A stretch of 34,696 bases of DNA, taken from a virus. Below are positions 1-34,696 of this stretch, in pieces. Within the stretch, counting starts at the first letter, position 1. Each line of letters starts with the position of its first letter. A model generated the notes under the pieces. The model did no database searches. It was not told the origin of the DNA and saw nothing but the letters and a program-made list of their open reading frames with translations. The translations under genes were made by a program, and so were the position numbers. The DNA is taken from the UHGV virus genome UHGV-0412376, one strand, 5' to 3'.

Positions 1-66
1 GCATTTGTAACGCTTTAAATATTAGAGTATTAGGAGATAAATTTTCAGCAAGAAAGGGTTACGTCC

Positions 67-216
67 ATGTCAGGTAACGTAATGCTTGTTTTTTTCTTGC
101 TGGCCGTTCTGTTCGGGTTCACTTGTTTCCGACTCGGCATTATTGAAGGTTGCCGGAGAACCACGAAGAGGATCTTGCGAAACATCACTCAAAAGAATGA
201 GAAGAAGAAATGAACT
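67..216 (+). CDS. Small hydrophobic peptide of 49 aa, with one predicted TM helix and a basic C-terminal tail.
   Basis: ATG at 67 with a weak AG-rich stretch upstream. The translation is MSGNVMLVFFLLAVLFGFTCFRLGIIEGCRRTTKRILRNITQKNEKKK. It lies in the AT-rich left flank and is shorter than the ORF-track cutoff. Confidence 0.25.
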
Positions 217-272
217 CGTCAATCTCCTCGTTTCCTCGTTCGGCGATCAAAGATTCCTTAGGTGTGCATATC

Positions 273-300
273 AATGTAGATGTGTCTACTTATCTACATT
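273..300. promoter_or_regulatory. Operator-like palindrome upstream of the first RHH gene.
   Basis: Perfect 9-bp inverted repeat AATGTAGAT-(10 nt)-ATCTACATT. Inner GTAGA/TCTAC repeats are nested inside it. It lies about 50-75 bp upstream of the ATG at 348. Confidence 0.4.
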
Positions 301-347
301 ACGCGCTTAATTCTAATGATGAAAAAAAATTAGGAAGGAGATCAGGA

Positions 348-641
348 ATGATGCTGGATGAAAAAAATGTAAAAAAGATGAAAAATAGTGTTGACTGGTG
401 GTTAACCACCGATTATGTTGAGCGCATGCCAAGTCAACGGAAGATAGACAAAAAACAGATTTCAGTATGGATCCCCATCGTCCTCTTCCGAAAATTTCAA
501 AAGAGAGCAAAAGAACTGAATATGACGATGACTGAAATCATTACCGCTTATTTAGTTCAACAAACTCAAAACGTAATCCTTACACCCGAAGATTATGAAA
601 ACATCGCCCGAGAAATACGAGAAAAAGCAAATAACAATTAA
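348..641 (+). CDS. Ribbon-helix-helix (Arc/CopG-like) DNA-binding protein.
   Basis: RBS GGAAGGAG lies 7 nt upstream of the ATG at 348, inside ORF 210..641. The segment KKQISVWIPIVLFRKFQKRAKELNMTMTEIITAYL is a typical RHH beta-strand plus helix motif. Confidence 0.55.
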   Translation: MMLDEKNVKKMKNSVDWWLTTDYVERMPSQRKIDKKQISVWIPIVLFRKFQKRAKELNMTMTEIITAYLVQQTQNVILTPEDYENIAREIREKANNN

Positions 642-831
642 CCTCCCTATTGACTTATTTGAGCAAATAAAATTGATTGCGCGGAAAGAACAAAGATCAG
701 TTTCCGGGCAAGTAGTTTTTTTACTCGCGGGTGGTGAACCACCTATAAAAAAGAGAATCAAAAAGAAGGGAGTTTTTTTACCTATAGGTGGTGAACCACC
801 TATAAAGAAAACCGAAACCGCCAACCGATAA
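595..831 (+). CDS. Second RHH-type DNA-binding protein, paralogous to the upstream one. The extent of its C-terminus is uncertain.
   Basis: KKQITINLPIDLFEQIKLIARKEQRSVSGQVVFLL matches the RHH pattern. Its 3' third is occupied by two operator-like DNA repeats (GGEPPIKK x2 in the protein), so the true stop may be an annotation artefact. Confidence 0.4.
   Translation: MKTSPEKYEKKQITINLPIDLFEQIKLIARKEQRSVSGQVVFLLAGGEPPIKKRIKKKGVFLPIGGEPPIKKTETANR
730..806. repeat. Two copies of the 20-bp repeat GGTGGTGAACCACCTATAAA (730-749 and 787-806). Copy 2 forms a 10+2+10 palindrome TATAGGTGGT-GA-ACCACCTATA.
   Basis: Exact 20/20 direct repeat read from the sequence, with a GGTGG/CCACC inverted-repeat core. 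The arrangement resembles operator half-sites. Confidence 0.6.
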
Positions 832-842
832 ATATGGATTAC

Positions 843-1327
843 TTAGCTCAGCAAGTGGGGATTCTTTTTGAGATACTCCCAGGCAACATCGGTGATGTTG
901 ACGTCAAACCCGGTCACAATGCTTCCATAAAAGGAGAGCCGAATAAGAATGCCGGCTGCTATCAGACCATTTACGATGCCGTCCCTATCATCAAATCTCT
1001 GTGTGCGGGTATCGAAGAAGATATATCTGAGAAGAACATCTTTCTCTTTTGGAGTGAGAGCATGGAGACGCTTGATCACCTTTTTACGGGATTTTGCCTC
1101 GGCGTAAGAGGATTTGATTATATTCCAAACCCTTTCCAGCAGGGCGCATCCGGAAAAAAGGAACACGTACCCCGCAATATCGCGGTAATCATGATCCGCA
1201 TAGCTGATATGCAGGGCCTCAAGAACGCTTTGAGGAGCGAAAAGATAAACACCTGTTGCGGAAAAGATTATGCCTGCATAATTGCAAGCGAATTTAAGCA
1301 GTTCTGCCAAGTATTGGAAAAAAACCA
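843..1327 (-). CDS. Hypothetical protein with hydrophobic TM-like segments. The strand assignment is ambiguous.
   Basis: The minus-strand ORF (MVFFQYLAELLKF...IAAGILIRLSFYGSIVTGF...) has helix-like hydrophobic stretches. The overlapping + strand ORF 834..1343 is hydrophilic and looks like its shadow. Neither candidate has a Shine-Dalgarno sequence. Confidence 0.3.
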
Positions 1328-1376
1328 TAAACCCAGAGGATAGGCTTAAACGGATGTATAGGCAATAGCTTTTACA

Positions 1377-2189
1377 TTGAACCCAATAAGAAGAAACATG
1401 AACAACAACATAGTACCATTCAACAATGCCGCGCTTGGCTGTTCTGTCCGGACAGTCATCATCAACGAAGAACCGTGGTTCGTCGGTAAAGACGTGTGCT
1501 CCGCTCTTGGCTACGCCAATGAAACCGACGCAATGAACCGCCATTGCAAGGGGGTCGTGAAACGCTACCCCCTTCAAACTTCCGGTGGAGTACAGGAGAT
1601 TCGCGTTATCAGCGAACCGGACATGATGCGTTTAATCTGCGGTTCCAAGCTGGAATCAGCAAAGCGATTCGAGGCATGGGTTTTTGAAGAAGTCCTCCCG
1701 ACGATACGCAAGCACGGCATCTATGCCACAGGCGAGAAACTTCTTGAACTGATTTCCAAGCCGGAGAACGCCCTTAAAGTCTTCCAGGCCCTCAAAGATG
1801 AACAGGACAAGAGGAAGTCTCTTGAAGCGAAGATAGAAGAGGACGCGCCCTACACGGAATTCGGAAAGAGCGTGGAAGTTTCCGAAGGCTGCATGCTGAT
1901 AGGAGAATTCGCCAAGGTCCTGGCACAGAACGGACGGGAAATCGGACAGAACCGGCTTTTTGAGCTGCTGCGCAATGAAGGCATCCTTGGGAAGACAGGG
2001 AACCGCCGCAACGTGCCGTCCCAGGAACATGTGGAAGCCGGTCGTTTTCGGGTCAGTTACCGGATTATCCAGCATGCGAGCGGAAGAGCGGAAAGCAAAG
2101 CAACACCGTATCTGACGCCTAAAGGTCAAGTATGGCTGTTGAAGCGGATGACGGGGAATAAAACCGAGCAGAAGGAGGCGAAGAAGTGA
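1377..2189 (+). CDS. ant: Phage antirepressor with an N-terminal Bro-N domain and a C-terminal KilAC/ANT domain.
   Basis: N-terminus PWFVGKDVCSALGYANETDAMNRHCKGV...AKRFEAWVFEEVLPTIRKHG matches the Bro-N pattern. The C-terminal half is antirepressor-like. The start is probably the ATG at 1398, since the codon at 1377 is TTG. Confidence 0.8.
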   Translation: MNPIRRNMNNNIVPFNNAALGCSVRTVIINEEPWFVGKDVCSALGYANETDAMNRHCKGVVKRYPLQTSGGVQEIRVISEPDMMRLICGSKLESAKRFEAWVFEEVLPTIRKHGIYATGEKLLELISKPENALKVFQALKDEQDKRKSLEAKIEEDAPYTEFGKSVEVSEGCMLIGEFAKVLAQNGREIGQNRLFELLRNEGILGKTGNRRNVPSQEHVEAGRFRVSYRIIQHASGRAESKATPYLTPKGQVWLLKRMTGNKTEQKEAKK

Positions 2190-2479
2190 AAGCGCTGGCC
2201 GCCCTCGTCTTCTCCGGGCTTGTTCTGTGCGGCTGTAATCCGCGCCCTTATGACCACATTTCAGGAGGGAACAAAGAGTGGATTATTAAGATCGAACAGC
2301 CAGGTCTTCGCGATATTTCTTTTTCCACTAACGACCCTGACTGCGTGAAATACCATGGTGATAATCGATATTATTCTACTCCGCCTATATCTAATAGCTA
2401 TCTGATCACTAAGCCGGACGGCGAGGAACTCTTTATATCCGGCACAGCGAGAATAACACGAAAGGAAGTGAAGAAATGA
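2186..2479 (+). CDS. Small lipoprotein with a signal peptide and an LVLCGC lipobox.
   Basis: The protein begins MKALAALVFSGLVLCGCNP. It has a GTG start overlapping the upstream stop. Confidence 0.45.
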   Translation: MKALAALVFSGLVLCGCNPRPYDHISGGNKEWIIKIEQPGLRDISFSTNDPDCVKYHGDNRYYSTPPISNSYLITKPDGEELFISGTARITRKEVKK

Positions 2480-2562
2480 TAGATTTGCTAACTATTATTT
2501 TAAGCACCATTTCCATCACTCTTTGCATATTTGTTTTACTTACAACGAAAAATCATGACTAA
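2476..2562 (+). CDS. Single-TM mini-protein of 28 aa.
   Basis: The ATG overlaps the upstream TGA (ATGA). The translation is MIDLLTIILSTISITLCIFVLLTTKNHD. It lies in an AT-rich island. Confidence 0.3.
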   Translation: MIDLLTIILSTISITLCIFVLLTTKNHD

Positions 2563-2653
2563 AGAACAAACAATAGTAAGCCTACTCGTTGAGCTGGACA
2601 AAATGCTCAAAATCGAAACTCACTAGGACGAAGGTTAGAAATAATAACGAGTT

Positions 2654-2737
2654 ATGAATGATGGCGTGTTTCTAATTCTTCTAGGCGGGATTATCGTTTT
2701 TTTGATGCTTATCATATCAAATTTAGATGGACGTTGA
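2654..2737 (+). CDS. Single-TM mini-protein of 27 aa.
   Basis: MNDGVFLILLGGIIVFLMLIISNLDGR. It has the same architecture as the 2476 peptide and lies in the same AT-rich island. Confidence 0.3.
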   Translation: MNDGVFLILLGGIIVFLMLIISNLDGR

Positions 2738-2740
2738 ACA

Positions 2741-2908
2741 ATGATCATTGAATACGACGACGAAGACCGGTGCATCCGGGTGGACGGCGAACCTATTTCC
2801 TACGGTGTCGCGGTTGGACTCCTGGAGCAGATAGAGCAGGCAATCGACGAGTGGGATTTTGACCACGCTCCCCAATGCTACAACCCGGACGGACACTATG
2901 ACGACTAA
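2741..2908 (+). CDS. Small acidic hypothetical protein of 55 aa.
   Basis: ATG lies 3 nt after the preceding stop. The translation is MIIEYDDEDRCIRVDGEPISYGVAVGLLEQIEQAIDEWDFDHAPQCYNPDGHYDD, with high-GC codon usage like the phage backbone. Confidence 0.35.
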   Translation: MIIEYDDEDRCIRVDGEPISYGVAVGLLEQIEQAIDEWDFDHAPQCYNPDGHYDD

Positions 2909-3040
2909 CTGACTTTTAACCAATCGCCCGGCCCAGGTGGGGCCTAAAACCAAAACCAAAAACATCAATAGGTATATAGAGTAATACGGTCTGGCAGGCG
3001 CGGGGAAACCCGTCCGGGCGGCCAATTCAGAAGAACGAAC

Positions 3041-3352
3041 ATGAGCGAAAATGACACAACCATGACCACCCTTGCGACCGCGCTGGAAACGCTAGCCGGA
3101 GTATTGCGGGAGCTGGCAACCACGCCTGTTCCTTCTACGCCTGAATCGTCTTCCGTCTCCATTTTCGGAGCAATCGAAAAGAAATACGCTAAAAGCTCCA
3201 CCTTAGCCACTTATTATGACATTTCATCCCGTCAGATGGATAACATCCTAGCACGGGCGGGAAAGAATGTAAGAAGGCTGGAAGGAGTCGGAAAAGGAAC
3301 CCTTTATAACATGGAAGACGTGGAAAAATACTTAACTAACAAAAGAAAATGA
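3041..3352 (+). CDS. HTH DNA-binding protein, possibly an excisionase (AlpA/Xis-like).
   Basis: STLATYYDISSRQMDNILARAG...LYNMEDVEKYL resembles the Xis-type winged helix. It sits in the early region. Confidence 0.4.
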   Translation: MSENDTTMTTLATALETLAGVLRELATTPVPSTPESSSVSIFGAIEKKYAKSSTLATYYDISSRQMDNILARAGKNVRRLEGVGKGTLYNMEDVEKYLTNKRK

Positions 3353-3729
3353 CCACACATCAACACATCATTGACCGGGGCCCCTTCAAGGGGATGGTGG
3401 AAACGATCACCAACAACCCGCACCCCGCAAAGACGACGCGCTGCTACATGTGCGCGGCACCGCTGAAAGCCTCGACATCATGGATGTCCCTGGTAGGAGA
3501 CCATCAGGACGGCGTCTTCACCGCGCGCTTTCTGTGCCAGTTATGCGCCAGGGAACGCCTCAACGGCATCCCTGACGAAGCGGAACGTTGCTGGAACTAT
3601 ACCCAAGCCGCCCAATCAGGGCCCCGGATTACCAAAATCCTCGCTTACCTGATTTTCTGGTGTGGACTGGTTACTGCCGGAGGAACAATCCTCTTCTTAA
3701 TTTTCCTCCTGCTCAAAAACATTTTTTAA
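3349..3729 (+). CDS. Hypothetical Cys4 zinc-ribbon protein with a C-terminal TM helix.
   Basis: CxxC...CxxC pairs (CYMC...CQLC) followed by the hydrophobic tail ILAYLIFWCGLVTAGGTILFLIFLLL. Confidence 0.45.
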   Translation: MTTHQHIIDRGPFKGMVETITNNPHPAKTTRCYMCAAPLKASTSWMSLVGDHQDGVFTARFLCQLCARERLNGIPDEAERCWNYTQAAQSGPRITKILAYLIFWCGLVTAGGTILFLIFLLLKNIF

Positions 3730-3750
3730 CTGATTAACTAAATAAATAAA

Positions 3751-4353
3751 ATGAAATTTAAAGATTGCACTGTTGGAACTAAAGTACACCTCGGGGGAGA
3801 AATCGTTGATATATCAAACGATAAAAAAGCCGTATTGATTAAGTGGGGAAACGGGAAGGAATTCTACATCGGCATTGACTTACTTGAACGAGATTTTAAT
3901 CAATACGACCCGAAGAGGAAATTCCGAAAGGGCGATATCGTCAAGCCTGATTACAAGGGGAGGAAATGGGAAGGCATGCTTCCCGAAGAAATAGAATATG
4001 AAGTTCTGGAAGATGAAGATGACGAGGGACTGGTACTCATTAAAATAGACAAAAGTATTGACCCGACCGGAGAAGGGCTTGTGTCTTTCTCAAGATTGGT
4101 CTTGATTAAACCAGTAGAAGAAATTGAGAAGAATAATCTCTATTATATTGAAGAAACAGAAATTAGTTTTAATGTCATCCGTAAAGGTATTGAAAGAGAT
4201 TTATTAGTCTATTCCATTTCTTTAAGAAACGGCAACGGAGTAAGCAGAGACGAAGCTAAAAAGAAAGCTGAAGAGCTTTGCGACGAAAAGAATCGCATCT
4301 ATCAGGAAGTACTAAAACAAATCAGAAAAAATAGCCGGGTCAGCGGCAACTGA
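3751..4353 (+). CDS. Hypothetical protein encoded in an AT-rich moron island.
   Basis: 200-aa ORF in about 38% GC, inside a roughly 60% GC region. A GCCGGGT...ACCCGGC hairpin follows its stop. Confidence 0.5.
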   Translation: MKFKDCTVGTKVHLGGEIVDISNDKKAVLIKWGNGKEFYIGIDLLERDFNQYDPKRKFRKGDIVKPDYKGRKWEGMLPEEIEYEVLEDEDDEGLVLIKIDKSIDPTGEGLVSFSRLVLIKPVEEIEKNNLYYIEETEISFNVIRKGIERDLLVYSISLRNGNGVSRDEAKKKAEELCDEKNRIYQEVLKQIRKNSRVSGN

Positions 4354-4384
4354 ACCCGGCCTGTTAAACACAACATGAACGAAT

Positions 4385-5257
4385 ATGAATAACGAAAAAC
4401 CTTATAAACCAAAATATGAATACAGGCAAGGACAACAGGCCCTTACCCTGTCAACCCCGAAAGAGCTTGCTGGCTTTTTAACCAGGTCAAAAACCTCCAT
4501 TGCCGCCGCTCTGCCGGCCCATCTCAACCCGGACCGTATGATTCGTCTCGCGGTAACTTGCTTTTCACAAAACCCAGCCTTGCACCGGTGTTCCGCTGTA
4601 AGTATCTTTTCCAGCTTGCTCATTGCCTCCCAGCTTGGGCTTGAGCCGGGAGTAGGCGGGCAGGGATATCTTATCCCCTACAAAGGTAAGTGCACCTTTG
4701 TTCCCGGCTGGCAGGGCCTTGTAGGACTGCTCAACAACACGGGCAGGGCTACCGCCTGGACGGGGGTAGTTTACGAGGGCGACCAGTTCCAATTTGAGCT
4801 TGGAGCCTATCCTATCCTCCGCCACATCCCCGGCATCAACTACGGGGATGAGGACAAAATGACATGGGCCTATGCCTGCGCCCGGGTTAACGGAGCGGAA
4901 ACCCCTGTCATTGAGGCATGGCCCATGGAACGCATCTGGCGCCACAGAGACGCACACAACGAGGTCGGAGAAAAGCATTACTCCTACAAAAACCGAGAAA
5001 TGTACGCCCGCAAGGTGGTTCTGCTGCAAGTTCTCAAATACATGCCGAAAAGTGTGGAAGTGGCAAATGCCATTGAAGTCTCCCATGCCGCGGAAACGGG
5101 GCGTGTCGTCAAAATCGACGACGGCGTTGTCATTGACGGCGAAATTGTATCGGAAGATGACCCCGGCATAGATGACTATCCGCTCGACCGTCAAGACCTG
5201 AACCCGACGCCGAAACCGGCCCCAGCCTCCGACCCCTCCACTCCAAACCTCCTTTAA
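4385..5257 (+). CDS. recT: RecT-family single-strand annealing recombinase.
   Basis: MIRLAVTCFSQNPALHRCSAVSIFSSLLIASQLGLEPGVGGQGYLIPYKGKCTFVPGWQGLVGLL is a RecT-family signature. It is followed by a YqaJ-type exonuclease. Confidence 0.8.
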   Translation: MNNEKPYKPKYEYRQGQQALTLSTPKELAGFLTRSKTSIAAALPAHLNPDRMIRLAVTCFSQNPALHRCSAVSIFSSLLIASQLGLEPGVGGQGYLIPYKGKCTFVPGWQGLVGLLNNTGRATAWTGVVYEGDQFQFELGAYPILRHIPGINYGDEDKMTWAYACARVNGAETPVIEAWPMERIWRHRDAHNEVGEKHYSYKNREMYARKVVLLQVLKYMPKSVEVANAIEVSHAAETGRVVKIDDGVVIDGEIVSEDDPGIDDYPLDRQDLNPTPKPAPASDPSTPNLL

Positions 5258-5261
5258 ACGC

Positions 5262-6248
5262 ATGAGCGAACAACTTCAAATCATCCCCCTGAATGTGAGC
5301 GCCAAAGGCGAAGTACTCTCTTCCAATCTTGACGAATTCCGCGCCTCGGTCAAAACCGTCCTGGACAGTATCAGTCTCACTCCTGAAACCGATGAAGAAT
5401 TCGGATTGGCTGAACAAAACGTCAAAATGCTCAAGGGCGCGGAAGATACCGTTAAGGCTGCCAAGGAAAAAGCCTTGAAGGATGCCGAGAGCCTCCATGA
5501 ATTCTTTGCCGCGCTGGACGAATCCAGTGAAGAAATCCGGCAAGCCCGGCTCACCCTGGAAAAGAAGATCGCCGGGGAGAAAGAGAAAATCCGCAATAAG
5601 CTAATCGATGACGCCCTTGCCCGCCTGGAATGCGCTCCCCATTTGAGGAAGAAATTATTTGGCGGTACAATGGCGGAATCCATCAAGAACAAGCGCACCA
5701 TTAAAAGCATTGAGGCCGCGCTTGATGCCGCCGTGGCAAAAGCAAACAAAGACATCACAACCAATCGTGAAATCATTTGTGAATTCATTGATTTGTACGG
5801 TGGCAACCTCGTGTTGGACGAAGACGAACTTGAAACGAAATCCACTATCTATGTTGAGGCTGAGCTGCGTCGCCGTCAGGATGTTGCCAAAGCCGCCGCA
5901 GAACGCGCCAGACTGGAGGAAGAGGCCCGAAAGGCACGGGAAGAAGCTCAACGGGCAAAAGCGGAATTGGAAGAACAGGGAAAACCTCCTGTCCCTCCGG
6001 CCCTCACATCCATCAACATGACCGCGTTTGACCAGGAACCGGTACAGGCTCCTGAAACATTCCCGGCTCCAAAGAGCGAATCAGAAGAATGGAGGCAATT
6101 CCAGGAATCCGTTTTTGAAGCCTTTGCAAAACTTAAGGATGCCCGAGAGAAGCTTACTCACCCCGCCAACAAAAGCCGCGTTGCCTATTTTGCTCAAGCC
6201 GTCAACGAGGCCTGGAAAGCCTGCATAGCGGAAGGAGGTGAGAAATGA
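5262..6248 (+). CDS. Coiled-coil phage protein associated with the recombination module, possibly DUF1351-like.
   Basis: K/E/A-rich coiled coil lying between recT and the exonuclease. There is no catalytic motif. Confidence 0.5.
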   Translation: MSEQLQIIPLNVSAKGEVLSSNLDEFRASVKTVLDSISLTPETDEEFGLAEQNVKMLKGAEDTVKAAKEKALKDAESLHEFFAALDESSEEIRQARLTLEKKIAGEKEKIRNKLIDDALARLECAPHLRKKLFGGTMAESIKNKRTIKSIEAALDAAVAKANKDITTNREIICEFIDLYGGNLVLDEDELETKSTIYVEAELRRRQDVAKAAAERARLEEEARKAREEAQRAKAELEEQGKPPVPPALTSINMTAFDQEPVQAPETFPAPKSESEEWRQFQESVFEAFAKLKDAREKLTHPANKSRVAYFAQAVNEAWKACIAEGGEK

Positions 6249-6889
6249 AAATCTGGCCCTCCTTGGAACAACGTTCGGAAGCTTGGTTCCGTGCCCGTGC
6301 CGGCCGTCTGACAGCCAGCAATTTTCACCGGGTTTTAACTCCCTCGGGAAAAGACTCTTCCCAATGGCGAGAACTTGCCATTGAAATGTGTTGCAGCCGC
6401 ATCCGTCCTGATGAAATACAGTGGGAAGGAAACCGCCACACGGACCGCGGGGAAGAACTGGAACCGGAAGCGCGGGAAGAATTCAGCCGAATCATGGGGC
6501 TGGAAGTGGAACAGGTGGGATTTATCGTCCAAGACAATGAACTGGTGGGCTGCTCCCCTGACGGCATGATCAAGATCAATGGGCAGTACGCGACGGGTGT
6601 GGAGCTGAAATGCCCTCTTGCAAAAAATCACGCGGAATACCTGCTGGACGGCGTATTACCCGTCCAATACAAGGCGCAGGTACACGGTTCCATGATTGTG
6701 ACTGGATTGCCCTACTGGTACTTCATGAGCTACTGCCGGCGTCTCAAGCCCCTGATTTTACGGGTGGAGAGAGACAGCTATACCGACACGCTACAAGATG
6801 CCCTTGAACGGTTTATCATTTATTACGCAGACGTTTATAAGCGCATCATGCCTCAAATCCGTCCGGTTGTAGAAGGGAGGGCTGCATAA
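6245..6889 (+). CDS. YqaJ-like (lambda Exo-type, PD-(D/E)XK) viral recombinase exonuclease.
   Basis: N-terminus PSLEQRSEAWFRARAGRLTASNFHRVL is the YqaJ-family signature. It pairs with the upstream RecT. Confidence 0.8.
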   Translation: MKIWPSLEQRSEAWFRARAGRLTASNFHRVLTPSGKDSSQWRELAIEMCCSRIRPDEIQWEGNRHTDRGEELEPEAREEFSRIMGLEVEQVGFIVQDNELVGCSPDGMIKINGQYATGVELKCPLAKNHAEYLLDGVLPVQYKAQVHGSMIVTGLPYWYFMSYCRRLKPLILRVERDSYTDTLQDALERFIIYYADVYKRIMPQIRPVVEGRAA

Positions 6890-7401
6890 TGAGCAAGCGC
6901 ATCTTAGGCCTTGATCTGTCGCTCACCGCTACAGGCTGGGCGCTGGTGTGGGATGGTTCTCCTAAATGGGGCGTCATCAAATCCAGGAACAGGAGCGTTA
7001 AACGTCTCTCTGAAATCCGCAATGCGGTGCTGGACATCATCAACCAAACACAGCCTTCCCTTGCTGTTATTGAGGGGTATTCCTATGGATCTTCCCATGG
7101 CATGGCCGGGCTGGCGGAATTGGGCGGCGTTATTCGCCTCCTGCTCCTGGACATGGGAATACCTTTCATCGTTGTTGCACCTGCCACCAATAAGAAATTT
7201 GCAACGGGGAAGGGCAATGCGGAAAAGGATTTGATGCTCAAACGCGTTTTTCAGCATTGGGCGGCGGATATGAGCAATAATAACGAGGCGGACGCTTTTG
7301 CCCTGGCCCAGTTTGGCCGCTGCTACCTCAACCAGGAGGGCTTTTGTGATTATCAAACAAAAACCGTTGAAACCTACAAAAGAAAGGAACTCGGAAAATG
7401 A
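6889..7401 (+). CDS. RuvC-like Holliday-junction resolvase.
   Basis: N-terminus ILGLDLSLTATGWALV matches the RuvC-fold IIGIDPG motif. A second match is SLAVIEGYSY with a D/E-rich catalytic pattern. Confidence 0.7.
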   Translation: MSKRILGLDLSLTATGWALVWDGSPKWGVIKSRNRSVKRLSEIRNAVLDIINQTQPSLAVIEGYSYGSSHGMAGLAELGGVIRLLLLDMGIPFIVVAPATNKKFATGKGNAEKDLMLKRVFQHWAADMSNNNEADAFALAQFGRCYLNQEGFCDYQTKTVETYKRKELGK

Positions 7402-7709
7402 GCCCGGAAGAAAGAGAGAAAAAACGGCTCTGGATGGTGGAGTACAACAAACGGAGAAAGTCCGCTTTGGTTGATGATTTAAACGCCAAGTACGGCACCC
7501 ATTTCAGCCTGGGACAGTATATCACCTACAAAGGGGGAAAATATATCATCAGTGGGACTCACGGTCATTTATTAATCATCAAAAATGATAGGCTGGAAAC
7601 TTTAGCGCATCCTCTTGATGTCTACCCGGCTATCAAACTATCCGGCACCGTCACTTTTGACGGCTGGACCATGGGTCCGAACGGAAAACTTAAAATCAAG
7701 AAAGGATAA
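7398..7709 (+). CDS. Hypothetical protein.
   Basis: ORF translationally coupled to its neighbours, with phage-like codon usage. Confidence 0.5.
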   Translation: MSPEEREKKRLWMVEYNKRRKSALVDDLNAKYGTHFSLGQYITYKGGKYIISGTHGHLLIIKNDRLETLAHPLDVYPAIKLSGTVTFDGWTMGPNGKLKIKKG

Positions 7710-7715
7710 ATTAAA

Positions 7716-7997
7716 ATGAACAATGTCTATTGCGACAAACCCGGCCATGGCGCTTACCCGCTCCGGGCTTATGAAAAAGACGGGAAAATTTTTGTGGACA
7801 TGGATTCTTGCACGGAATGCGGGCCGCAGAAAATGGAAGAAGAAGAGGTATATCAGTCCTTTTTGGATAGACTGCGTATCCTTTCCAATCAGCTGAACAG
7901 CCTGAAATGGGATCTGGACGGATTAAAGGATGATAGCGAGTCATTAAAGGATGACGTGGATGAACTGATTAAAGACTATGAAAAAGAAAACGCCTAA
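7716..7997 (+). CDS. Hypothetical protein with a CTECG motif and an acidic C-terminus.
   Basis: ORF on the track. No domain was recognised. Confidence 0.45.
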   Translation: MNNVYCDKPGHGAYPLRAYEKDGKIFVDMDSCTECGPQKMEEEEVYQSFLDRLRILSNQLNSLKWDLDGLKDDSESLKDDVDELIKDYEKENA

Positions 7998-8358
7998 ATG
8001 CCCTATTTGCGGCACACCTTTGAAAGCCATACGAGGATATGATGTCCAGGGGATAACAACCGATTGGGTTGCTGGTTGCTACAACTGCTTCTTCCAGAGT
8101 TCCCATTTTTGGAAAACCAAGAAGGCATGTATTGAAGATATGGATAGGCTTGTTTCTTTGTTTCCGCCCATCATGAGGTGTTGGCCGGGGGACAAGCTCG
8201 TATATAGTGGCAGTATTTATCCCGTTACGATTGTCTCTAAAGACCTTGATTTATGCAAAATAGCCGTTCGCGACTACGCAGGAGACTCTTTCATCATTTA
8301 CTGTGATGAGGTGGATCAATGGCCCTGGGAGCTTGAGCAGAAAGGAGTCCAGCCATGA
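7978..8358 (+). CDS. Hypothetical zinc-ribbon protein with CPICG...CYNC motifs.
   Basis: ORF on the track, with a Cys4 pattern at the N-terminus. Confidence 0.45.
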   Translation: MKKKTPKCPICGTPLKAIRGYDVQGITTDWVAGCYNCFFQSSHFWKTKKACIEDMDRLVSLFPPIMRCWPGDKLVYSGSIYPVTIVSKDLDLCKIAVRDYAGDSFIIYCDEVDQWPWELEQKGVQP

Positions 8359-8459
8359 TAATTATTGATTTATTCGATATTTTAACATTTTCAGTTTTAA
8401 TCATATTGTTAGTTATTCTTATCATTCAATATATTATATTCAAAATAAAAGGAAAATGA
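8355..8459 (+). CDS. Single-TM mini-protein of 34 aa.
   Basis: Strong RBS AAAGGAG 7 nt upstream, with ATGA overlap to the previous stop. The translation is MIIIDLFDILTFSVLIILLVILIIQYIIFKIKGK. It lies in an AT-rich island. Confidence 0.4.
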   Translation: MIIIDLFDILTFSVLIILLVILIIQYIIFKIKGK

Positions 8460-8608
8460 TTTTTGAACTCGCAGAACTTATAGTTGTTTTAAGCTCCATT
8501 TTTTCATTTGGGTATTACCTCCATTTAGCGGGCCAATACAAAGGGTTTCTTAAAGCGATTGAAGTCTACTTAAAATATGAGGAAAAAGAAAATGAAGATA
8601 ACGCCTGA
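8456..8608 (+). CDS. Small hydrophobic/amphipathic protein of 50 aa.
   Basis: ATGA overlap with the preceding mini-ORF. The translation is MIFELAELIVVLSSIFSFGYYLHLAGQYKGFLKAIEVYLKYEEKENEDNA. Confidence 0.3.
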   Translation: MIFELAELIVVLSSIFSFGYYLHLAGQYKGFLKAIEVYLKYEEKENEDNA

Positions 8609-8933
8609 ACAATCAGCTTTTTACGAATATGGATGCGCAAAAATGGCACTCCAAATTAGAATAGGCAATATTCGGGATTTTGCACTAATTGCTTGCCGTA
8701 GATATTATAAGGATATGCTCAAGTCCGAAAGAAAACTTATATGTAATCAACATGCCCTTGGCTTCTTAGTTAAACATCTTCGAGAAAAGCGGGCTGCGTG
8801 CAGGGCGTGGGTGCATCCTATGCGAAGGAGATGCTCGAACTGTAAACATGAGCTAACGCAGTACAAGTTCTGCGCAGCCTGCGTCCATGAAGGATGGCCT
8901 GTTTACTGGGAACCGAGAAAGGAGGGGGAATGA
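8592..8933 (+). CDS. Hypothetical Cys-rich protein.
   Basis: ATG at 8592 with GAGG upstream. The C-terminal region CSNCKHELTQYKFCAACVHEGWP looks like a zinc-binding cluster. Confidence 0.45.
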   Translation: MKITPEQSAFYEYGCAKMALQIRIGNIRDFALIACRRYYKDMLKSERKLICNQHALGFLVKHLREKRAACRAWVHPMRRRCSNCKHELTQYKFCAACVHEGWPVYWEPRKEGE

Positions 8934-9400
8934 AAGCCATTCTTGACGCCTGTTGCGGCTCCCGCATGTTCTGGTTTGACCGCCACCACCCTGACGTGGT
9001 GTTCATGGACCGCCGGGAGGAAACGCACACGCTTTGTGACGGGCGAACCCTGGAAATCAAGCCGGACGTCGTCGGGGACTTCCGGGAGATGCCTTTCAGC
9101 GACGGGGCGTTTCGCCTTGTCGTGTTCGACCCTCCGCACCTGATTCACGCCGGGGAATCGTCCTGGCTGTCCAAGAAGTACGGAAAGCTGGACCGGAAGA
9201 CATGGAGGGATGATTTGAAGGCCGGCTTCCGGGAGTGTTTCCGGGTTTTGGAACCGGGCGGCGTTCTGGTGTTCAAATGGTGCGAGGATCAGGTTTCAAC
9301 CGCAGAAGTGCTGAAACTGGCCAGCCATGAACCTTTGTTCGGACACCGCCGCGGGAAGACCGTCTTCCTGGTATTTATGAAATCTACAACCCCCAACTGA
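8930..9400 (+). CDS. Small phage DNA methyltransferase carrying a DPPH variant of the catalytic motif.
   Basis: LDACCGSRMFWF resembles the SAM-binding motif I. VVFDPPH resembles motif IV (DPPY-like). RBS GAGGGGG precedes the ATG at 8930. Confidence 0.6.
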   Translation: MKAILDACCGSRMFWFDRHHPDVVFMDRREETHTLCDGRTLEIKPDVVGDFREMPFSDGAFRLVVFDPPHLIHAGESSWLSKKYGKLDRKTWRDDLKAGFRECFRVLEPGGVLVFKWCEDQVSTAEVLKLASHEPLFGHRRGKTVFLVFMKSTTPN

Positions 9401-9407
9401 CGCTTTT

Positions 9408-10409
9408 TTGATTATGGCCGGAGACTGGATCAAGGTTGAACACACGACGCCCGACAAACCGGAAGTGGTGAAGCTGGCAGGCATCCTTGGCATTGATCAG
9501 GATGCCGTGGTTGGCAAGCTTCTTCGCCTTTGGATTTGGGCCGATCAGCAATCCGTCTCTGGTAACGCCATCACCGTTACAAATTCGTTTCTCGACCGTC
9601 TCGTATTCTGCCCCGGTTTCGCCGCCGGGCTTGTCAAAGTCGGCTGGTTGAATGGACGCGAGGGCCTCCTTTCAATCCCCAATTTTGACCGCCACAACGG
9701 CCAAACCGCCAAAAATAGGGCCAATACGAACCGCCGTGTTGCGAATAGTAGAAAAGCTCATAATGAGCGAGTTACAAAAACATGTAACGAAAATGTAACG
9801 CTTGGAGCGTTACAAAAACCGTTACCAGAGAAGAGAAGAGAAGAGAATAAACAAGAAAATAATGCAGGGGGATATAACACGGTGGTTTGTAGCGAGCCGC
9901 CAACTGATCCTGCCTCCCCTATCCCGAACCGGGAACGCTTGAACGATGTCCGGGGGATTCGCTGCGCCGACAACCATGCGGACCTGGGATCTTCTCCCGG
10001 CGCTGCCCGGTTCGTGGCAGCGTGCCTGGACATCAATCCGTCCTGGGTCCGGACGATACCAACCGCCATTGAGACGGCGGCCGCGCTTGAGGCGTACCGG
10101 TCCGCGCAGGGGCGGGTGACGCCGCGGGATATGGAGATGCTCAAGGATTACTACGCCAGCGGCTTGACTCATGACCGGAGCAATAAGGCTTTTTGGAGGC
10201 CAGACAGCAGGCGCAAGTTCTGGGAGTGCTTCGGCGACGTTTTGACGCATGCCGACAGGTGGGCTAAGGAGACGCGTTGGAAGCCGGCAGCATCCCGCAA
10301 GAAACCGAAACCCGAAGAACCACGGCAGCCGGAAGGGCCCGTTGTGGATGTCGCGGACGCTGCGGCGGAGATCGCATCTCTTCGGGAGGAAATGGGACTG
10401 GGAGGATGA
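9408..10409 (+). CDS. Replication initiator / replisome-organizer-like protein with iterons embedded in its gene.
   Basis: N-terminus GDWIKVEHTTPDKPEVVKLAGILGIDQDAVVGKLLRLWIWADQQ...GLLSIPNFDRHNG resembles phage replisome-organizer N-terminal domains. An AT-rich iteron block lies at 9768-9864. Confidence 0.45.
   Translation: MIMAGDWIKVEHTTPDKPEVVKLAGILGIDQDAVVGKLLRLWIWADQQSVSGNAITVTNSFLDRLVFCPGFAAGLVKVGWLNGREGLLSIPNFDRHNGQTAKNRANTNRRVANSRKAHNERVTKTCNENVTLGALQKPLPEKRREENKQENNAGGYNTVVCSEPPTDPASPIPNRERLNDVRGIRCADNHADLGSSPGAARFVAACLDINPSWVRTIPTAIETAAALEAYRSAQGRVTPRDMEMLKDYYASGLTHDRSNKAFWRPDSRRKFWECFGDVLTHADRWAKETRWKPAASRKKPKPEEPRQPEGPVVDVADAAAEIASLREEMGLGG
9768..9864. promoter_or_regulatory. Putative phage origin of replication: iteron-like GTAACG/CGTTAC repeats plus an A-rich tract, inside the replication gene.
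   Basis: GTTACAAAAAC occurs twice, TGTAACG occurs twice, and there is a perfect palindrome GTAACGC-ttgga-GCGTTAC. (AAGAG)x3 follows, then an A-rich run. This low-GC patch sits inside a roughly 60% GC gene. Confidence 0.4.
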
Positions 10410-10559
10410 AGGATAAGCGACTGTATCCACCTTGAATCTTGATTCCGTTTCCTTGAACCAGTAAACTTCAACCGCAGGAAAAAGAAAGCATCACCCACAA
10501 CCAAAAGAAAGCCGGGGAGGCCGAGCCTCTACACCGAGGATTTAGCCCAGGAGATAGCC

Positions 10560-10991
10560 GTGCGGCTAGCCAATGGCGAAACCATGAAAGCCATCTGCGC
10601 CGACAACCACATGCCGGACGTCTGGACAGTCTGGAACTGGCGGCAAACCAGGCCGGAGTTTTCCCAGCTCATTCAACGCGCGCGGGAAGCGCAATCGGAA
10701 GCCATGCTTGACGCCTGCCAGGAGCTGGCCGACGAGGCCGCGAAAGTCGCCCTCGACCCGGAATGCGGCTCCGCTGCTGTCGCCGCCAAAAAGCTGGCCA
10801 TCGAAACGCGGTTGAAAGTCGCCGCCCGATTCGCGCCGGAAAAATTCGGCGACCGGGTCCGTCAGGATGTCGCCGGCGTTCCCGGCGCGCCGCTGGAACG
10901 GAAAATCACCCTGGACCCCGAGCAGCTGGCCCAGCTGCAGGAAGACGAGAAAACCGCGCTGGAAACCATCGCCGGCAAACTCCACGCTTAA
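10560..10991 (+). CDS. terS: Terminase small subunit. The true N-terminus probably extends upstream to about 10443.
   Basis: The in-frame upstream sequence KRKPGRPSLYTEDLAQEIAVRLANGETMKAIC is the canonical HTH N-terminus of this terminase small-subunit family. The GTG at 10560 is the first canonical start. Confidence 0.65.
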   Translation: MRLANGETMKAICADNHMPDVWTVWNWRQTRPEFSQLIQRAREAQSEAMLDACQELADEAAKVALDPECGSAAVAAKKLAIETRLKVAARFAPEKFGDRVRQDVAGVPGAPLERKITLDPEQLAQLQEDEKTALETIAGKLHA

Positions 10992-11063
10992 CAGACCAGG
11001 ACACGCCTCCCCGTCAGCTTCTTCCTCCGCCATGTCCTCCGACTGGATCCCTATCCCTGGCAG

Positions 11064-12371
11064 GTGGAGGCCATCAAGGCGTTGTCCCTCGGCAAGCTGA
11101 CCCTGGGAGGGAAAAGCGTGGCTCTGGTCGCTCCCAACGGATCCGGCAAGACGAGCAACTGCATCGCTCCGGCCATCCTGTACTTCCTTACCTGCTTCCC
11201 GCGGGGTCAGGTGCCGGTCACGTCGTCGTCGTGGATGCAGGTGGAAAAGCAGCTCTTTCCCGCGCTCCGCCGCTACATGGACAATCCCTTCTTTGACGGC
11301 TGGACATTCAACAAAACCGAGATTCGCACGCCGGAGGGAGGATTTGCCGTGGGCTTCTCGACCGACAACGCCGGCCGCGCGGAAGGATGGCACCCGAAAA
11401 TCTCGCCCGACGTGGACCCCGTCTTTTACGTCCTCGACGAGGCCAAAACCATCCCGGACTCCATCTTCACCGCCGTTTCCCGCTGCACGCTCTTCCACGC
11501 GTTCATCACCTCGTCGCCGGGAGCCGATTCCGGCACCTTCTACGACTGCTTCCACAAAAATTCATCCCTCTACTACAAGATCCGCGTCAAATACGAGGAT
11601 TGCCCCCACATTGAGATCAATGACCCGGGCAAGGCCGAGCGCCTGAAAAAAGAATACGGCGAACAGTCCTCCTTCTACCGCTCCGCCATCCTCGGCGAAT
11701 TCACCGATCTCGACGGTCAGTCCGTCATTCCCCGGCGCGCCCTCATGGATCTGGTCAACAACCCGCCTCCCTTTCTGGACACCGGGGAGACCTGCGGCGG
11801 CTTCGACTTCGCGGCCGGGGGTGATGAAAACGTCTTTGCGGCCGGGCAGGGCAACCGATTCTTCATCGCCGACCACTGGTCGGACCCGGACACCGTAGGA
11901 GCGCGCGGACGGTTCCGCCGCAGGGCGTCCGAACTCGGCATCCCCGCCGACCGCATTTACGCGGACGGAGACGGCCTTGGACTCCCCATCATTGACGACT
12001 TCCGCGCCGAGGGCTTCCCGGTGCACTCCTACCGGGGCGGCTTCCCGGCTGACGATACTCAGGCCTTTGTCAACCTCCGCGCCCAGGCGTGGCGGGCCCT
12101 GGCACGCGCCATCGAAGAAAAAGAACTCATCCTCGAAATTGACGAGGATACGATTGAGCAACTGGTTGCTCCACGGCTTCAAACCGACGCAATAGGCCGC
12201 GTCCGCATCGAAAGCAAGGAAGATATGGCAAAGCGGGGCGTTCGTTCCCCAGACCGGGCTGACGCCCTCGTCATGGCCTGGCACGCGCGCCGGAACAGCG
12301 GACTGGCGCGGACGCTTGGAGCCTGGTACGCCCGGCCCGTGTCATCAAAACGCGCTTACGGAAGATATTAG
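11064..12371 (+). CDS. terL: Terminase large subunit (ATPase plus nuclease).
   Basis: Walker A motif VAPNGSGKTS and Walker B motif VLDEAK. The conserved DPYPWQ motif lies in frame upstream of the called GTG. Confidence 0.85.
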   Translation: MEAIKALSLGKLTLGGKSVALVAPNGSGKTSNCIAPAILYFLTCFPRGQVPVTSSSWMQVEKQLFPALRRYMDNPFFDGWTFNKTEIRTPEGGFAVGFSTDNAGRAEGWHPKISPDVDPVFYVLDEAKTIPDSIFTAVSRCTLFHAFITSSPGADSGTFYDCFHKNSSLYYKIRVKYEDCPHIEINDPGKAERLKKEYGEQSSFYRSAILGEFTDLDGQSVIPRRALMDLVNNPPPFLDTGETCGGFDFAAGGDENVFAAGQGNRFFIADHWSDPDTVGARGRFRRRASELGIPADRIYADGDGLGLPIIDDFRAEGFPVHSYRGGFPADDTQAFVNLRAQAWRALARAIEEKELILEIDEDTIEQLVAPRLQTDAIGRVRIESKEDMAKRGVRSPDRADALVMAWHARRNSGLARTLGAWYARPVSSKRAYGRY

Positions 12372-12373
12372 GG

Positions 12374-12402
12374 TTGACAATATATCAACGTATCAATATA
12401 TG
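12374..12402 (+). promoter_or_regulatory. Sigma70-like promoter candidate for the tRNA (TTGACA, 17-nt spacer, TATATG).
   Basis: Read directly from the sequence; it ends about 15 nt upstream of the tRNA 5' end. Confidence 0.3.
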
Positions 12403-12418
12403 AAGATATGTAATTAAT

Positions 12419-12492
12419 CGCAGGGTGGTGAAACGGTATCACGCGGGGTTCCTGTCCCCGAATCGAAGGTCCAACTCCTTCCCCTGCAACCA
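12419..12492 (+). tRNA. tRNA-Arg (anticodon CCU)-like gene with an encoded CCA end and several non-canonical positions.
   Basis: Hand-folded cloverleaf: acceptor pairs 2-7 with 66-71, U8, and D-stem GTGA/TCAC with loop AACGGTA (A14, G18, G19, A21). The anticodon stem CGGGG/CCCCG carries loop TTCCTGT (U33, anticodon CCT). The T-stem is GAAGG/CCTTC with loop TCCAACT (G53:C61, C56, A58), followed by discriminator A and CCA. The oddities are a C1-A72 mismatch, C55 and G37. Confidence 0.5.
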
Positions 12493-12614
12493 AACTTTTC
12501 CTTTCTTTTCGCCGCAGGTTTAACGCCGTCAAAAATATCCTCAACGCCCCGAAGCTGGTCGCCCAACAGGAGACCAGAATCAAGGATCTTGAAACGGAAC
12601 TCACCCGGCGAGCG

Positions 12615-13880
12615 TTGACGGAACAGAGCCGGAAGCCTAACCGGCCACAGTGGTACGAATACTGGGATCCGTTACAGGGAGCCGACCTGCAAACCCTGAT
12701 TGACGCCCGGAACGAAGCGCGGCGTGGAGCCTTTGCCCGCCAGATGCTCATCTGGGACGAGGTCATCTATTCGGACGGGCTGCTGGGCATGCTCTACTCC
12801 CGGCTCATTGAAAGCGTTTCCATGCAGGGATGGAAGATTGACGCCGCGGACGACAGCCCGGAAGCGCAGAGCCAGAAAAACGCGCTGGAAGAATTCTATC
12901 ACTCCGTCACCGGACTTCAACAGGCTTTCGGTCAGCTGGCTTCCGCCATGTTCTACGGTTACGCCCACCTCCAATACATTGAGGACGCCTGGGGCCGCCG
13001 CTTTGAATTCATCCCCCAACGCTATTGGGTCCGCCCCGGCGCGCTGAATGAATGGCAGTTCAACCCCCAGTGCTACATTGGGGTCGACACAGGGGAAAGC
13101 GTGGAAGAAGAAACGCTCGTGATCATGGAGCACCGGAACCCCATTCTTTTCCCGGCAACCCGCGCCTCTTTTGAGCGCAACCACGCCAAAGTGACGTGGG
13201 ACAACCACATGGACCGCTACGGAAGCGCCCCTGCCATCATCACGGCTCCCAAAGACGCGAGCCCCGCCATCATGGACGCGCTGGAACGGGCCTGTGAGCA
13301 GCTTAAATCCGGCGCATCCATCGTGCTGCCTCCAGTCTGCACCGCGGAACCGTTGAAAGCCTCCAACATCAACGAAAACTATTTCCTATCCCGCATCAAC
13401 ATGGCCGACAAGGACCAGGTGCGGTTTGTGATGGCCGGCACCCTGACCGTTCTGAATGAATCAGGATCCGGCACGCTGGCCGGGGGAGCGCACACGGATA
13501 GCTGGAATTCGGTCGTCTCCGCGGTCTGTTCCAAGGTCGCCGAAGCTTTTAACGCCGCCATCAGCCCGCTTGTTCTGGGAGACGGCGAACCGCTGGCCAG
13601 GCTCCACATCACCTTTGACACCGTCCAGACGCCGCTGCAGAAGGCCGAGGAAATTGCCGCCCTTTCCGACGGAGGCGTCCGCCCCGAGAAGACCGAAATC
13701 GAAGAAAAGATCGGCATGTCGATCGAGGACACGCGGGACCCCGTTCCGGTGACGGAGGCGGCCAACAGGGAGCCGGAAAAGGCCATCATTCCTCCCGATG
13801 CTTATGAACAGCTGCAGCAAATGATTTACGCCGGCCTCATGAAAGGATTTACCGATGATCAGTACGAAACAAATCAATGA
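12615..13880 (+). CDS. Portal protein, possibly Mu gp29/DUF935-like.
   Basis: 421-aa ORF immediately downstream of the terminase large subunit, followed by a protease/scaffold gene. The start is TTG at 12615; the upstream in-frame region is open but has no ATG. Confidence 0.65.
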   Translation: MTEQSRKPNRPQWYEYWDPLQGADLQTLIDARNEARRGAFARQMLIWDEVIYSDGLLGMLYSRLIESVSMQGWKIDAADDSPEAQSQKNALEEFYHSVTGLQQAFGQLASAMFYGYAHLQYIEDAWGRRFEFIPQRYWVRPGALNEWQFNPQCYIGVDTGESVEEETLVIMEHRNPILFPATRASFERNHAKVTWDNHMDRYGSAPAIITAPKDASPAIMDALERACEQLKSGASIVLPPVCTAEPLKASNINENYFLSRINMADKDQVRFVMAGTLTVLNESGSGTLAGGAHTDSWNSVVSAVCSKVAEAFNAAISPLVLGDGEPLARLHITFDTVQTPLQKAEEIAALSDGGVRPEKTEIEEKIGMSIEDTRDPVPVTEAANREPEKAIIPPDAYEQLQQMIYAGLMKGFTDDQYETNQ

Positions 13881-14970
13881 CCTGTCCCGACCTGCCAACG
13901 GCTGGTTCCACATTGAGAAGAGCGGAGACCATGACGTCGACTACGGCGAAGGACCCGCCGTGCTGCGCATCGACGAGCAGGCGATCCGGGACATGGTGGA
14001 CGACTTCAACGCCCGTACCTTTGACGGCCCGGGCATGCTCATCGACGGCGACCACCTGAGCCACGACCTTTCCCGCGATACGCGCGCGCTTGGATGGCTC
14101 AAGAGGCTGGACACCTACCGCGACCCTTCCGGCACGCTGGAACTCTACGGTTTCATCGAATGGACGCCGCGCGGCCTGAAGATGCTCGAGGACAAGGAAT
14201 ACACGCAGTCATCCACGGAATACGGCGAAGGGATGACCTTGACGGACGGCGTTTACCGACCGTCGCGCCTGACCGGCTTCGCCCTGACCAACCGGCCGCG
14301 CATCAAAGGAAAGCGGCCGCTGGTCAACAGACAGACTTCCCCCGCCTCCGACGAGGCCGGGGGCGACACCAAAAGCCCCACTGAAGAGGGGGAAACAAAC
14401 CAGAAAACTAATATGGACAACGACGATAGAGAATATCCGTCCAAGGAAATGGACAAGGCCCAGCGGGCCCTGTTCGATTCCCTGCTTGACAAGCTGGATG
14501 TCGAATTTGACGGCACCGACGATATGAGCAGGGCGATCCTCGGACGCCTTGACGAACTGCTCTCGCTGGAAAAGCGTGAGAAAGACCACGTGAACGCCGA
14601 AGTGGACGACGCCGTCAGCACGTACGAAAACGCGCTGGACGAAGAAGAACGCAAGGAATTCACGGAAGAACGCCGGGAAGAGCTGAAAAACTCTCTCCGG
14701 GAAAGCCCCGCCGCGCTGGACGCCTTTGTCAGGGCGCTCAACCGCCAGACTCAGCCCAAGAACAAAGAGGAGACGGAAAGGAAAGATCCGCCGAAAAGGC
14801 AGCCCCTGAACCGCCGCGCTACCCTGACGCCTCCCAACCCATTCCGCAAGAAGGAATCCATTGACGGATTCAACAACCGCGTGAACGAACTGATCAAGGA
14901 CGGCATGAAGCGCTATGACGCCTACCAGAAAGCGACCGAAGAAGGCTTCATTGTCTCCGCCAACCGATAA
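13855..14970 (+). CDS. Prohead protease/scaffold fusion, Mu gpI-like.
   Basis: N-terminus ANGWFHIEKSGDH...MLIDGDHLSHD resembles the Mu I protein N-terminal pattern. The C-terminal half is a highly charged coiled coil, as expected of a scaffold. Confidence 0.55.
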   Translation: MISTKQINDLSRPANGWFHIEKSGDHDVDYGEGPAVLRIDEQAIRDMVDDFNARTFDGPGMLIDGDHLSHDLSRDTRALGWLKRLDTYRDPSGTLELYGFIEWTPRGLKMLEDKEYTQSSTEYGEGMTLTDGVYRPSRLTGFALTNRPRIKGKRPLVNRQTSPASDEAGGDTKSPTEEGETNQKTNMDNDDREYPSKEMDKAQRALFDSLLDKLDVEFDGTDDMSRAILGRLDELLSLEKREKDHVNAEVDDAVSTYENALDEEERKEFTEERREELKNSLRESPAALDAFVRALNRQTQPKNKEETERKDPPKRQPLNRRATLTPPNPFRKKESIDGFNNRVNELIKDGMKRYDAYQKATEEGFIVSANR

Positions 14971-14988
14971 CTCAATCCATATCAACAA

Positions 14989-15420
14989 ATGCCATCACTC
15001 AACGTAACCCAGAAAAGCGCCATCGTCTATTTCAACGCCCCGGAAGGCGTTGACCTGTGCGGACAGGAAGGAACCGTCGTGGCGCTGACCGCCAATCCTG
15101 ACATCCCCGAATTTGTTGGGACTCCATTGTCCGCCATTCCTACGCAGACGCAGCTGCTAGGCGTCGTCCTGCAGGGACAGCCCAACAAGGGAACCTGCGT
15201 CGCCGCGCTCGTCGGCATGTATGCCGGCCTCATCAAGGCGGCTCTATCCGACACGCCCGGAACCATCAACGCCGGAACGCCCGTCACCATCACGGCCAAC
15301 GGGACATGGAAGGCCGCCGCCAGCGGCGACACCGTCTATGCCCGCGTTATTCATGCCCAGTGGGAACAGGGCCTTGTGGAAATCGGATTCGTCCCGTCCT
15401 ACCAGGTCGCCGCAGCCTAA
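14989..15420 (+). CDS. Small Gly/Ala/Thr-rich head protein, possibly a decoration protein (DUF2190-like).
   Basis: 143-aa beta-rich ORF lying between the protease/scaffold and the capsid gene. Confidence 0.4.
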   Translation: MPSLNVTQKSAIVYFNAPEGVDLCGQEGTVVALTANPDIPEFVGTPLSAIPTQTQLLGVVLQGQPNKGTCVAALVGMYAGLIKAALSDTPGTINAGTPVTITANGTWKAAASGDTVYARVIHAQWEQGLVEIGFVPSYQVAAA

Positions 15421-15640
15421 CTATTAACCCCAACCAACAGAAAGACCAAGAACAAGGGCTACTCCATTTTGCTCCGCCGTTCAGTTCACCGATATCCTGA
15501 CCTCCTATTCCGCGGGGTCCGGGAACACCGAAGAGAACTCCATCATCAGCCGCATCGCTCCGATCGTCCCGGTCTATGACCTGAATTTCCAGTACAAGGT
15601 CTGGGACACGGAAGCGGCCTTCACCGTCCAGCCCATCCAG

Positions 15641-16381
15641 GTGGGACCGGGCGAACCTCCCCGCCAGACCGTCCTGCGCGGAAGAAACGAAACAGACACC
15701 CTTCAGGGCTACGGCTTGACGCTGCCCATCCCTGACGCCTTGCTGGGCGTCAACCGGGAAAAGGCGCAGGCCATCACCCTGGCGGAATACAAACTCATCG
15801 AATCGCAGTTTGTGACGTCGTACGAATACGAACGCGCCAAGCTCCTGATGAGCCAGCTTCCGGCCGCTTCCGGGATGGGTGACTGGGCCAACCAGCAGAA
15901 AAACCCGTTGGCGGATCTGGACCAGGCGATCCTGTCCATCAACGCCGCAACCGGACACATGCCGAACACGATTGTCTTCGGAATCAACGCGTGGCAGCTG
16001 CTTCGCTCCAACACTCTCGCGCGCCAGGTGGTTTCCTTCAACAGCGTCGGCCTGTTCAACGAAGACCTTCTTCGCATGGCTCTGATCCGTCCTATCCGGG
16101 ATATTTACATCGCGTCCATGCCGTACCGCGACGCTTCCGGCGACGCGAAAACCATCATGGAAAACGAAGTCTATGTTCTGTACAAGGAAGATTCCCCGAC
16201 GCAGTTCGACGCTTCCGCCGTTAAAACCTTCGGGCTTTCCGGCAAGCTTCGCCGCGAAGTCATCACCGAATACAAGCCGACGCCGGCCTTGACGCTCGTC
16301 ACCAACCGGGTCTACTCGCTGACCAAGCTGACCAACCCCGGCGCCATCATCCGCATCGACGCGACGGCCTCCTCCGATTAA
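15641..16381 (+). CDS. Major capsid protein. The N-terminus probably extends upstream to about 15500.
   Basis: It follows the protease/scaffold gene. The in-frame upstream region 15500-15640 has no stop and no canonical start (see findings). Confidence 0.5.
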   Translation: MGPGEPPRQTVLRGRNETDTLQGYGLTLPIPDALLGVNREKAQAITLAEYKLIESQFVTSYEYERAKLLMSQLPAASGMGDWANQQKNPLADLDQAILSINAATGHMPNTIVFGINAWQLLRSNTLARQVVSFNSVGLFNEDLLRMALIRPIRDIYIASMPYRDASGDAKTIMENEVYVLYKEDSPTQFDASAVKTFGLSGKLRREVITEYKPTPALTLVTNRVYSLTKLTNPGAIIRIDATASSD

Positions 16382-16400
16382 CCCCAACCCCGCCTCCATC

Positions 16401-16877
16401 ATGTCCGCCTTTCCTGCCTGGTCCACGATTTCCACCGACGAAGCCGATCGGCTGCTCGGCCTCAACACCGCCGAACGCGACGCCCTGGTGACCGCCGGGG
16501 AGCAGCGCAGCCTGGACTATCGGGACGTCATGATGGAGGCGGTCAACGATGTCTGCATGACCATCCGCGGGGCGCTGGCCAACAACCTCGCCCTGCGGCA
16601 ATCCCTACAAAACAGCGGCATGTACGACATCCCGCAAAGCATGCGGTCACTGGCATGGCCGCTAATCATCCGGCAGCTCTACCTGCGCTACCAGATCAAC
16701 CTGACCGAGACGCGCCAGAAGGCCGCCGAATCGGCGGACGCGATGCTGGCGCTCTACGCCAAAGGGGACATGCTGCCGGAAAGCGTGGACGGTTCCGCGC
16801 CCGCGGATCCCGCCTACATGATGCCGCGCTACACGCGCCGCCCCTGGTTCAACCCCATGCGAAGCACCTACCGATGA
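16401..16877 (+). CDS. Head completion / connector-associated protein (hypothetical).
   Basis: 158-aa ORF directly after the capsid gene. Confidence 0.45.
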   Translation: MSAFPAWSTISTDEADRLLGLNTAERDALVTAGEQRSLDYRDVMMEAVNDVCMTIRGALANNLALRQSLQNSGMYDIPQSMRSLAWPLIIRQLYLRYQINLTETRQKAAESADAMLALYAKGDMLPESVDGSAPADPAYMMPRYTRRPWFNPMRSTYR

Positions 16878-18010
16878 TGACCGCCGCCCAGATGGAGATG
16901 ATCGCCAACGACTACGCCGAACGCGCCTTCTTCGTGTCCGGGGTAGAACCCGGCGTCATCCTGTCCGATTTCGAGGACAAGGCGTCCCAGGTCGCCTCGG
17001 GGGCCTTGAGCTACGAGGAAGCGCAGCAGGCCATCCGCGCAACCCTGCGCCAGCAGGGCTACCGCCCCCCGGCGACGGGGCAGGGAGGCATTCAGGATTT
17101 GTCCTCCTGGGTCCGTATCCAGGTCGTCATGGAAACAAACGCGGCCATGGCCCACGGCTACCGGAACTGGTACAACTGGACGATGGACGACGACACGGCC
17201 GCCTTCAAATTTTACCGCTCCCAGGGGCGGGAAGACCCGCGCTATTGGGCCGAACGCTGGAACCGTGCCCGGGCCGGGCTGGAAGAAGAAGCCACGGAAG
17301 CGGTATCATCCGGCTTCATCCGCGGCGAGATCGTCGGCTATGCGCTGGCGGCCTCCGATATCTGGATCCGTCTCTCGCGGTTCGGAACGCCTTACCCGCC
17401 CTTTGACTACCTGTCCGGCATGAACATCGCCCCCGTGGGCGCCGAAGAAGCCCGCGCGGCCGGTCTGGACGTGTCGCGCGTCCGTCCCGCTCCCGCCAGC
17501 TTCAACGCCACGTTGGAAAGCAACGCCAAAGGCGTGACGGAATCCAACAAGAAGAAGATCCGCCGCATCCTGAAAGACGCCGTGCGCGTCAAGGCCGGGA
17601 ACGACGGCAATACCACCTTTACCTACACGGACCCGAACGGGACGCGCCCTTACACGGACGCGGAACTGGCGGACGTCCTGTCCGGGGATTTCCCGGAAGA
17701 GATCCCCTTGCGGCAGGCCCAGGCCTTCCGCCTGGCGGCAGCCGGGGGAGCCGTGGCCGGAACGCTGGCGGCCCTCTACCTGGACCGACTGCTGGACCGC
17801 CTGTTCTCCGAGCCAGAAGGCGTCTGGTACGCCCGGCCCGCGGACGTGGCCGCCGCGTCCTCCCGCCAGTATATCCCCGTTTCCCGGAAGGAAGAGGGGG
17901 AATTCACCTGGCGCCTTGCCTCCGGGCACGTCAAAAAAGTGGAAGACGTCGCCGGAGCTCTCCGCGTGGAACTTCCAACCCCTTATGTTTTGCCCGTCAA
18001 ATGGCTGTAA
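16874..18010 (+). CDS. Structural protein (hypothetical). The ATG at 16874 is preferred over the track start at 16655.
   Basis: The ATGATGA junction with the upstream stop gives translational coupling. Using the 16655 start would create a 220-bp overlap with the upstream gene. Confidence 0.5.
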   Translation: MMTAAQMEMIANDYAERAFFVSGVEPGVILSDFEDKASQVASGALSYEEAQQAIRATLRQQGYRPPATGQGGIQDLSSWVRIQVVMETNAAMAHGYRNWYNWTMDDDTAAFKFYRSQGREDPRYWAERWNRARAGLEEEATEAVSSGFIRGEIVGYALAASDIWIRLSRFGTPYPPFDYLSGMNIAPVGAEEARAAGLDVSRVRPAPASFNATLESNAKGVTESNKKKIRRILKDAVRVKAGNDGNTTFTYTDPNGTRPYTDAELADVLSGDFPEEIPLRQAQAFRLAAAGGAVAGTLAALYLDRLLDRLFSEPEGVWYARPADVAAASSRQYIPVSRKEEGEFTWRLASGHVKKVEDVAGALRVELPTPYVLPVKWL

Positions 18011-18669
18011 CCATCCATATCGACAAGACCGCGATTGACCGGGCGTTTGCCGAGATGGAGCCGTCCGCGGCCCGGCACAAAACCGCCCTCCGCAAGGCCG
18101 GAGTCGCCCTGAGTCTGCTTATCCAGGAAACCCTGCGCCAGCAGGGCAAGGACTACTACGATAGCGCGGCGGACGCCACCGCCATGGAAGAAACCGCCGA
18201 GGGCGTCAGCGTCTCCATTGCCTGGCGCGGTATCGGCCTGCACTGGCTCGGCACCCAGGGCTATTTGGGCGGCCCGCTCCGGCCCACGGGGCGCACCTCG
18301 GAAATCACGGGGCAGCCGATCCAAAACCTCGCGATTCCCACCATCAACGCCCCGCGCGGGCATGGAGGGGCCCGGAGCATTTACAGCGCCGGGTTCCGCA
18401 AAGACGATTTACAATTCATCCCGTCCAGAAACGGAGGACGCAACGGCAATGTGACCGGCGTCCTCATCCTCAAGACGGCGCAGTCGTCCACCGGAAAGAA
18501 AGCGGCCCGGAAGCTGTTCCGCAAAGGAGCCAGAACCGGGGACGTCCTCTACGTGCTTTGCCGCGAAGTCACGATCCCGCCCACGCCGGGGATCCTCCCG
18601 ACGCTGGACCGGATGGCGCAGCGCGCCGCGGAAACCTACCTTGCCAACATCGTAAACAACGAACCATGA
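18001..18669 (+). CDS. Hypothetical structural protein in the head-tail joining region.
   Basis: 222-aa ORF with coupled stops and starts. Confidence 0.5.
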   Translation: MAVTIHIDKTAIDRAFAEMEPSAARHKTALRKAGVALSLLIQETLRQQGKDYYDSAADATAMEETAEGVSVSIAWRGIGLHWLGTQGYLGGPLRPTGRTSEITGQPIQNLAIPTINAPRGHGGARSIYSAGFRKDDLQFIPSRNGGRNGNVTGVLILKTAQSSTGKKAARKLFRKGARTGDVLYVLCREVTIPPTPGILPTLDRMAQRAAETYLANIVNNEP

Positions 18670-19196
18670 TCCCCTCCATCGACCAAACCATGTGCCGGCG
18701 CCTCATTGAGCGCCTCAAGAGCCTGGGAGCGCTGAACTGCCACATCTTCGAACGGCCCTTCGACCCACAGTACGCCGCCAACGACATCATCATGTCGGCG
18801 ATGGGAAACAACGGCGTTGTTCTGGTGTGTCCCGGGGACGCGGCAGAATACCAGGACGGGCACGGACAAACGGAAGCGCCGACGATGTGGCGTCAGTATT
18901 TCATCATCGCCTCCATTTATCACAACGCGTCCCTGTTCCCGGCGGCATGCCTGACGCCTGATTATTATCTTCGGGCGGTGGGGGACGTGATTGAAGAAGC
19001 CCTGTGGAACTGGAATCCTCTTCCCTTTTCCGCACCGGCGATGATGAAACCCAAAATCAAAGGCCGTTTTTCCTCCTCCGCCATCATTGACGGCGAGAAG
19101 CGGCAAATGAACGTTTTGACCGTGGATTACCGTGTCCCGGTTAATATTAACATGAGAACCAAGCCAGAATTCTATGAACAAAGCATCAACAACTGA
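18666..19196 (+). CDS. Hypothetical structural protein.
   Basis: ATG at 18666 overlaps the upstream TGA, inside track ORF 18558..19196. Confidence 0.5.
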   Translation: MIPSIDQTMCRRLIERLKSLGALNCHIFERPFDPQYAANDIIMSAMGNNGVVLVCPGDAAEYQDGHGQTEAPTMWRQYFIIASIYHNASLFPAACLTPDYYLRAVGDVIEEALWNWNPLPFSAPAMMKPKIKGRFSSSAIIDGEKRQMNVLTVDYRVPVNINMRTKPEFYEQSINN

Positions 19197-19440
19197 CAAG
19201 AAGGCCGTGCGGAAGAACGTCCCGAAGCCGGACGAATCTTCCGAAACCGCCGGCAAAACGCCGTCCGCACCGGACGAAAAGAAGAAAACAACTGACAAGA
19301 AGGCCGTGCGGGTCATTCGCACCCGCGCCGAACTGGACGGAGGGCTGGTGATCAGCCTCTCCATGAAAACCGACACCCCGGAACTTCCCGCGACCATCGC
19401 GGAAGCTCTGGCAACCCTCAACCTTGTTGACATCAAATGA
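19174..19440 (+). CDS. Hypothetical protein containing a 25-bp in-frame DNA duplication.
   Basis: CAACTGACAAGAAGGCCGTGCGG occurs at 19188 and again at 19288, giving TTDKKAVR twice in the protein. Confidence 0.4.
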   Translation: MNKASTTDKKAVRKNVPKPDESSETAGKTPSAPDEKKKTTDKKAVRVIRTRAELDGGLVISLSMKTDTPELPATIAEALATLNLVDIK

Positions 19441-19634
19441 GCAAAGCAACTGCAGCCAACACCGAACCGGAGAAGAAGACGGAGCAGGCCGCCGTCATCG
19501 ACACGAACATTCTCATTCTGGCCAAAGAAGTGAGGATAGGGCGTTCAACGTTCTTGAAAGGAGCGCATATTCGTGTTACGAAAGAACTCGCCGATAAACT
19601 GGAAGCCGACGGCAAGGCATCCATCATCTACTAA
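19437..19634 (+). CDS. Hypothetical protein.
   Basis: 65-aa ORF coupled to the upstream gene. Confidence 0.4.
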   Translation: MSKATAANTEPEKKTEQAAVIDTNILILAKEVRIGRSTFLKGAHIRVTKELADKLEADGKASIIY

Positions 19635-19741
19635 CCGTTTCAAGCATCAGGGCTACTACATACGACCCCACCTTTACCAACCGCAACGTAACGCCGCAGA
19701 TTACCGGCGTTCTAGCTATTTTCCTCCCCGACGGCATCAAG

Positions 19742-20299
19742 GTGACTGAAGACGAGGGAGCTTCTTACGTCACCGGGCCGGACCAGTTTCCGACGCCTCC
19801 GACGTCTCCGCCAACGGATCCGACCGCCGGGCCTGAACAGCCCTGGGTGAGCTTCGGGCTGCTGGGAGCGTTCCAGTCCGTCGCCACCCAGGTCGAAGGG
19901 GAAGTGACGCGCTTTTACGGCGGTGCGCTGGGATATCGCCAGCAGCGCAAGAACACCACGACCGGCAAGCGGATGACCTTCACCACGCCGGACATGTCCC
20001 CCGAATGGTTCCAGCTTTCTTTCGCCTTGGGAGCGCCTCCCGCCAACGGCGAGGAATCGACCACCGTCGGACATGGCGGCGACAATAAGATTGAGGGGTA
20101 TCTTCACTTCTGGTATCAGAACGACGTGGGTACTATCTATCTGGTCGGAACGGCGCATGGCGCCTTGCGCCTCCTGCAGGATCCCGAACACACCACGGCG
20201 ATTGCTTCACCCCAGTTCGAGTTCGAAATGGATTATCGCGGCAAGTACCAGTTCACGCCCTCCAATGTGCAGGACGTGACGCCGGCGCCGGGTTCCTGA
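19742..20299 (+). CDS. Putative major tail protein.
   Basis: 185-aa beta-rich protein with a GTG start. It is followed by a strong hairpin and a T-tract, as often seen after highly expressed major tail genes. Confidence 0.35.
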   Translation: MTEDEGASYVTGPDQFPTPPTSPPTDPTAGPEQPWVSFGLLGAFQSVATQVEGEVTRFYGGALGYRQQRKNTTTGKRMTFTTPDMSPEWFQLSFALGAPPANGEESTTVGHGGDNKIEGYLHFWYQNDVGTIYLVGTAHGALRLLQDPEHTTAIASPQFEFEMDYRGKYQFTPSNVQDVTPAPGS

Positions 20300-20311
20300 C
20301 GCGTTTCACCA

Positions 20312-20347
20312 GGGGGCGCGCTGCGCCCCCGCATCCTCTTTTTTTTT
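20312..20347 (+). terminator. GC hairpin GGGGGCGC-gct-GCGCCCCC followed 8 nt later by a T9 run. This is either an intrinsic terminator or a recoding stimulator.
   Basis: Perfect 8-bp inverted repeat read from the sequence. The T-tract runs 20339-20347. Confidence 0.45.
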
Positions 20348-20416
20348 CTCAGGCAGCAGGCAGGCAAATACGATATCCGGACCGTCACAGGGCTGAACCA
20401 GTCCCTGGTCGTCCGC

Positions 20417-22360
20417 GTGGTGGATTTTCAGGGCGATCCCGTCGATATGAGCGGCGTCACCCTGCGCGGCGCTGTCCGTCTCAAGACGGGCGTGACGGAG
20501 TTCGGCTTTTCACGCGATGACGAGGGCAACGGCGTTATTTCCTGGGCTTCGGTTCCCGCGGGCATGTGGTCCTACGACGTCTTCATGGACGACGGCAGCG
20601 AGGAAAACCCGCTCCTCTACGGACGCTTTGTTTCTTCGGGCCGGGTGACGCCGGACTTGCCGGACGAACAGCAGGCCGTGGCGGGCGCGGTCGTCGTGCA
20701 GCTGCCGGAAGGAAGCGGCTGCGTGCAGGTCATGCTTGACAACGCGTCCAGCGCCGCCTGGTACGCGGAACAGGCCAAAAAGTACGCCGAGAATTTTAAT
20801 CTGTCCGTGGGTCAGGTCACCACCGGGGAACCGGGGACGCCCGCCAACGCGGAAGCCGTCAAGGGAACTGAATCAGGATCCTATCTGCTCAATTTCACGA
20901 TTCCCCGCGGGGATGTTGGTCCTCAGGGACCGTCAGGCCCGCAGGGTGAACGGGGTGAAACCGGCCCCGAAGGGCCGCAAGGCCCACGCGGCGAAACCGG
21001 GGAACGTGGACCTCAGGGAGATACGGGCGAGCAGGGACCGAAGGGAGAGACAGGCCCGGCGGGGCCCCAAGGCCCGGAGGGCCCCCAGGGGCCGGAAGGT
21101 CCGGCAGGACCCCAGGGACCACAAGGGGAAAAGGGAGAGCCCGGGACGCTGACGTCCAACGTCGGCGACGTCAACATCGGGGGAGCCCTGACCGCTGAAT
21201 CGGCTACTATCAACGGGCCTCTGGTCGTCAACAACCCGGACGGAAGCGGAAGCGCCGGAACCCTGAATCAGATTTACGGAATCACCAGGTTTTATCAGTC
21301 CGTTGATCTTCGTTCGGGCGGCTTGCTGCGCGGGACATTCATGGTAGAGACCGGCATCCTGAATATTTCCCAGGGCGCCAGCTTCAACTGCGCGGGGGCG
21401 GCCACGTTCTCAAGCGCCGTCAACGCCAACGGCGGCATCAACATCCCGCTTGCCGCGGGCGCGCCGGCCAATGAATCCGGCGTCAACCGGCTTTATGCGG
21501 CGGGCATGGGAGGCGCGGCCAATACTTATACGGCAGGGGCGTTTCTGAATACGGACTCCCTGACCACGACCGGGACGGCCACGGTTACTAAAACGGTTCC
21601 CTGGCAGATGGCCCGCATCGGTATTCCCGCGGGATCTCACACAACCATTCAGGCTCCCTTTGAAGGACCCTCTTCCCAATGGAATTACTCTTCCTGGGCC
21701 GGCTTTTCGTTTGTCTGGCGGGCTACCGCCGCCGCAAAGCTGACGATGGGCATCGGACGCGGAGCGAAAACAATCAGGACGGACCTCACCACGGATTCCT
21801 ACACGATCATTCCGGGGAATGGCCTGGCCTTTAATTCCGGGGAGATTCTGGACATCACCTTTGACAATGTGAGAGACACGGCCCGCAACGGCTACACGGT
21901 GCGGGTGCGTGAGATTTACGCGCTCAACTCCACGGATGGGTGGCAGGTCAAGACGACGACCAGCTTTATTCCCGCGACGCAGAACGAGCCCATCCCGTGG
22001 ACGGTCTGCAAGATTATTTACCAGCAGCAGGCGGTTGCCAACAGCAGCGTTTATGAAAACCTGGGAGGGCTCTGGCTGATGGTCACGGGAGCGCAAACCA
22101 ATAATCTGTACAAAATCGCCACTTGCCGCGGCGTCTCCAATTTTGAGACCGGCGTCGGCGTTTCCCGGTGGGTGACGGACGTGATCAACATCACCAGCGG
22201 AACGGCTTCCGTTTACGCCGGGCCCGGCGAATATGCCTATTACCAGCCGGGGAATATCAACCCGCTTTTCTACGGGTTGGACGCGATAGGAACGAATGCC
22301 GTTGAATCCGAGGAAACCGCAGCTTTTGAAGATATTAACGTACCCATTGAAGAATCATGA
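20417..22360 (+). CDS. Collagen-like repeat tail fibre protein.
   Basis: About 27 consecutive Gly-X-Y triplets ([28 protein letters not shown]...GEKGEPG) lie at 20906-21150. A Gly/Ala/Thr-rich beta domain follows. The upstream in-frame region is open back to the TGA at 20297. Confidence 0.7.
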
Positions 22361-22761
22361 ACGACGGAGAAATACAAATTCAGTTTCCTAAGCCCGGTAA
22401 CTGGCAGGAATTCATCCTGACAGCCATCTATCAGGATGCGGACGGGTTCACCCGTGTGGCCCGTTACACGCCTGCCGAAATTCCAGCGGAACAGGCCCCG
22501 GCCATGCAGGCGGTAGTGGCCGCGTTGGTTGGATTGTCGGAGCCATGGAAGGCCTGTCAGGTATGGGCGCGGCTGTGTGTGACTATGAATTATGATACTG
22601 CAAATGATCATAGCGAATATGTTTTTGCCGTGGATTTGACCGTGGAGGCCGTCAATCCTCAGGGCGGGCGCAGGGTGTTTACTTCCCGTGATTACCCGGC
22701 TTTTGTGATCACTGATCCTGCCGCCGTGGAGTTTTTCAAGTTTTTCACTACTAATCAATAA
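22357..22761 (+). CDS. Hypothetical protein, possibly fibre-associated or a chaperone.
   Basis: 134-aa ORF coupled to the fibre gene. Confidence 0.45.
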   Translation: MNDGEIQIQFPKPGNWQEFILTAIYQDADGFTRVARYTPAEIPAEQAPAMQAVVAALVGLSEPWKACQVWARLCVTMNYDTANDHSEYVFAVDLTVEAVNPQGGRRVFTSRDYPAFVITDPAAVEFFKFFTTNQ

Positions 22762-22773
22762 CAACATAATCAT

Positions 22774-23226
22774 ATGACTACTAATAATCAATGCAATCAT
22801 GCCGAGGCGATAGCCAAGGATTTTTACAGGGTAGTTTCCGAGGATAACGGCGGCGGCTGGAAGTCCTGGGAAGATTTAACCGATTCACAGCGGTCCGCGT
22901 TTGTGCGATTGGCGCAGCAAGCCCTGCCCATTATTGGCAGGCATGCGCTGGGGGATGTCCGTGACTATCTCGGTATTAAGGCTGCCGGCAAGTCTAGCTG
23001 GTGGGAAAAGGCCCTGTATGCCGCCGGAGCAGTTATTGCCGGGGCTATCCTTGGCGGCTTGGGAATGTCCCTCTCCGGCTGCGGGCACTCCGTGGACGTG
23101 ACGCCGGAAAAGACGGTGGTCTGTAAGGACGGCTCCTGCCTGGTGCTGGAACCGGGGCATATCTCCTACAGTCAGTCCCAGCCGGAAACGGATGTTCCTC
23201 CCATCGTGCAAACCATCAAGAAATAA
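22774..23226 (+). CDS. Membrane protein with a central TM helix; a candidate lysis-cassette component.
   Basis: TM segment ALYAAGAVIAGAILGGLGMSL. It lies upstream of the spanin-like protein and the amidase. Confidence 0.35.
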   Translation: MTTNNQCNHAEAIAKDFYRVVSEDNGGGWKSWEDLTDSQRSAFVRLAQQALPIIGRHALGDVRDYLGIKAAGKSSWWEKALYAAGAVIAGAILGGLGMSLSGCGHSVDVTPEKTVVCKDGSCLVLEPGHISYSQSQPETDVPPIVQTIKK

Positions 23227-23230
23227 CGCC

Positions 23231-23482
23231 ATGTGTAAGCTCTCCGAAGTACCGGCGCGGTTCCTGGATTTTGCCAAGGCTTCCCCCCTGCTTGCCTGCG
23301 TCATACTCTCGCTGGTCATTTGCGGTGCCGCCTGCTGGTACATCGGAGATGTCATGGGGCACCACAATGACAGGCTTTGCGACCTGATGACCATGCAGAC
23401 ACAGGCCCAGGTGGAGACCGCCAAAGTGCTCCAACTGCTTGCCGTCAGAATCGAAAACATAGAAAGAAAACTGGAAAAGTGA
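23231..23482 (+). CDS. Type-II membrane protein with a periplasmic coiled coil; i-spanin-like or holin-like.
   Basis: N-terminal TM ASPLLACVILSLVICGAACWYIG is followed by a coiled coil (QAQVETAKVLQLLAVRIENIERKLEK). Confidence 0.4.
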   Translation: MCKLSEVPARFLDFAKASPLLACVILSLVICGAACWYIGDVMGHHNDRLCDLMTMQTQAQVETAKVLQLLAVRIENIERKLEK

Positions 23483-23529
23483 ATAAGCTGCTGAACCCTT
23501 CCGTTCTGCTTCCCTTGATAGGGTGCGTG

Positions 23530-23631
23530 ATGGGCATTGCTTTTGCCGCATTCGACGACACGGTGGCGGGTGTTGCGGCGTTCTGTTTTCCCATCGCTAC
23601 TATGGTACTCTTGCGAGCATCGGGAAACTGA
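23530..23631 (+). CDS. Hydrophobic mini-protein of 33 aa in the lysis block.
   Basis: MGIAFAAFDDTVAGVAAFCFPIATMVLLRASGN, located directly upstream of the amidase. Confidence 0.3.
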   Translation: MGIAFAAFDDTVAGVAAFCFPIATMVLLRASGN

Positions 23632-23693
23632 CCAACTGTAAAGTTTTTCTTACAAGTTCAACAATATTAACAATCAACCATTAAAGGAGAATA

Positions 23694-24227
23694 ATCAGGA
23701 AAATAGCCATTGATATAGGCCACGCCAACAACACCGGAACCCGCGGAAACGGGCTTGAAGAACACGCCGTCGTCACGACTATCGCCGAACGCCTCGCCCC
23801 CATGCTGGAACGGCTGGGAGCCCGGGTGGACGTGATTGACTTCCCCAAGATGACCAATGCCCAGGACTTGAGCGATACCATCAAGGCCGCCAACGAAGGA
23901 GGCTATGACTTCGGAATTTCATTGCATTGCGATTCGGCCGACAATCCCCAGGCTCATGGCGCTCATGTATGTTTCTACCCGGGAAGCGTTAAAGGAAGCC
24001 GGCTTGCCATATGCATCGCGGAACCTCTTTCCCGGCTGCTGCCCGGACGGGCCAACACTGTGCAGTCGCGCCCGGGACTGGCCGTCCTGAAAAAGACCCG
24101 CTGTCCGTGGGTGCTCTGCGAATGCGGCTTCATCACCAATCCTGAAAACGCCTCTATTTTGAAGGACCATCCCGGACGCATTGCCGAAGCCATTGCGGAA
24201 GGGGTGAAGGACTACCTCAACCAGTAA
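23694..24227 (+). CDS. N-acetylmuramoyl-L-alanine amidase (Amidase_3) endolysin with no canonical start codon.
   Basis: IAIDIGHANNTGTRGNG...GISLHCDSAD...GFITNPEN are Amidase_3 motifs. A strong SD (AAGGAGA, 23684-90) is present, but no ATG/GTG/TTG lies in frame before the conserved N-terminus. The candidate start is ATC at 23694. Confidence 0.75.
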   Translation: MRKIAIDIGHANNTGTRGNGLEEHAVVTTIAERLAPMLERLGARVDVIDFPKMTNAQDLSDTIKAANEGGYDFGISLHCDSADNPQAHGAHVCFYPGSVKGSRLAICIAEPLSRLLPGRANTVQSRPGLAVLKKTRCPWVLCECGFITNPENASILKDHPGRIAEAIAEGVKDYLNQ

Positions 24228-24233
24228 CCGCCC

Positions 24234-25748
24234 ATGACTTACCAGGCCCCCTACGCGGCGCGCTACGTTTCCGCCGCCGGCAACCAGATCCAGCTGCTCA
24301 ACCTCTGGGACGATACGCCGGAGCCTCCCCGCTTCGGCGGGTCCATGGAGGCATTTGAAACGTCGCTGGTAGACGGACCGCGAGCGTTCGCGCAGGGGCT
24401 GGGAAGCGCTGTGGAGCAGCGCACCATCGCGTTTTACCGCTGGTTTACGGATTATCAGGATATGGCCTCCTATCAGGAGAACCTGGCGTTGTGGCTGGCC
24501 AGCAATCAGAACGGCTATCTGTACCTGCAGTTCGCCGAACAGCCGCAATGGCGGTTTGCCGCCGTCATCACCGGCTACCAGTTTGAGACGGAGAACTTCG
24601 TTCCTCCGCCGTCTCCCGAAGACGGCTATCTGTGCCTGCTGGTCACGCTGACCATGACGGTCACCGACCGGACCCCGGACAATTCCAACTGGATATTCAG
24701 CGTGACGCCCTCTTCTTTCGACGTTCCCGTCAAGGGAGGCGAATACACCGTTAATGTGGAATCGTCGTTCAGCCCTGGACCGGTAGGTCAGGGGTGGCAG
24801 ATTGCCGACGTTTCCGAAGGATTAACCGTTTCCGATATCGTCAACGGCAACAACGGGACATTCAAGGTTATCGTCGCGGCCAATGAAGGAGACCAGGACA
24901 GGACCATGTTGCTCCAGGTCATTCAGGACGGAACAGGACAGGCTGTTGAGGTTGAATTTCGTCAGCTTCAACCCTCTTACTCATTCAGCCTTGCTCCAAC
25001 CCAGGTACAGGTTCCCGTTACTGGCGGAAGCTACCAGGTCCAGGTGACTTCCTATTATGACCCGGGAGCAGTCAGCGTTGACTGGACGCCCAATTCTCCC
25101 AGCTCTTCCGTTGTCATTTCCGATATCACGAACGGAAATAACGGGTCATTCACGTTAACCGCGGCGCCCAATGAAGGAGCGGCCGGCTCCGTCGTCGTTT
25201 CCGCGACACAGGCGGATTCCGGTTTAAAACAGACAATCCGCGTATTGAGGGCAGGACTGGTCACCCGAAATCATCAGCTTCCCCCGCCCGGAGGGGAATA
25301 CTCGGATAATCCGATGAGTTATTCCTCATGGAGGTTTATTCCCTCGGACGTTTATCCGGACTTCCCGGAAGGCAACCCCGAAGGAAAGGGACTGACGCTG
25401 CAGGAAATCATCACGACGAACCCCACCAGCTCCAATTCCGGCACGTTAACGCTTTACCGGGTGGAAAACGGGTCTGCCTCTCTTCTGGCGACCAGCAGCG
25501 AGGCGGTTTCCACCGGAGAGGGCGGAAACGTGAAATGGACGTTTTCTCCCGGCGTGGAAATCCGCTCGGACTGGCAGCTGGTCGTGGAAAACCAGAACGG
25601 AATCTATGAGCAGCATGCCATGCTGGAAAGCCCCCAGTCATTTGACGGTCTCGGAGACGAGGCCTACCCCGCGGCAGCCACGGCGGCCGGGCGTACGTTC
25701 GGATTATCCCTCGTCATCCGCTACACTTCCACCGAATACCCATCTTAA
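24234..25748 (+). CDS. Structural protein with two tandem Ig-like/BACON-like domains.
   Basis: The two internal repeats are FSVTPSSFDVPVKGGEYTVNVESS...SDIVNGNNGTFKVIVAANEG and FSLAPTQVQVPVTGGSYQVQVTSY...SDITNGNNGSFTLTAAPNEG. It lies upstream of the chaperone-like gene and the tape measure. Confidence 0.55.
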   Translation: MTYQAPYAARYVSAAGNQIQLLNLWDDTPEPPRFGGSMEAFETSLVDGPRAFAQGLGSAVEQRTIAFYRWFTDYQDMASYQENLALWLASNQNGYLYLQFAEQPQWRFAAVITGYQFETENFVPPPSPEDGYLCLLVTLTMTVTDRTPDNSNWIFSVTPSSFDVPVKGGEYTVNVESSFSPGPVGQGWQIADVSEGLTVSDIVNGNNGTFKVIVAANEGDQDRTMLLQVIQDGTGQAVEVEFRQLQPSYSFSLAPTQVQVPVTGGSYQVQVTSYYDPGAVSVDWTPNSPSSSVVISDITNGNNGSFTLTAAPNEGAAGSVVVSATQADSGLKQTIRVLRAGLVTRNHQLPPPGGEYSDNPMSYSSWRFIPSDVYPDFPEGNPEGKGLTLQEIITTNPTSSNSGTLTLYRVENGSASLLATSSEAVSTGEGGNVKWTFSPGVEIRSDWQLVVENQNGIYEQHAMLESPQSFDGLGDEAYPAAATAAGRTFGLSLVIRYTSTEYPS

Positions 25749-25762
25749 CAGAATAATCCATC

Positions 25763-26044
25763 ATGAACGAACAACAACAAAACGGAATAGAACGGCTTTT
25801 CGTCGAATTTGCCGAAGAGTGCGGCAAGAACCCGAACCTGAACCAGGCGGTGCAGGAATTGAAGGAAAGCGTCTTTGCTGCCTCTCAAGCCGCCGGCGTC
25901 GATCCTTCCCATGCCTTCGGCGTCATCATCCGCGATATGATGATTCTGGAATCCTTGCAGAAACGCGTGGATGAATCCCGAAACGCCCTCACCGCAGGGA
26001 AACTGCCCGCTTTCGTCATCGAAGAAGCCCGCGCTCAACGATAA
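25763..26044 (+). CDS. Putative tail assembly chaperone.
   Basis: 93-aa acidic ORF immediately upstream of the tape measure. Confidence 0.35.
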   Translation: MNEQQQNGIERLFVEFAEECGKNPNLNQAVQELKESVFAASQAAGVDPSHAFGVIIRDMMILESLQKRVDESRNALTAGKLPAFVIEEARAQR

Positions 26045-26062
26045 CCCTCCACATCTACCACC

Positions 26063-28423
26063 ATGGCAACCAAGAAAGAAATCGAAATCACCCTTAAATC
26101 ATCCTTTGACTCGAAGGGCGTGGAAGAGGCCCGCAAGCAAATTGAATCCCTTAGGAACGCCGGGAAGCCATCTTCGGGGCAAAATACCAATACCAATGCC
26201 GATGACCAGGCCAAGGCGTTGGAAAAAGAAGCCCAGGCGGAAGAACGGAGGCAGAAGAAAGCCCAGGAAGCAGCTGACGCTATCGAACAATCCAGACGAA
26301 GGGAAAAAGCGGCCTTAAATGAACTTGTGTCTGAATTGGAAAAATATCAGGCAGCCCTGAAAAAGGCGACGCAGCAGGAAAATCATCCCGACCGTCTAAA
26401 AGCTCTGAAGAATATTGATGAGCTGGAGAAAAGGATTTCCGCATTGACAAGGGCACAGGAACGGGAAGCGCAGGCGGCGGAAAAAGCAGCGCGAGCGGAA
26501 GCGCAGGCGGCGGAAAAAAGCCGAGCTCTCAACCAGTCCACTCAACAACTTGATAAGGGGAGCCAGCAGGCAACCCGGAGCGTGAAGAATATGGGGCAGG
26601 GAATGCTGCAGGTTGCCTATTTCATGGATGACGTGCAGTATGGCATCAAGGGCATCCTGAACAATATTCCTGGTCTTGTGATGGGCTTCGGAGGCGGGGC
26701 AGGGCTGGCCGGGGCTGTCTCCATTGCCGTGTTAGCCGGCGCGAAGCTTTACGAGTGGATGGGAAACACGGAAGCAAAATCCAAAGAACTCGCTAAGGCC
26801 CTTGAACAACAAAATGAAGCCATTGAGGAATCCCAGAAAATCGTCGCGTCCTTCAATAATGAGGCGGCTTTAAAGACGTCCAATGATTTGACGGCAAAAA
26901 TAGCAGGAAACCGAAAAGAAGAAGCCCAGGCATTAAAAGAATCTGTACGGGAGCAGCAGCGTTTGCTGGACCTGCAATCAAAGATTCTGGACAATCAGGA
27001 TCAGGCGGATTTGTTGAAACTGGAAACTGATTACTATAGCGGGGCGTTCGGCGATCCTGAAAGTTTTTCCGCGCGTTTGTTCTTTGAAGGCAAACAGGAA
27101 GACATCAGACTTCGAGCCCGTGCCCGGCATCGACAAGAACAGGAAGAATCCGCCAGAATCAATGTATCTAACGCGGAAAGGGATTTAGCGTCAAAAACCG
27201 AAGCCACCAACAGAAACAGCGAACGTTTGGGAGGATTGCAGGACCAGAATATTTTATCCTACCAGGAACGGGAAAAGCTCAATGGCGAAATCCTTAATGC
27301 GGAAAAACAAATATTTGATAACTTGCTTTCTATAGCCAAAACCACACGGAATGCCGCTGAACTAACAGGAAATTTTAAGGGATTTGGAAGAATATCAGAC
27401 GACGATCTTCAAGGTTGGATTAAGCAATTAATTGAAAATGGAGGTAATACAAGTGTTTTAAAAAATACATTTTTTCAAGGAGTTAGTGCACATAATTCCA
27501 ACGTCTTTAGAACGGCTCCAAAGTTAATGGAAGACGTTCTATCCATAGGAAATGGCAGGGTGCAGTTAGATCGCCTGAACGCTTTAAGAAAACAAAGGAC
27601 GGATTCTGACAACGCGCTTGTCGATGCAGGATATGACGTCAGCACGGATGATGCGTTGCGTGAAGCATATAAGAACAGAGACAAAGCGGTAGAACAGGCG
27701 CAGGAATCGCTTAAAAAGGCGATAGAAGATCAAACGGAAGCGGAGAAATCTTTAACTACAAGCACGCAACAGCTTGAAGAAGTCCGAAAAATAAATGCTT
27801 CCGAAGAAAAAATTGACGAAGCGCAGCGGGAGAGGAACGAGGCTGTGGAACAGCAAAAAAGGATTGTCCAGGCACAGAAGGAGAATGAAAACGCTATCAA
27901 AGATCAGATACGGGAAAGGGAAAACGAAGTCCGTGAACTGAAAAAGGAAATCTCCAGGCTCAAAGAGCGAACCAAGAACCAGAGGGACAAACGTGACAAT
28001 ATCATCGAGAACGTTAACCTGGCCGGATTCAGCAAATCGTTGACCGACGCCTTGTCAAGCCCCGATAGAGATGTCAGCGGAAGAGCGCGGGAACGAAAGT
28101 CCAATATTAATGAAGCCTATAGCGCCATCATCAGGTACATCAAAGACGCTTTCAAGGATAACAGGGTCACCGAGAACGAAATGGAGTTTCTCTCGAAAAA
28201 ATTAATGCAGGAACTGTCCTCAAGAGGCGAGAATAAAATCACCTATGCACAAACGCTTGATTTAGTGAAACGCATCATTGCCCTGGTAGAAAAGGGATCT
28301 TCCGACGGAAATCAATATCGTGCCGCGATCAAATCCATGGAGGCACGAGTTCAACGGCTCGAAAAAGAGTCCCAGGCACAGAAAACCGGTCTCAATATGG
28401 TGGCAGGCTGGTTCGTATCTTGA
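26063..28423 (+). CDS. Tape measure protein.
   Basis: 786-aa coiled-coil-rich protein with a central hydrophobic/glycine segment (GLVMGFGGGAGLAGAVSIAVLAGAKL). It also contains an internal tandem DNA repeat (GCGCAGGCGGCGGAAAAA x2). Confidence 0.75.
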   Translation: MATKKEIEITLKSSFDSKGVEEARKQIESLRNAGKPSSGQNTNTNADDQAKALEKEAQAEERRQKKAQEAADAIEQSRRREKAALNELVSELEKYQAALKKATQQENHPDRLKALKNIDELEKRISALTRAQEREAQAAEKAARAEAQAAEKSRALNQSTQQLDKGSQQATRSVKNMGQGMLQVAYFMDDVQYGIKGILNNIPGLVMGFGGGAGLAGAVSIAVLAGAKLYEWMGNTEAKSKELAKALEQQNEAIEESQKIVASFNNEAALKTSNDLTAKIAGNRKEEAQALKESVREQQRLLDLQSKILDNQDQADLLKLETDYYSGAFGDPESFSARLFFEGKQEDIRLRARARHRQEQEESARINVSNAERDLASKTEATNRNSERLGGLQDQNILSYQEREKLNGEILNAEKQIFDNLLSIAKTTRNAAELTGNFKGFGRISDDDLQGWIKQLIENGGNTSVLKNTFFQGVSAHNSNVFRTAPKLMEDVLSIGNGRVQLDRLNALRKQRTDSDNALVDAGYDVSTDDALREAYKNRDKAVEQAQESLKKAIEDQTEAEKSLTTSTQQLEEVRKINASEEKIDEAQRERNEAVEQQKRIVQAQKENENAIKDQIRERENEVRELKKEISRLKERTKNQRDKRDNIIENVNLAGFSKSLTDALSSPDRDVSGRARERKSNINEAYSAIIRYIKDAFKDNRVTENEMEFLSKKLMQELSSRGENKITYAQTLDLVKRIIALVEKGSSDGNQYRAAIKSMEARVQRLEKESQAQKTGLNMVAGWFVS

Positions 28424-28456
28424 CATTTTTGGATAATCACGTATCAGAATGGGGAC

Positions 28457-29047
28457 ATGTATTATTTCTATACGTCCGAGGGACAAACGGAAGGTCCGGT
28501 TTCGATGGAGGTGCTGGAAGATTATTTCTCCCAGAAAAAGATCAACGCGAAAACCATGATTTTTCAAGAGGGGGGGCAAGAATGGGAAGAGTTCGAGAAA
28601 GTGGTAGCAAAATATCGTAGTAATCAACTACCGTCATATTTAACTGGCATCAAATGGATAGGGATAGTAGCATTAATTGTTGTTATTGTTGCCATCATTG
28701 GTTATGTAGGATTAGTAGGCTTATTGTTAGAGATAGGTGTTGTTTGCCTTTTAATCATTGGTGCAATAAGAATCTATAAAATGAAACCAGCAGCCACCGA
28801 AAAACAAAAACAAACGAGTCAGACAACCCTTATAGGTTATTATTTCCCTATGATAGGGGGATTTGTAGCTGTTGCTGGAATCATCGGATTTTTTGTTTGT
28901 ATAGCAAATGAATTGGTCGGTTTGTCCATTGCCTGTCTTTTATCTGGATTCTTTTCGTTAATGTTTTTCCTGTGGATGGGGCAAATTTACGACCGGATTG
29001 CGGAATGCGTCCATATCTTGAAAAACATGCAGGACAGGAATAAATAG
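28457..29047 (+). CDS. Membrane protein with an N-terminal DUF4339/GYF-like domain and four TM helices, encoded in an AT-rich moron.
   Basis: N-terminus YYFYTSEGQTEGPVSMEVLEDYFSQKKINAKTMIFQEGGQEWEEF matches the DUF4339 pattern (YY..G...GP.....L....G......W.eG...W). Four hydrophobic helices follow. The region is about 40% GC. Confidence 0.6.
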   Translation: MYYFYTSEGQTEGPVSMEVLEDYFSQKKINAKTMIFQEGGQEWEEFEKVVAKYRSNQLPSYLTGIKWIGIVALIVVIVAIIGYVGLVGLLLEIGVVCLLIIGAIRIYKMKPAATEKQKQTSQTTLIGYYFPMIGGFVAVAGIIGFFVCIANELVGLSIACLLSGFFSLMFFLWMGQIYDRIAECVHILKNMQDRNK

Positions 29048-29098
29048 AACCTTAACCTTTTTACAAGCAGCAGGAACCACGACATCACCATCAATGAT

Positions 29099-31255
29099 TT
29101 GCTAGCTCTCAAACCGTCGAGCCTCAATCACGCGCAAAGAAGCTTTTCCACCTCCACCATTACCGCGGTTTATCCCGTCCGCACCTTGGACGAGGTCTTG
29201 CCCTTCCAGCAATTCGACACCGTCACCATCTCCCAAAACGGGAACACCATTCTTGCGGGCCTCGTTTCCAGCATCGAAAAGACCTACAGCGGTTCATCCC
29301 GTGCCTGGAAAATCGTCTTTTCCGATCCCTGGTATTACCTGGACAACTGCTTTGCCCTGGATTCCGAATGGAAGCCGGTCTTTTCGATGTGGCAAAGCAC
29401 CGGCGGCGGGAATGAAATCATTCCTAAAATAAGCATTTCCTCCGCCCTTTCCCGGGTGCTGAACCTGGCCAAACACCACCCCGCGGACTACGAACTGCGG
29501 ATCAGCGACGACAAAATGCTGATCCCGTGGAACGCCTCATGCGACACCCTTGGAAGTCTGCTCCAATCCATCCGCCACTGGTCGCCCCGCATGGTCACGT
29601 ACTACGACTACAGCGGCGCACGCCCCAAGCTGATCATCACGGACTATGACGTCCTGACGCCTATCTCCCTGCCATTGCAGCCGACGACGACAATCAAGTC
29701 CATGGATGTATCCCTGGTCCCCCGGGCCGACCTCGTGCCTCCCTGCGTGGCGATTGTCGCCGAAACCACCGGAAGCAACGGCTATCGCGTCTCTTACCTG
29801 TCCAAATACCCGGAAGACGGAGACCCGACCTTGCCGCATTCCATCGTTTACCGAACGTCCGTAGACTTCTATTATTCTAAGTTTAATTCTACAGGGGAAC
29901 CGGTAGAAGATCCTCAACCGGTACAGGGAACCAGGGCCGGCAGCCTGTCCTACCAGCGCATGAAAGTGACGGGGACCCGGATTGACCAGAACGACATGAT
30001 CAACAGTTTCTGGAAGAATCATTTCCCCTGGATGAAAGACGTTGGAGCCATTGCGGCCTATGACCCAACACCGCAAATCACCGGGAAGCCCTGGGACGGA
30101 ACGGAGGAAGACAAACCGAAAGGCTATAATATCACGGCCACGGGCTATGAACTGACTGACGGTCAAATTCATACCAAATCCATCCGGCCGCAGTGGTGCA
30201 ATGCCACCATCAAGCAGCGTCTCGCCATCCCGGAAAGCGCCCCTGCCAAGTGGCGGGAGAAATTCAAGAATGTGGGGACCTTGCAGGGTGTGCCCTGCTT
30301 TTGGGAAGAATTCTCGGTGGATCTGGTCACCATGGACCGCCCCTTTGCGAGCTACCCCATCGACGGCATCTACAACGGGGAGCAGCCCTCCAACGGGCCG
30401 GAAGAAGGGGAATCGCCCCAACCCTCGGAAGGCGTTCCCTATGGGGACATTGCCAAAACGGTATGGGAATCCATGCAGGAATTGCCGTGGGACGGATCTA
30501 TTTCCTTTGTCGCGCTTGGCGAAGCGCAGACGCGCCAATACATTGGCCGGCGCGTCTCGCTGCTGGGAGGAAACCCCGCTTGGCAGAACATCAACACCAT
30601 GATTCAGACGGTGAACCGCGACCTGCAGACCAACGTCATTACGTTGTCCTATGGAGCTTTGAACTATTTAAGCATTGAAGACTGGATAAGATTGAGGAGC
30701 ATCAACGCCAAATCTCGCGAGTCTTCCACGCTGGAAAACATGCAGGGCGCGCCGGAATCGACGGAATACGCCTTTGACCCCAAGCCGGAATCTCCGACCA
30801 TCAGCCAGCATATTACCAAGTCCACCGGAGAAGCCACGCCCGCGCCGGAATACGGCTTCCAGGTGCGGGTGCAGAAAGATACGGAGGGAGCCATCACCGG
30901 GGCGCAGATGAAGCCCGGCGCGCTCTACCTGAACGGCTCGCTGCTCGGCAAATACCCGCAGGGGGGCGGTTCCGGTTCCTCGTGGGTAACTATCCCCCAA
31001 ACCAGCGGGGAAGTATGGCTCAACGTCCACTTTGACAAGAACGCCAAATTGACGGGCGTGGATGTCTCGGGCATCCCGGGCCCAGTCTATCCGATTCCTC
31101 TTATGGACTACTCTTTAGGAGAGCCTCCTGATCTCAACTACGATTATGCTTTTCAAATTGCCGACATTGAAGACGACCAGGTGACGCAGTACGCGCTGGG
31201 CATGATTCAGGTACCCGTCTTCGGAGGCACCTTCTACCCTTACGGACCAGCTTAA
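29099..31255 (+). CDS. Large distal tail / tail-tip (host-specificity) protein.
   Basis: 718-aa ORF after the tape measure, with a TTG start. It is beta-rich and ends in a Gly-rich C-terminus. Confidence 0.55.
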   Translation: MLALKPSSLNHAQRSFSTSTITAVYPVRTLDEVLPFQQFDTVTISQNGNTILAGLVSSIEKTYSGSSRAWKIVFSDPWYYLDNCFALDSEWKPVFSMWQSTGGGNEIIPKISISSALSRVLNLAKHHPADYELRISDDKMLIPWNASCDTLGSLLQSIRHWSPRMVTYYDYSGARPKLIITDYDVLTPISLPLQPTTTIKSMDVSLVPRADLVPPCVAIVAETTGSNGYRVSYLSKYPEDGDPTLPHSIVYRTSVDFYYSKFNSTGEPVEDPQPVQGTRAGSLSYQRMKVTGTRIDQNDMINSFWKNHFPWMKDVGAIAAYDPTPQITGKPWDGTEEDKPKGYNITATGYELTDGQIHTKSIRPQWCNATIKQRLAIPESAPAKWREKFKNVGTLQGVPCFWEEFSVDLVTMDRPFASYPIDGIYNGEQPSNGPEEGESPQPSEGVPYGDIAKTVWESMQELPWDGSISFVALGEAQTRQYIGRRVSLLGGNPAWQNINTMIQTVNRDLQTNVITLSYGALNYLSIEDWIRLRSINAKSRESSTLENMQGAPESTEYAFDPKPESPTISQHITKSTGEATPAPEYGFQVRVQKDTEGAITGAQMKPGALYLNGSLLGKYPQGGGSGSSWVTIPQTSGEVWLNVHFDKNAKLTGVDVSGIPGPVYPIPLMDYSLGEPPDLNYDYAFQIADIEDDQVTQYALGMIQVPVFGGTFYPYGPA

Positions 31256-31263
31256 CAAACACC

Positions 31264-32019
31264 ATGATCAGAATCTATCTATTCACCTATGCCGGAGACG
31301 CGGATGAAGCCCTAGTTTGCGTACAATGCGCAGCCGCGGCTCTGCCTGAAGCTGTCATTACGGTTGTGGACGACAGCGCCGCTCCGCTTCCTGAACGCGT
31401 CAGATCCGTCCTTATGTTAACCGGGGCAAGGTATTGTCAAACCGGCTGGACAAGGAACGGCAACCTGCGCGGCCCGGAATGCGTCCGGGGCATCATTTCC
31501 ACGCTGGCCGGGGAAGCGGAGGATGAAGACGTCATCGTCAAAATCGACTCCGACACGCTCCTGTTGTCGGGCGGCTGGATCCTCGACATGCAGCGCAACG
31601 GGCTGGCGTTGCACGCCTCCGGCTACCAGGTCCCCAGCCACCCGTCCGAACGCTCCGCCTATGGGCCGTGTTACGCGATCAGCGGACGGGCGGCCAGACT
31701 GGCGGCTGAGGAACTGATGCAGGCTGACATCCCCGCGCTTGCTCCCGAAGACCTGACGATCTGCCGTACCATCCAGGGGCTCTTTCCCCAGGAGCGGATC
31801 AGGCTTGACGAACCTTGGACGCCCTTCAACAGGGAAGGGAAGTGGACAGCCTGGAACTGGTTCAGCATCGCCGTAACGCCGAAAAAATACGCCGAATTCT
31901 GGATGGTCACCTTCGGCAACCCGCGCCCTACGAACATTCCCAAATCCGAGCGCGCCCGCGCCATGGACGCCTTGTACCGTTACCGGTTCCACAAGGAAGA
32001 AGACGGATCATCTTGTTGA
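31264..32019 (+). CDS. Glycosyltransferase-like protein (GT-A fold, GT8-like N-terminus, DxD motif); a lysogenic-conversion candidate.
   Basis: MIRIYLFTYAGDADEALVCV resembles GT8 N-termini, and VIVKIDSDTLLL looks like a DxD motif. It lies between the last tail gene and the integrase, a typical moron hot-spot. Confidence 0.35.
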   Translation: MIRIYLFTYAGDADEALVCVQCAAAALPEAVITVVDDSAAPLPERVRSVLMLTGARYCQTGWTRNGNLRGPECVRGIISTLAGEAEDEDVIVKIDSDTLLLSGGWILDMQRNGLALHASGYQVPSHPSERSAYGPCYAISGRAARLAAEELMQADIPALAPEDLTICRTIQGLFPQERIRLDEPWTPFNREGKWTAWNWFSIAVTPKKYAEFWMVTFGNPRPTNIPKSERARAMDALYRYRFHKEEDGSSC

Positions 32020-32052
32020 TGTCAACAAAATGATCGTCTTAGGGAAGGAAGG

Positions 32053-33240
32053 CTAACGGGCCAGTCCGACGGCAATCTTGCTCATGGCCTCCTGAACGTC
32101 CGCCGAATCCGGGCGGAAATACACCCGTTCAATCTCTTCGGAGTCGTGGCCGACGATGAAGCGGCACAAATCCGGGGACACACCGGCCAGGCGCAGGACG
32201 GTCACGGCGGTCGCCCGTAGGCTGTGGAAGCTCTTTTCCGAAAGCCGGTGCCGGTCGCCTCTCACTTCCCCGGGCATCTCTCGGATGATTCCGTACGTTT
32301 TCAATAACGTCGTGAACTCCGTGGAAAGCTTGTCGGAACGTCCGCCGGCATGGGCATGGCGAAGCGCGGCCAGGGGAAACACATAATCGTTCACCCGGTT
32401 GACCAGACGCCTTTCCAGAACCTCTTTCAAGGGTTGGATGATCGGCTTGTTCATGCGGCGCCGGCTCTTCTGCGTGGTCATGAACAGGAAGGAGTTCTTC
32501 AGGTCAATCTGGTCCCATTTCAGCGTCGCCAGGTCTCCGAGGCGCTGTCCTCCGGTGTAGAGGCACACCCGCACCAGATCCGGCCATTCATCCGGGAACC
32601 GTTCAATGATGGTGTTCACTTCCTCCATGGTGAAGGCGCCGCGCAACTGCTTTTCCGCCTGGTGGTCCGCCCGGGAAGGCATGACGCCCCGGAACGGATT
32701 CCGGGAAAGGATCTCCCGGTCTACAGCGATATTGAACGCGGTGGACAGCGTGGACACATAGCGGATGACGGTTCCGGCGGAAACGCGCTCCATTTCCGTT
32801 TCTACAAAATCCTTCGCCATCCCTTTATTCAGGGCGGCCAGCGGCATATTCCGCCGGTCCCCCAGGAACGCCAGAAGCCGGCGGACGGCCATGCCGTCCC
32901 GCTCATAGGCCCGCTTCTTGTTTTTCCTCCCGTCCAGCCAGTCAAAAAGGAACCGCGTCACCGTCATGCCGTTCATGGTGGCTTTCAGCACGCCGGCCTG
33001 GTCCCCGGCAATGGCCTTCACCTTGTCCAGGTCAAAAACCCCGTACCGGGCTTCTTTCTCCATCTCCTGGGCCACCAGCCGCGCCCGTGCTTCATTCTGG
33101 GACATGACCGATTTCTTATTGGCTCCCGGAAGAAGCGCCTTGGGAACCACGTCGATGCCGGTGGTCTTCCGAAGCTCTTTGCCGTCCAGGGAGCGGAAGA
33201 CGGCCACCCATTTGTTGTTGCGTTTGATGATGCCTGCCAT
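32053..33240 (-). CDS. int: Tyrosine-type phage integrase.
   Basis: C-terminal catalytic signature: ...LGDLATLKWDQIDL..., FHSLRATAV (HxLR) and GHDSEEIERVYFRPD (catalytic Tyr). It occupies the terminal position on the opposite strand. Confidence 0.9.
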   Translation of the reverse strand: MAGIIKRNNKWVAVFRSLDGKELRKTTGIDVVPKALLPGANKKSVMSQNEARARLVAQEMEKEARYGVFDLDKVKAIAGDQAGVLKATMNGMTVTRFLFDWLDGRKNKKRAYERDGMAVRRLLAFLGDRRNMPLAALNKGMAKDFVETEMERVSAGTVIRYVSTLSTAFNIAVDREILSRNPFRGVMPSRADHQAEKQLRGAFTMEEVNTIIERFPDEWPDLVRVCLYTGGQRLGDLATLKWDQIDLKNSFLFMTTQKSRRRMNKPIIQPLKEVLERRLVNRVNDYVFPLAALRHAHAGGRSDKLSTEFTTLLKTYGIIREMPGEVRGDRHRLSEKSFHSLRATAVTVLRLAGVSPDLCRFIVGHDSEEIERVYFRPDSADVQEAMSKIAVGLAR

Positions 33241-33245
33241 AGTGC

Positions 33246-33282
33246 TGTACAGTCCTTAGACAATGTACAGTCGCATGTACAG
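33246..33282. repeat. Three TGTACAG repeats at 33246, 33264 and 33276, immediately 5' of the integrase start. A fourth copy lies at 33429.
   Basis: Read directly from the sequence. The core TGTACA is palindromic. These are candidate integrase arm-type sites, an operator, or the att core region. Confidence 0.4.
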
Positions 33283-33531
33283 GGCGCTTTTTTCTGTCAG
33301 GCGCTTTCAGGTGCGCTCAAAACTGCGCAAAATGTAGGAAAATCAAGGGTCATTCCGTCACGTGCTGACGAGAATTGGCATCGCGTACGGGATTTAGCGT
33401 CTTGTCCATAAGTTTTTAACGGGTCACCTGTACAGCATACCGTATAGCACTGCCAGAAAGCCGCATCCACGGATGCAGGAGTATGTAAAGGGAGACATGT
33501 CATGACACAGAAAAAATGAACCCTCGCACAT

Positions 33532-33562
33532 AAAAACCGCCCGCGTCTCCCGACGCAGGCGG
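33532..33562 (-). terminator. Rho-independent terminator for - strand transcripts entering from the right.
   Basis: An 11-bp GC-rich stem with one mismatch (CCGCCCGCGTC...GACGCAGGCGG) and a 4-nt loop. On the - strand it is followed by TTTTT. Confidence 0.5.
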
Positions 33563-33656
33563 AAAAAGAATGAATAGAAAGGATCCTTATTCAGGAAAGC
33601 ACTTTTATATCACATTCTCATCGTTTTTCAATCATTTTGACAGGATTTCCTAGAGA

Positions 33657-33986
33657 TTAAACATATTTTTGAACTGATTTTACCATGTACCCAACGAGGG
33701 TTGATAAAAATCCAGTAGTCATGATGTACCGTTTCTCTTCTACAATCCAGCACCATTTTTCAGGGAGAACGTAATTTAAAGTAAGCGTCGCCAATGCTAC
33801 TATGCAACAAATAACAGCGGTAACCAGCACCCATTTCCAAGCCTGATGCACAGTATGCTTTTTCTCTTTTTCCAAAGCTACTTCATCTCTTTTAGTTTCC
33901 TCTTCTATTTTTTCTATTGTCGGCACAGGCGGAGCCTTGTCCGAATTTACCAAGGCTTTGATCTGGTCATCTAGTTTGGTAGTCAT
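33657..33986 (-). CDS. Small membrane protein; putative toxin partner of the Panacea-domain protein (PanT-like).
   Basis: 109 aa with a charged N-terminus, then the TM helix WKWVLVTAVICCIVALATLTLNYVL and a second hydrophobic segment. Its ATG lies 4 nt after the upstream stop, giving translational coupling. Confidence 0.5.
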   Translation of the reverse strand: MTTKLDDQIKALVNSDKAPPVPTIEKIEEETKRDEVALEKEKKHTVHQAWKWVLVTAVICCIVALATLTLNYVLPEKWCWIVEEKRYIMTTGFLSTLVGYMVKSVQKYV

Positions 33987-33990
33987 TTTT

Positions 33991-34467
33991 TCAAGAAGCA
34001 GAGGGGGTCAGCATTCGGTCAAAATAAATAGCCATTTGCCAGAGGGGGATACGCGAATACTTTTTTTTCTCCCAAGCAGCAGCCCAAGGGGAGTTTGGTT
34101 GGTGAGAAAGTTCCACTAACTGGGGAGCACTCAATTTCCCAAGCTTGTCTACAACATTTTTGATTACATTTTTAGCGTCTTCATCGTCTGTAATCGCGTC
34201 AGGAGATGCTAAAAATCCGGTGATTGGGGTATCTCCCAAATGTTTCAGTTTTTTATAAAGTTCAGGAATGACGGGGCCATAAGTCCATGCTTGGATTTCT
34301 TCTGTAAATAGAGGGTGTTCTAATTGTTTCAGGGCGAATCCCTGCACGAAATAAGCCAGCTTCTGAATTTTCATGTTAGTTACAGATAAGCCTTGCTGCC
34401 AAGCTTCGGTTAATATCTGGTTGGCTATTGCCTCGATGCTATAGGATTTATATTCTATTTTGCACAT
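33991..34467 (-). CDS. Panacea-domain (DUF4065, SocA/PanA-like) antitoxin-type protein.
   Basis: N-terminus ANQILTEAWQQGLSVTNMKIQKLAYFVQGFALKQLEHPLFTEEIQAWTYGPVIPELYKKLK matches the Panacea pattern (..a.....g..vt..KLqKLlYyaqg..L.....pLf.e.ieAW.yGPVvpe.Y). Confidence 0.65.
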   Translation of the reverse strand: MCKIEYKSYSIEAIANQILTEAWQQGLSVTNMKIQKLAYFVQGFALKQLEHPLFTEEIQAWTYGPVIPELYKKLKHLGDTPITGFLASPDAITDDEDAKNVIKNVVDKLGKLSAPQLVELSHQPNSPWAAAWEKKKYSRIPLWQMAIYFDRMLTPSAS

Positions 34468-34684
34468 GTCTCAAGGGGCTGGGATGAACCTATAATATCA
34501 TTGGACCAATAAGCAAGACAAACGTTTCATTAGCCTGCATAGGAGTTCCTGCATACACAACTGGCATCTTTCAATGATTTCATGGAATGTCATGACTTGT
34601 CATCCGGTGAACGGGAAATTGATGACAAAACGTCTTAACGGGGTCACAAGACATCAAATCTCATGAAAAACTGGAAATCCTACC

Positions 34685-34696
34685 CCCCCCCCCCCC
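34685..34696. repeat. Poly-C homopolymer of at least 12 nt at the window edge.
   Basis: Read directly from the sequence; the window ends inside the run. Confidence 0.6.

Follow-up and report, generated by a model that had tools for sequence, protein, structure and literature searches.

The window, i.e., the whole stretch of 34,696 nucleotides that was analysed, is a complete temperate phage of Akkermansia with approximately 90% identity to phage DTMo-2021a. The genome is read from one strand and carries RecT, replication, packaging and lysis genes. At its head, adjoining the integrase gene, lies a module of two genes for proteins of the ribbon-helix-helix (RHH) type, which share their strand with all early and late genes. 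The phage encodes a tyrosine integrase and therefore integrates. Across 40 loci that were compared (numbered with the prefix L below), the module occupies the same genome position, and in every genome context it is the sole regulator set that adjoins the integrase. The features of the region are as follows.

34585-34696, no strand assigned, running circularly into 1-66: conserved non-coding block upstream of the operon
67-213, plus strand: gene for a 48-aa membrane protein (ORF call), the first operon gene in the window lineage
210-641, plus strand: RHH-1, long form, 143 aa; an N-terminal part, then a C-terminal RHH domain and an extra helix
273-300, no strand assigned: 9-bp inverted repeat AATGTAGAT-N10-ATCTACATT within the RHH-1 coding sequence
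391-419, plus strand: P1, an internal sigma-70-like promoter from a promoter scan (TTGACT, 17 nt, TATGTT), followed after 6 nt by ATG 426
397-410, no strand assigned: candidate operator O1, GGTGGTTAACCACC, in the P1 spacer
426-641, plus strand: RHH-1, predicted short form, 71 aa, from internal Met73 on a leaderless P1 transcript
595-831, plus strand: RHH-2, 78 aa, Pfam RHH_5, with the RHH core at residues 10-45
716-743, plus strand: T7 run (716-722), 7 nt, candidate operator O2, GGTGGTGAACCACC (730-743)
773-800, plus strand: T7 run (773-779), 7 nt, candidate operator O3, GGTGGTGAACCACC (787-800), the last element ahead of a variable cargo slot
843-1328, minus strand: SieB-like superinfection exclusion gene, 161 aa (Pfam SieB), between RHH-2 and ant
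1398-2189, plus strand: ant, 263 aa, antirepressor family with Bro-N and KilAC domains (Pfam and PHROG)
2186-2479, plus strand: lipoprotein-like gene, 97 aa, whose GTG start overlaps the ant stop

The non-coding block contains TGTCAT repeats, an inverted repeat TTGTCATC-N16-GATGACAA, the sequence GGTGAACGG and a poly-C tract at 34683-34696. It is kept in relatives irrespective of its left neighbour, be it an integrase on either strand or a Panacea pair. We presume that it is the region of an upstream promoter, P0; no promoter was identified within the block. The stop codon of the 48-aa gene overlaps the start of RHH-1 (ATGA at 210-213), and 10 of the 17 substitutions that distinguish 67-213 from DTMo-2021a lie at third codon positions (counted from the difference list). 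This gene is missing from L037-type lineages.

An initial annotation of the region had described both small proteins as RHH proteins, and this description holds for RHH-2 and probably for RHH-1. RHH-2 passes the cut-off of Pfam RHH_5 (27.3 versus 26 bits), and its structure model has an extended segment (residues 10-18) followed by two helices (19-32 and 36-44), i.e., the N-terminal beta-strand and helix pair that, together with a profile match, characterise the RHH superfamily. The model superposes on AmrZ, CopG, CdbA and Arc, its top Foldseek matches, with an rmsd of 1.8-1.9 A over 36-37 residues, at E-values of at least 0.3 and with low model confidence (pLDDT 65). RHH-1 had no match in a Pfam scan. 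It carries the KKQIS strand motif, as does RHH-2, it matches the "Arc-like repressor" family PHROG 582 (E 4e-4), and hhalign aligns it with the RHH-2 family profile at 81% probability (E 1e-5). Its model, which is of low confidence overall (pLDDT 60), shows strand-helix-helix in residues 81-120 (strand 81-89, helices 90-103 and 107-120; pLDDT 74-83). The fold-search E-values for the models of the two proteins are all at least 0.3, and neither family matched any PDB sequence in profile searches.

The N-terminal part of RHH-1 has the conserved stretches V.V.VP.YLHYAL and DEKN..KMK and is modelled as a strand followed by a helix, resembling a second, degenerate RHH unit. We considered an internal duplication giving two RHH units and rejected it, since the comparison of the two halves by hhalign was not significant (E 0.06) and the fold matches to TraY were weak. 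In each of the five lineages that we distinguish below, the 143-aa frame has stayed open and is conserved, and public gene calls of RHH-1 are mostly 141-172 aa long, with few shorter ones. Two loci (L008 and L029) are without codons 1-46 of the long form; on the 5' side of the codon corresponding to ATG 348 their frame is not open, which leaves a 97-aa ORF.

Within the RHH-1 gene, Met73 (ATG 426) is invariant in relatives, and the geometry of P1 in front of it, TT(G/T)ACN-17-NANNNT-6-ATG, is retained in 15 sequence variants from the five lineages despite variation in the residues that this DNA encodes. Akkermansia is known to use promoters with -35 and -10 elements, and approximately 10% of its transcription start sites are leaderless (PMC4782308). 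The geometry of P1 predicts a leaderless transcript that encodes the short form of RHH-1 together with RHH-2, and we infer that this short form is made from the internal start. RHH-1 and RHH-2 share 47 nt, the end of the former and the start of the latter, and this overlap is retained in L037, L040 and L042.

The 17-nt spacer of P1 contains O1, the first of three exact copies of GGTGG-N4-CCACC that lie within 404 bp and occur nowhere else in the 34.7 kb, where 0.01 would be expected. Each is a 14-bp element with 5-bp inverted arms. The initial annotation had noticed the two copies at 730-806 as repeats, which indeed exist and are conserved like candidate operators, but it had missed the third at 397-410. 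It had instead drawn attention to the 9-bp inverted repeat at 273-300, which it placed in the promoter of RHH-1. That repeat exists as well, but it lies inside the conserved 143-aa frame, where it encodes NVDVSTYLHY, and no promoter is found there. The window has five perfect 9-nt inverted repeats whose loop is at most 20 nt, which is at chance level as compared to 2.95 +/- 2.0 in shuffled sequences, and the one at 273-300 is lost in relatives of 80-94% protein identity. For these three reasons it is probably not an operator.

In O1 the arms are invariant and the centre is variable, and in L039 the encoded peptide has changed from WWL to RWC with the arms kept. The central dinucleotide varies freely (TA, GA, TC, GT, GC). 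O2, O3 and their T-runs encode the tail of RHH-2, and in 27 unique relatives they form invariant islands in this otherwise highly variable tail, which varies except where the DNA motifs overlap it. All five substitutions that separate the tail from that of DTMo-2021a change the amino acid (read from the differences in the RHH-2 frame). In L037, L040 and L042 the site equivalent to O3 is intergenic.

Each lineage uses one 14-mer core at all its sites, with deviations at one to three positions in O1 copies and in O2 of L037. The types, which occupy identical positions, are as follows.

Window type: GGTGG-TNNA-CCACC
L037: GGCGG-TGAA-CCGCC
L040: GGCGG-ACAC-CCGCC
L042/L043: GGTGT-CAAT-ACACC
L041: GGTGG-AATA-CCACC

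The residues of the RHH-1 and RHH-2 strands that are predicted to face the DNA change across the same lineages, so that operator type and regulators co-vary, as they do in a primary immunity region. A code in which the strand residues of a single protein specify the operator type was rejected, since it fails once for each protein: the RHH-1 residues QSW are common to the window and L037, yet the operator arms differ, and the RHH-2 residues QTN are common to the window and L040, yet the operator differs. In L008 and L029, which have neither RHH-2 nor O2 and O3, O1 is degraded to GGTGGTTAGTCACC. With respect to its size, a 14-bp element is short for the classical site of an RHH tetramer, which counts against the immunity reading proposed below.

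Several other readings of O2 and O3 were tried. A sigma-70 promoter with the operator in its spacer (TTTACT-18-TATAAA in the window) was rejected because the putative -10 element is not conserved, this position being occupied by TCTAAA and TGTAAA in DTMo-2021a and by unrelated sequence in the other lineages; neither O2 nor O3 has a recognisable -10 element behind it in any of the lineages. Promoter readings on the minus strand fail by eye, and intrinsic terminators were rejected because on neither strand is there a U-run behind the stem.

Downstream of O3 the gene content is variable. The SieB-like protein matches PF14163 (4.2e-19) over profile positions 7-147 of 147, which predicts an exclusion function. 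A 169-aa ORF on the opposite strand (834-1343, plus) was rejected as a gene and is a shadow of SieB; the codon-position test alone is weak here. SieB is present in 13 of the 40 loci and missing in L002 and L004, in which ant directly adjoins O3, and by this distribution it is an insertable cassette. The Ant protein matches PF02498 (2e-22), PF03374 (2e-27) and PHROG 130 (1e-85), so that antirepressor activity is predicted; its gene follows the RHH/operator module in only 6 of the 40 loci, and elsewhere SieB, the lipoprotein gene or early genes take this place. DTMo-2021a has a gene for a 71-aa HTH protein where the window has ant. In about 12 relatives, a relative of the lipoprotein-like gene (39-92% identity) starts at the RHH-2 stop as GTGA, which suggests co-expression with RHH-2 rather than a tight block.

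We propose that the region from approximately 34585 to 831 (across the circular junction) is an RHH-based primary immunity region in which two paralogous RHH proteins replace a CI/Cro pair, and we put the probability of this reading at roughly 0.6. The operator co-changes with the RHH proteins in relatives, and the module therefore looks like the main immunity switch rather than a device specific for ant. One 14-mer per lineage at every site, in five types, is the pattern of heteroimmunity, and a diversification into five operator/regulator specificities would be typical of immunity determinants. Furthermore, approximately 40 ORFs, a part of those in the window, were scanned without yielding a CI-like, HTH_3 or S24 protein. 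This agrees with the earlier observation that no CI-like repressor is visible, and it makes the RHH module the best candidate for the lysogeny switch. The related suggestion that RHH control of ant is the main lysogeny switch thus survives as far as the module is concerned, but not for ant, given the few loci that carry it.

The analysis shows the folds and family matches, where the motifs lie, how they are conserved and co-vary, and that gene order differs between loci; from there we infer who binds what, where transcription starts, whether there is a roadblock or looping, and the role in lysogeny. RHH-1 and RHH-2 would be co-transcribed, and one or both would bind the three 14-bp operators. 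The P1 transcript would begin at the ATG of the RHH domain and would be leaderless because its start coincides with this codon. Binding at O1 would then autoregulate the short form of RHH-1 and RHH-2. O2 and O3, at the 3' end of RHH-2, would mark the entry to the downstream genes, and repressor bound there would most likely limit how much transcription leaves the immunity operon to enter the cargo slot and early genes, possibly as a roadblock and possibly by looping to O1. The genes for Ant, SieB and the lipoprotein would be exchangeable cargo directly behind this gate.

A more specific version, which we regard as speculative, takes the fixed order of T-run, 7 nt and operator at O2 and O3 as a repressor-dependent terminator. 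RNA polymerase would stall at the bound RHH protein while the 3' end of its RNA lies in the U-tract, resulting in release without a hairpin, and the paralogous pair, with its long form and its leaderless short form, would jointly read the operator in at least five immunity specificities of Akkermansia phages. If true, the immunity operon could be followed head-to-tail by the lytic genes on a single strand, and read-through would be what switches on induction.

The alternative that fares best, though we consider it rather unlikely, is that the RHH pair forms an autoregulated early operon, similar to Cro, or an accessory one, and that lysogeny is kept by another, unrecognised factor. The RHH genes are co-oriented with the lytic genes and are translationally coupled to the next gene in the 12 or so relatives with the GTGA overlap, and the lack of a promoter at O2 or O3 would fit as well. 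The scan for repressors covered about 40 ORFs rather than all, and a repressor of an unfamiliar type could lie elsewhere in the window; the gene at 3041-3352 has a weak match to a "transcriptional repressor" family (PHROG 769, E 0.0065). However, by sequence reading its product looks like an HTH protein of the excisionase type, and family scans gave it no significant match to a repressor family. Moreover, five specificities of operator and regulator are what immunity determinants show, and no other regulator set adjoins the integrase in any context.

A secondary immunity system of the immI type, in which the RHH proteins would exist to silence ant, in the manner of Arc and Mnt of P22, with expression of ant as the switch, is improbable for the window. 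It was suggested by the observation that two RHH genes precede a Bro-N/KilAC antirepressor gene. All three genes are real, Ant being a bona fide member of its family, but SieB intervenes on the opposite strand, the window ant lies approximately 600 bp beyond the operators, and the 69 bp in front of it contain no operator copy. Ant directly behind an Arc-like gene and next to the operators is instead what we find in L002, L004, L015 and L039, where its ATG lies 36 nt past the last operator and the logic of RHH proteins gating ant fits. In L011 and L032 a remnant of ant is fused to O2, and ant beside the operators may therefore be an old state. On the other hand, the module and its operators are constant while ant comes and goes, DTMo-2021a does without it, and there is neither a divergent mnt-like gene nor, among the ORFs scanned, a target repressor of the CI/C2 type.

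It is highly improbable that the palindromes act as mRNA hairpins in processing, stability or termination rather than as protein-binding DNA. Every site can fold, changes in the arms are compensatory, and O2 and O3 of the window can form a long stem (MFE -40.5 kcal/mol, z = -4.4). However, the sites of a lineage keep an identical sequence and not pairing alone, O1 falls exactly within the spacer of a promoter, ahead of the predicted start, none of the hairpins is followed by a U-run, and an Rfam search returned only a tRNA. In L040 and L042 the operator centres are asymmetric, and the long stem therefore cannot form. That the RHH proteins are antitoxins, or partition or copy-control proteins of the ParG/omega type with the repeats as autoregulatory or centromere sites, is extremely improbable: such proteins are common, RHH-2 has weak matches to PHROG partition families (E 0.12-0.15) and a small membrane protein gene precedes RHH-1, but no toxin or ATPase partner is conserved, the downstream gene is variable, the 48-aa gene is missing in other lineages, PADLOC and NCBIfam searches of the module gave no match, and the phage integrates.

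A primary immunity region of this kind would be of interest for its host. Akkermansia muciniphila, a major commensal of the gut, is a candidate for therapeutic use. Its prophages can be induced (PMC8008629). Our literature searches returned nothing on the control of Akkermansia prophages or on repressors of Akkermansia phages, nor any data on binding, transcripts or genetics of this phage and its relatives. A scan of genome contigs gave only 2 loci. The region offers a concrete model with two proteins, three 14-bp sites, a predicted leaderless start at 426 and five natural specificity variants. For bacteria, it would exemplify a primary immunity system that relies on RHH proteins and whose operators sit within genes, and the operator/repressor sets could serve as orthogonal regulatory parts in a genetically difficult organism.

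Among known systems, immI of P22 invites comparison first. The likeness lies in two small RHH repressors near an antirepressor gene, in operators with inverted half-sites of which one overlaps a promoter, and in the association with superinfection exclusion genes; in P22, sieA adjoins mnt. However, the RHH genes of our phage are in tandem on one strand with the 47-nt overlap and lack the divergent Pant/Pmnt layout, a single operator set serves three sites, ant is an optional cargo that SieB separates from the operators in the window, and no separate immC or C2 repressor for Ant to act on was seen in the scan. The notion of an ant-specific analogue of immI is therefore not borne out.

The lambda system, with its cI-rex operon, PRM and OR/OL, is similar in having an autoregulated repressor promoter with a leaderless transcript (predicted for our phage), exclusion or accessory genes behind the repressor gene, multiple operators that may cooperate at a distance, and a specificity of operator and repressor that diversifies among otherwise similar phages. 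In contrast, the proteins here are of the RHH and not the HTH type and do not contain a LexA-like cleavage domain, the genes of the repressors run in the direction of the lytic genes, and the operators lie within coding sequence. Small RHH proteins that act on short repeated sites at their own and at early promoters are known from F55, a lysogeny regulator of the archaeal virus SSV1, and from the plasmid autoregulators CopG and omega. Our proteins resemble these in size and fold class and would do so in binding short repeats, but hosts and replicons differ, and a relationship in sequence could not be detected, since profile searches against the PDB came back empty. TraY of the F plasmid, which has two RHH repeats per chain, provides the top fold-search matches of the 143-aa RHH-1 model, though these are weak (E at least 1.1, TM 0.36-0.54, pLDDT 60). 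Finally, operator copies 333-390 bp downstream of the regulated promoter and inside a gene are reminiscent of lac O2 and of protein roadblocks, with the difference that each downstream copy in the phage has a fixed T-run 7 nt upstream and marks the border to the next genes.

The window (34.7 kb) comprises a complete temperate Akkermansia phage; over 69% of the window's first 25 kb, it is ~90% identical to Akkermansia phage DTMo-2021a (L001, CP084202.1). Almost every gene is on the plus strand, in the order recombination genes (RecT, RecE-like) with a RuvC-like resolvase, methyltransferase and replication initiator, terminase, portal, protease and major head protein, and lastly tail fibre gene and endolysin. 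In a circular reading, the ribbon-helix-helix (RHH) module directly follows the lysogeny end and heads the rightward genes.

Features of the window
210-641, plus: RHH-1, small RHH regulator gene
397-410: O1, candidate 14-bp operator
595-831, plus: RHH-2, small RHH regulator gene
730-743 and 787-800: O2 and O3, candidate 14-bp operators
843-1328, minus: SieB (superinfection exclusion) homologue (Pfam 4e-19)
1398-2189, plus: ant, antirepressor-family gene
2186-2479, plus: 97-aa lipoprotein-like gene, GTG start overlapping the ant stop
12419-12492, plus: phage-encoded tRNA-Arg (anticodon CCT), between terminase and portal genes
32053-33240, minus: tyrosine integrase, right end
33657-34467, minus: SocA/Panacea-domain gene (Panacea Pfam 1.7e-18) and 109-aa membrane-protein gene, right end

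The last pair resembles a toxin-antitoxin or defence accessory. In the fetched loci, an intact Panacea gene was detected in no more than three relatives (L021, L024, L028), L008 and L029 have a fragment of it, and DTMo-2021a lacks it.

We favour, with a probability of roughly 0.6, the reading that the module would be a primary immunity region of RHH type in which three operators co-evolve and ant is cargo, not the module's purpose. The initial annotation had described two tandem RHH repressor genes and palindromes upstream of an antirepressor; its observations are confirmed in part, and its interpretation is partly supported. All three genes are real. RHH-2 passes Pfam RHH_5, and in its AlphaFold model an extended segment and two helices precede a disordered tail; RHH proteins (AmrZ, CopG, CdbA, Arc, AtaR, PutA, FitA, ParD) make up almost all of its best PDB matches, with tight superpositions and E-values that are weak because the domain is tiny. 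RHH-1 has no Pfam match, and it matches the PHROG Arc-like family and the RHH-2 family profile (hhalign E 1e-5), its long form being modelled with strand-helix-helix at residues 81-120. The N-terminal 72 residues (210-425) are modelled as a strand and helices, and the whole model best matches TraY, which has two RHH units per chain; despite weak statistics, this hints that the N-terminal half may be a degenerate second RHH unit. Both the Bro-N and the KilAC domain are present in ant. However, the minus-strand SieB gene, overlooked at first, lies between RHH-2 and ant, such that the three genes form no simple tandem array.

The 9-bp inverted repeat at 273-300 is present, but its proposed role as an operator in the RHH-1 promoter is rejected. 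The RHH-1 frame is open from ATG 210, which forms an ATGA overlap with the preceding 48-aa membrane-protein gene at its stop, most public gene calls are 141-172 aa long (a few are shorter), and protein-level conservation of the N-terminal extension (V.V.VP.YLHYAL) reaches to the most distant relatives; the repeat thus encodes NVDVSTYLHY. A sequence of this size should have about three perfect short-loop inverted repeats of 9 nt, and this one is not kept in relatives at 80-94% identity.

The repeats at 730-806 do exist and contain a 14-bp palindrome, GGTGGTGAACCACC, of which a third copy, GGTGGTTAACCACC, had been missed at 397-410 (O1). GGTGG-N4-CCACC matches the window only at these three places (0.01 expected). 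Across 43 related loci (viral contigs, metagenomes, genomes, assemblies), the operator arms are invariant while the central dinucleotide drifts. When 27 unique sequences are aligned, conservation is complete over the operators and over the T-runs before O2 and O3, which form islands in an RHH-2 tail where almost all other positions change, and in L039 the O1-encoded peptide WWL has become RWC with unchanged arms. Hence, the predicted operators are under selection as DNA and not for the peptide they encode.

In four further lineages, other 14-mers occupy these three positions (in L041, site 1 only). Within each lineage the same core recurs at every site, the O1 copies and the O2 of L037 being off by one to three positions.

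Operator types and predicted DNA-facing strand residues
Window type: GGTGG-TNNA-CCACC; window RHH-1 QSW, RHH-2 QTN
L037/L038: GGCGG-TGAA-CCGCC; L037 RHH-1 QSW, RHH-2 QSN
L040: GGCGG-ACAC-CCGCC; RHH-1 RTW, RHH-2 QTN
L041: GGTGG-AATA-CCACC (site 1 only); RHH-1 QAW, without RHH-2
L042/L043: GGTGT-CAAT-ACACC; L042 RHH-1 ATW, RHH-2 PSK

In L037, L040 and L042 the last site follows the RHH-2 stop codon and is thus plainly non-coding. Concerted change of all sites and regulators, as seen across these lineages, is the signature of a phage immunity determinant. The RHH-2 N-terminal arm reads SPEKYEKKQ in the window type versus SQKKSEKKQ in L037 and L040. No one-to-one code was found in the compared lineages between operator type and the strand residues of either protein alone, so the candidate binder could be RHH-1, RHH-2 or both. 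L008 and L029, which have lost RHH-2, lack O2 and O3 and have a degraded O1, while L041 has a perfect O1 despite having no RHH-2.

O1 fills the 17-nt spacer between TTGACT (391-396) and TATGTT (414-419), and 6 nt further lies ATG 426, the invariant Met73 of long RHH-1. This geometry, TT(G/T)ACN-17-NANNNT-6-ATG, is kept in 15/15 sequence variants and 5/5 lineages, although the "-10" encodes freely varying residues (DYVER, EHSTS, MHNTG and others). In Akkermansia, promoters have -35 and -10 elements, and leaderless starts account for ~10% of those mapped (PMC4782308). We infer that P1 (391-419) is an operator-controlled internal promoter, predicted to yield a leaderless mRNA for a 71-aa RHH-1 together with RHH-2.

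O2 and O3 have a T-run exactly 7 nt upstream in every lineage, non-coding units included. With no conserved -10 after them in any lineage and no U-run after their stems, they are neither ordinary promoters nor intrinsic terminators. RNA pairing between O2 and O3 is possible in the window, whereas the asymmetric centres in L040 and L042 rule it out. Most likely they would act as a roadblock against transcription exiting the immunity operon, as auxiliary operators looping to O1, or both.

The slot after O3 varies in content, such that the RHH module is constant and ant optional.

Content of the slot after O3
ant directly, ATG 36 nt past O3: L002, L004, L015, L039
SieB cassette, then ant: window, L005
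SieB, then small HTH gene: DTMo-2021a, L016, L034
SieB, then early genes: four loci
Homologue of the lipoprotein-like gene (39-92% identity), GTG directly overlapping the RHH-2 stop: ~12 loci
Early genes directly: several loci

DTMo-2021a shows that cassettes are exchanged here: a 71-aa AlpA/excisionase-like HTH gene (CP084202.1 2951-3166) stands in place of ant, flanked exactly by the SieB cassette and the lipoprotein gene. The product of the latter may be a lysogen-expressed exclusion factor. In the window, no operator copy occurs in the 69 bp before ant, and any control of ant by the RHH proteins would require transcription to read through antisense SieB. In L011 and L032, an internal ant fragment (TPGGVQEIRV) is fused in frame to RHH-2 right after a single flipped operator (GGTGGTTCACCACC); this deletion scar suggests that ant once lay directly behind the operators in that lineage.

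Upstream of the module, a conserved non-coding block (34585-34682) contains TGTCAT-GACT-TGTCAT, an 8-bp inverted repeat TTGTCATC-N16-GATGACAA and GGTGAACGG. Lineages with other operator types have kept the GTCAT..GGTGAACGG part (GCATGACACGTCATGCGGTGAACGG in L037 and L041-L043); for this reason, it probably serves another, conserved factor as a site or belongs to the upstream promoter. A poly-C tract (34683-34696, continuing circularly to position 1) lies ~70 nt upstream of the 48-aa/RHH operon; it is C14 in the window and roughly C8 to C15 among relatives, and it may act in the upstream promoter region as a slipped-strand switch or just mark a point where assemblies break.

The proposed likeness to P22 immI holds in that two RHH genes lie near ant. 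However, three features that define immI are lacking: the window has no direct arc-ant operon, no divergent second repressor and, among the ~40 ORFs scanned, no separate primary immunity region. These ORFs included no CI-like protein either; the initial annotation had likewise seen no CI-like repressor. By analogy, the module appears functionally closer to a lambda-type primary immunity region, which it would resemble in its autoregulated promoter with a predicted leaderless transcript, in the accessory exclusion genes behind the repressor and in its heteroimmune diversification, while differing in being made of RHH proteins and co-directional with the lytic genes.

Follow-up and report, generated by a model that had tools for sequence, protein, structure and literature searches.

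A hypervariable GYF-domain membrane protein paired with the tape-measure-like gene of Akkermansia prophages as a candidate exclusion protein

The window analysed here is the whole stretch of 34,696 nucleotides of the virus genome UHGV-0412376. The gene of interest, called GYF-TM in the following, is located between a gene for a tape-measure-like protein and a gene for a 718-aa protein. The features of this region, given as coordinates and strand, are:

25763..26044, +, gene of 93 aa located upstream of the tape-measure-like gene, in a putative chaperone position
26063..28423, +, tape-measure-like protein of 786 aa, coiled-coil-rich, with A/E/K/L/Q/R composition
26152..26527, +, extra coiled-coil segment inserted into the N-terminal part of the tape-measure-like protein, in some alleles only
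26806..29047, +, low-GC allelic cassette, consisting of the tape-measure body from codon ~248 plus GYF-TM
28457..29047, +, GYF-TM gene, 196 aa with ATG start, of class A in its long four-helix form
28463..28594, +, GYF_2 domain, residues 3–46 (Pfam E=3.3e-8), predicted cytoplasmic
28622..28780, +, extra TM hairpin, residues ~56–108, GC 32.7%, in long class-A forms only
28829..28981, +, core TM hairpin from hydropathy, residues ~125–175, present in all alleles
28982..29044, +, charged C-terminal cytoplasmic helix, QIYDRIAECVHILKNMQDRNK, almost unchanged within class A
29048..29098, +, conserved intergenic sequence at the right-hand cassette boundary, ~45 nt of which precede the 718-aa gene in all classes
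29099..31255, +, 718-aa protein, S/P/G/T-rich, putative tail-tip or host-recognition protein, outside the variable cassette

GYF-TM is not a chance open reading frame, since it is under purifying selection, with a dN/dS of 0.24 within class A and of 0.15–0.30 over three allele classes. The window protein scores 33.6 bits against Pfam GYF_2 (PF14237, formerly DUF4339), to be compared with a gathering cut-off of 25.8, and the scores of the class A, B and C representatives are 29–41 bits. PF14237 is also found in every one of 13 close homologues. In the databases, the protein is named either 'DUF4339 domain-containing protein' or 'hypothetical', and nothing else.

To model the structure, AlphaFold (AF2) was used with 28 homologues, giving a pLDDT of 82–87 at residues 1–50 and a GYF domain with a beta-beta-alpha-beta-beta-alpha topology. 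This model replaces an earlier one based on 14 sequences, whose pLDDT of 62 was inadequate for a fold search. The best Foldseek matches in the PDB are all GYF domains (Smy2, GIGYF1/2, GltJ and CD2BP2), and the entries 3k3v, 3fma, 7ruq, 7rup, 7z3c, 1wh2 and 4bws_C are matched with a probability of ~1.0 and E-values from 5e-3 to 0.9, which are modest because the domain is small. Residues Y3, G13, P14, L20, I29, T33, E38 and G39 are identical in all classes, and W43 is almost so. The GYF-like N-terminal domain proposed in the first-pass annotation is thus confirmed, both by a Pfam score above threshold and by the fold match.

The hydropathy profile contains two hydrophobic blocks, at residues ~67–107 and ~125–175, each of which has the length of a TM hairpin, resulting in four helices. 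There are 0–1 Lys/Arg residues in the turns on the periplasmic side and the flanks are rich in them, a distribution from which an N-in/C-in topology is predicted, with the GYF domain in the cytoplasm. These in silico results agree with the cytoplasmic domain and the four TM helices that had been suggested from the first reading of the sequence. The extra hairpin is present in the window, L009, L017, P0002, P0004 and P0006, and is missing from the 145–149 aa forms; in blastn comparisons with the short-form loci the DNA similarity is broken at 28620–28822/28832. Since the number of helices is even, the topology is kept with or without this hairpin. In the core hairpin, the periplasmic turn consists of two residues (NE), and G141, G164 and W173 are unchanged across the classes. 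The AF2 model places helices at 122–150 and 154–194 in this region, with a pLDDT of 72–75. The strongest constraint on the protein is found in the C-terminal helix, with a pN/pS of 0.22.

GYF-TM is accordingly modelled as a small inner-membrane protein, in which one or two TM hairpins, with hardly any residues on the periplasmic side, are predicted to follow a cytoplasmic peptide-binding GYF domain and a linker. Bacterial GYF proteins typically have this order, with the GYF domain N-terminal to a membrane module, and the bacterial domains are protein–protein adaptors that are enriched in the Planctomycetes-Verrucomicrobia group (PMC11135422). That no function has been characterised for this architecture, as had been stated earlier, holds for the protein itself but not for the combination of a GYF domain with a membrane module, for which M. 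xanthus GltJ is a characterised case. The GYF domain of GltJ binds a proline-rich partner via its beta-sheet, and the canonical G-Y-F residues are dispensable (PMC11135422). GltJ resembles GYF-TM in its GYF fold (7z3c is among the Foldseek matches) and in that this domain is cytoplasmic and anchored through a membrane module. It is, however, a large gliding-motility protein that is not encoded by a phage and that also has a ZnR domain, periplasmic parts and a long linker. Nothing corresponding to its ligand AglZ is seen for GYF-TM. A report on the salt-tolerance gene stlA (PMC3861447) was discarded as a functional link for DUF4339, as the Akkermansia DUF4339 protein there is the neighbour gene 8 and not stlA.

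We now turn to the neighbouring genes. The tape-measure-like protein has one hydrophobic Gly-rich segment, at residues ~202–230. Its homologues are 562–887 aa long, come exclusively from Akkermansia and are all annotated as 'hypothetical'. Neither this protein nor the 718-aa protein has a match in Pfam, PHROG or NCBIfam, and the 93-aa gene, which is syntenic in all type-1 loci (related Akkermansia prophages), has no family match in the same three collections. PDB sequence searches with GYF-TM, the tape-measure-like protein and the 718-aa protein gave nothing meaningful. The corresponding protein of phage Chambord was annotated as 'tail length tape measure protein' by the depositors, using HHpred. 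It has its N-terminal 346 residues in common with the protein of L059 (96% identical), and the body of the latter is 38% identical to the window protein. Of the labels that the first reading had given to the two neighbours, the tape measure thus receives indirect support, via the Chambord annotation and the L059 chain, while the tail tip found none in the Pfam, PHROG, NCBIfam and PDB searches.

The tape-measure-like proteins occur in two length classes, 615–666 aa and 769–812 aa. In blastn comparisons, the segment 26152..26527 is a gap versus L001, L002, L013, L018 and L028, and is unbroken in L017. A proline-rich alternative-frame ORF at 25971–26318 was considered as a frameshift product or GYF ligand and rejected, as it lies mostly in this same segment, which many relatives lack. 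In the type-2 phages, the tape-measure-like gene is placed differently, after genes of 733 aa and 245 aa, and homologues of the 718-aa protein are encoded that are 27–28% identical.

A gene encoding a GYF domain and TM helices follows directly after the tape-measure-like gene in 40 out of 40 non-redundant type-1 loci. Its alleles belong to at least three classes, with just 20–27% identity between the classes, and as judged from these loci the slot is universal but hypervariable in type-1 phages. Helices (2 or 4), GYF domains (1 or 2) and gene copies (1 or 2) differ in number among the loci, and the class C hairpins are rich in glycine-zippers. Two different alleles occur in tandem in L060/L061, and likewise P0158 and P0237 on shared contigs; by analogy, these tandem alleles resemble immunity gene arrays. 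Two apparent exceptions were found to be artefacts of gene calling. P0156 and P0157 (112–114 aa), which looked like GYF-less relatives, are start-codon miscalls with the GYF domain in the full ORFs, and the seemingly empty slot of L055/L056 is a missed call, with a class-C gene in L055 at 5607–6014. No orphan copies in prophage remnants were encountered, the commonest allele being located in an intact tail module in each of ten contexts. A scan of GTDB genomes gave a single distant chromosomal GYF match, in a Verrucomicrobiales MAG and in a non-phage context.

This distribution bears on the proposal of the first-pass annotation that the gene is a moron, inserted at an odd place after the tape measure and with a GC content about 20% below that of its neighbours. 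A recent insertion is contradicted by the absence of any type-1 locus without the gene, and the location is not odd but is conserved in three Akkermansia phage lineages, where it defines the family. The GC content is 38.9% in GYF-TM, 54.2% over the window and 56.4% in the gene downstream, and the GC3 of these two genes is 0.41 and 0.71, respectively. A lower GC content is confirmed on the downstream side. Relative to the upstream neighbour the drop is small, because the low-GC tract starts at ~26806, within the tape-measure-like gene, the adjoining part of which has 44.9% GC. Of the properties of a moron, GYF-TM has the deviant base composition, but the scan detected no promoter and terminator of its own in the window, and its presence in the type-1 loci is not sporadic.

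GYF-TM lies within the late structural operon in the window as in all type-1 phages, with gaps of 33 bp upstream and 51 bp downstream. A scan for promoter-like or terminator-like sites flanking it found none, which is a weak negative as only the sigma-70 consensus was used, and there is no upstream motif common to classes A, B and C. By eye, a TTGACA that overlaps the stop codon of the tape-measure-like gene and is separated by 19 nt from a downstream CAGAAT was considered as a promoter for a leaderless transcript. This candidate was rejected, as its spacing is non-canonical and it occurs in class A only, not being kept in classes B or C.

The low-GC tract coincides with a unit of exchange. 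The cassette has 43.3% GC compared to 55–57% in its flanks, and in blastn comparisons with class B and C phages the similarity is lost at 26775–26806 and regained at 29039–29054. In classes A and B, the conserved intergenic stretch begins immediately past the stop codon of GYF-TM. The identity of GYF-TM correlates with that of the tape-measure C-terminus with a rho of 0.76, with that of its middle part with 0.56, and with that of the 718-aa protein with 0.42. The latter is mostly 88–96% identical across the GYF-TM classes, with one divergent clade at 72% that holds both B and C alleles. From these comparisons, the GYF-TM class is seen to go with that of the tape-measure body and C-terminus, and only weakly with the equally adjacent 718-aa gene, and the cassette is exchanged as a single unit, with its right edge at the GYF-TM stop codon. 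It should be kept in mind that the co-variation with the tape measure could in part be mere linkage within one recombination module.

Other phage lineages provide further information about the pairing. Chambord and Chantilly are both carried by A. muciniphila YL44, and strain NBRC 114322 carries the phage DTMo-2021a. In Chambord, GYF-TM lies outside the late operon, at the end of the prophage, and is encoded on the opposite strand, convergent with the adjoining tape-measure gene, and the 42-bp gap between the two contains a terminator-like hairpin. The opposite strand and the hairpin imply that GYF-TM needs its own promoter there. In Chantilly, it adjoins the tape-measure gene co-directionally. 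Chambord has a B-type body (38–39% identical, E~1e-83) together with a B-type GYF-TM (43%, E=3e-48), and in L060 a C-type tape-measure body stands beside a C-type GYF-TM. In the sequences compared, the allele pairing thus outlasts deep divergence and an inversion, and it does so in a second phage lineage.

The type-2 phages L053, L057 and L059 have an A-type tape-measure body and no GYF ORF within 6 kb. They encode instead a different membrane protein on the opposite strand, and in two of them an Abi_2 gene is located beside the tape-measure gene. GYF-TM is facultative among the type-2 phages, and some Chambord relatives are also without it. The existence of such GYF-TM-free phages with a homologous tape measure means that at least some of them can do without the gene, and favours an accessory role over a structural one. 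As to the expression, the late-operon position argues against GYF-TM being produced from a repressed prophage, whereas the orientation in Chambord argues for it.

For the function, we consider blocking of DNA injection, one of the options raised in the first-pass annotation, to be the best-fitting hypothesis on the present sequence comparisons. It is strengthened by the co-variation of GYF-TM with the tape-measure body and by the opposite-strand adjacency in Chambord. More specifically, we propose, at a probability of roughly 45%, that GYF-TM confers immunity or exclusion from within the inner membrane by blocking the DNA-entry conduit of the matching tape measure, its cognate partner, in the manner of HK97 gp15 or P22 SieA but with no relationship to these in sequence. 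According to this proposal, GYF-TM in the membrane of the phage-carrying cell would recognise the tape-measure protein of an incoming phage with the same cassette and would then stop a productive channel from forming across the inner membrane, such that the DNA is kept out. Changes in the tape-measure body would provide escape, upon which the linked exclusion gene would be replaced, and co-diversifying allele pairs would result. What we infer is that GYF-TM touches the tape measure, that a lysogen expresses it and that it excludes phages. The periplasmic loops of GYF-TM are only 1–9 residues long, so contact with the conduit would be made inside the membrane or on its cytoplasmic side. Reading of the tape-measure-like sequence by eye revealed no evident proline-rich candidate for a GYF ligand.

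The defence models of PADLOC (PADLOC-DB) contain no genuine match for GYF-TM; a hit to HEC-01B over the GYF region (E=1.2e-3) is spurious, as HEC-01B is a TOPRIM-domain protein. In the literature we found nothing that links GYF, phage and superinfection, and neither virion morphology nor proteomics for these phages.

A more far-reaching version, which we put forward only tentatively, is that the two genes form a specificity cassette that co-diversifies like a toxin–immunity pair and defines mutually non-excluding 'entry groups', with the GYF domain as the part that would recognise an arriving tape measure by its tip, at the inner membrane face. The exclusion proposal as such shares its logic with the immunity proteins of pore-forming colicins. 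These are small multi-TM inner-membrane proteins, encoded beside the gene of the membrane-inserting partner and in many cases on the other strand. Each has a high specificity for its cognate partner, with which it co-diversifies, and they shield the carrier cells from the same agent coming from outside. The analogy concerns the logic only, as this is a bacteriocin system and there is no sequence similarity.

Among phage proteins, gp15 of HK97 is a small inner-membrane protein that blocks genome entry, with its specificity set by the tail/tape-measure region of the incoming phage (PMC3594210, PMC10883804). Like GYF-TM, it is encoded by a tail-operon gene that adjoins the tape-measure gene and has a GC content unlike its neighbours. 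It differs in that its gene is upstream of the tape measure, occurs sporadically and comes with a promoter and a terminator of its own, whereas GYF-TM is downstream, is universal in type-1 phages without detectable signals of its own, co-varies with the tape-measure body and contains a cytoplasmic GYF domain. Homology to YebO/HK97 gp15 is absent, Pfam at E<=0.1 giving only GYF_2 and spurious sub-threshold matches in the TM region.

Another relevant protein is SieA of P22, a prophage inner-membrane protein of 162–164 aa with several TM helices and a conserved cytoplasmic motif, which exists in three sequence types with identities below 30% and is escaped by mutations in the C-terminal parts of conduit proteins (PMC10883804). 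SieA is thus similar to GYF-TM in size, in being multi-TM and in its divergent types, and it blocks the DNA-delivery conduit. It is, however, encoded apart from the ejection-protein genes, the types tested are alike in specificity, and it has no GYF domain. The SieA motif FxRYPxEAxxFNK is in turn absent from GYF-TM, whose classes are coupled physically and evolutionarily to the conduit gene. Finally, Ltp of the Streptococcus phage TP-J34 is, as cited in PMC10883804, a prophage envelope protein that targets the tape measure, and changes in the tape measure overcome the exclusion. Unlike GYF-TM, Ltp is a secreted lipoprotein outside a Gram-positive membrane, comes from a lysogeny-module gene and has neither a GYF domain nor TM hairpins.

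An accessory exclusion gene would not usually be found in 100% of the type-1 phages, and such a presence would fit an essential role in the lytic cycle too. GYF-TM could then be a partner of the tape measure, either as a late membrane chaperone or anchor against premature insertion, or as a packaged and co-ejected part of the conduit. The position between late structural genes with short gaps and an empty promoter/terminator scan, the occurrence in 40/40 loci, the tight pairing of the alleles with the tape-measure body and the purifying selection on the cytoplasmic domain and the C-tail are all consistent with this. The type-2 phages in which a homologous A-type body occurs without a GYF gene within 6 kb argue against it, as does the Chambord gene, being on the opposite strand and outside the late operon. 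The numbers of helices, GYF domains and copies vary in a manner that is unusual for a stoichiometric structural part, and an integral two- or four-helix membrane protein would be an awkward virion cargo. We consider a lytic-cycle role to be less probable than exclusion, but a serious rival to it.

A role in lysogenic conversion or host physiology, with a membrane GYF adaptor recruiting a proline-rich host protein and altering the envelope or signalling of Akkermansia, is in our view unlikely. It would be in line with bacterial GYF domains being adaptors that are typically N-terminal to membrane modules (PMC11135422), with the low GC3, which is consistent with horizontal exchange, and with the opposite-strand location of the Chambord gene at the end of the prophage. 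The linkage to the tape measure would then be hitch-hiking in a recombination hot spot. This leaves unexplained, however, why, in three lineages, the 3' end of the tape-measure gene always borders on GYF-TM and why the class pairing persists across an inversion and ~40% sequence divergence, and no orphan copies outside intact tail modules occur in the contexts examined.

A function in lysis timing is very unlikely: a late N-in/C-in hairpin protein oligomerising in the membrane (a holin, antiholin or pinholin-like protein) would be similar in size, two- or four-helix topology, charged C-tail and extreme sequence diversity, and would fit the glycine-zipper-rich hairpins of class C, but GYF-TM is 4.2 kb away from the Amidase_3 endolysin (23802–24227), the co-variation with the tape measure is left unexplained, and better holin/spanin candidates are found directly upstream of that endolysin:

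22774–23226, 150-aa ORF with a TM segment and an LSGC lipobox-like motif
23192–23482, 96-aa one-TM coiled-coil ORF
23377–23631, 84-aa two-TM ORF

Returning to the exclusion reading, a functional pairing would mean that a sequence-defined, allele-specific exclusion or immunity is tied to the DNA-entry machinery of the phages of Akkermansia muciniphila, a health-associated gut bacterium for which very few phages have been characterised. If true, GYF-TM would represent a new family of exclusion proteins and the first role in a virus for the GYF_2/DUF4339 domain, which is widespread in bacteria and almost unstudied. The variability of the tape-measure gene, which exceeds that of every other part in prophages that are otherwise 88–95% identical, would also be accounted for. 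The classes A, B and C, single or stacked, would be natural allele swaps and would provide a ready experimental design. If GYF-TM is instead a partner in the lytic cycle, a dedicated membrane protein that co-evolves with the tape measure would still be new. If the more far-reaching version with entry groups is true, the cassette would provide a readable specificity code for the competition between phages in a key gut commensal.

The unit that varies among these phages consists of the body of the tape-measure-like gene (from codon ~248) and the next gene, here called GYF-TM, which encodes an N-terminal GYF_2 domain followed by transmembrane (TM) hairpins. The window represents a temperate phage or prophage of Akkermansia, 86% identical in DNA to Akkermansia phage DTMo-2021a, and encodes a Mu-type portal, a protease/scaffold, a large terminase, a collagen-like fibre, an Amidase_3 endolysin, a RecT/YqaJ/RuvC recombination module and a Bro-N/ANT antirepressor. 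The gene order amidase, 504 aa, 93 aa, 786-aa tape-measure-like, GYF-TM, 718 aa, 251 aa, integrase is unchanged across all related prophages examined. The features in and around this region are the following.

22774-23631, plus strand: likely lysis cassette, directly 5' of the Amidase_3 gene (23802-24227), with ORFs of 150 aa (TM segment, LSGC lipobox-like motif), 96 aa (N-terminal TM and coiled coil, i-spanin-like) and 84 aa (two TM, holin-like)
24234-25748, plus strand: 504-aa gene, 5' of the 93-aa and tape-measure-like genes
26063-28423, plus strand: tape-measure-like gene, 786 aa
26152-26527, plus strand: in-frame insertion of 376 bp within the N-terminal portion of the tape-measure-like reading frame, encoding an Ala/Glu/Lys/Gln-rich coiled coil with AQAAEKAARAEAQAAEK repeats
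28457-29047, plus strand: GYF-TM
29099-31255, plus strand: 718-aa gene
31264-32019, plus strand: 251-aa gene, invariably 3' of the 718-aa gene
32053-33240, minus strand: integrase
33657-34467, minus strand: SocA_Panacea-domain gene (158 aa, antitoxin-type domain) and 109-aa membrane protein, past the integrase

Several neighbours deserve a brief description. A repeat of ~75 aa occurs twice inside the 504-aa protein (in the DNA, 24831-24891 is similar to 25117-25179), with an Ig-like or BACON-like pattern by eye. Relatives have shorter variants of 252-414 aa; the protein could be a tail tube, decoration or mucus-binding protein. Between the holin-like gene and the amidase, several relatives (L003-L006) have a 360-aa MethyltransfD12 DNA methyltransferase gene that is missing from the window at ~23632-23801, which makes it a true moron of this operon, present in some genomes and absent from others. 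The 251-aa protein matches no model in Pfam, NCBIfam, PHROG or PADLOC, and its N-terminus (IYLFTY...VVDDS) resembles, by eye, a GT-A glycosyltransferase. The SocA_Panacea gene and the 109-aa membrane protein, which has a sub-threshold CrgA match, probably make up a toxin-antitoxin-like unit where the prophage integrates, and the two recur together in locus L070. Beside the prophage integration site of one host genome (L069, 10091-10372) there is a SNIPE/T5orf172-domain gene; the SNIPE family has recently been described as a membrane-bound nuclease that cuts phage DNA during injection (PMC13190303).

The 786-aa protein is a coiled coil with a single hydrophobic Gly-rich segment. The first-pass annotation had called the genes on either side of GYF-TM tape measure and tail tip, labels for which Pfam, PHROG, NCBIfam and PDB sequences give no match, and the homologues are all Akkermansia 'hypothetical proteins'. 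For the tape measure, there is indirect support through a chain of sequence comparisons. The counterpart in Chambord, an inducible prophage of strain YL44, was annotated by its depositors (HHpred) as 'tail length tape measure protein'; its N-terminal 346 residues are 96% identical to the protein of locus L059, whose body is 38% identical to that of the window. The label is nevertheless unsettled, because the length ranges over 562-887 aa in close relatives and because in the second Akkermansia phage type (type 2, the Chambord relatives) the gene comes after the 733-aa and 245-aa genes, not before them. Only some alleles have the 376-bp insertion, which in most cases, though not in all, goes together with the long (four-helix) GYF-TM.

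GYF-TM is a real gene. The ORF proposed earlier stands (196 aa, from the ATG at 28457 to the stop codon that ends at 29047), and dN/dS is 0.24 in allele class A, 0.26-0.30 in class B and 0.15-0.19 in class C, with the strongest constraint in the C-terminal tail (0.22) and the GYF domain (0.27) and the weakest in the linker (0.63). Its GC content is 38.9% (GC3 0.41), compared with 54.2% for the window and 56.4% (GC3 0.71) for the downstream gene. It is also a bona fide GYF_2-domain protein, as the DUF4339 assignment had proposed: residues 3-46 match GYF_2 (PF14237, the former DUF4339) with 33.6 bits, above the gathering score of 25.8 bits. A first AlphaFold model from 14 sequences was poor, while a second with 28 homologues gives residues 1-50 a pLDDT of 82-87 and a beta-beta-alpha-beta-beta-alpha topology, for which the best Foldseek matches in the PDB are GYF domains only (yeast Smy2, human GIGYF1/2, M. 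xanthus GltJ, an Arabidopsis GYF domain and CD2BP2). In the hydropathy profile two hydrophobic blocks follow (residues ~67-107 and ~125-175), each with enough length for a hairpin. Since the hairpin turns contain 0-1 Lys/Arg each and the segments on either side are rich in them, the positive-inside rule predicts that both termini are inside (N-in/C-in), which places the GYF domain in the cytoplasm, in agreement with the first reading. The anatomy is that of a predicted membrane-anchored cytoplasmic adaptor with periplasmic exposure close to nil. Bacterial GYF domains are protein-binding modules, mostly N-terminal to membrane modules and enriched in Planctomycetes-Verrucomicrobia; in the sole studied example, GltJ, a proline-rich segment is bound via the GYF beta-sheet (PMC11135422).

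The gene had been called a moron; comparison shows that in this phage type it is not a sporadic one. In all 40 non-redundant loci of the window's phage type (type 1), gathered via the conserved 718-aa neighbour and homologues of the GYF-TM protein, a GYF+TM gene stands immediately 5' of the 718-aa gene (39 loci with a single copy, one with two), and the slot is hypervariable. Two apparent exceptions proved to be gene-calling errors. Automatic callers often miss GYF-TM or truncate its start (L055/L056, P0156, P0157), probably owing to its atypical AT-rich codon usage, and database counts for the family are therefore too low. There are at least three classes, mutually 20-27% identical.

Class A (window type): one hairpin in the short form (145-149 aa); the long form (195-203 aa) has an additional one, inserted behind the GYF domain
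Class B: 162-198 aa; the linker is long and variable, and rich in Lys and Glu
Class C: 130-145 aa, found in DTMo-2021a; the hairpin resembles a glycine zipper

Every class exceeds the GYF_2 threshold, with 35-41% GC throughout. Invariant or nearly so across classes are only Y3, G13, P14, L20, I29, T33, E38, G39 and W43 of the GYF core and, outside it, one Gly per core helix and the Trp ending the last helix. The family has few members: 37 in a profile search of a 5.8-billion-protein index, and five at E<=1e-30 when 1.84 billion representatives are searched exhaustively by HMM, beyond which the matches are mostly unrelated proteins sharing only the GYF_2 domain. The further forms from the HMM search include a two-GYF variant; P0158 (216 aa, a C-type variant) has two GYF domains in series. 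In a divergent member (L052, 5024-5479) the GYF domain is B-like and the hairpin C-like, which suggests, from sequence, recombination between cytoplasmic and membrane parts of different classes.

The boundaries of the cassette are sharp. Relative to class B/C phages, DNA similarity ends at 26775-26806 (codon ~240-248 of the tape-measure-like gene, just 3' of its hydrophobic segment) and is back at 29039-29054, at the GYF-TM stop codon. The ~45 nt 5' of the 718-aa gene are kept in all classes, starting straight after the GYF-TM stop in A and B. The 2.2-kb cassette has 43.3% GC, compared with 55-57% in each flank. Over 30 distinct loci, the Spearman correlation of GYF-TM identity is 0.76 with that of the tape-measure C-terminus, 0.56 with that of its middle and a much lower 0.42 with that of the equally adjacent 718-aa protein, which is ~88-96% identical across classes and 72% in one divergent clade bearing both B and C alleles.

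The pairing recurs in other lineages and also in reversed orientation. Type 2 has distant homologues of the 718-aa (27-28% identity), 251-aa (63%) and tape-measure-like proteins; the 251-aa protein is far better kept than its neighbours. The tape-measure-like gene stands last in the type-2 operon. In Chambord the next gene, convergent on the opposite strand across a 42-bp gap with a terminator-like hairpin, is a 187-aa class-B GYF-TM (43%, E=3e-48), and the tape-measure body is likewise B-type, sharing 38-39% identity with the class-B bodies of type 1 (E~1e-83) and matching A-type bodies in no more than a short coiled-coil stretch. In Chantilly, a gene for a 150-aa GYF + two-TM protein lies downstream in the same orientation, beyond a 42-aa ORF. 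Behind its C-type body, L060 has a C-type GYF-TM and, after that, a further copy that is B-like; such tandem full-length genes, C-type then B-type, occur in L060 (4575-5498), L061 and the contigs of P0158/P0237. Three type-2 loci (L053, L057, L059) have an A-type body, no GYF ORF within 6 kb and, instead, a 351-aa coiled-coil membrane protein on the opposite strand. GYF-TM is thus tied to the tape-measure 3' end and co-inherited with the body, and is dispensable for at least some phages using a related tape measure. In L053/L057 the 351-aa protein has terminal TM segments and lies just 3' of the tape-measure gene, with an Abi_2 abortive-infection gene on the opposite strand just 5' of it (accessory genes at 4641-5651 (-) and 8637-9692 (-)); accessory genes for membrane and defence proteins seem to have a hot spot on either side of the tape-measure gene.

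Known prophage DNA-entry blockers are small inner-membrane proteins whose specificity comes from the conduit protein of the incoming phage (PMC3594210, PMC10883804). TP-J34 Ltp targets the tape measure (PMC3594210, PMC10883804), and P22 SieA exists in three types less than 30% identical, with escape mutations in the C-terminal regions of gp16 and gp20 (PMC10883804). Given these precedents and the membrane-adaptor anatomy, we favour by analogy a cognate 'immunity' or exclusion role; exclusion was among the functions first proposed. At the inner membrane, GYF-TM would disable the tape-measure conduit of an incoming phage when the two match, and an arms race would lead to joint replacement of the tape-measure body and the linked exclusion gene. 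Such a role would account for the position beside the tape measure and the sharp ends of the cassette, the existence of deep allele classes that are under purifying selection, their cross-lineage pairing, the tandem stacking of alleles, and the independent convergent unit in Chambord together with the dispensability in some type-2 phages. Physical contact with the tape measure, expression in lysogens and an exclusion phenotype are what we infer.

The main rival, which we consider less likely, is an essential lytic-cycle partner of the tape measure, either a membrane chaperone or a co-ejected conduit component. It would fit the universality in type 1 and the position inside the late operon, with gaps of 33 bp and 51 bp and no promoter or terminator detected on either side of GYF-TM in the window. 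A host-directed lysogenic-conversion role would leave the tape-measure coupling unexplained. A holin-type role is unlikely, since a complete-looking lysis cassette lies beside the amidase 4.2 kb upstream and co-variation with the tape measure is not expected of a holin.

In type 1, GYF-TM lacks two of the three defining features of a moron; the Chambord homologue behaves in a moron-like manner. The protein has no sequence relationship to HK97 gp15/YebO or SieA, nor to any PADLOC model, and we found no literature linking GYF domains with phage exclusion or tape-measure genes. We rate it among the conduit-directed membrane exclusion/immunity proteins, an already known kind; new are the adaptor domain and the fact that two genes form an explicit cassette and diversify together. 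The pattern from the comparison is clean, and existing inducible phages allow it to be tested directly; the function is what we infer.

Follow-up and report, generated by a model that had tools for sequence, protein, structure and literature searches.

The stretch of DNA analyzed here (34,696 nucleotides, referred to as the window) represents a circularly permuted Akkermansia phage, in which panA and the small gene directly downstream form a two-gene unit. Judged from sequence, the pair is probably a PanAT-type (type II-like) toxin-antitoxin (TA) cassette, which a temperate Akkermansia phage would carry as lysogeny-expressed cargo. Comparison with described systems gives good support for a known kind of system, PanAT, with a new partner protein. 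Because dozens of unrelated toxins are already known as partners of PanA, a new partner family was expected rather than surprising.

Table 1 Features of the panA-panT region and the adjacent att site in the window
Feature	Position	Strand	Description
attP crossover, phage-side edge	33370-33398	neutral	Match to every integrated prophage copy stops at 33376
Intrinsic terminator	33537-33562	(-)	~95 nt past the panT stop; closes the panA-panT unit
Candidate panT	33657-33986	(-)	109-aa membrane protein with charged N terminus
panA	33991-34467	(-)	158-aa standalone Panacea/DUF4065 antitoxin-type protein
Candidate sigma-70-like promoter	34492-34521	(-)	-35 TTGTCT, 18-nt spacer, TG-extended -10 TATTAT; found by consensus scan
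Inverted repeat TTGTCATC-N16-GATGACAA	34597-34604 and 34621-34628 (arms)	neutral	Operator-like

panA and the small downstream gene form a two-gene unit

An earlier note on this DNA, made from the sequence alone, had placed panA and the small open reading frame (ORF) on the same strand and 4 nt apart, and all of its coordinates for the pair were correct. By ORF coordinates the gap consists of AAAA, so that the window shows a stop-AAAA-ATG junction; relatives have an ATGA-type overlap, and the arrangement fits translational coupling. Downstream, the proposed minus-strand terminator was confirmed as a stem of 11 bp, 9 of them GC pairs, and a T-run after it. Its folding energy is -24.6 kcal/mol (z = -4.8; none of 200 shuffled sequences was equally stable), and at the att junction it remains with the prophage. 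With this strong terminator and a conserved promoter-like element of its own, the pair probably makes up an independent transcription unit, as had been suggested. Between the two elements the window has two genes. Relatives have at most a repressor-panA-partner arrangement with varying upstream neighbors, and no operon of more than three genes was conserved.

The pair lies in AT-rich DNA, as previously noticed, with a GC content of 0.40 to 0.43 across positions 33501 to 34500 versus 0.58 to 0.63 in int and its neighbors. Low GC content is, however, not peculiar to the panA-panT stretch, since the early region of the phage is just as AT-rich. Purifying selection acts on both genes, with dN/dS values of 0.03 to 0.10 for panA and, at saturated dS, 0.13 to 0.27 for the small ORF. 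The latter therefore evolves like a coding sequence, and the noncoding small ORF that the earlier note had named as grounds for giving up its proposal was not found.

The upstream gene encodes a standalone Panacea protein

In the profile search that had been proposed as a check, PanA matched the Pfam family SocA_Panacea (PF13274) with 68 bits (E = 1.7e-18; cutoff, 25.7), over residues 34 to 128 of the protein and positions 1 to 112 of the 113 in the profile. Its best NCBIfam match was SocA_antitoxin (NF047745; E = 8.5e-34), with a score of 116.7 bits versus an equivalog cutoff of 190, so that PanA does not qualify as a SocA equivalog. PanA also matched PHROG_1281 (E = 8e-40) and shares 33% identity (E = 5e-28) with the protein annotated as PanA in E. 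coli phage PhiR47_1. The GPV motif, which is reported to be critical for neutralization by Panacea (PMC8832971), is part of a YGPV signature at residues 63 to 66 that is invariant among close relatives, and GPV or GPI was present in every PanA sequence retrieved. Neither an extra N-terminal domain nor a DNA-binding domain was detected in PanA, and a PDB sequence search returned no meaningful match.

The partner is a small membrane protein outside the cataloged families

The candidate PanT consists of a charged N terminus (residues 1 to 48), a transmembrane (TM) segment, TM1 (residues ~50 to 73), and a second helix (residues 83 to 108) that is rich in G, S, and T and ends in SVQKY. Its conserved motifs are TK[FL]D..I in the N-terminal segment, KKHxVH, LPExWCW in the loop, and GYMxxSVQK. 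AlphaFold2 (AF2) predicted helices at residues 3 to 13, 24 to 73, and 83 to 108 in a helix-loop-helix arrangement, at low confidence (mean pLDDT of 61.5 and 67.0 with 5- and 19-sequence alignments, respectively). Of the two TM segments originally proposed, TM1 was well borne out (KD peak of 2.55). The second is less secure, as this helix is weakly hydrophobic (peaks of 1.07 and 1.47 in 19- and 15-residue windows, respectively) and the AF2 model is of low confidence.

No above-threshold family was found for the small protein in Pfam, NCBIfam, PHROGs, or PADLOC. A Foldseek search of its AF2 model against BFVD gave no match at E ≤ 0.001, and the searches returned no SocB-related match and no homology to RexA, RexB, or SieB. 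An identity as CrgA (PF06781) was rejected at 23.7 bits versus a cutoff of 24.8; matches were confined to 4 of the 19 family members, all close ones, and the near-match likely reflects shared topology and composition. An identity as a phage holin was not supported either, as weak matches to Phage_holin_3_6 (E = 0.003) occurred in only 2 of the 19 members and the window pair does not lie beside an endolysin gene. The missing family matches, together with the lack of homology to the E. coli membrane PanT, agree with the earlier suggestion of an undescribed PanT family, and sequence comparison gives good support for regarding the small protein as a member of an uncataloged, putative membrane-toxin family of the PanAT kind.

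The partner is linked to Panacea genes across unrelated contexts

A profile search recovered ~15 further metagenomic clusters of the small protein with 18 to 36% identity. The motifs were kept down to 18% identity, and frame and length were kept in more than 20 clusters; the family is nevertheless small and mostly metagenomic. In every relative with readable upstream DNA, the partner directly followed a Panacea gene, 4 to 8 nt behind it or overlapping it, and the relatives compared for PanAT spacing ranged from a 26-nt overlap to a 6-nt gap; one locus that seemed to have no upstream PanA was discounted, as panA was present there and merely uncalled. The co-occurrence that had been anticipated for homologous regions was thus found at all readable loci, several phage immunity regions included. 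Contexts comprised an S24-repressor type, an HTH-CI type, metagenome-assembled genomes (MAGs) of Akkermansia sp., and restriction-modification (RM), IS, and defense islands, and linkage persisted down to 18 to 30% partner identity in unrelated genomic contexts. S24- and CI-type relatives carry the pair immediately behind the repressor gene, on the lysogenic strand. The pair was found in A. muciniphila isolates and in two other Akkermansia sp. MAGs; the RM and defense-island loci have 35 to 49% GC, and the taxa of such metagenomic loci were judged by composition only. Alignment scores of PanA and partner co-varied (Spearman coefficient of 0.82), a co-divergence compatible with a complex of the two proteins. 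Neither a genome scan with the window protein as anchor nor a metagenome scan yielded tblastn-confirmed loci, and IMG/VR contains only 2 to 4 relevant contigs.

Proteins identical to PanA and to its partner occurred in 768 and 850 collection blocks of public assemblies, respectively, and among the matches listed, a 109-aa gene followed panA in 10 of 10 distinct places. Degraded prophage remnants retain the pair at 98 to 99% identity. Published TA network surveys list no TA system for the A. muciniphila type strain.

The pair lies beside the att site and, in lysogens, at the prophage end opposite int

BLAST comparison of the relatives L012 to L024 with the window revealed that the match to integrated relatives always ends at 33376, which places the att crossover between the int start (33240) and the stop of the small ORF (33657). 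The host flanks are prfA-prmC-priA or thiS-mutL. In lysogens, the pair is located at the prophage end opposite int and reads outward into host DNA. The proposed position next to att was thus confirmed, but the position next to int applies to the excised circular form only and does not hold in lysogens. A gene for a SieB exclusion protein was observed nearby on the same strand (positions 843 to 1328 of the window).

An upstream inverted repeat is probably part of the phage early control region

The promoter-like element ACGTTTGGCTTGCC..ATTATAGG is kept in 87%-identity relatives and also occurs inside the 75-nt S24-panA spacer of a 74%-identity subfamily, in which the flanking DNA is unrelated. 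It travels with panA-panT as a module-intrinsic promoter candidate. Two repeats upstream had been taken to suggest autoregulation, and both are present: the direct repeat CCTGCATA (positions 34534 to 34541 and 34548 to 34555) and the inverted repeat. The duplication of CCTGCATA is, however, not conserved in ~87%-identity relatives and was rejected as a regulatory site for this reason. The arms TTGTCATC and GATGACAA are invariant among relatives and their spacer is variable, but S24-type relatives, which retain the proximal promoter element, lack the inverted repeat in front of panA. The repeat was therefore assigned to the control region of the divergent phage early and immunity genes, to which it probably belongs, and not to TA autoregulation. 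Autoregulation via these repeats is also at odds with the lack of a DNA-binding domain in PanA, and Panacea proteins probably do not control their own transcription (PMC10440598). The control region shared with the divergent early genes also contains a poly-G tract of variable length.

Natural alleles disrupt panA or both genes

In one lineage (L008 to L011), a 967-nt deletion removes panA codons 1 to 134 and the promoter, and a separate, frameshifting 70-nt deletion between CCAGCACC repeats removes TM1; the stretch separating these deletions matches the window at 100% identity. The sole truncated partner allele found thus coincides with loss of panA. The same lineage carries an internal int deletion, confirmed in the N-free contigs L009 and L010 only, as the int gap of L008 includes a run of N (scaffold gap). 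Joint loss of panA and TM1 fits TA logic, but with int also affected, the cause could instead be relaxed selection acting on the lysogeny module as a whole. In a sheep cecum MAG (L026), a CGA-to-TGA change at panA codon 73 is accompanied by an intact partner gene. This stop codon could be a real counterexample or a sequencing error, or could be offset by a W-to-R exchange and other substitutions in the partner.

A putative mechanism and its alternatives

If the pair acts as a TA cassette, the 109-aa protein would be inserted into the inner membrane via TM1, with its charged 48-aa N terminus presumably in the cytoplasm, and helix 2 would recross the membrane or lie on it. Toxin oligomers would then depolarize or permeabilize the membrane like the validated membrane PanTs, which depolarize cells (PMC8832971). 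Standalone Panacea neutralizes directly by contacting the toxin region before the TM segment (PMC10440598). By analogy with PanT:PanA of B. choladocola, the standalone PanA may neutralize its partner by direct binding of the cytoplasmic, juxtamembrane N-terminal segment that carries TK[FL]D..I and KKHxVH. More speculatively, PanA might double as a sensor, and its inactivation by a competing phage, or loss of the element, might free the toxin and result in abortive infection or exclusion or in stabilization of the element. A wider reading, which we put forward tentatively as a possibility, would combine an uncataloged PanA-linked membrane-toxin family, characterized by a conserved LPExWCW loop on the periplasmic side and a second helix rich in G, S, and T, with an abortive-infection or superinfection-exclusion switch of the lysogen. 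The poly-G tract would perhaps modulate expression of the pair or of the divergent early genes, and the pair would rank among the most prevalent prophage-borne defense modules of Akkermansia, a keystone human gut commensal.

Alternatively, though this is rather unlikely, PanA and a nontoxic membrane anchor or effector could form a two-component exclusion or sensor complex outside TA logic, which would, for instance, block entry of superinfecting DNA. Such a complex would suit the neighborhood of the pair, next to CI-type repressors and SieB in immunity regions expressed during lysogeny, and L026 tolerates a panA nonsense codon next to an intact partner. Moreover, about half of the DUF4065 proteins are found outside TA-like loci, and of 25 PanTs tested in E. 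coli, 8 were nontoxic (PMC8832971). The tight, antitoxin-first coupling and the stand-alone pairs in RM and defense islands outside phages are, however, typical of TA systems, and truncation of the partner was seen solely where panA was lost as well. A type VI system like SocAB, in which PanA would be an adaptor handing the toxin to ClpXP or another protease, is improbable. SocA_antitoxin is indeed the best NCBIfam match of PanA, and the two modes of neutralization need not exclude each other according to the authors who described them (PMC8832971). Yet PanA scores well under the equivalog cutoff, and its partner is a membrane protein and not SocB-like. In addition, validated PanAs neutralize independently of ClpXP and Lon and bind their toxins in complexes (PMC8832971).

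Regulation by PanA of a holin- or antiholin-like lysis-timing protein appears very improbable. The helix-loop-helix membrane topology resembles that of holins, to which 2 of the 19 family members had the weak match described above, and an Amidase_3 gene lies 0.5 to 1 kb downstream in P0008-type phages. However, the window counterpart of the relatives' amidase block is located at ~23 to 25.6 kb, ~10 kb from the pair, and one relative (L052) has another small ORF directly upstream of the amidase gene. In addition, the pair also occurs outside phages, and it lies in lysogenic orientation, transcribed together with repressor genes or adjacent to them. That the 109-aa ORF arose by chance in AT-rich DNA or is a decaying gene might be suggested by its lack of a curated family match and by the small, mostly metagenomic family. 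Purifying selection, motifs kept in distant members, and the retained frame and length effectively refute this explanation already. A PanAT-type cassette thus remains our preferred reading.

The pair sits in a very common A. muciniphila prophage. If it is a true TA or abortive-infection module, it would influence the stability of the prophage, competition among phages, and the strain dynamics of this therapeutically relevant gut commensal. The partner would also add a compact membrane-toxin scaffold with a ~60-residue core and clear conserved motifs, and the natural lineage lacking panA and the TM segment offers ready-made control alleles.

Comparison with known systems

PanAT loci are defined by antitoxin-then-toxin order on the same strand at most 100 nt apart (PMC8832971). 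The window pair shows this order and spacing, and validated pairs have gaps of -26 to +22. Among 25 predicted PanAT pairs, 9 were validated by Kurata et al. (PMC8832971); the TA-like loci in the accessible part of their Dataset S1 include no Akkermansia entry, and the host phylum of the window pair is Verrucomicrobiota. With membrane PanT systems (PMC8832971; PMC10440598), such as those of E. coli STEC and phages (cluster T3) and of Bartonella apis and B. choladocola (T12/D11), it shares a standalone GPV Panacea, a bicistron in which the antitoxin gene comes first and the genes overlap or lie a few nucleotides apart, and a prophage-edge location. A similar pair is the annotated PanA/PanT of E. 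coli phage PhiR47_1, which is located at the genome edge and likewise combines a charged N terminus with a C-terminal TM segment. In contrast, similarity to E. coli PanT (T3), the one validated membrane PanT compared, is limited to overall architecture (BLASTP E = 16; hhalign probability, 3.4%): the window partner has 109 instead of 182 aa, motifs of its own (KKHxVH, LPExWCW, and GYMxxSVQK), and a weakly hydrophobic second helix.

In its position on the lysogenic strand, directly after the repressor in relatives, the pair resembles the lysogen-expressed exclusion systems cI-rexA-rexB of lambda and sieB of P22 and lambdoid phages, and the window carries SieB as well. It also shares the logic of a soluble component and a membrane effector that could collapse the membrane potential. 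Unlike RexA, RexB, and SieB, to which it has no homology, the pair is also found outside phages, and the partner has one or two helices. RexB has four TM segments. The antitoxin of the type VI system SocAB of Caulobacter belongs to the same Panacea fold family, but SocB targets DnaN, whereas the window partner is a membrane protein, and there is no indication of a protease-adaptor mechanism. CapRel(SJ46) is likewise a prophage-borne TA-type defense system, and its C-terminal antitoxin-like region is reported to sense a phage capsid protein (PMC9712102). CapRel itself is a fused toxSAS enzyme whose target is tRNA, whereas the effector in the window is a small membrane protein; bicistronic CapRel toxins that are neutralized by Panacea proteins do, however, exist.

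Coupling of panA to a small membrane-protein gene

In the window, panA is followed on the same strand by the partner gene, the candidate panT, with AAAA (4 nt) as the sole spacer between the panA stop codon and the partner ATG; the order, spacing, and ORF coordinates given in the earlier note were all borne out in the sequence. The Panacea-profile search that it had proposed yielded a clear Pfam match for the panA product (PF13274, 68 bits versus a cutoff of 25.7), covering nearly the full profile. PanA also scored 116.7 bits against NCBIfam SocA_antitoxin, short of the equivalog cutoff of 190, and matched PHROG_1281 (E 8e-40). It carries at aa 63-66 the YGPV motif, termed the Panacea signature and reported as critical for neutralisation by Kurata et al. 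(2022, PMC8832971), and has no extra N-terminal domain.

The N-terminal 48 residues of the partner are charged (9 K/R, 11 D/E). An unambiguous TM helix at aa ~50-73 (KD peak 2.55) is followed by the loop LPEKWCWIVEEKR and by a G/S/T-rich, moderately hydrophobic helix 2 (KD peak 1.07 over 19 residues, 1.47 over 15 residues). The AlphaFold2 models, of low confidence (mean pLDDT 61.5 and 67.0), have helices spanning 3-13, 24-73, and 83-108. Hence, the description of the partner as a two-TM protein holds for the strong TM1, but is weakened for helix 2 by its moderate hydrophobicity and the low AlphaFold2 confidence. A two-TM hairpin with N-in/C-in topology is possible and would agree with the positive-inside rule. 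Concerning the question of whether the small ORF might be non-coding across homologues, coding evolution was seen (dN/dS of 0.13-0.27 for the partner and 0.03-0.10 for panA; Nei-Gojobori, five alleles, with dS near or past saturation between subfamilies).

A word-indexed search with the partner returned just five clusters, each of Akkermansia origin, and an exhaustive search of 1.84 billion representatives with a profile brought in ~15 more (88-150 aa, 18-36% identity). These relatives keep a common layout and common motifs: TK[FL]D..I near the N-terminus, KKHxVH ahead of TM1, LPExWCW past TM1, and a C-terminal ..GYMxxSVQK[FY]. CrgA was rejected as an identity (near-threshold in just 4 of 19 family members), and a holin is improbable (weak matches in 2 of 19).

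Coordinates of features in the window and of deletions relative to it
Feature	Position	Strand	Description
panA	33991-34467	(-)	158-aa ORF; standalone Panacea/DUF4065 protein
Partner (candidate panT)	33657-33986	(-)	109-aa ORF
Terminator after pair	33562-33537	(-)	-24.6 kcal/mol, z = -4.8; strong
Sigma-70-like element	34521-34492		TTGTCT, 18-nt spacer, TG-extended TATTAT; predicted promoter
att	~33376		between int start (33240) and partner stop (33657)
967-nt deletion, L008-L011	joins 34064 to 336		panA codons 1-134, control region, and 48-aa ORF lost
70-nt deletion, L008-L011	between CCAGCACC direct repeats (33747, 33817)		TM1 lost, frame shifted
48-aa hydrophobic ORF (MSGNVMLVFFLLAVLFGFTCFRLGIIEGCRR...)	67-213	(+)	conserved, divergent from panA
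SieB superinfection-exclusion homologue	843-1328	(-)	Pfam PF14163, 69 bits
Phage tRNA-Arg (CCT)	12419-12492	(+)	inside structural/packaging region

Linkage of the pair across lineages

A Panacea gene lies directly upstream of the partner in 8/8 lineages with retrieved genomic context, the conserved co-occurrence for which a search of homologous loci had been suggested. Alignment scores of PanA and the partner co-vary over the loci (Spearman 0.82); therefore, the two genes are inherited as a unit, and this extends to ~30-35% identity in PanA and ~22-30% in the partner. The pair falls within all three published in silico criteria for PanAT-like systems (gap of ≤100 nt, at least 2 species, operon of ≤3 genes; PMC8832971), and its antitoxin-toxin order and gap size fall within those given for pairs that have been validated. 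In the assembly collection, 850 blocks list a protein identical to the 109-aa product and 768 list one identical to the 158-aa product; complete A. muciniphila genomes are among them, and a 109-aa gene follows panA in each of the 10 distinct places shown.

Arrangement of panA and the partner in relatives
Type or context	Loci	Arrangement	Junction
Window's own allele in integrated prophages	L019-L024	as in the window
89%-identity relatives	L012-L017	panA (158 aa) > partner (109 aa)	4-nt gap
S24-repressor type	L001-L007, L018	S24 repressor > panA (162 aa) > partner (112 aa)	8-nt overlap
HTH-CI type	L050-L053	CI-type repressor > 175-aa gene > panA > partner	4-nt gap
Other Akkermansia sp. MAGs	L026, L027	panA > partner (144 aa)	6-nt gap
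Tandem Panacea modules	L028, L029	panA (159 aa) > partner (119 aa) > second Panacea module	26-nt overlap
P4-cII / IS1595 / RM context, 35% GC	L030	panA (160 aa) > partner (118 aa)	8-nt overlap
Eco57I + T5orf172 context	L031-L033	panA (170 aa) > partner (113 aa)	4-nt gap

At the tandem loci (L029 265-2061, and L028), which adjoin an IS1595 transposase, PanA159 and its partner are followed by PanA142 and a 154-aa protein with no family match.

Control region and prophage setting

The claimed (-) strand terminator between the pair and int was present. Upstream, a sigma-70-like element 18-25 nt 5' of the panA ATG is kept in the relatives at 87% identity. In the S24-type relatives, a 74%-identity subfamily, it lies within the 75-nt S24-panA spacer, while the remaining flanking DNA is different. 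Because the element is conserved while all other flanking DNA differs, the module appears to bring its own promoter. Of the upstream repeats described in the earlier note, the inverted repeat (TTGTCATC-N16-GATGACAA; arms invariant, spacer variable) is real, but the CCTGCATA duplication is not conserved in relatives. The inverted repeat is located a further ~75-110 nt upstream, within the divergent control region of the phage, and the S24-type relatives lack it. Autoregulation through these repeats was rejected, because PanA has no DNA-binding domain and Ernits et al. (2023, PMC10440598) concluded that Panacea is probably no transcriptional autoregulator; a more likely role for the inverted repeat is that of an operator for a phage regulator.

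The terminal poly-C of the window (34683-34696, running on to position 1) is a genuine homopolymer and more than an assembly artefact. Relatives have G8-G16 at this site, within the ~295-nt divergent panA/early-gene control region, and many contigs, the window included, break at the tract, which could be phase-variable by strand slippage or simply prone to sequencing errors. The 48-aa ORF, which has no family match, accompanies the pair in most relatives, among them the prophage remnant L021; it is cut partway in the remnant L020 and deleted along with panA in L008-L011. In L026, L027, L050, and L051, loci otherwise diverged, the ~100 nt upstream of panA form a distinct, highly conserved leader (...CTTGAGTGTxACGGTAAC...GGTGGAGCACAGGTGGTTCGACTTCACCG..AACTGTCTATAAAAG.AAAGGAGATAAGCCATG) that could fold into a stem GGTGGAG/CTTCACC ahead of a canonical SD.

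The window is a temperate Akkermansia phage, 82% identical to Akkermansia phage DTMo-2021a at the nucleotide level. Position 34696 joins position 1 in every relative, and the contig break falls inside the poly-C/G homopolymer; the window is a circular permutation of the complete phage genome in its excised configuration. The att site is where it had been placed before, since the homology of every integrated copy to the window ends between int and the partner, at 33376. The position of the pair beside int applies to the excised form, but in lysogens the pair sits at the prophage end opposite int and reads outward to host DNA (prfA-prmC-priA or thiS-mutL). Relatives use two host sites, upstream of either gene group, with the same phage-side junction sequence (...CCCGTACGCGATGCCA). 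The DNA around the pair is AT-rich as described (40-43% GC versus 58-63% in int and its neighbours), though the phage early region is about as AT-rich. The SieB homologue lies within a listed ORF, 843-1577, on the lysogenic (-) strand among (+) strand early genes; a (+) ORF that overlaps it, 834-1343, has no family match and is probably spurious.

Natural lesions and proposed role

DNA comparison with the window reveals two separate deletions affecting the pair in L008-L011, a lineage found in three or more independent samples; the 241 nt separating the deletions are 100% identical to the window. The 93-aa homologue P0005 represents the partner gene with a frameshift. TA logic would predict just such a combination, in which the antitoxin is lost and the toxin inactivated. 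Alternatively, the lesions might stem from a relaxation of selection across the entire lysogeny module, because the integrase of this lineage also has an in-frame internal deletion (aa ~170-304; evident in L009 and L010, whose contigs contain no N, whereas L008 has a scaffold gap there). The lesions correspond to window positions 32560-32970, 33747-33824, and 34065-34696 plus 1-335, and the lineage may be a non-integrating derivative of the window phage. A sheep-cecum MAG (L026) has CGA>TGA at panA codon 73 with the partner intact, which is either a counter-example to the TA reading or a sequencing error. In the prophage remnants L020 and L021, the pair survives at 98-99% identity despite multi-kb internal deletions (window ~186 to 18388 and ~1012 to 9909, respectively; pair at the prfA site). 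Overall, we consider it reasonably probable that the pair is a genuine toxin with a neutralising PanA.

Membrane PanTs that have been validated depolarise cells and may or may not also permeabilise them (PMC8832971), and in PanT:PanA of B. choladocola the standalone Panacea touches the unstructured N-terminus and the short pre-TM helix (PMC10440598). By analogy, the pair would be expressed in the lysogen, the partner would act as a membrane-depolarising toxin, and PanA would bind the cytoplasmic N-terminal, juxtamembrane segment of this toxin and so neutralise it. In the least certain step, a role in abortive infection or exclusion would be favoured over pure addiction, because the pair recurs 3' of CI-type repressors, the SieB gene is on the same strand, and remote relatives occur in RM/defence islands.

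Comparison with known PanAT systems

Apart from autoregulation, the PanA-PanT-like reading of the earlier note is supported by the Panacea domain, the gene order, and the linkage in eight lineages. In E. coli phage PhiR47_1, a PanA/PanT pair is annotated at the edge of the genome. The PanA proteins of this phage and of the window share 33% identity (E 5e-28), and the PhiR47_1 PanT (182 aa) has the partner's layout of a charged N-terminus and a C-terminal TM, but it shows neither sequence nor profile similarity to the partner. The TA-like rows of Dataset S1 of Kurata et al. (PMC8832971), in the copy searched, include no Akkermansia locus, and NetFlax lists 0 TAs for the A. muciniphila type strain. 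Because the partner matches no curated family, lacks similarity to the PhiR47_1 PanT, and has no listed Akkermansia locus, its family appears uncatalogued, as had been suggested. The module is widespread in an important gut commensal. The pair is not a new kind of system, and a new PanA partner is conceptually expected because the hyperpromiscuity of Panacea is known; with the PhiR47_1 protein as the published PanT sequence compared, it is, judged by sequence, a well-supported new PanAT with an uncatalogued partner family.
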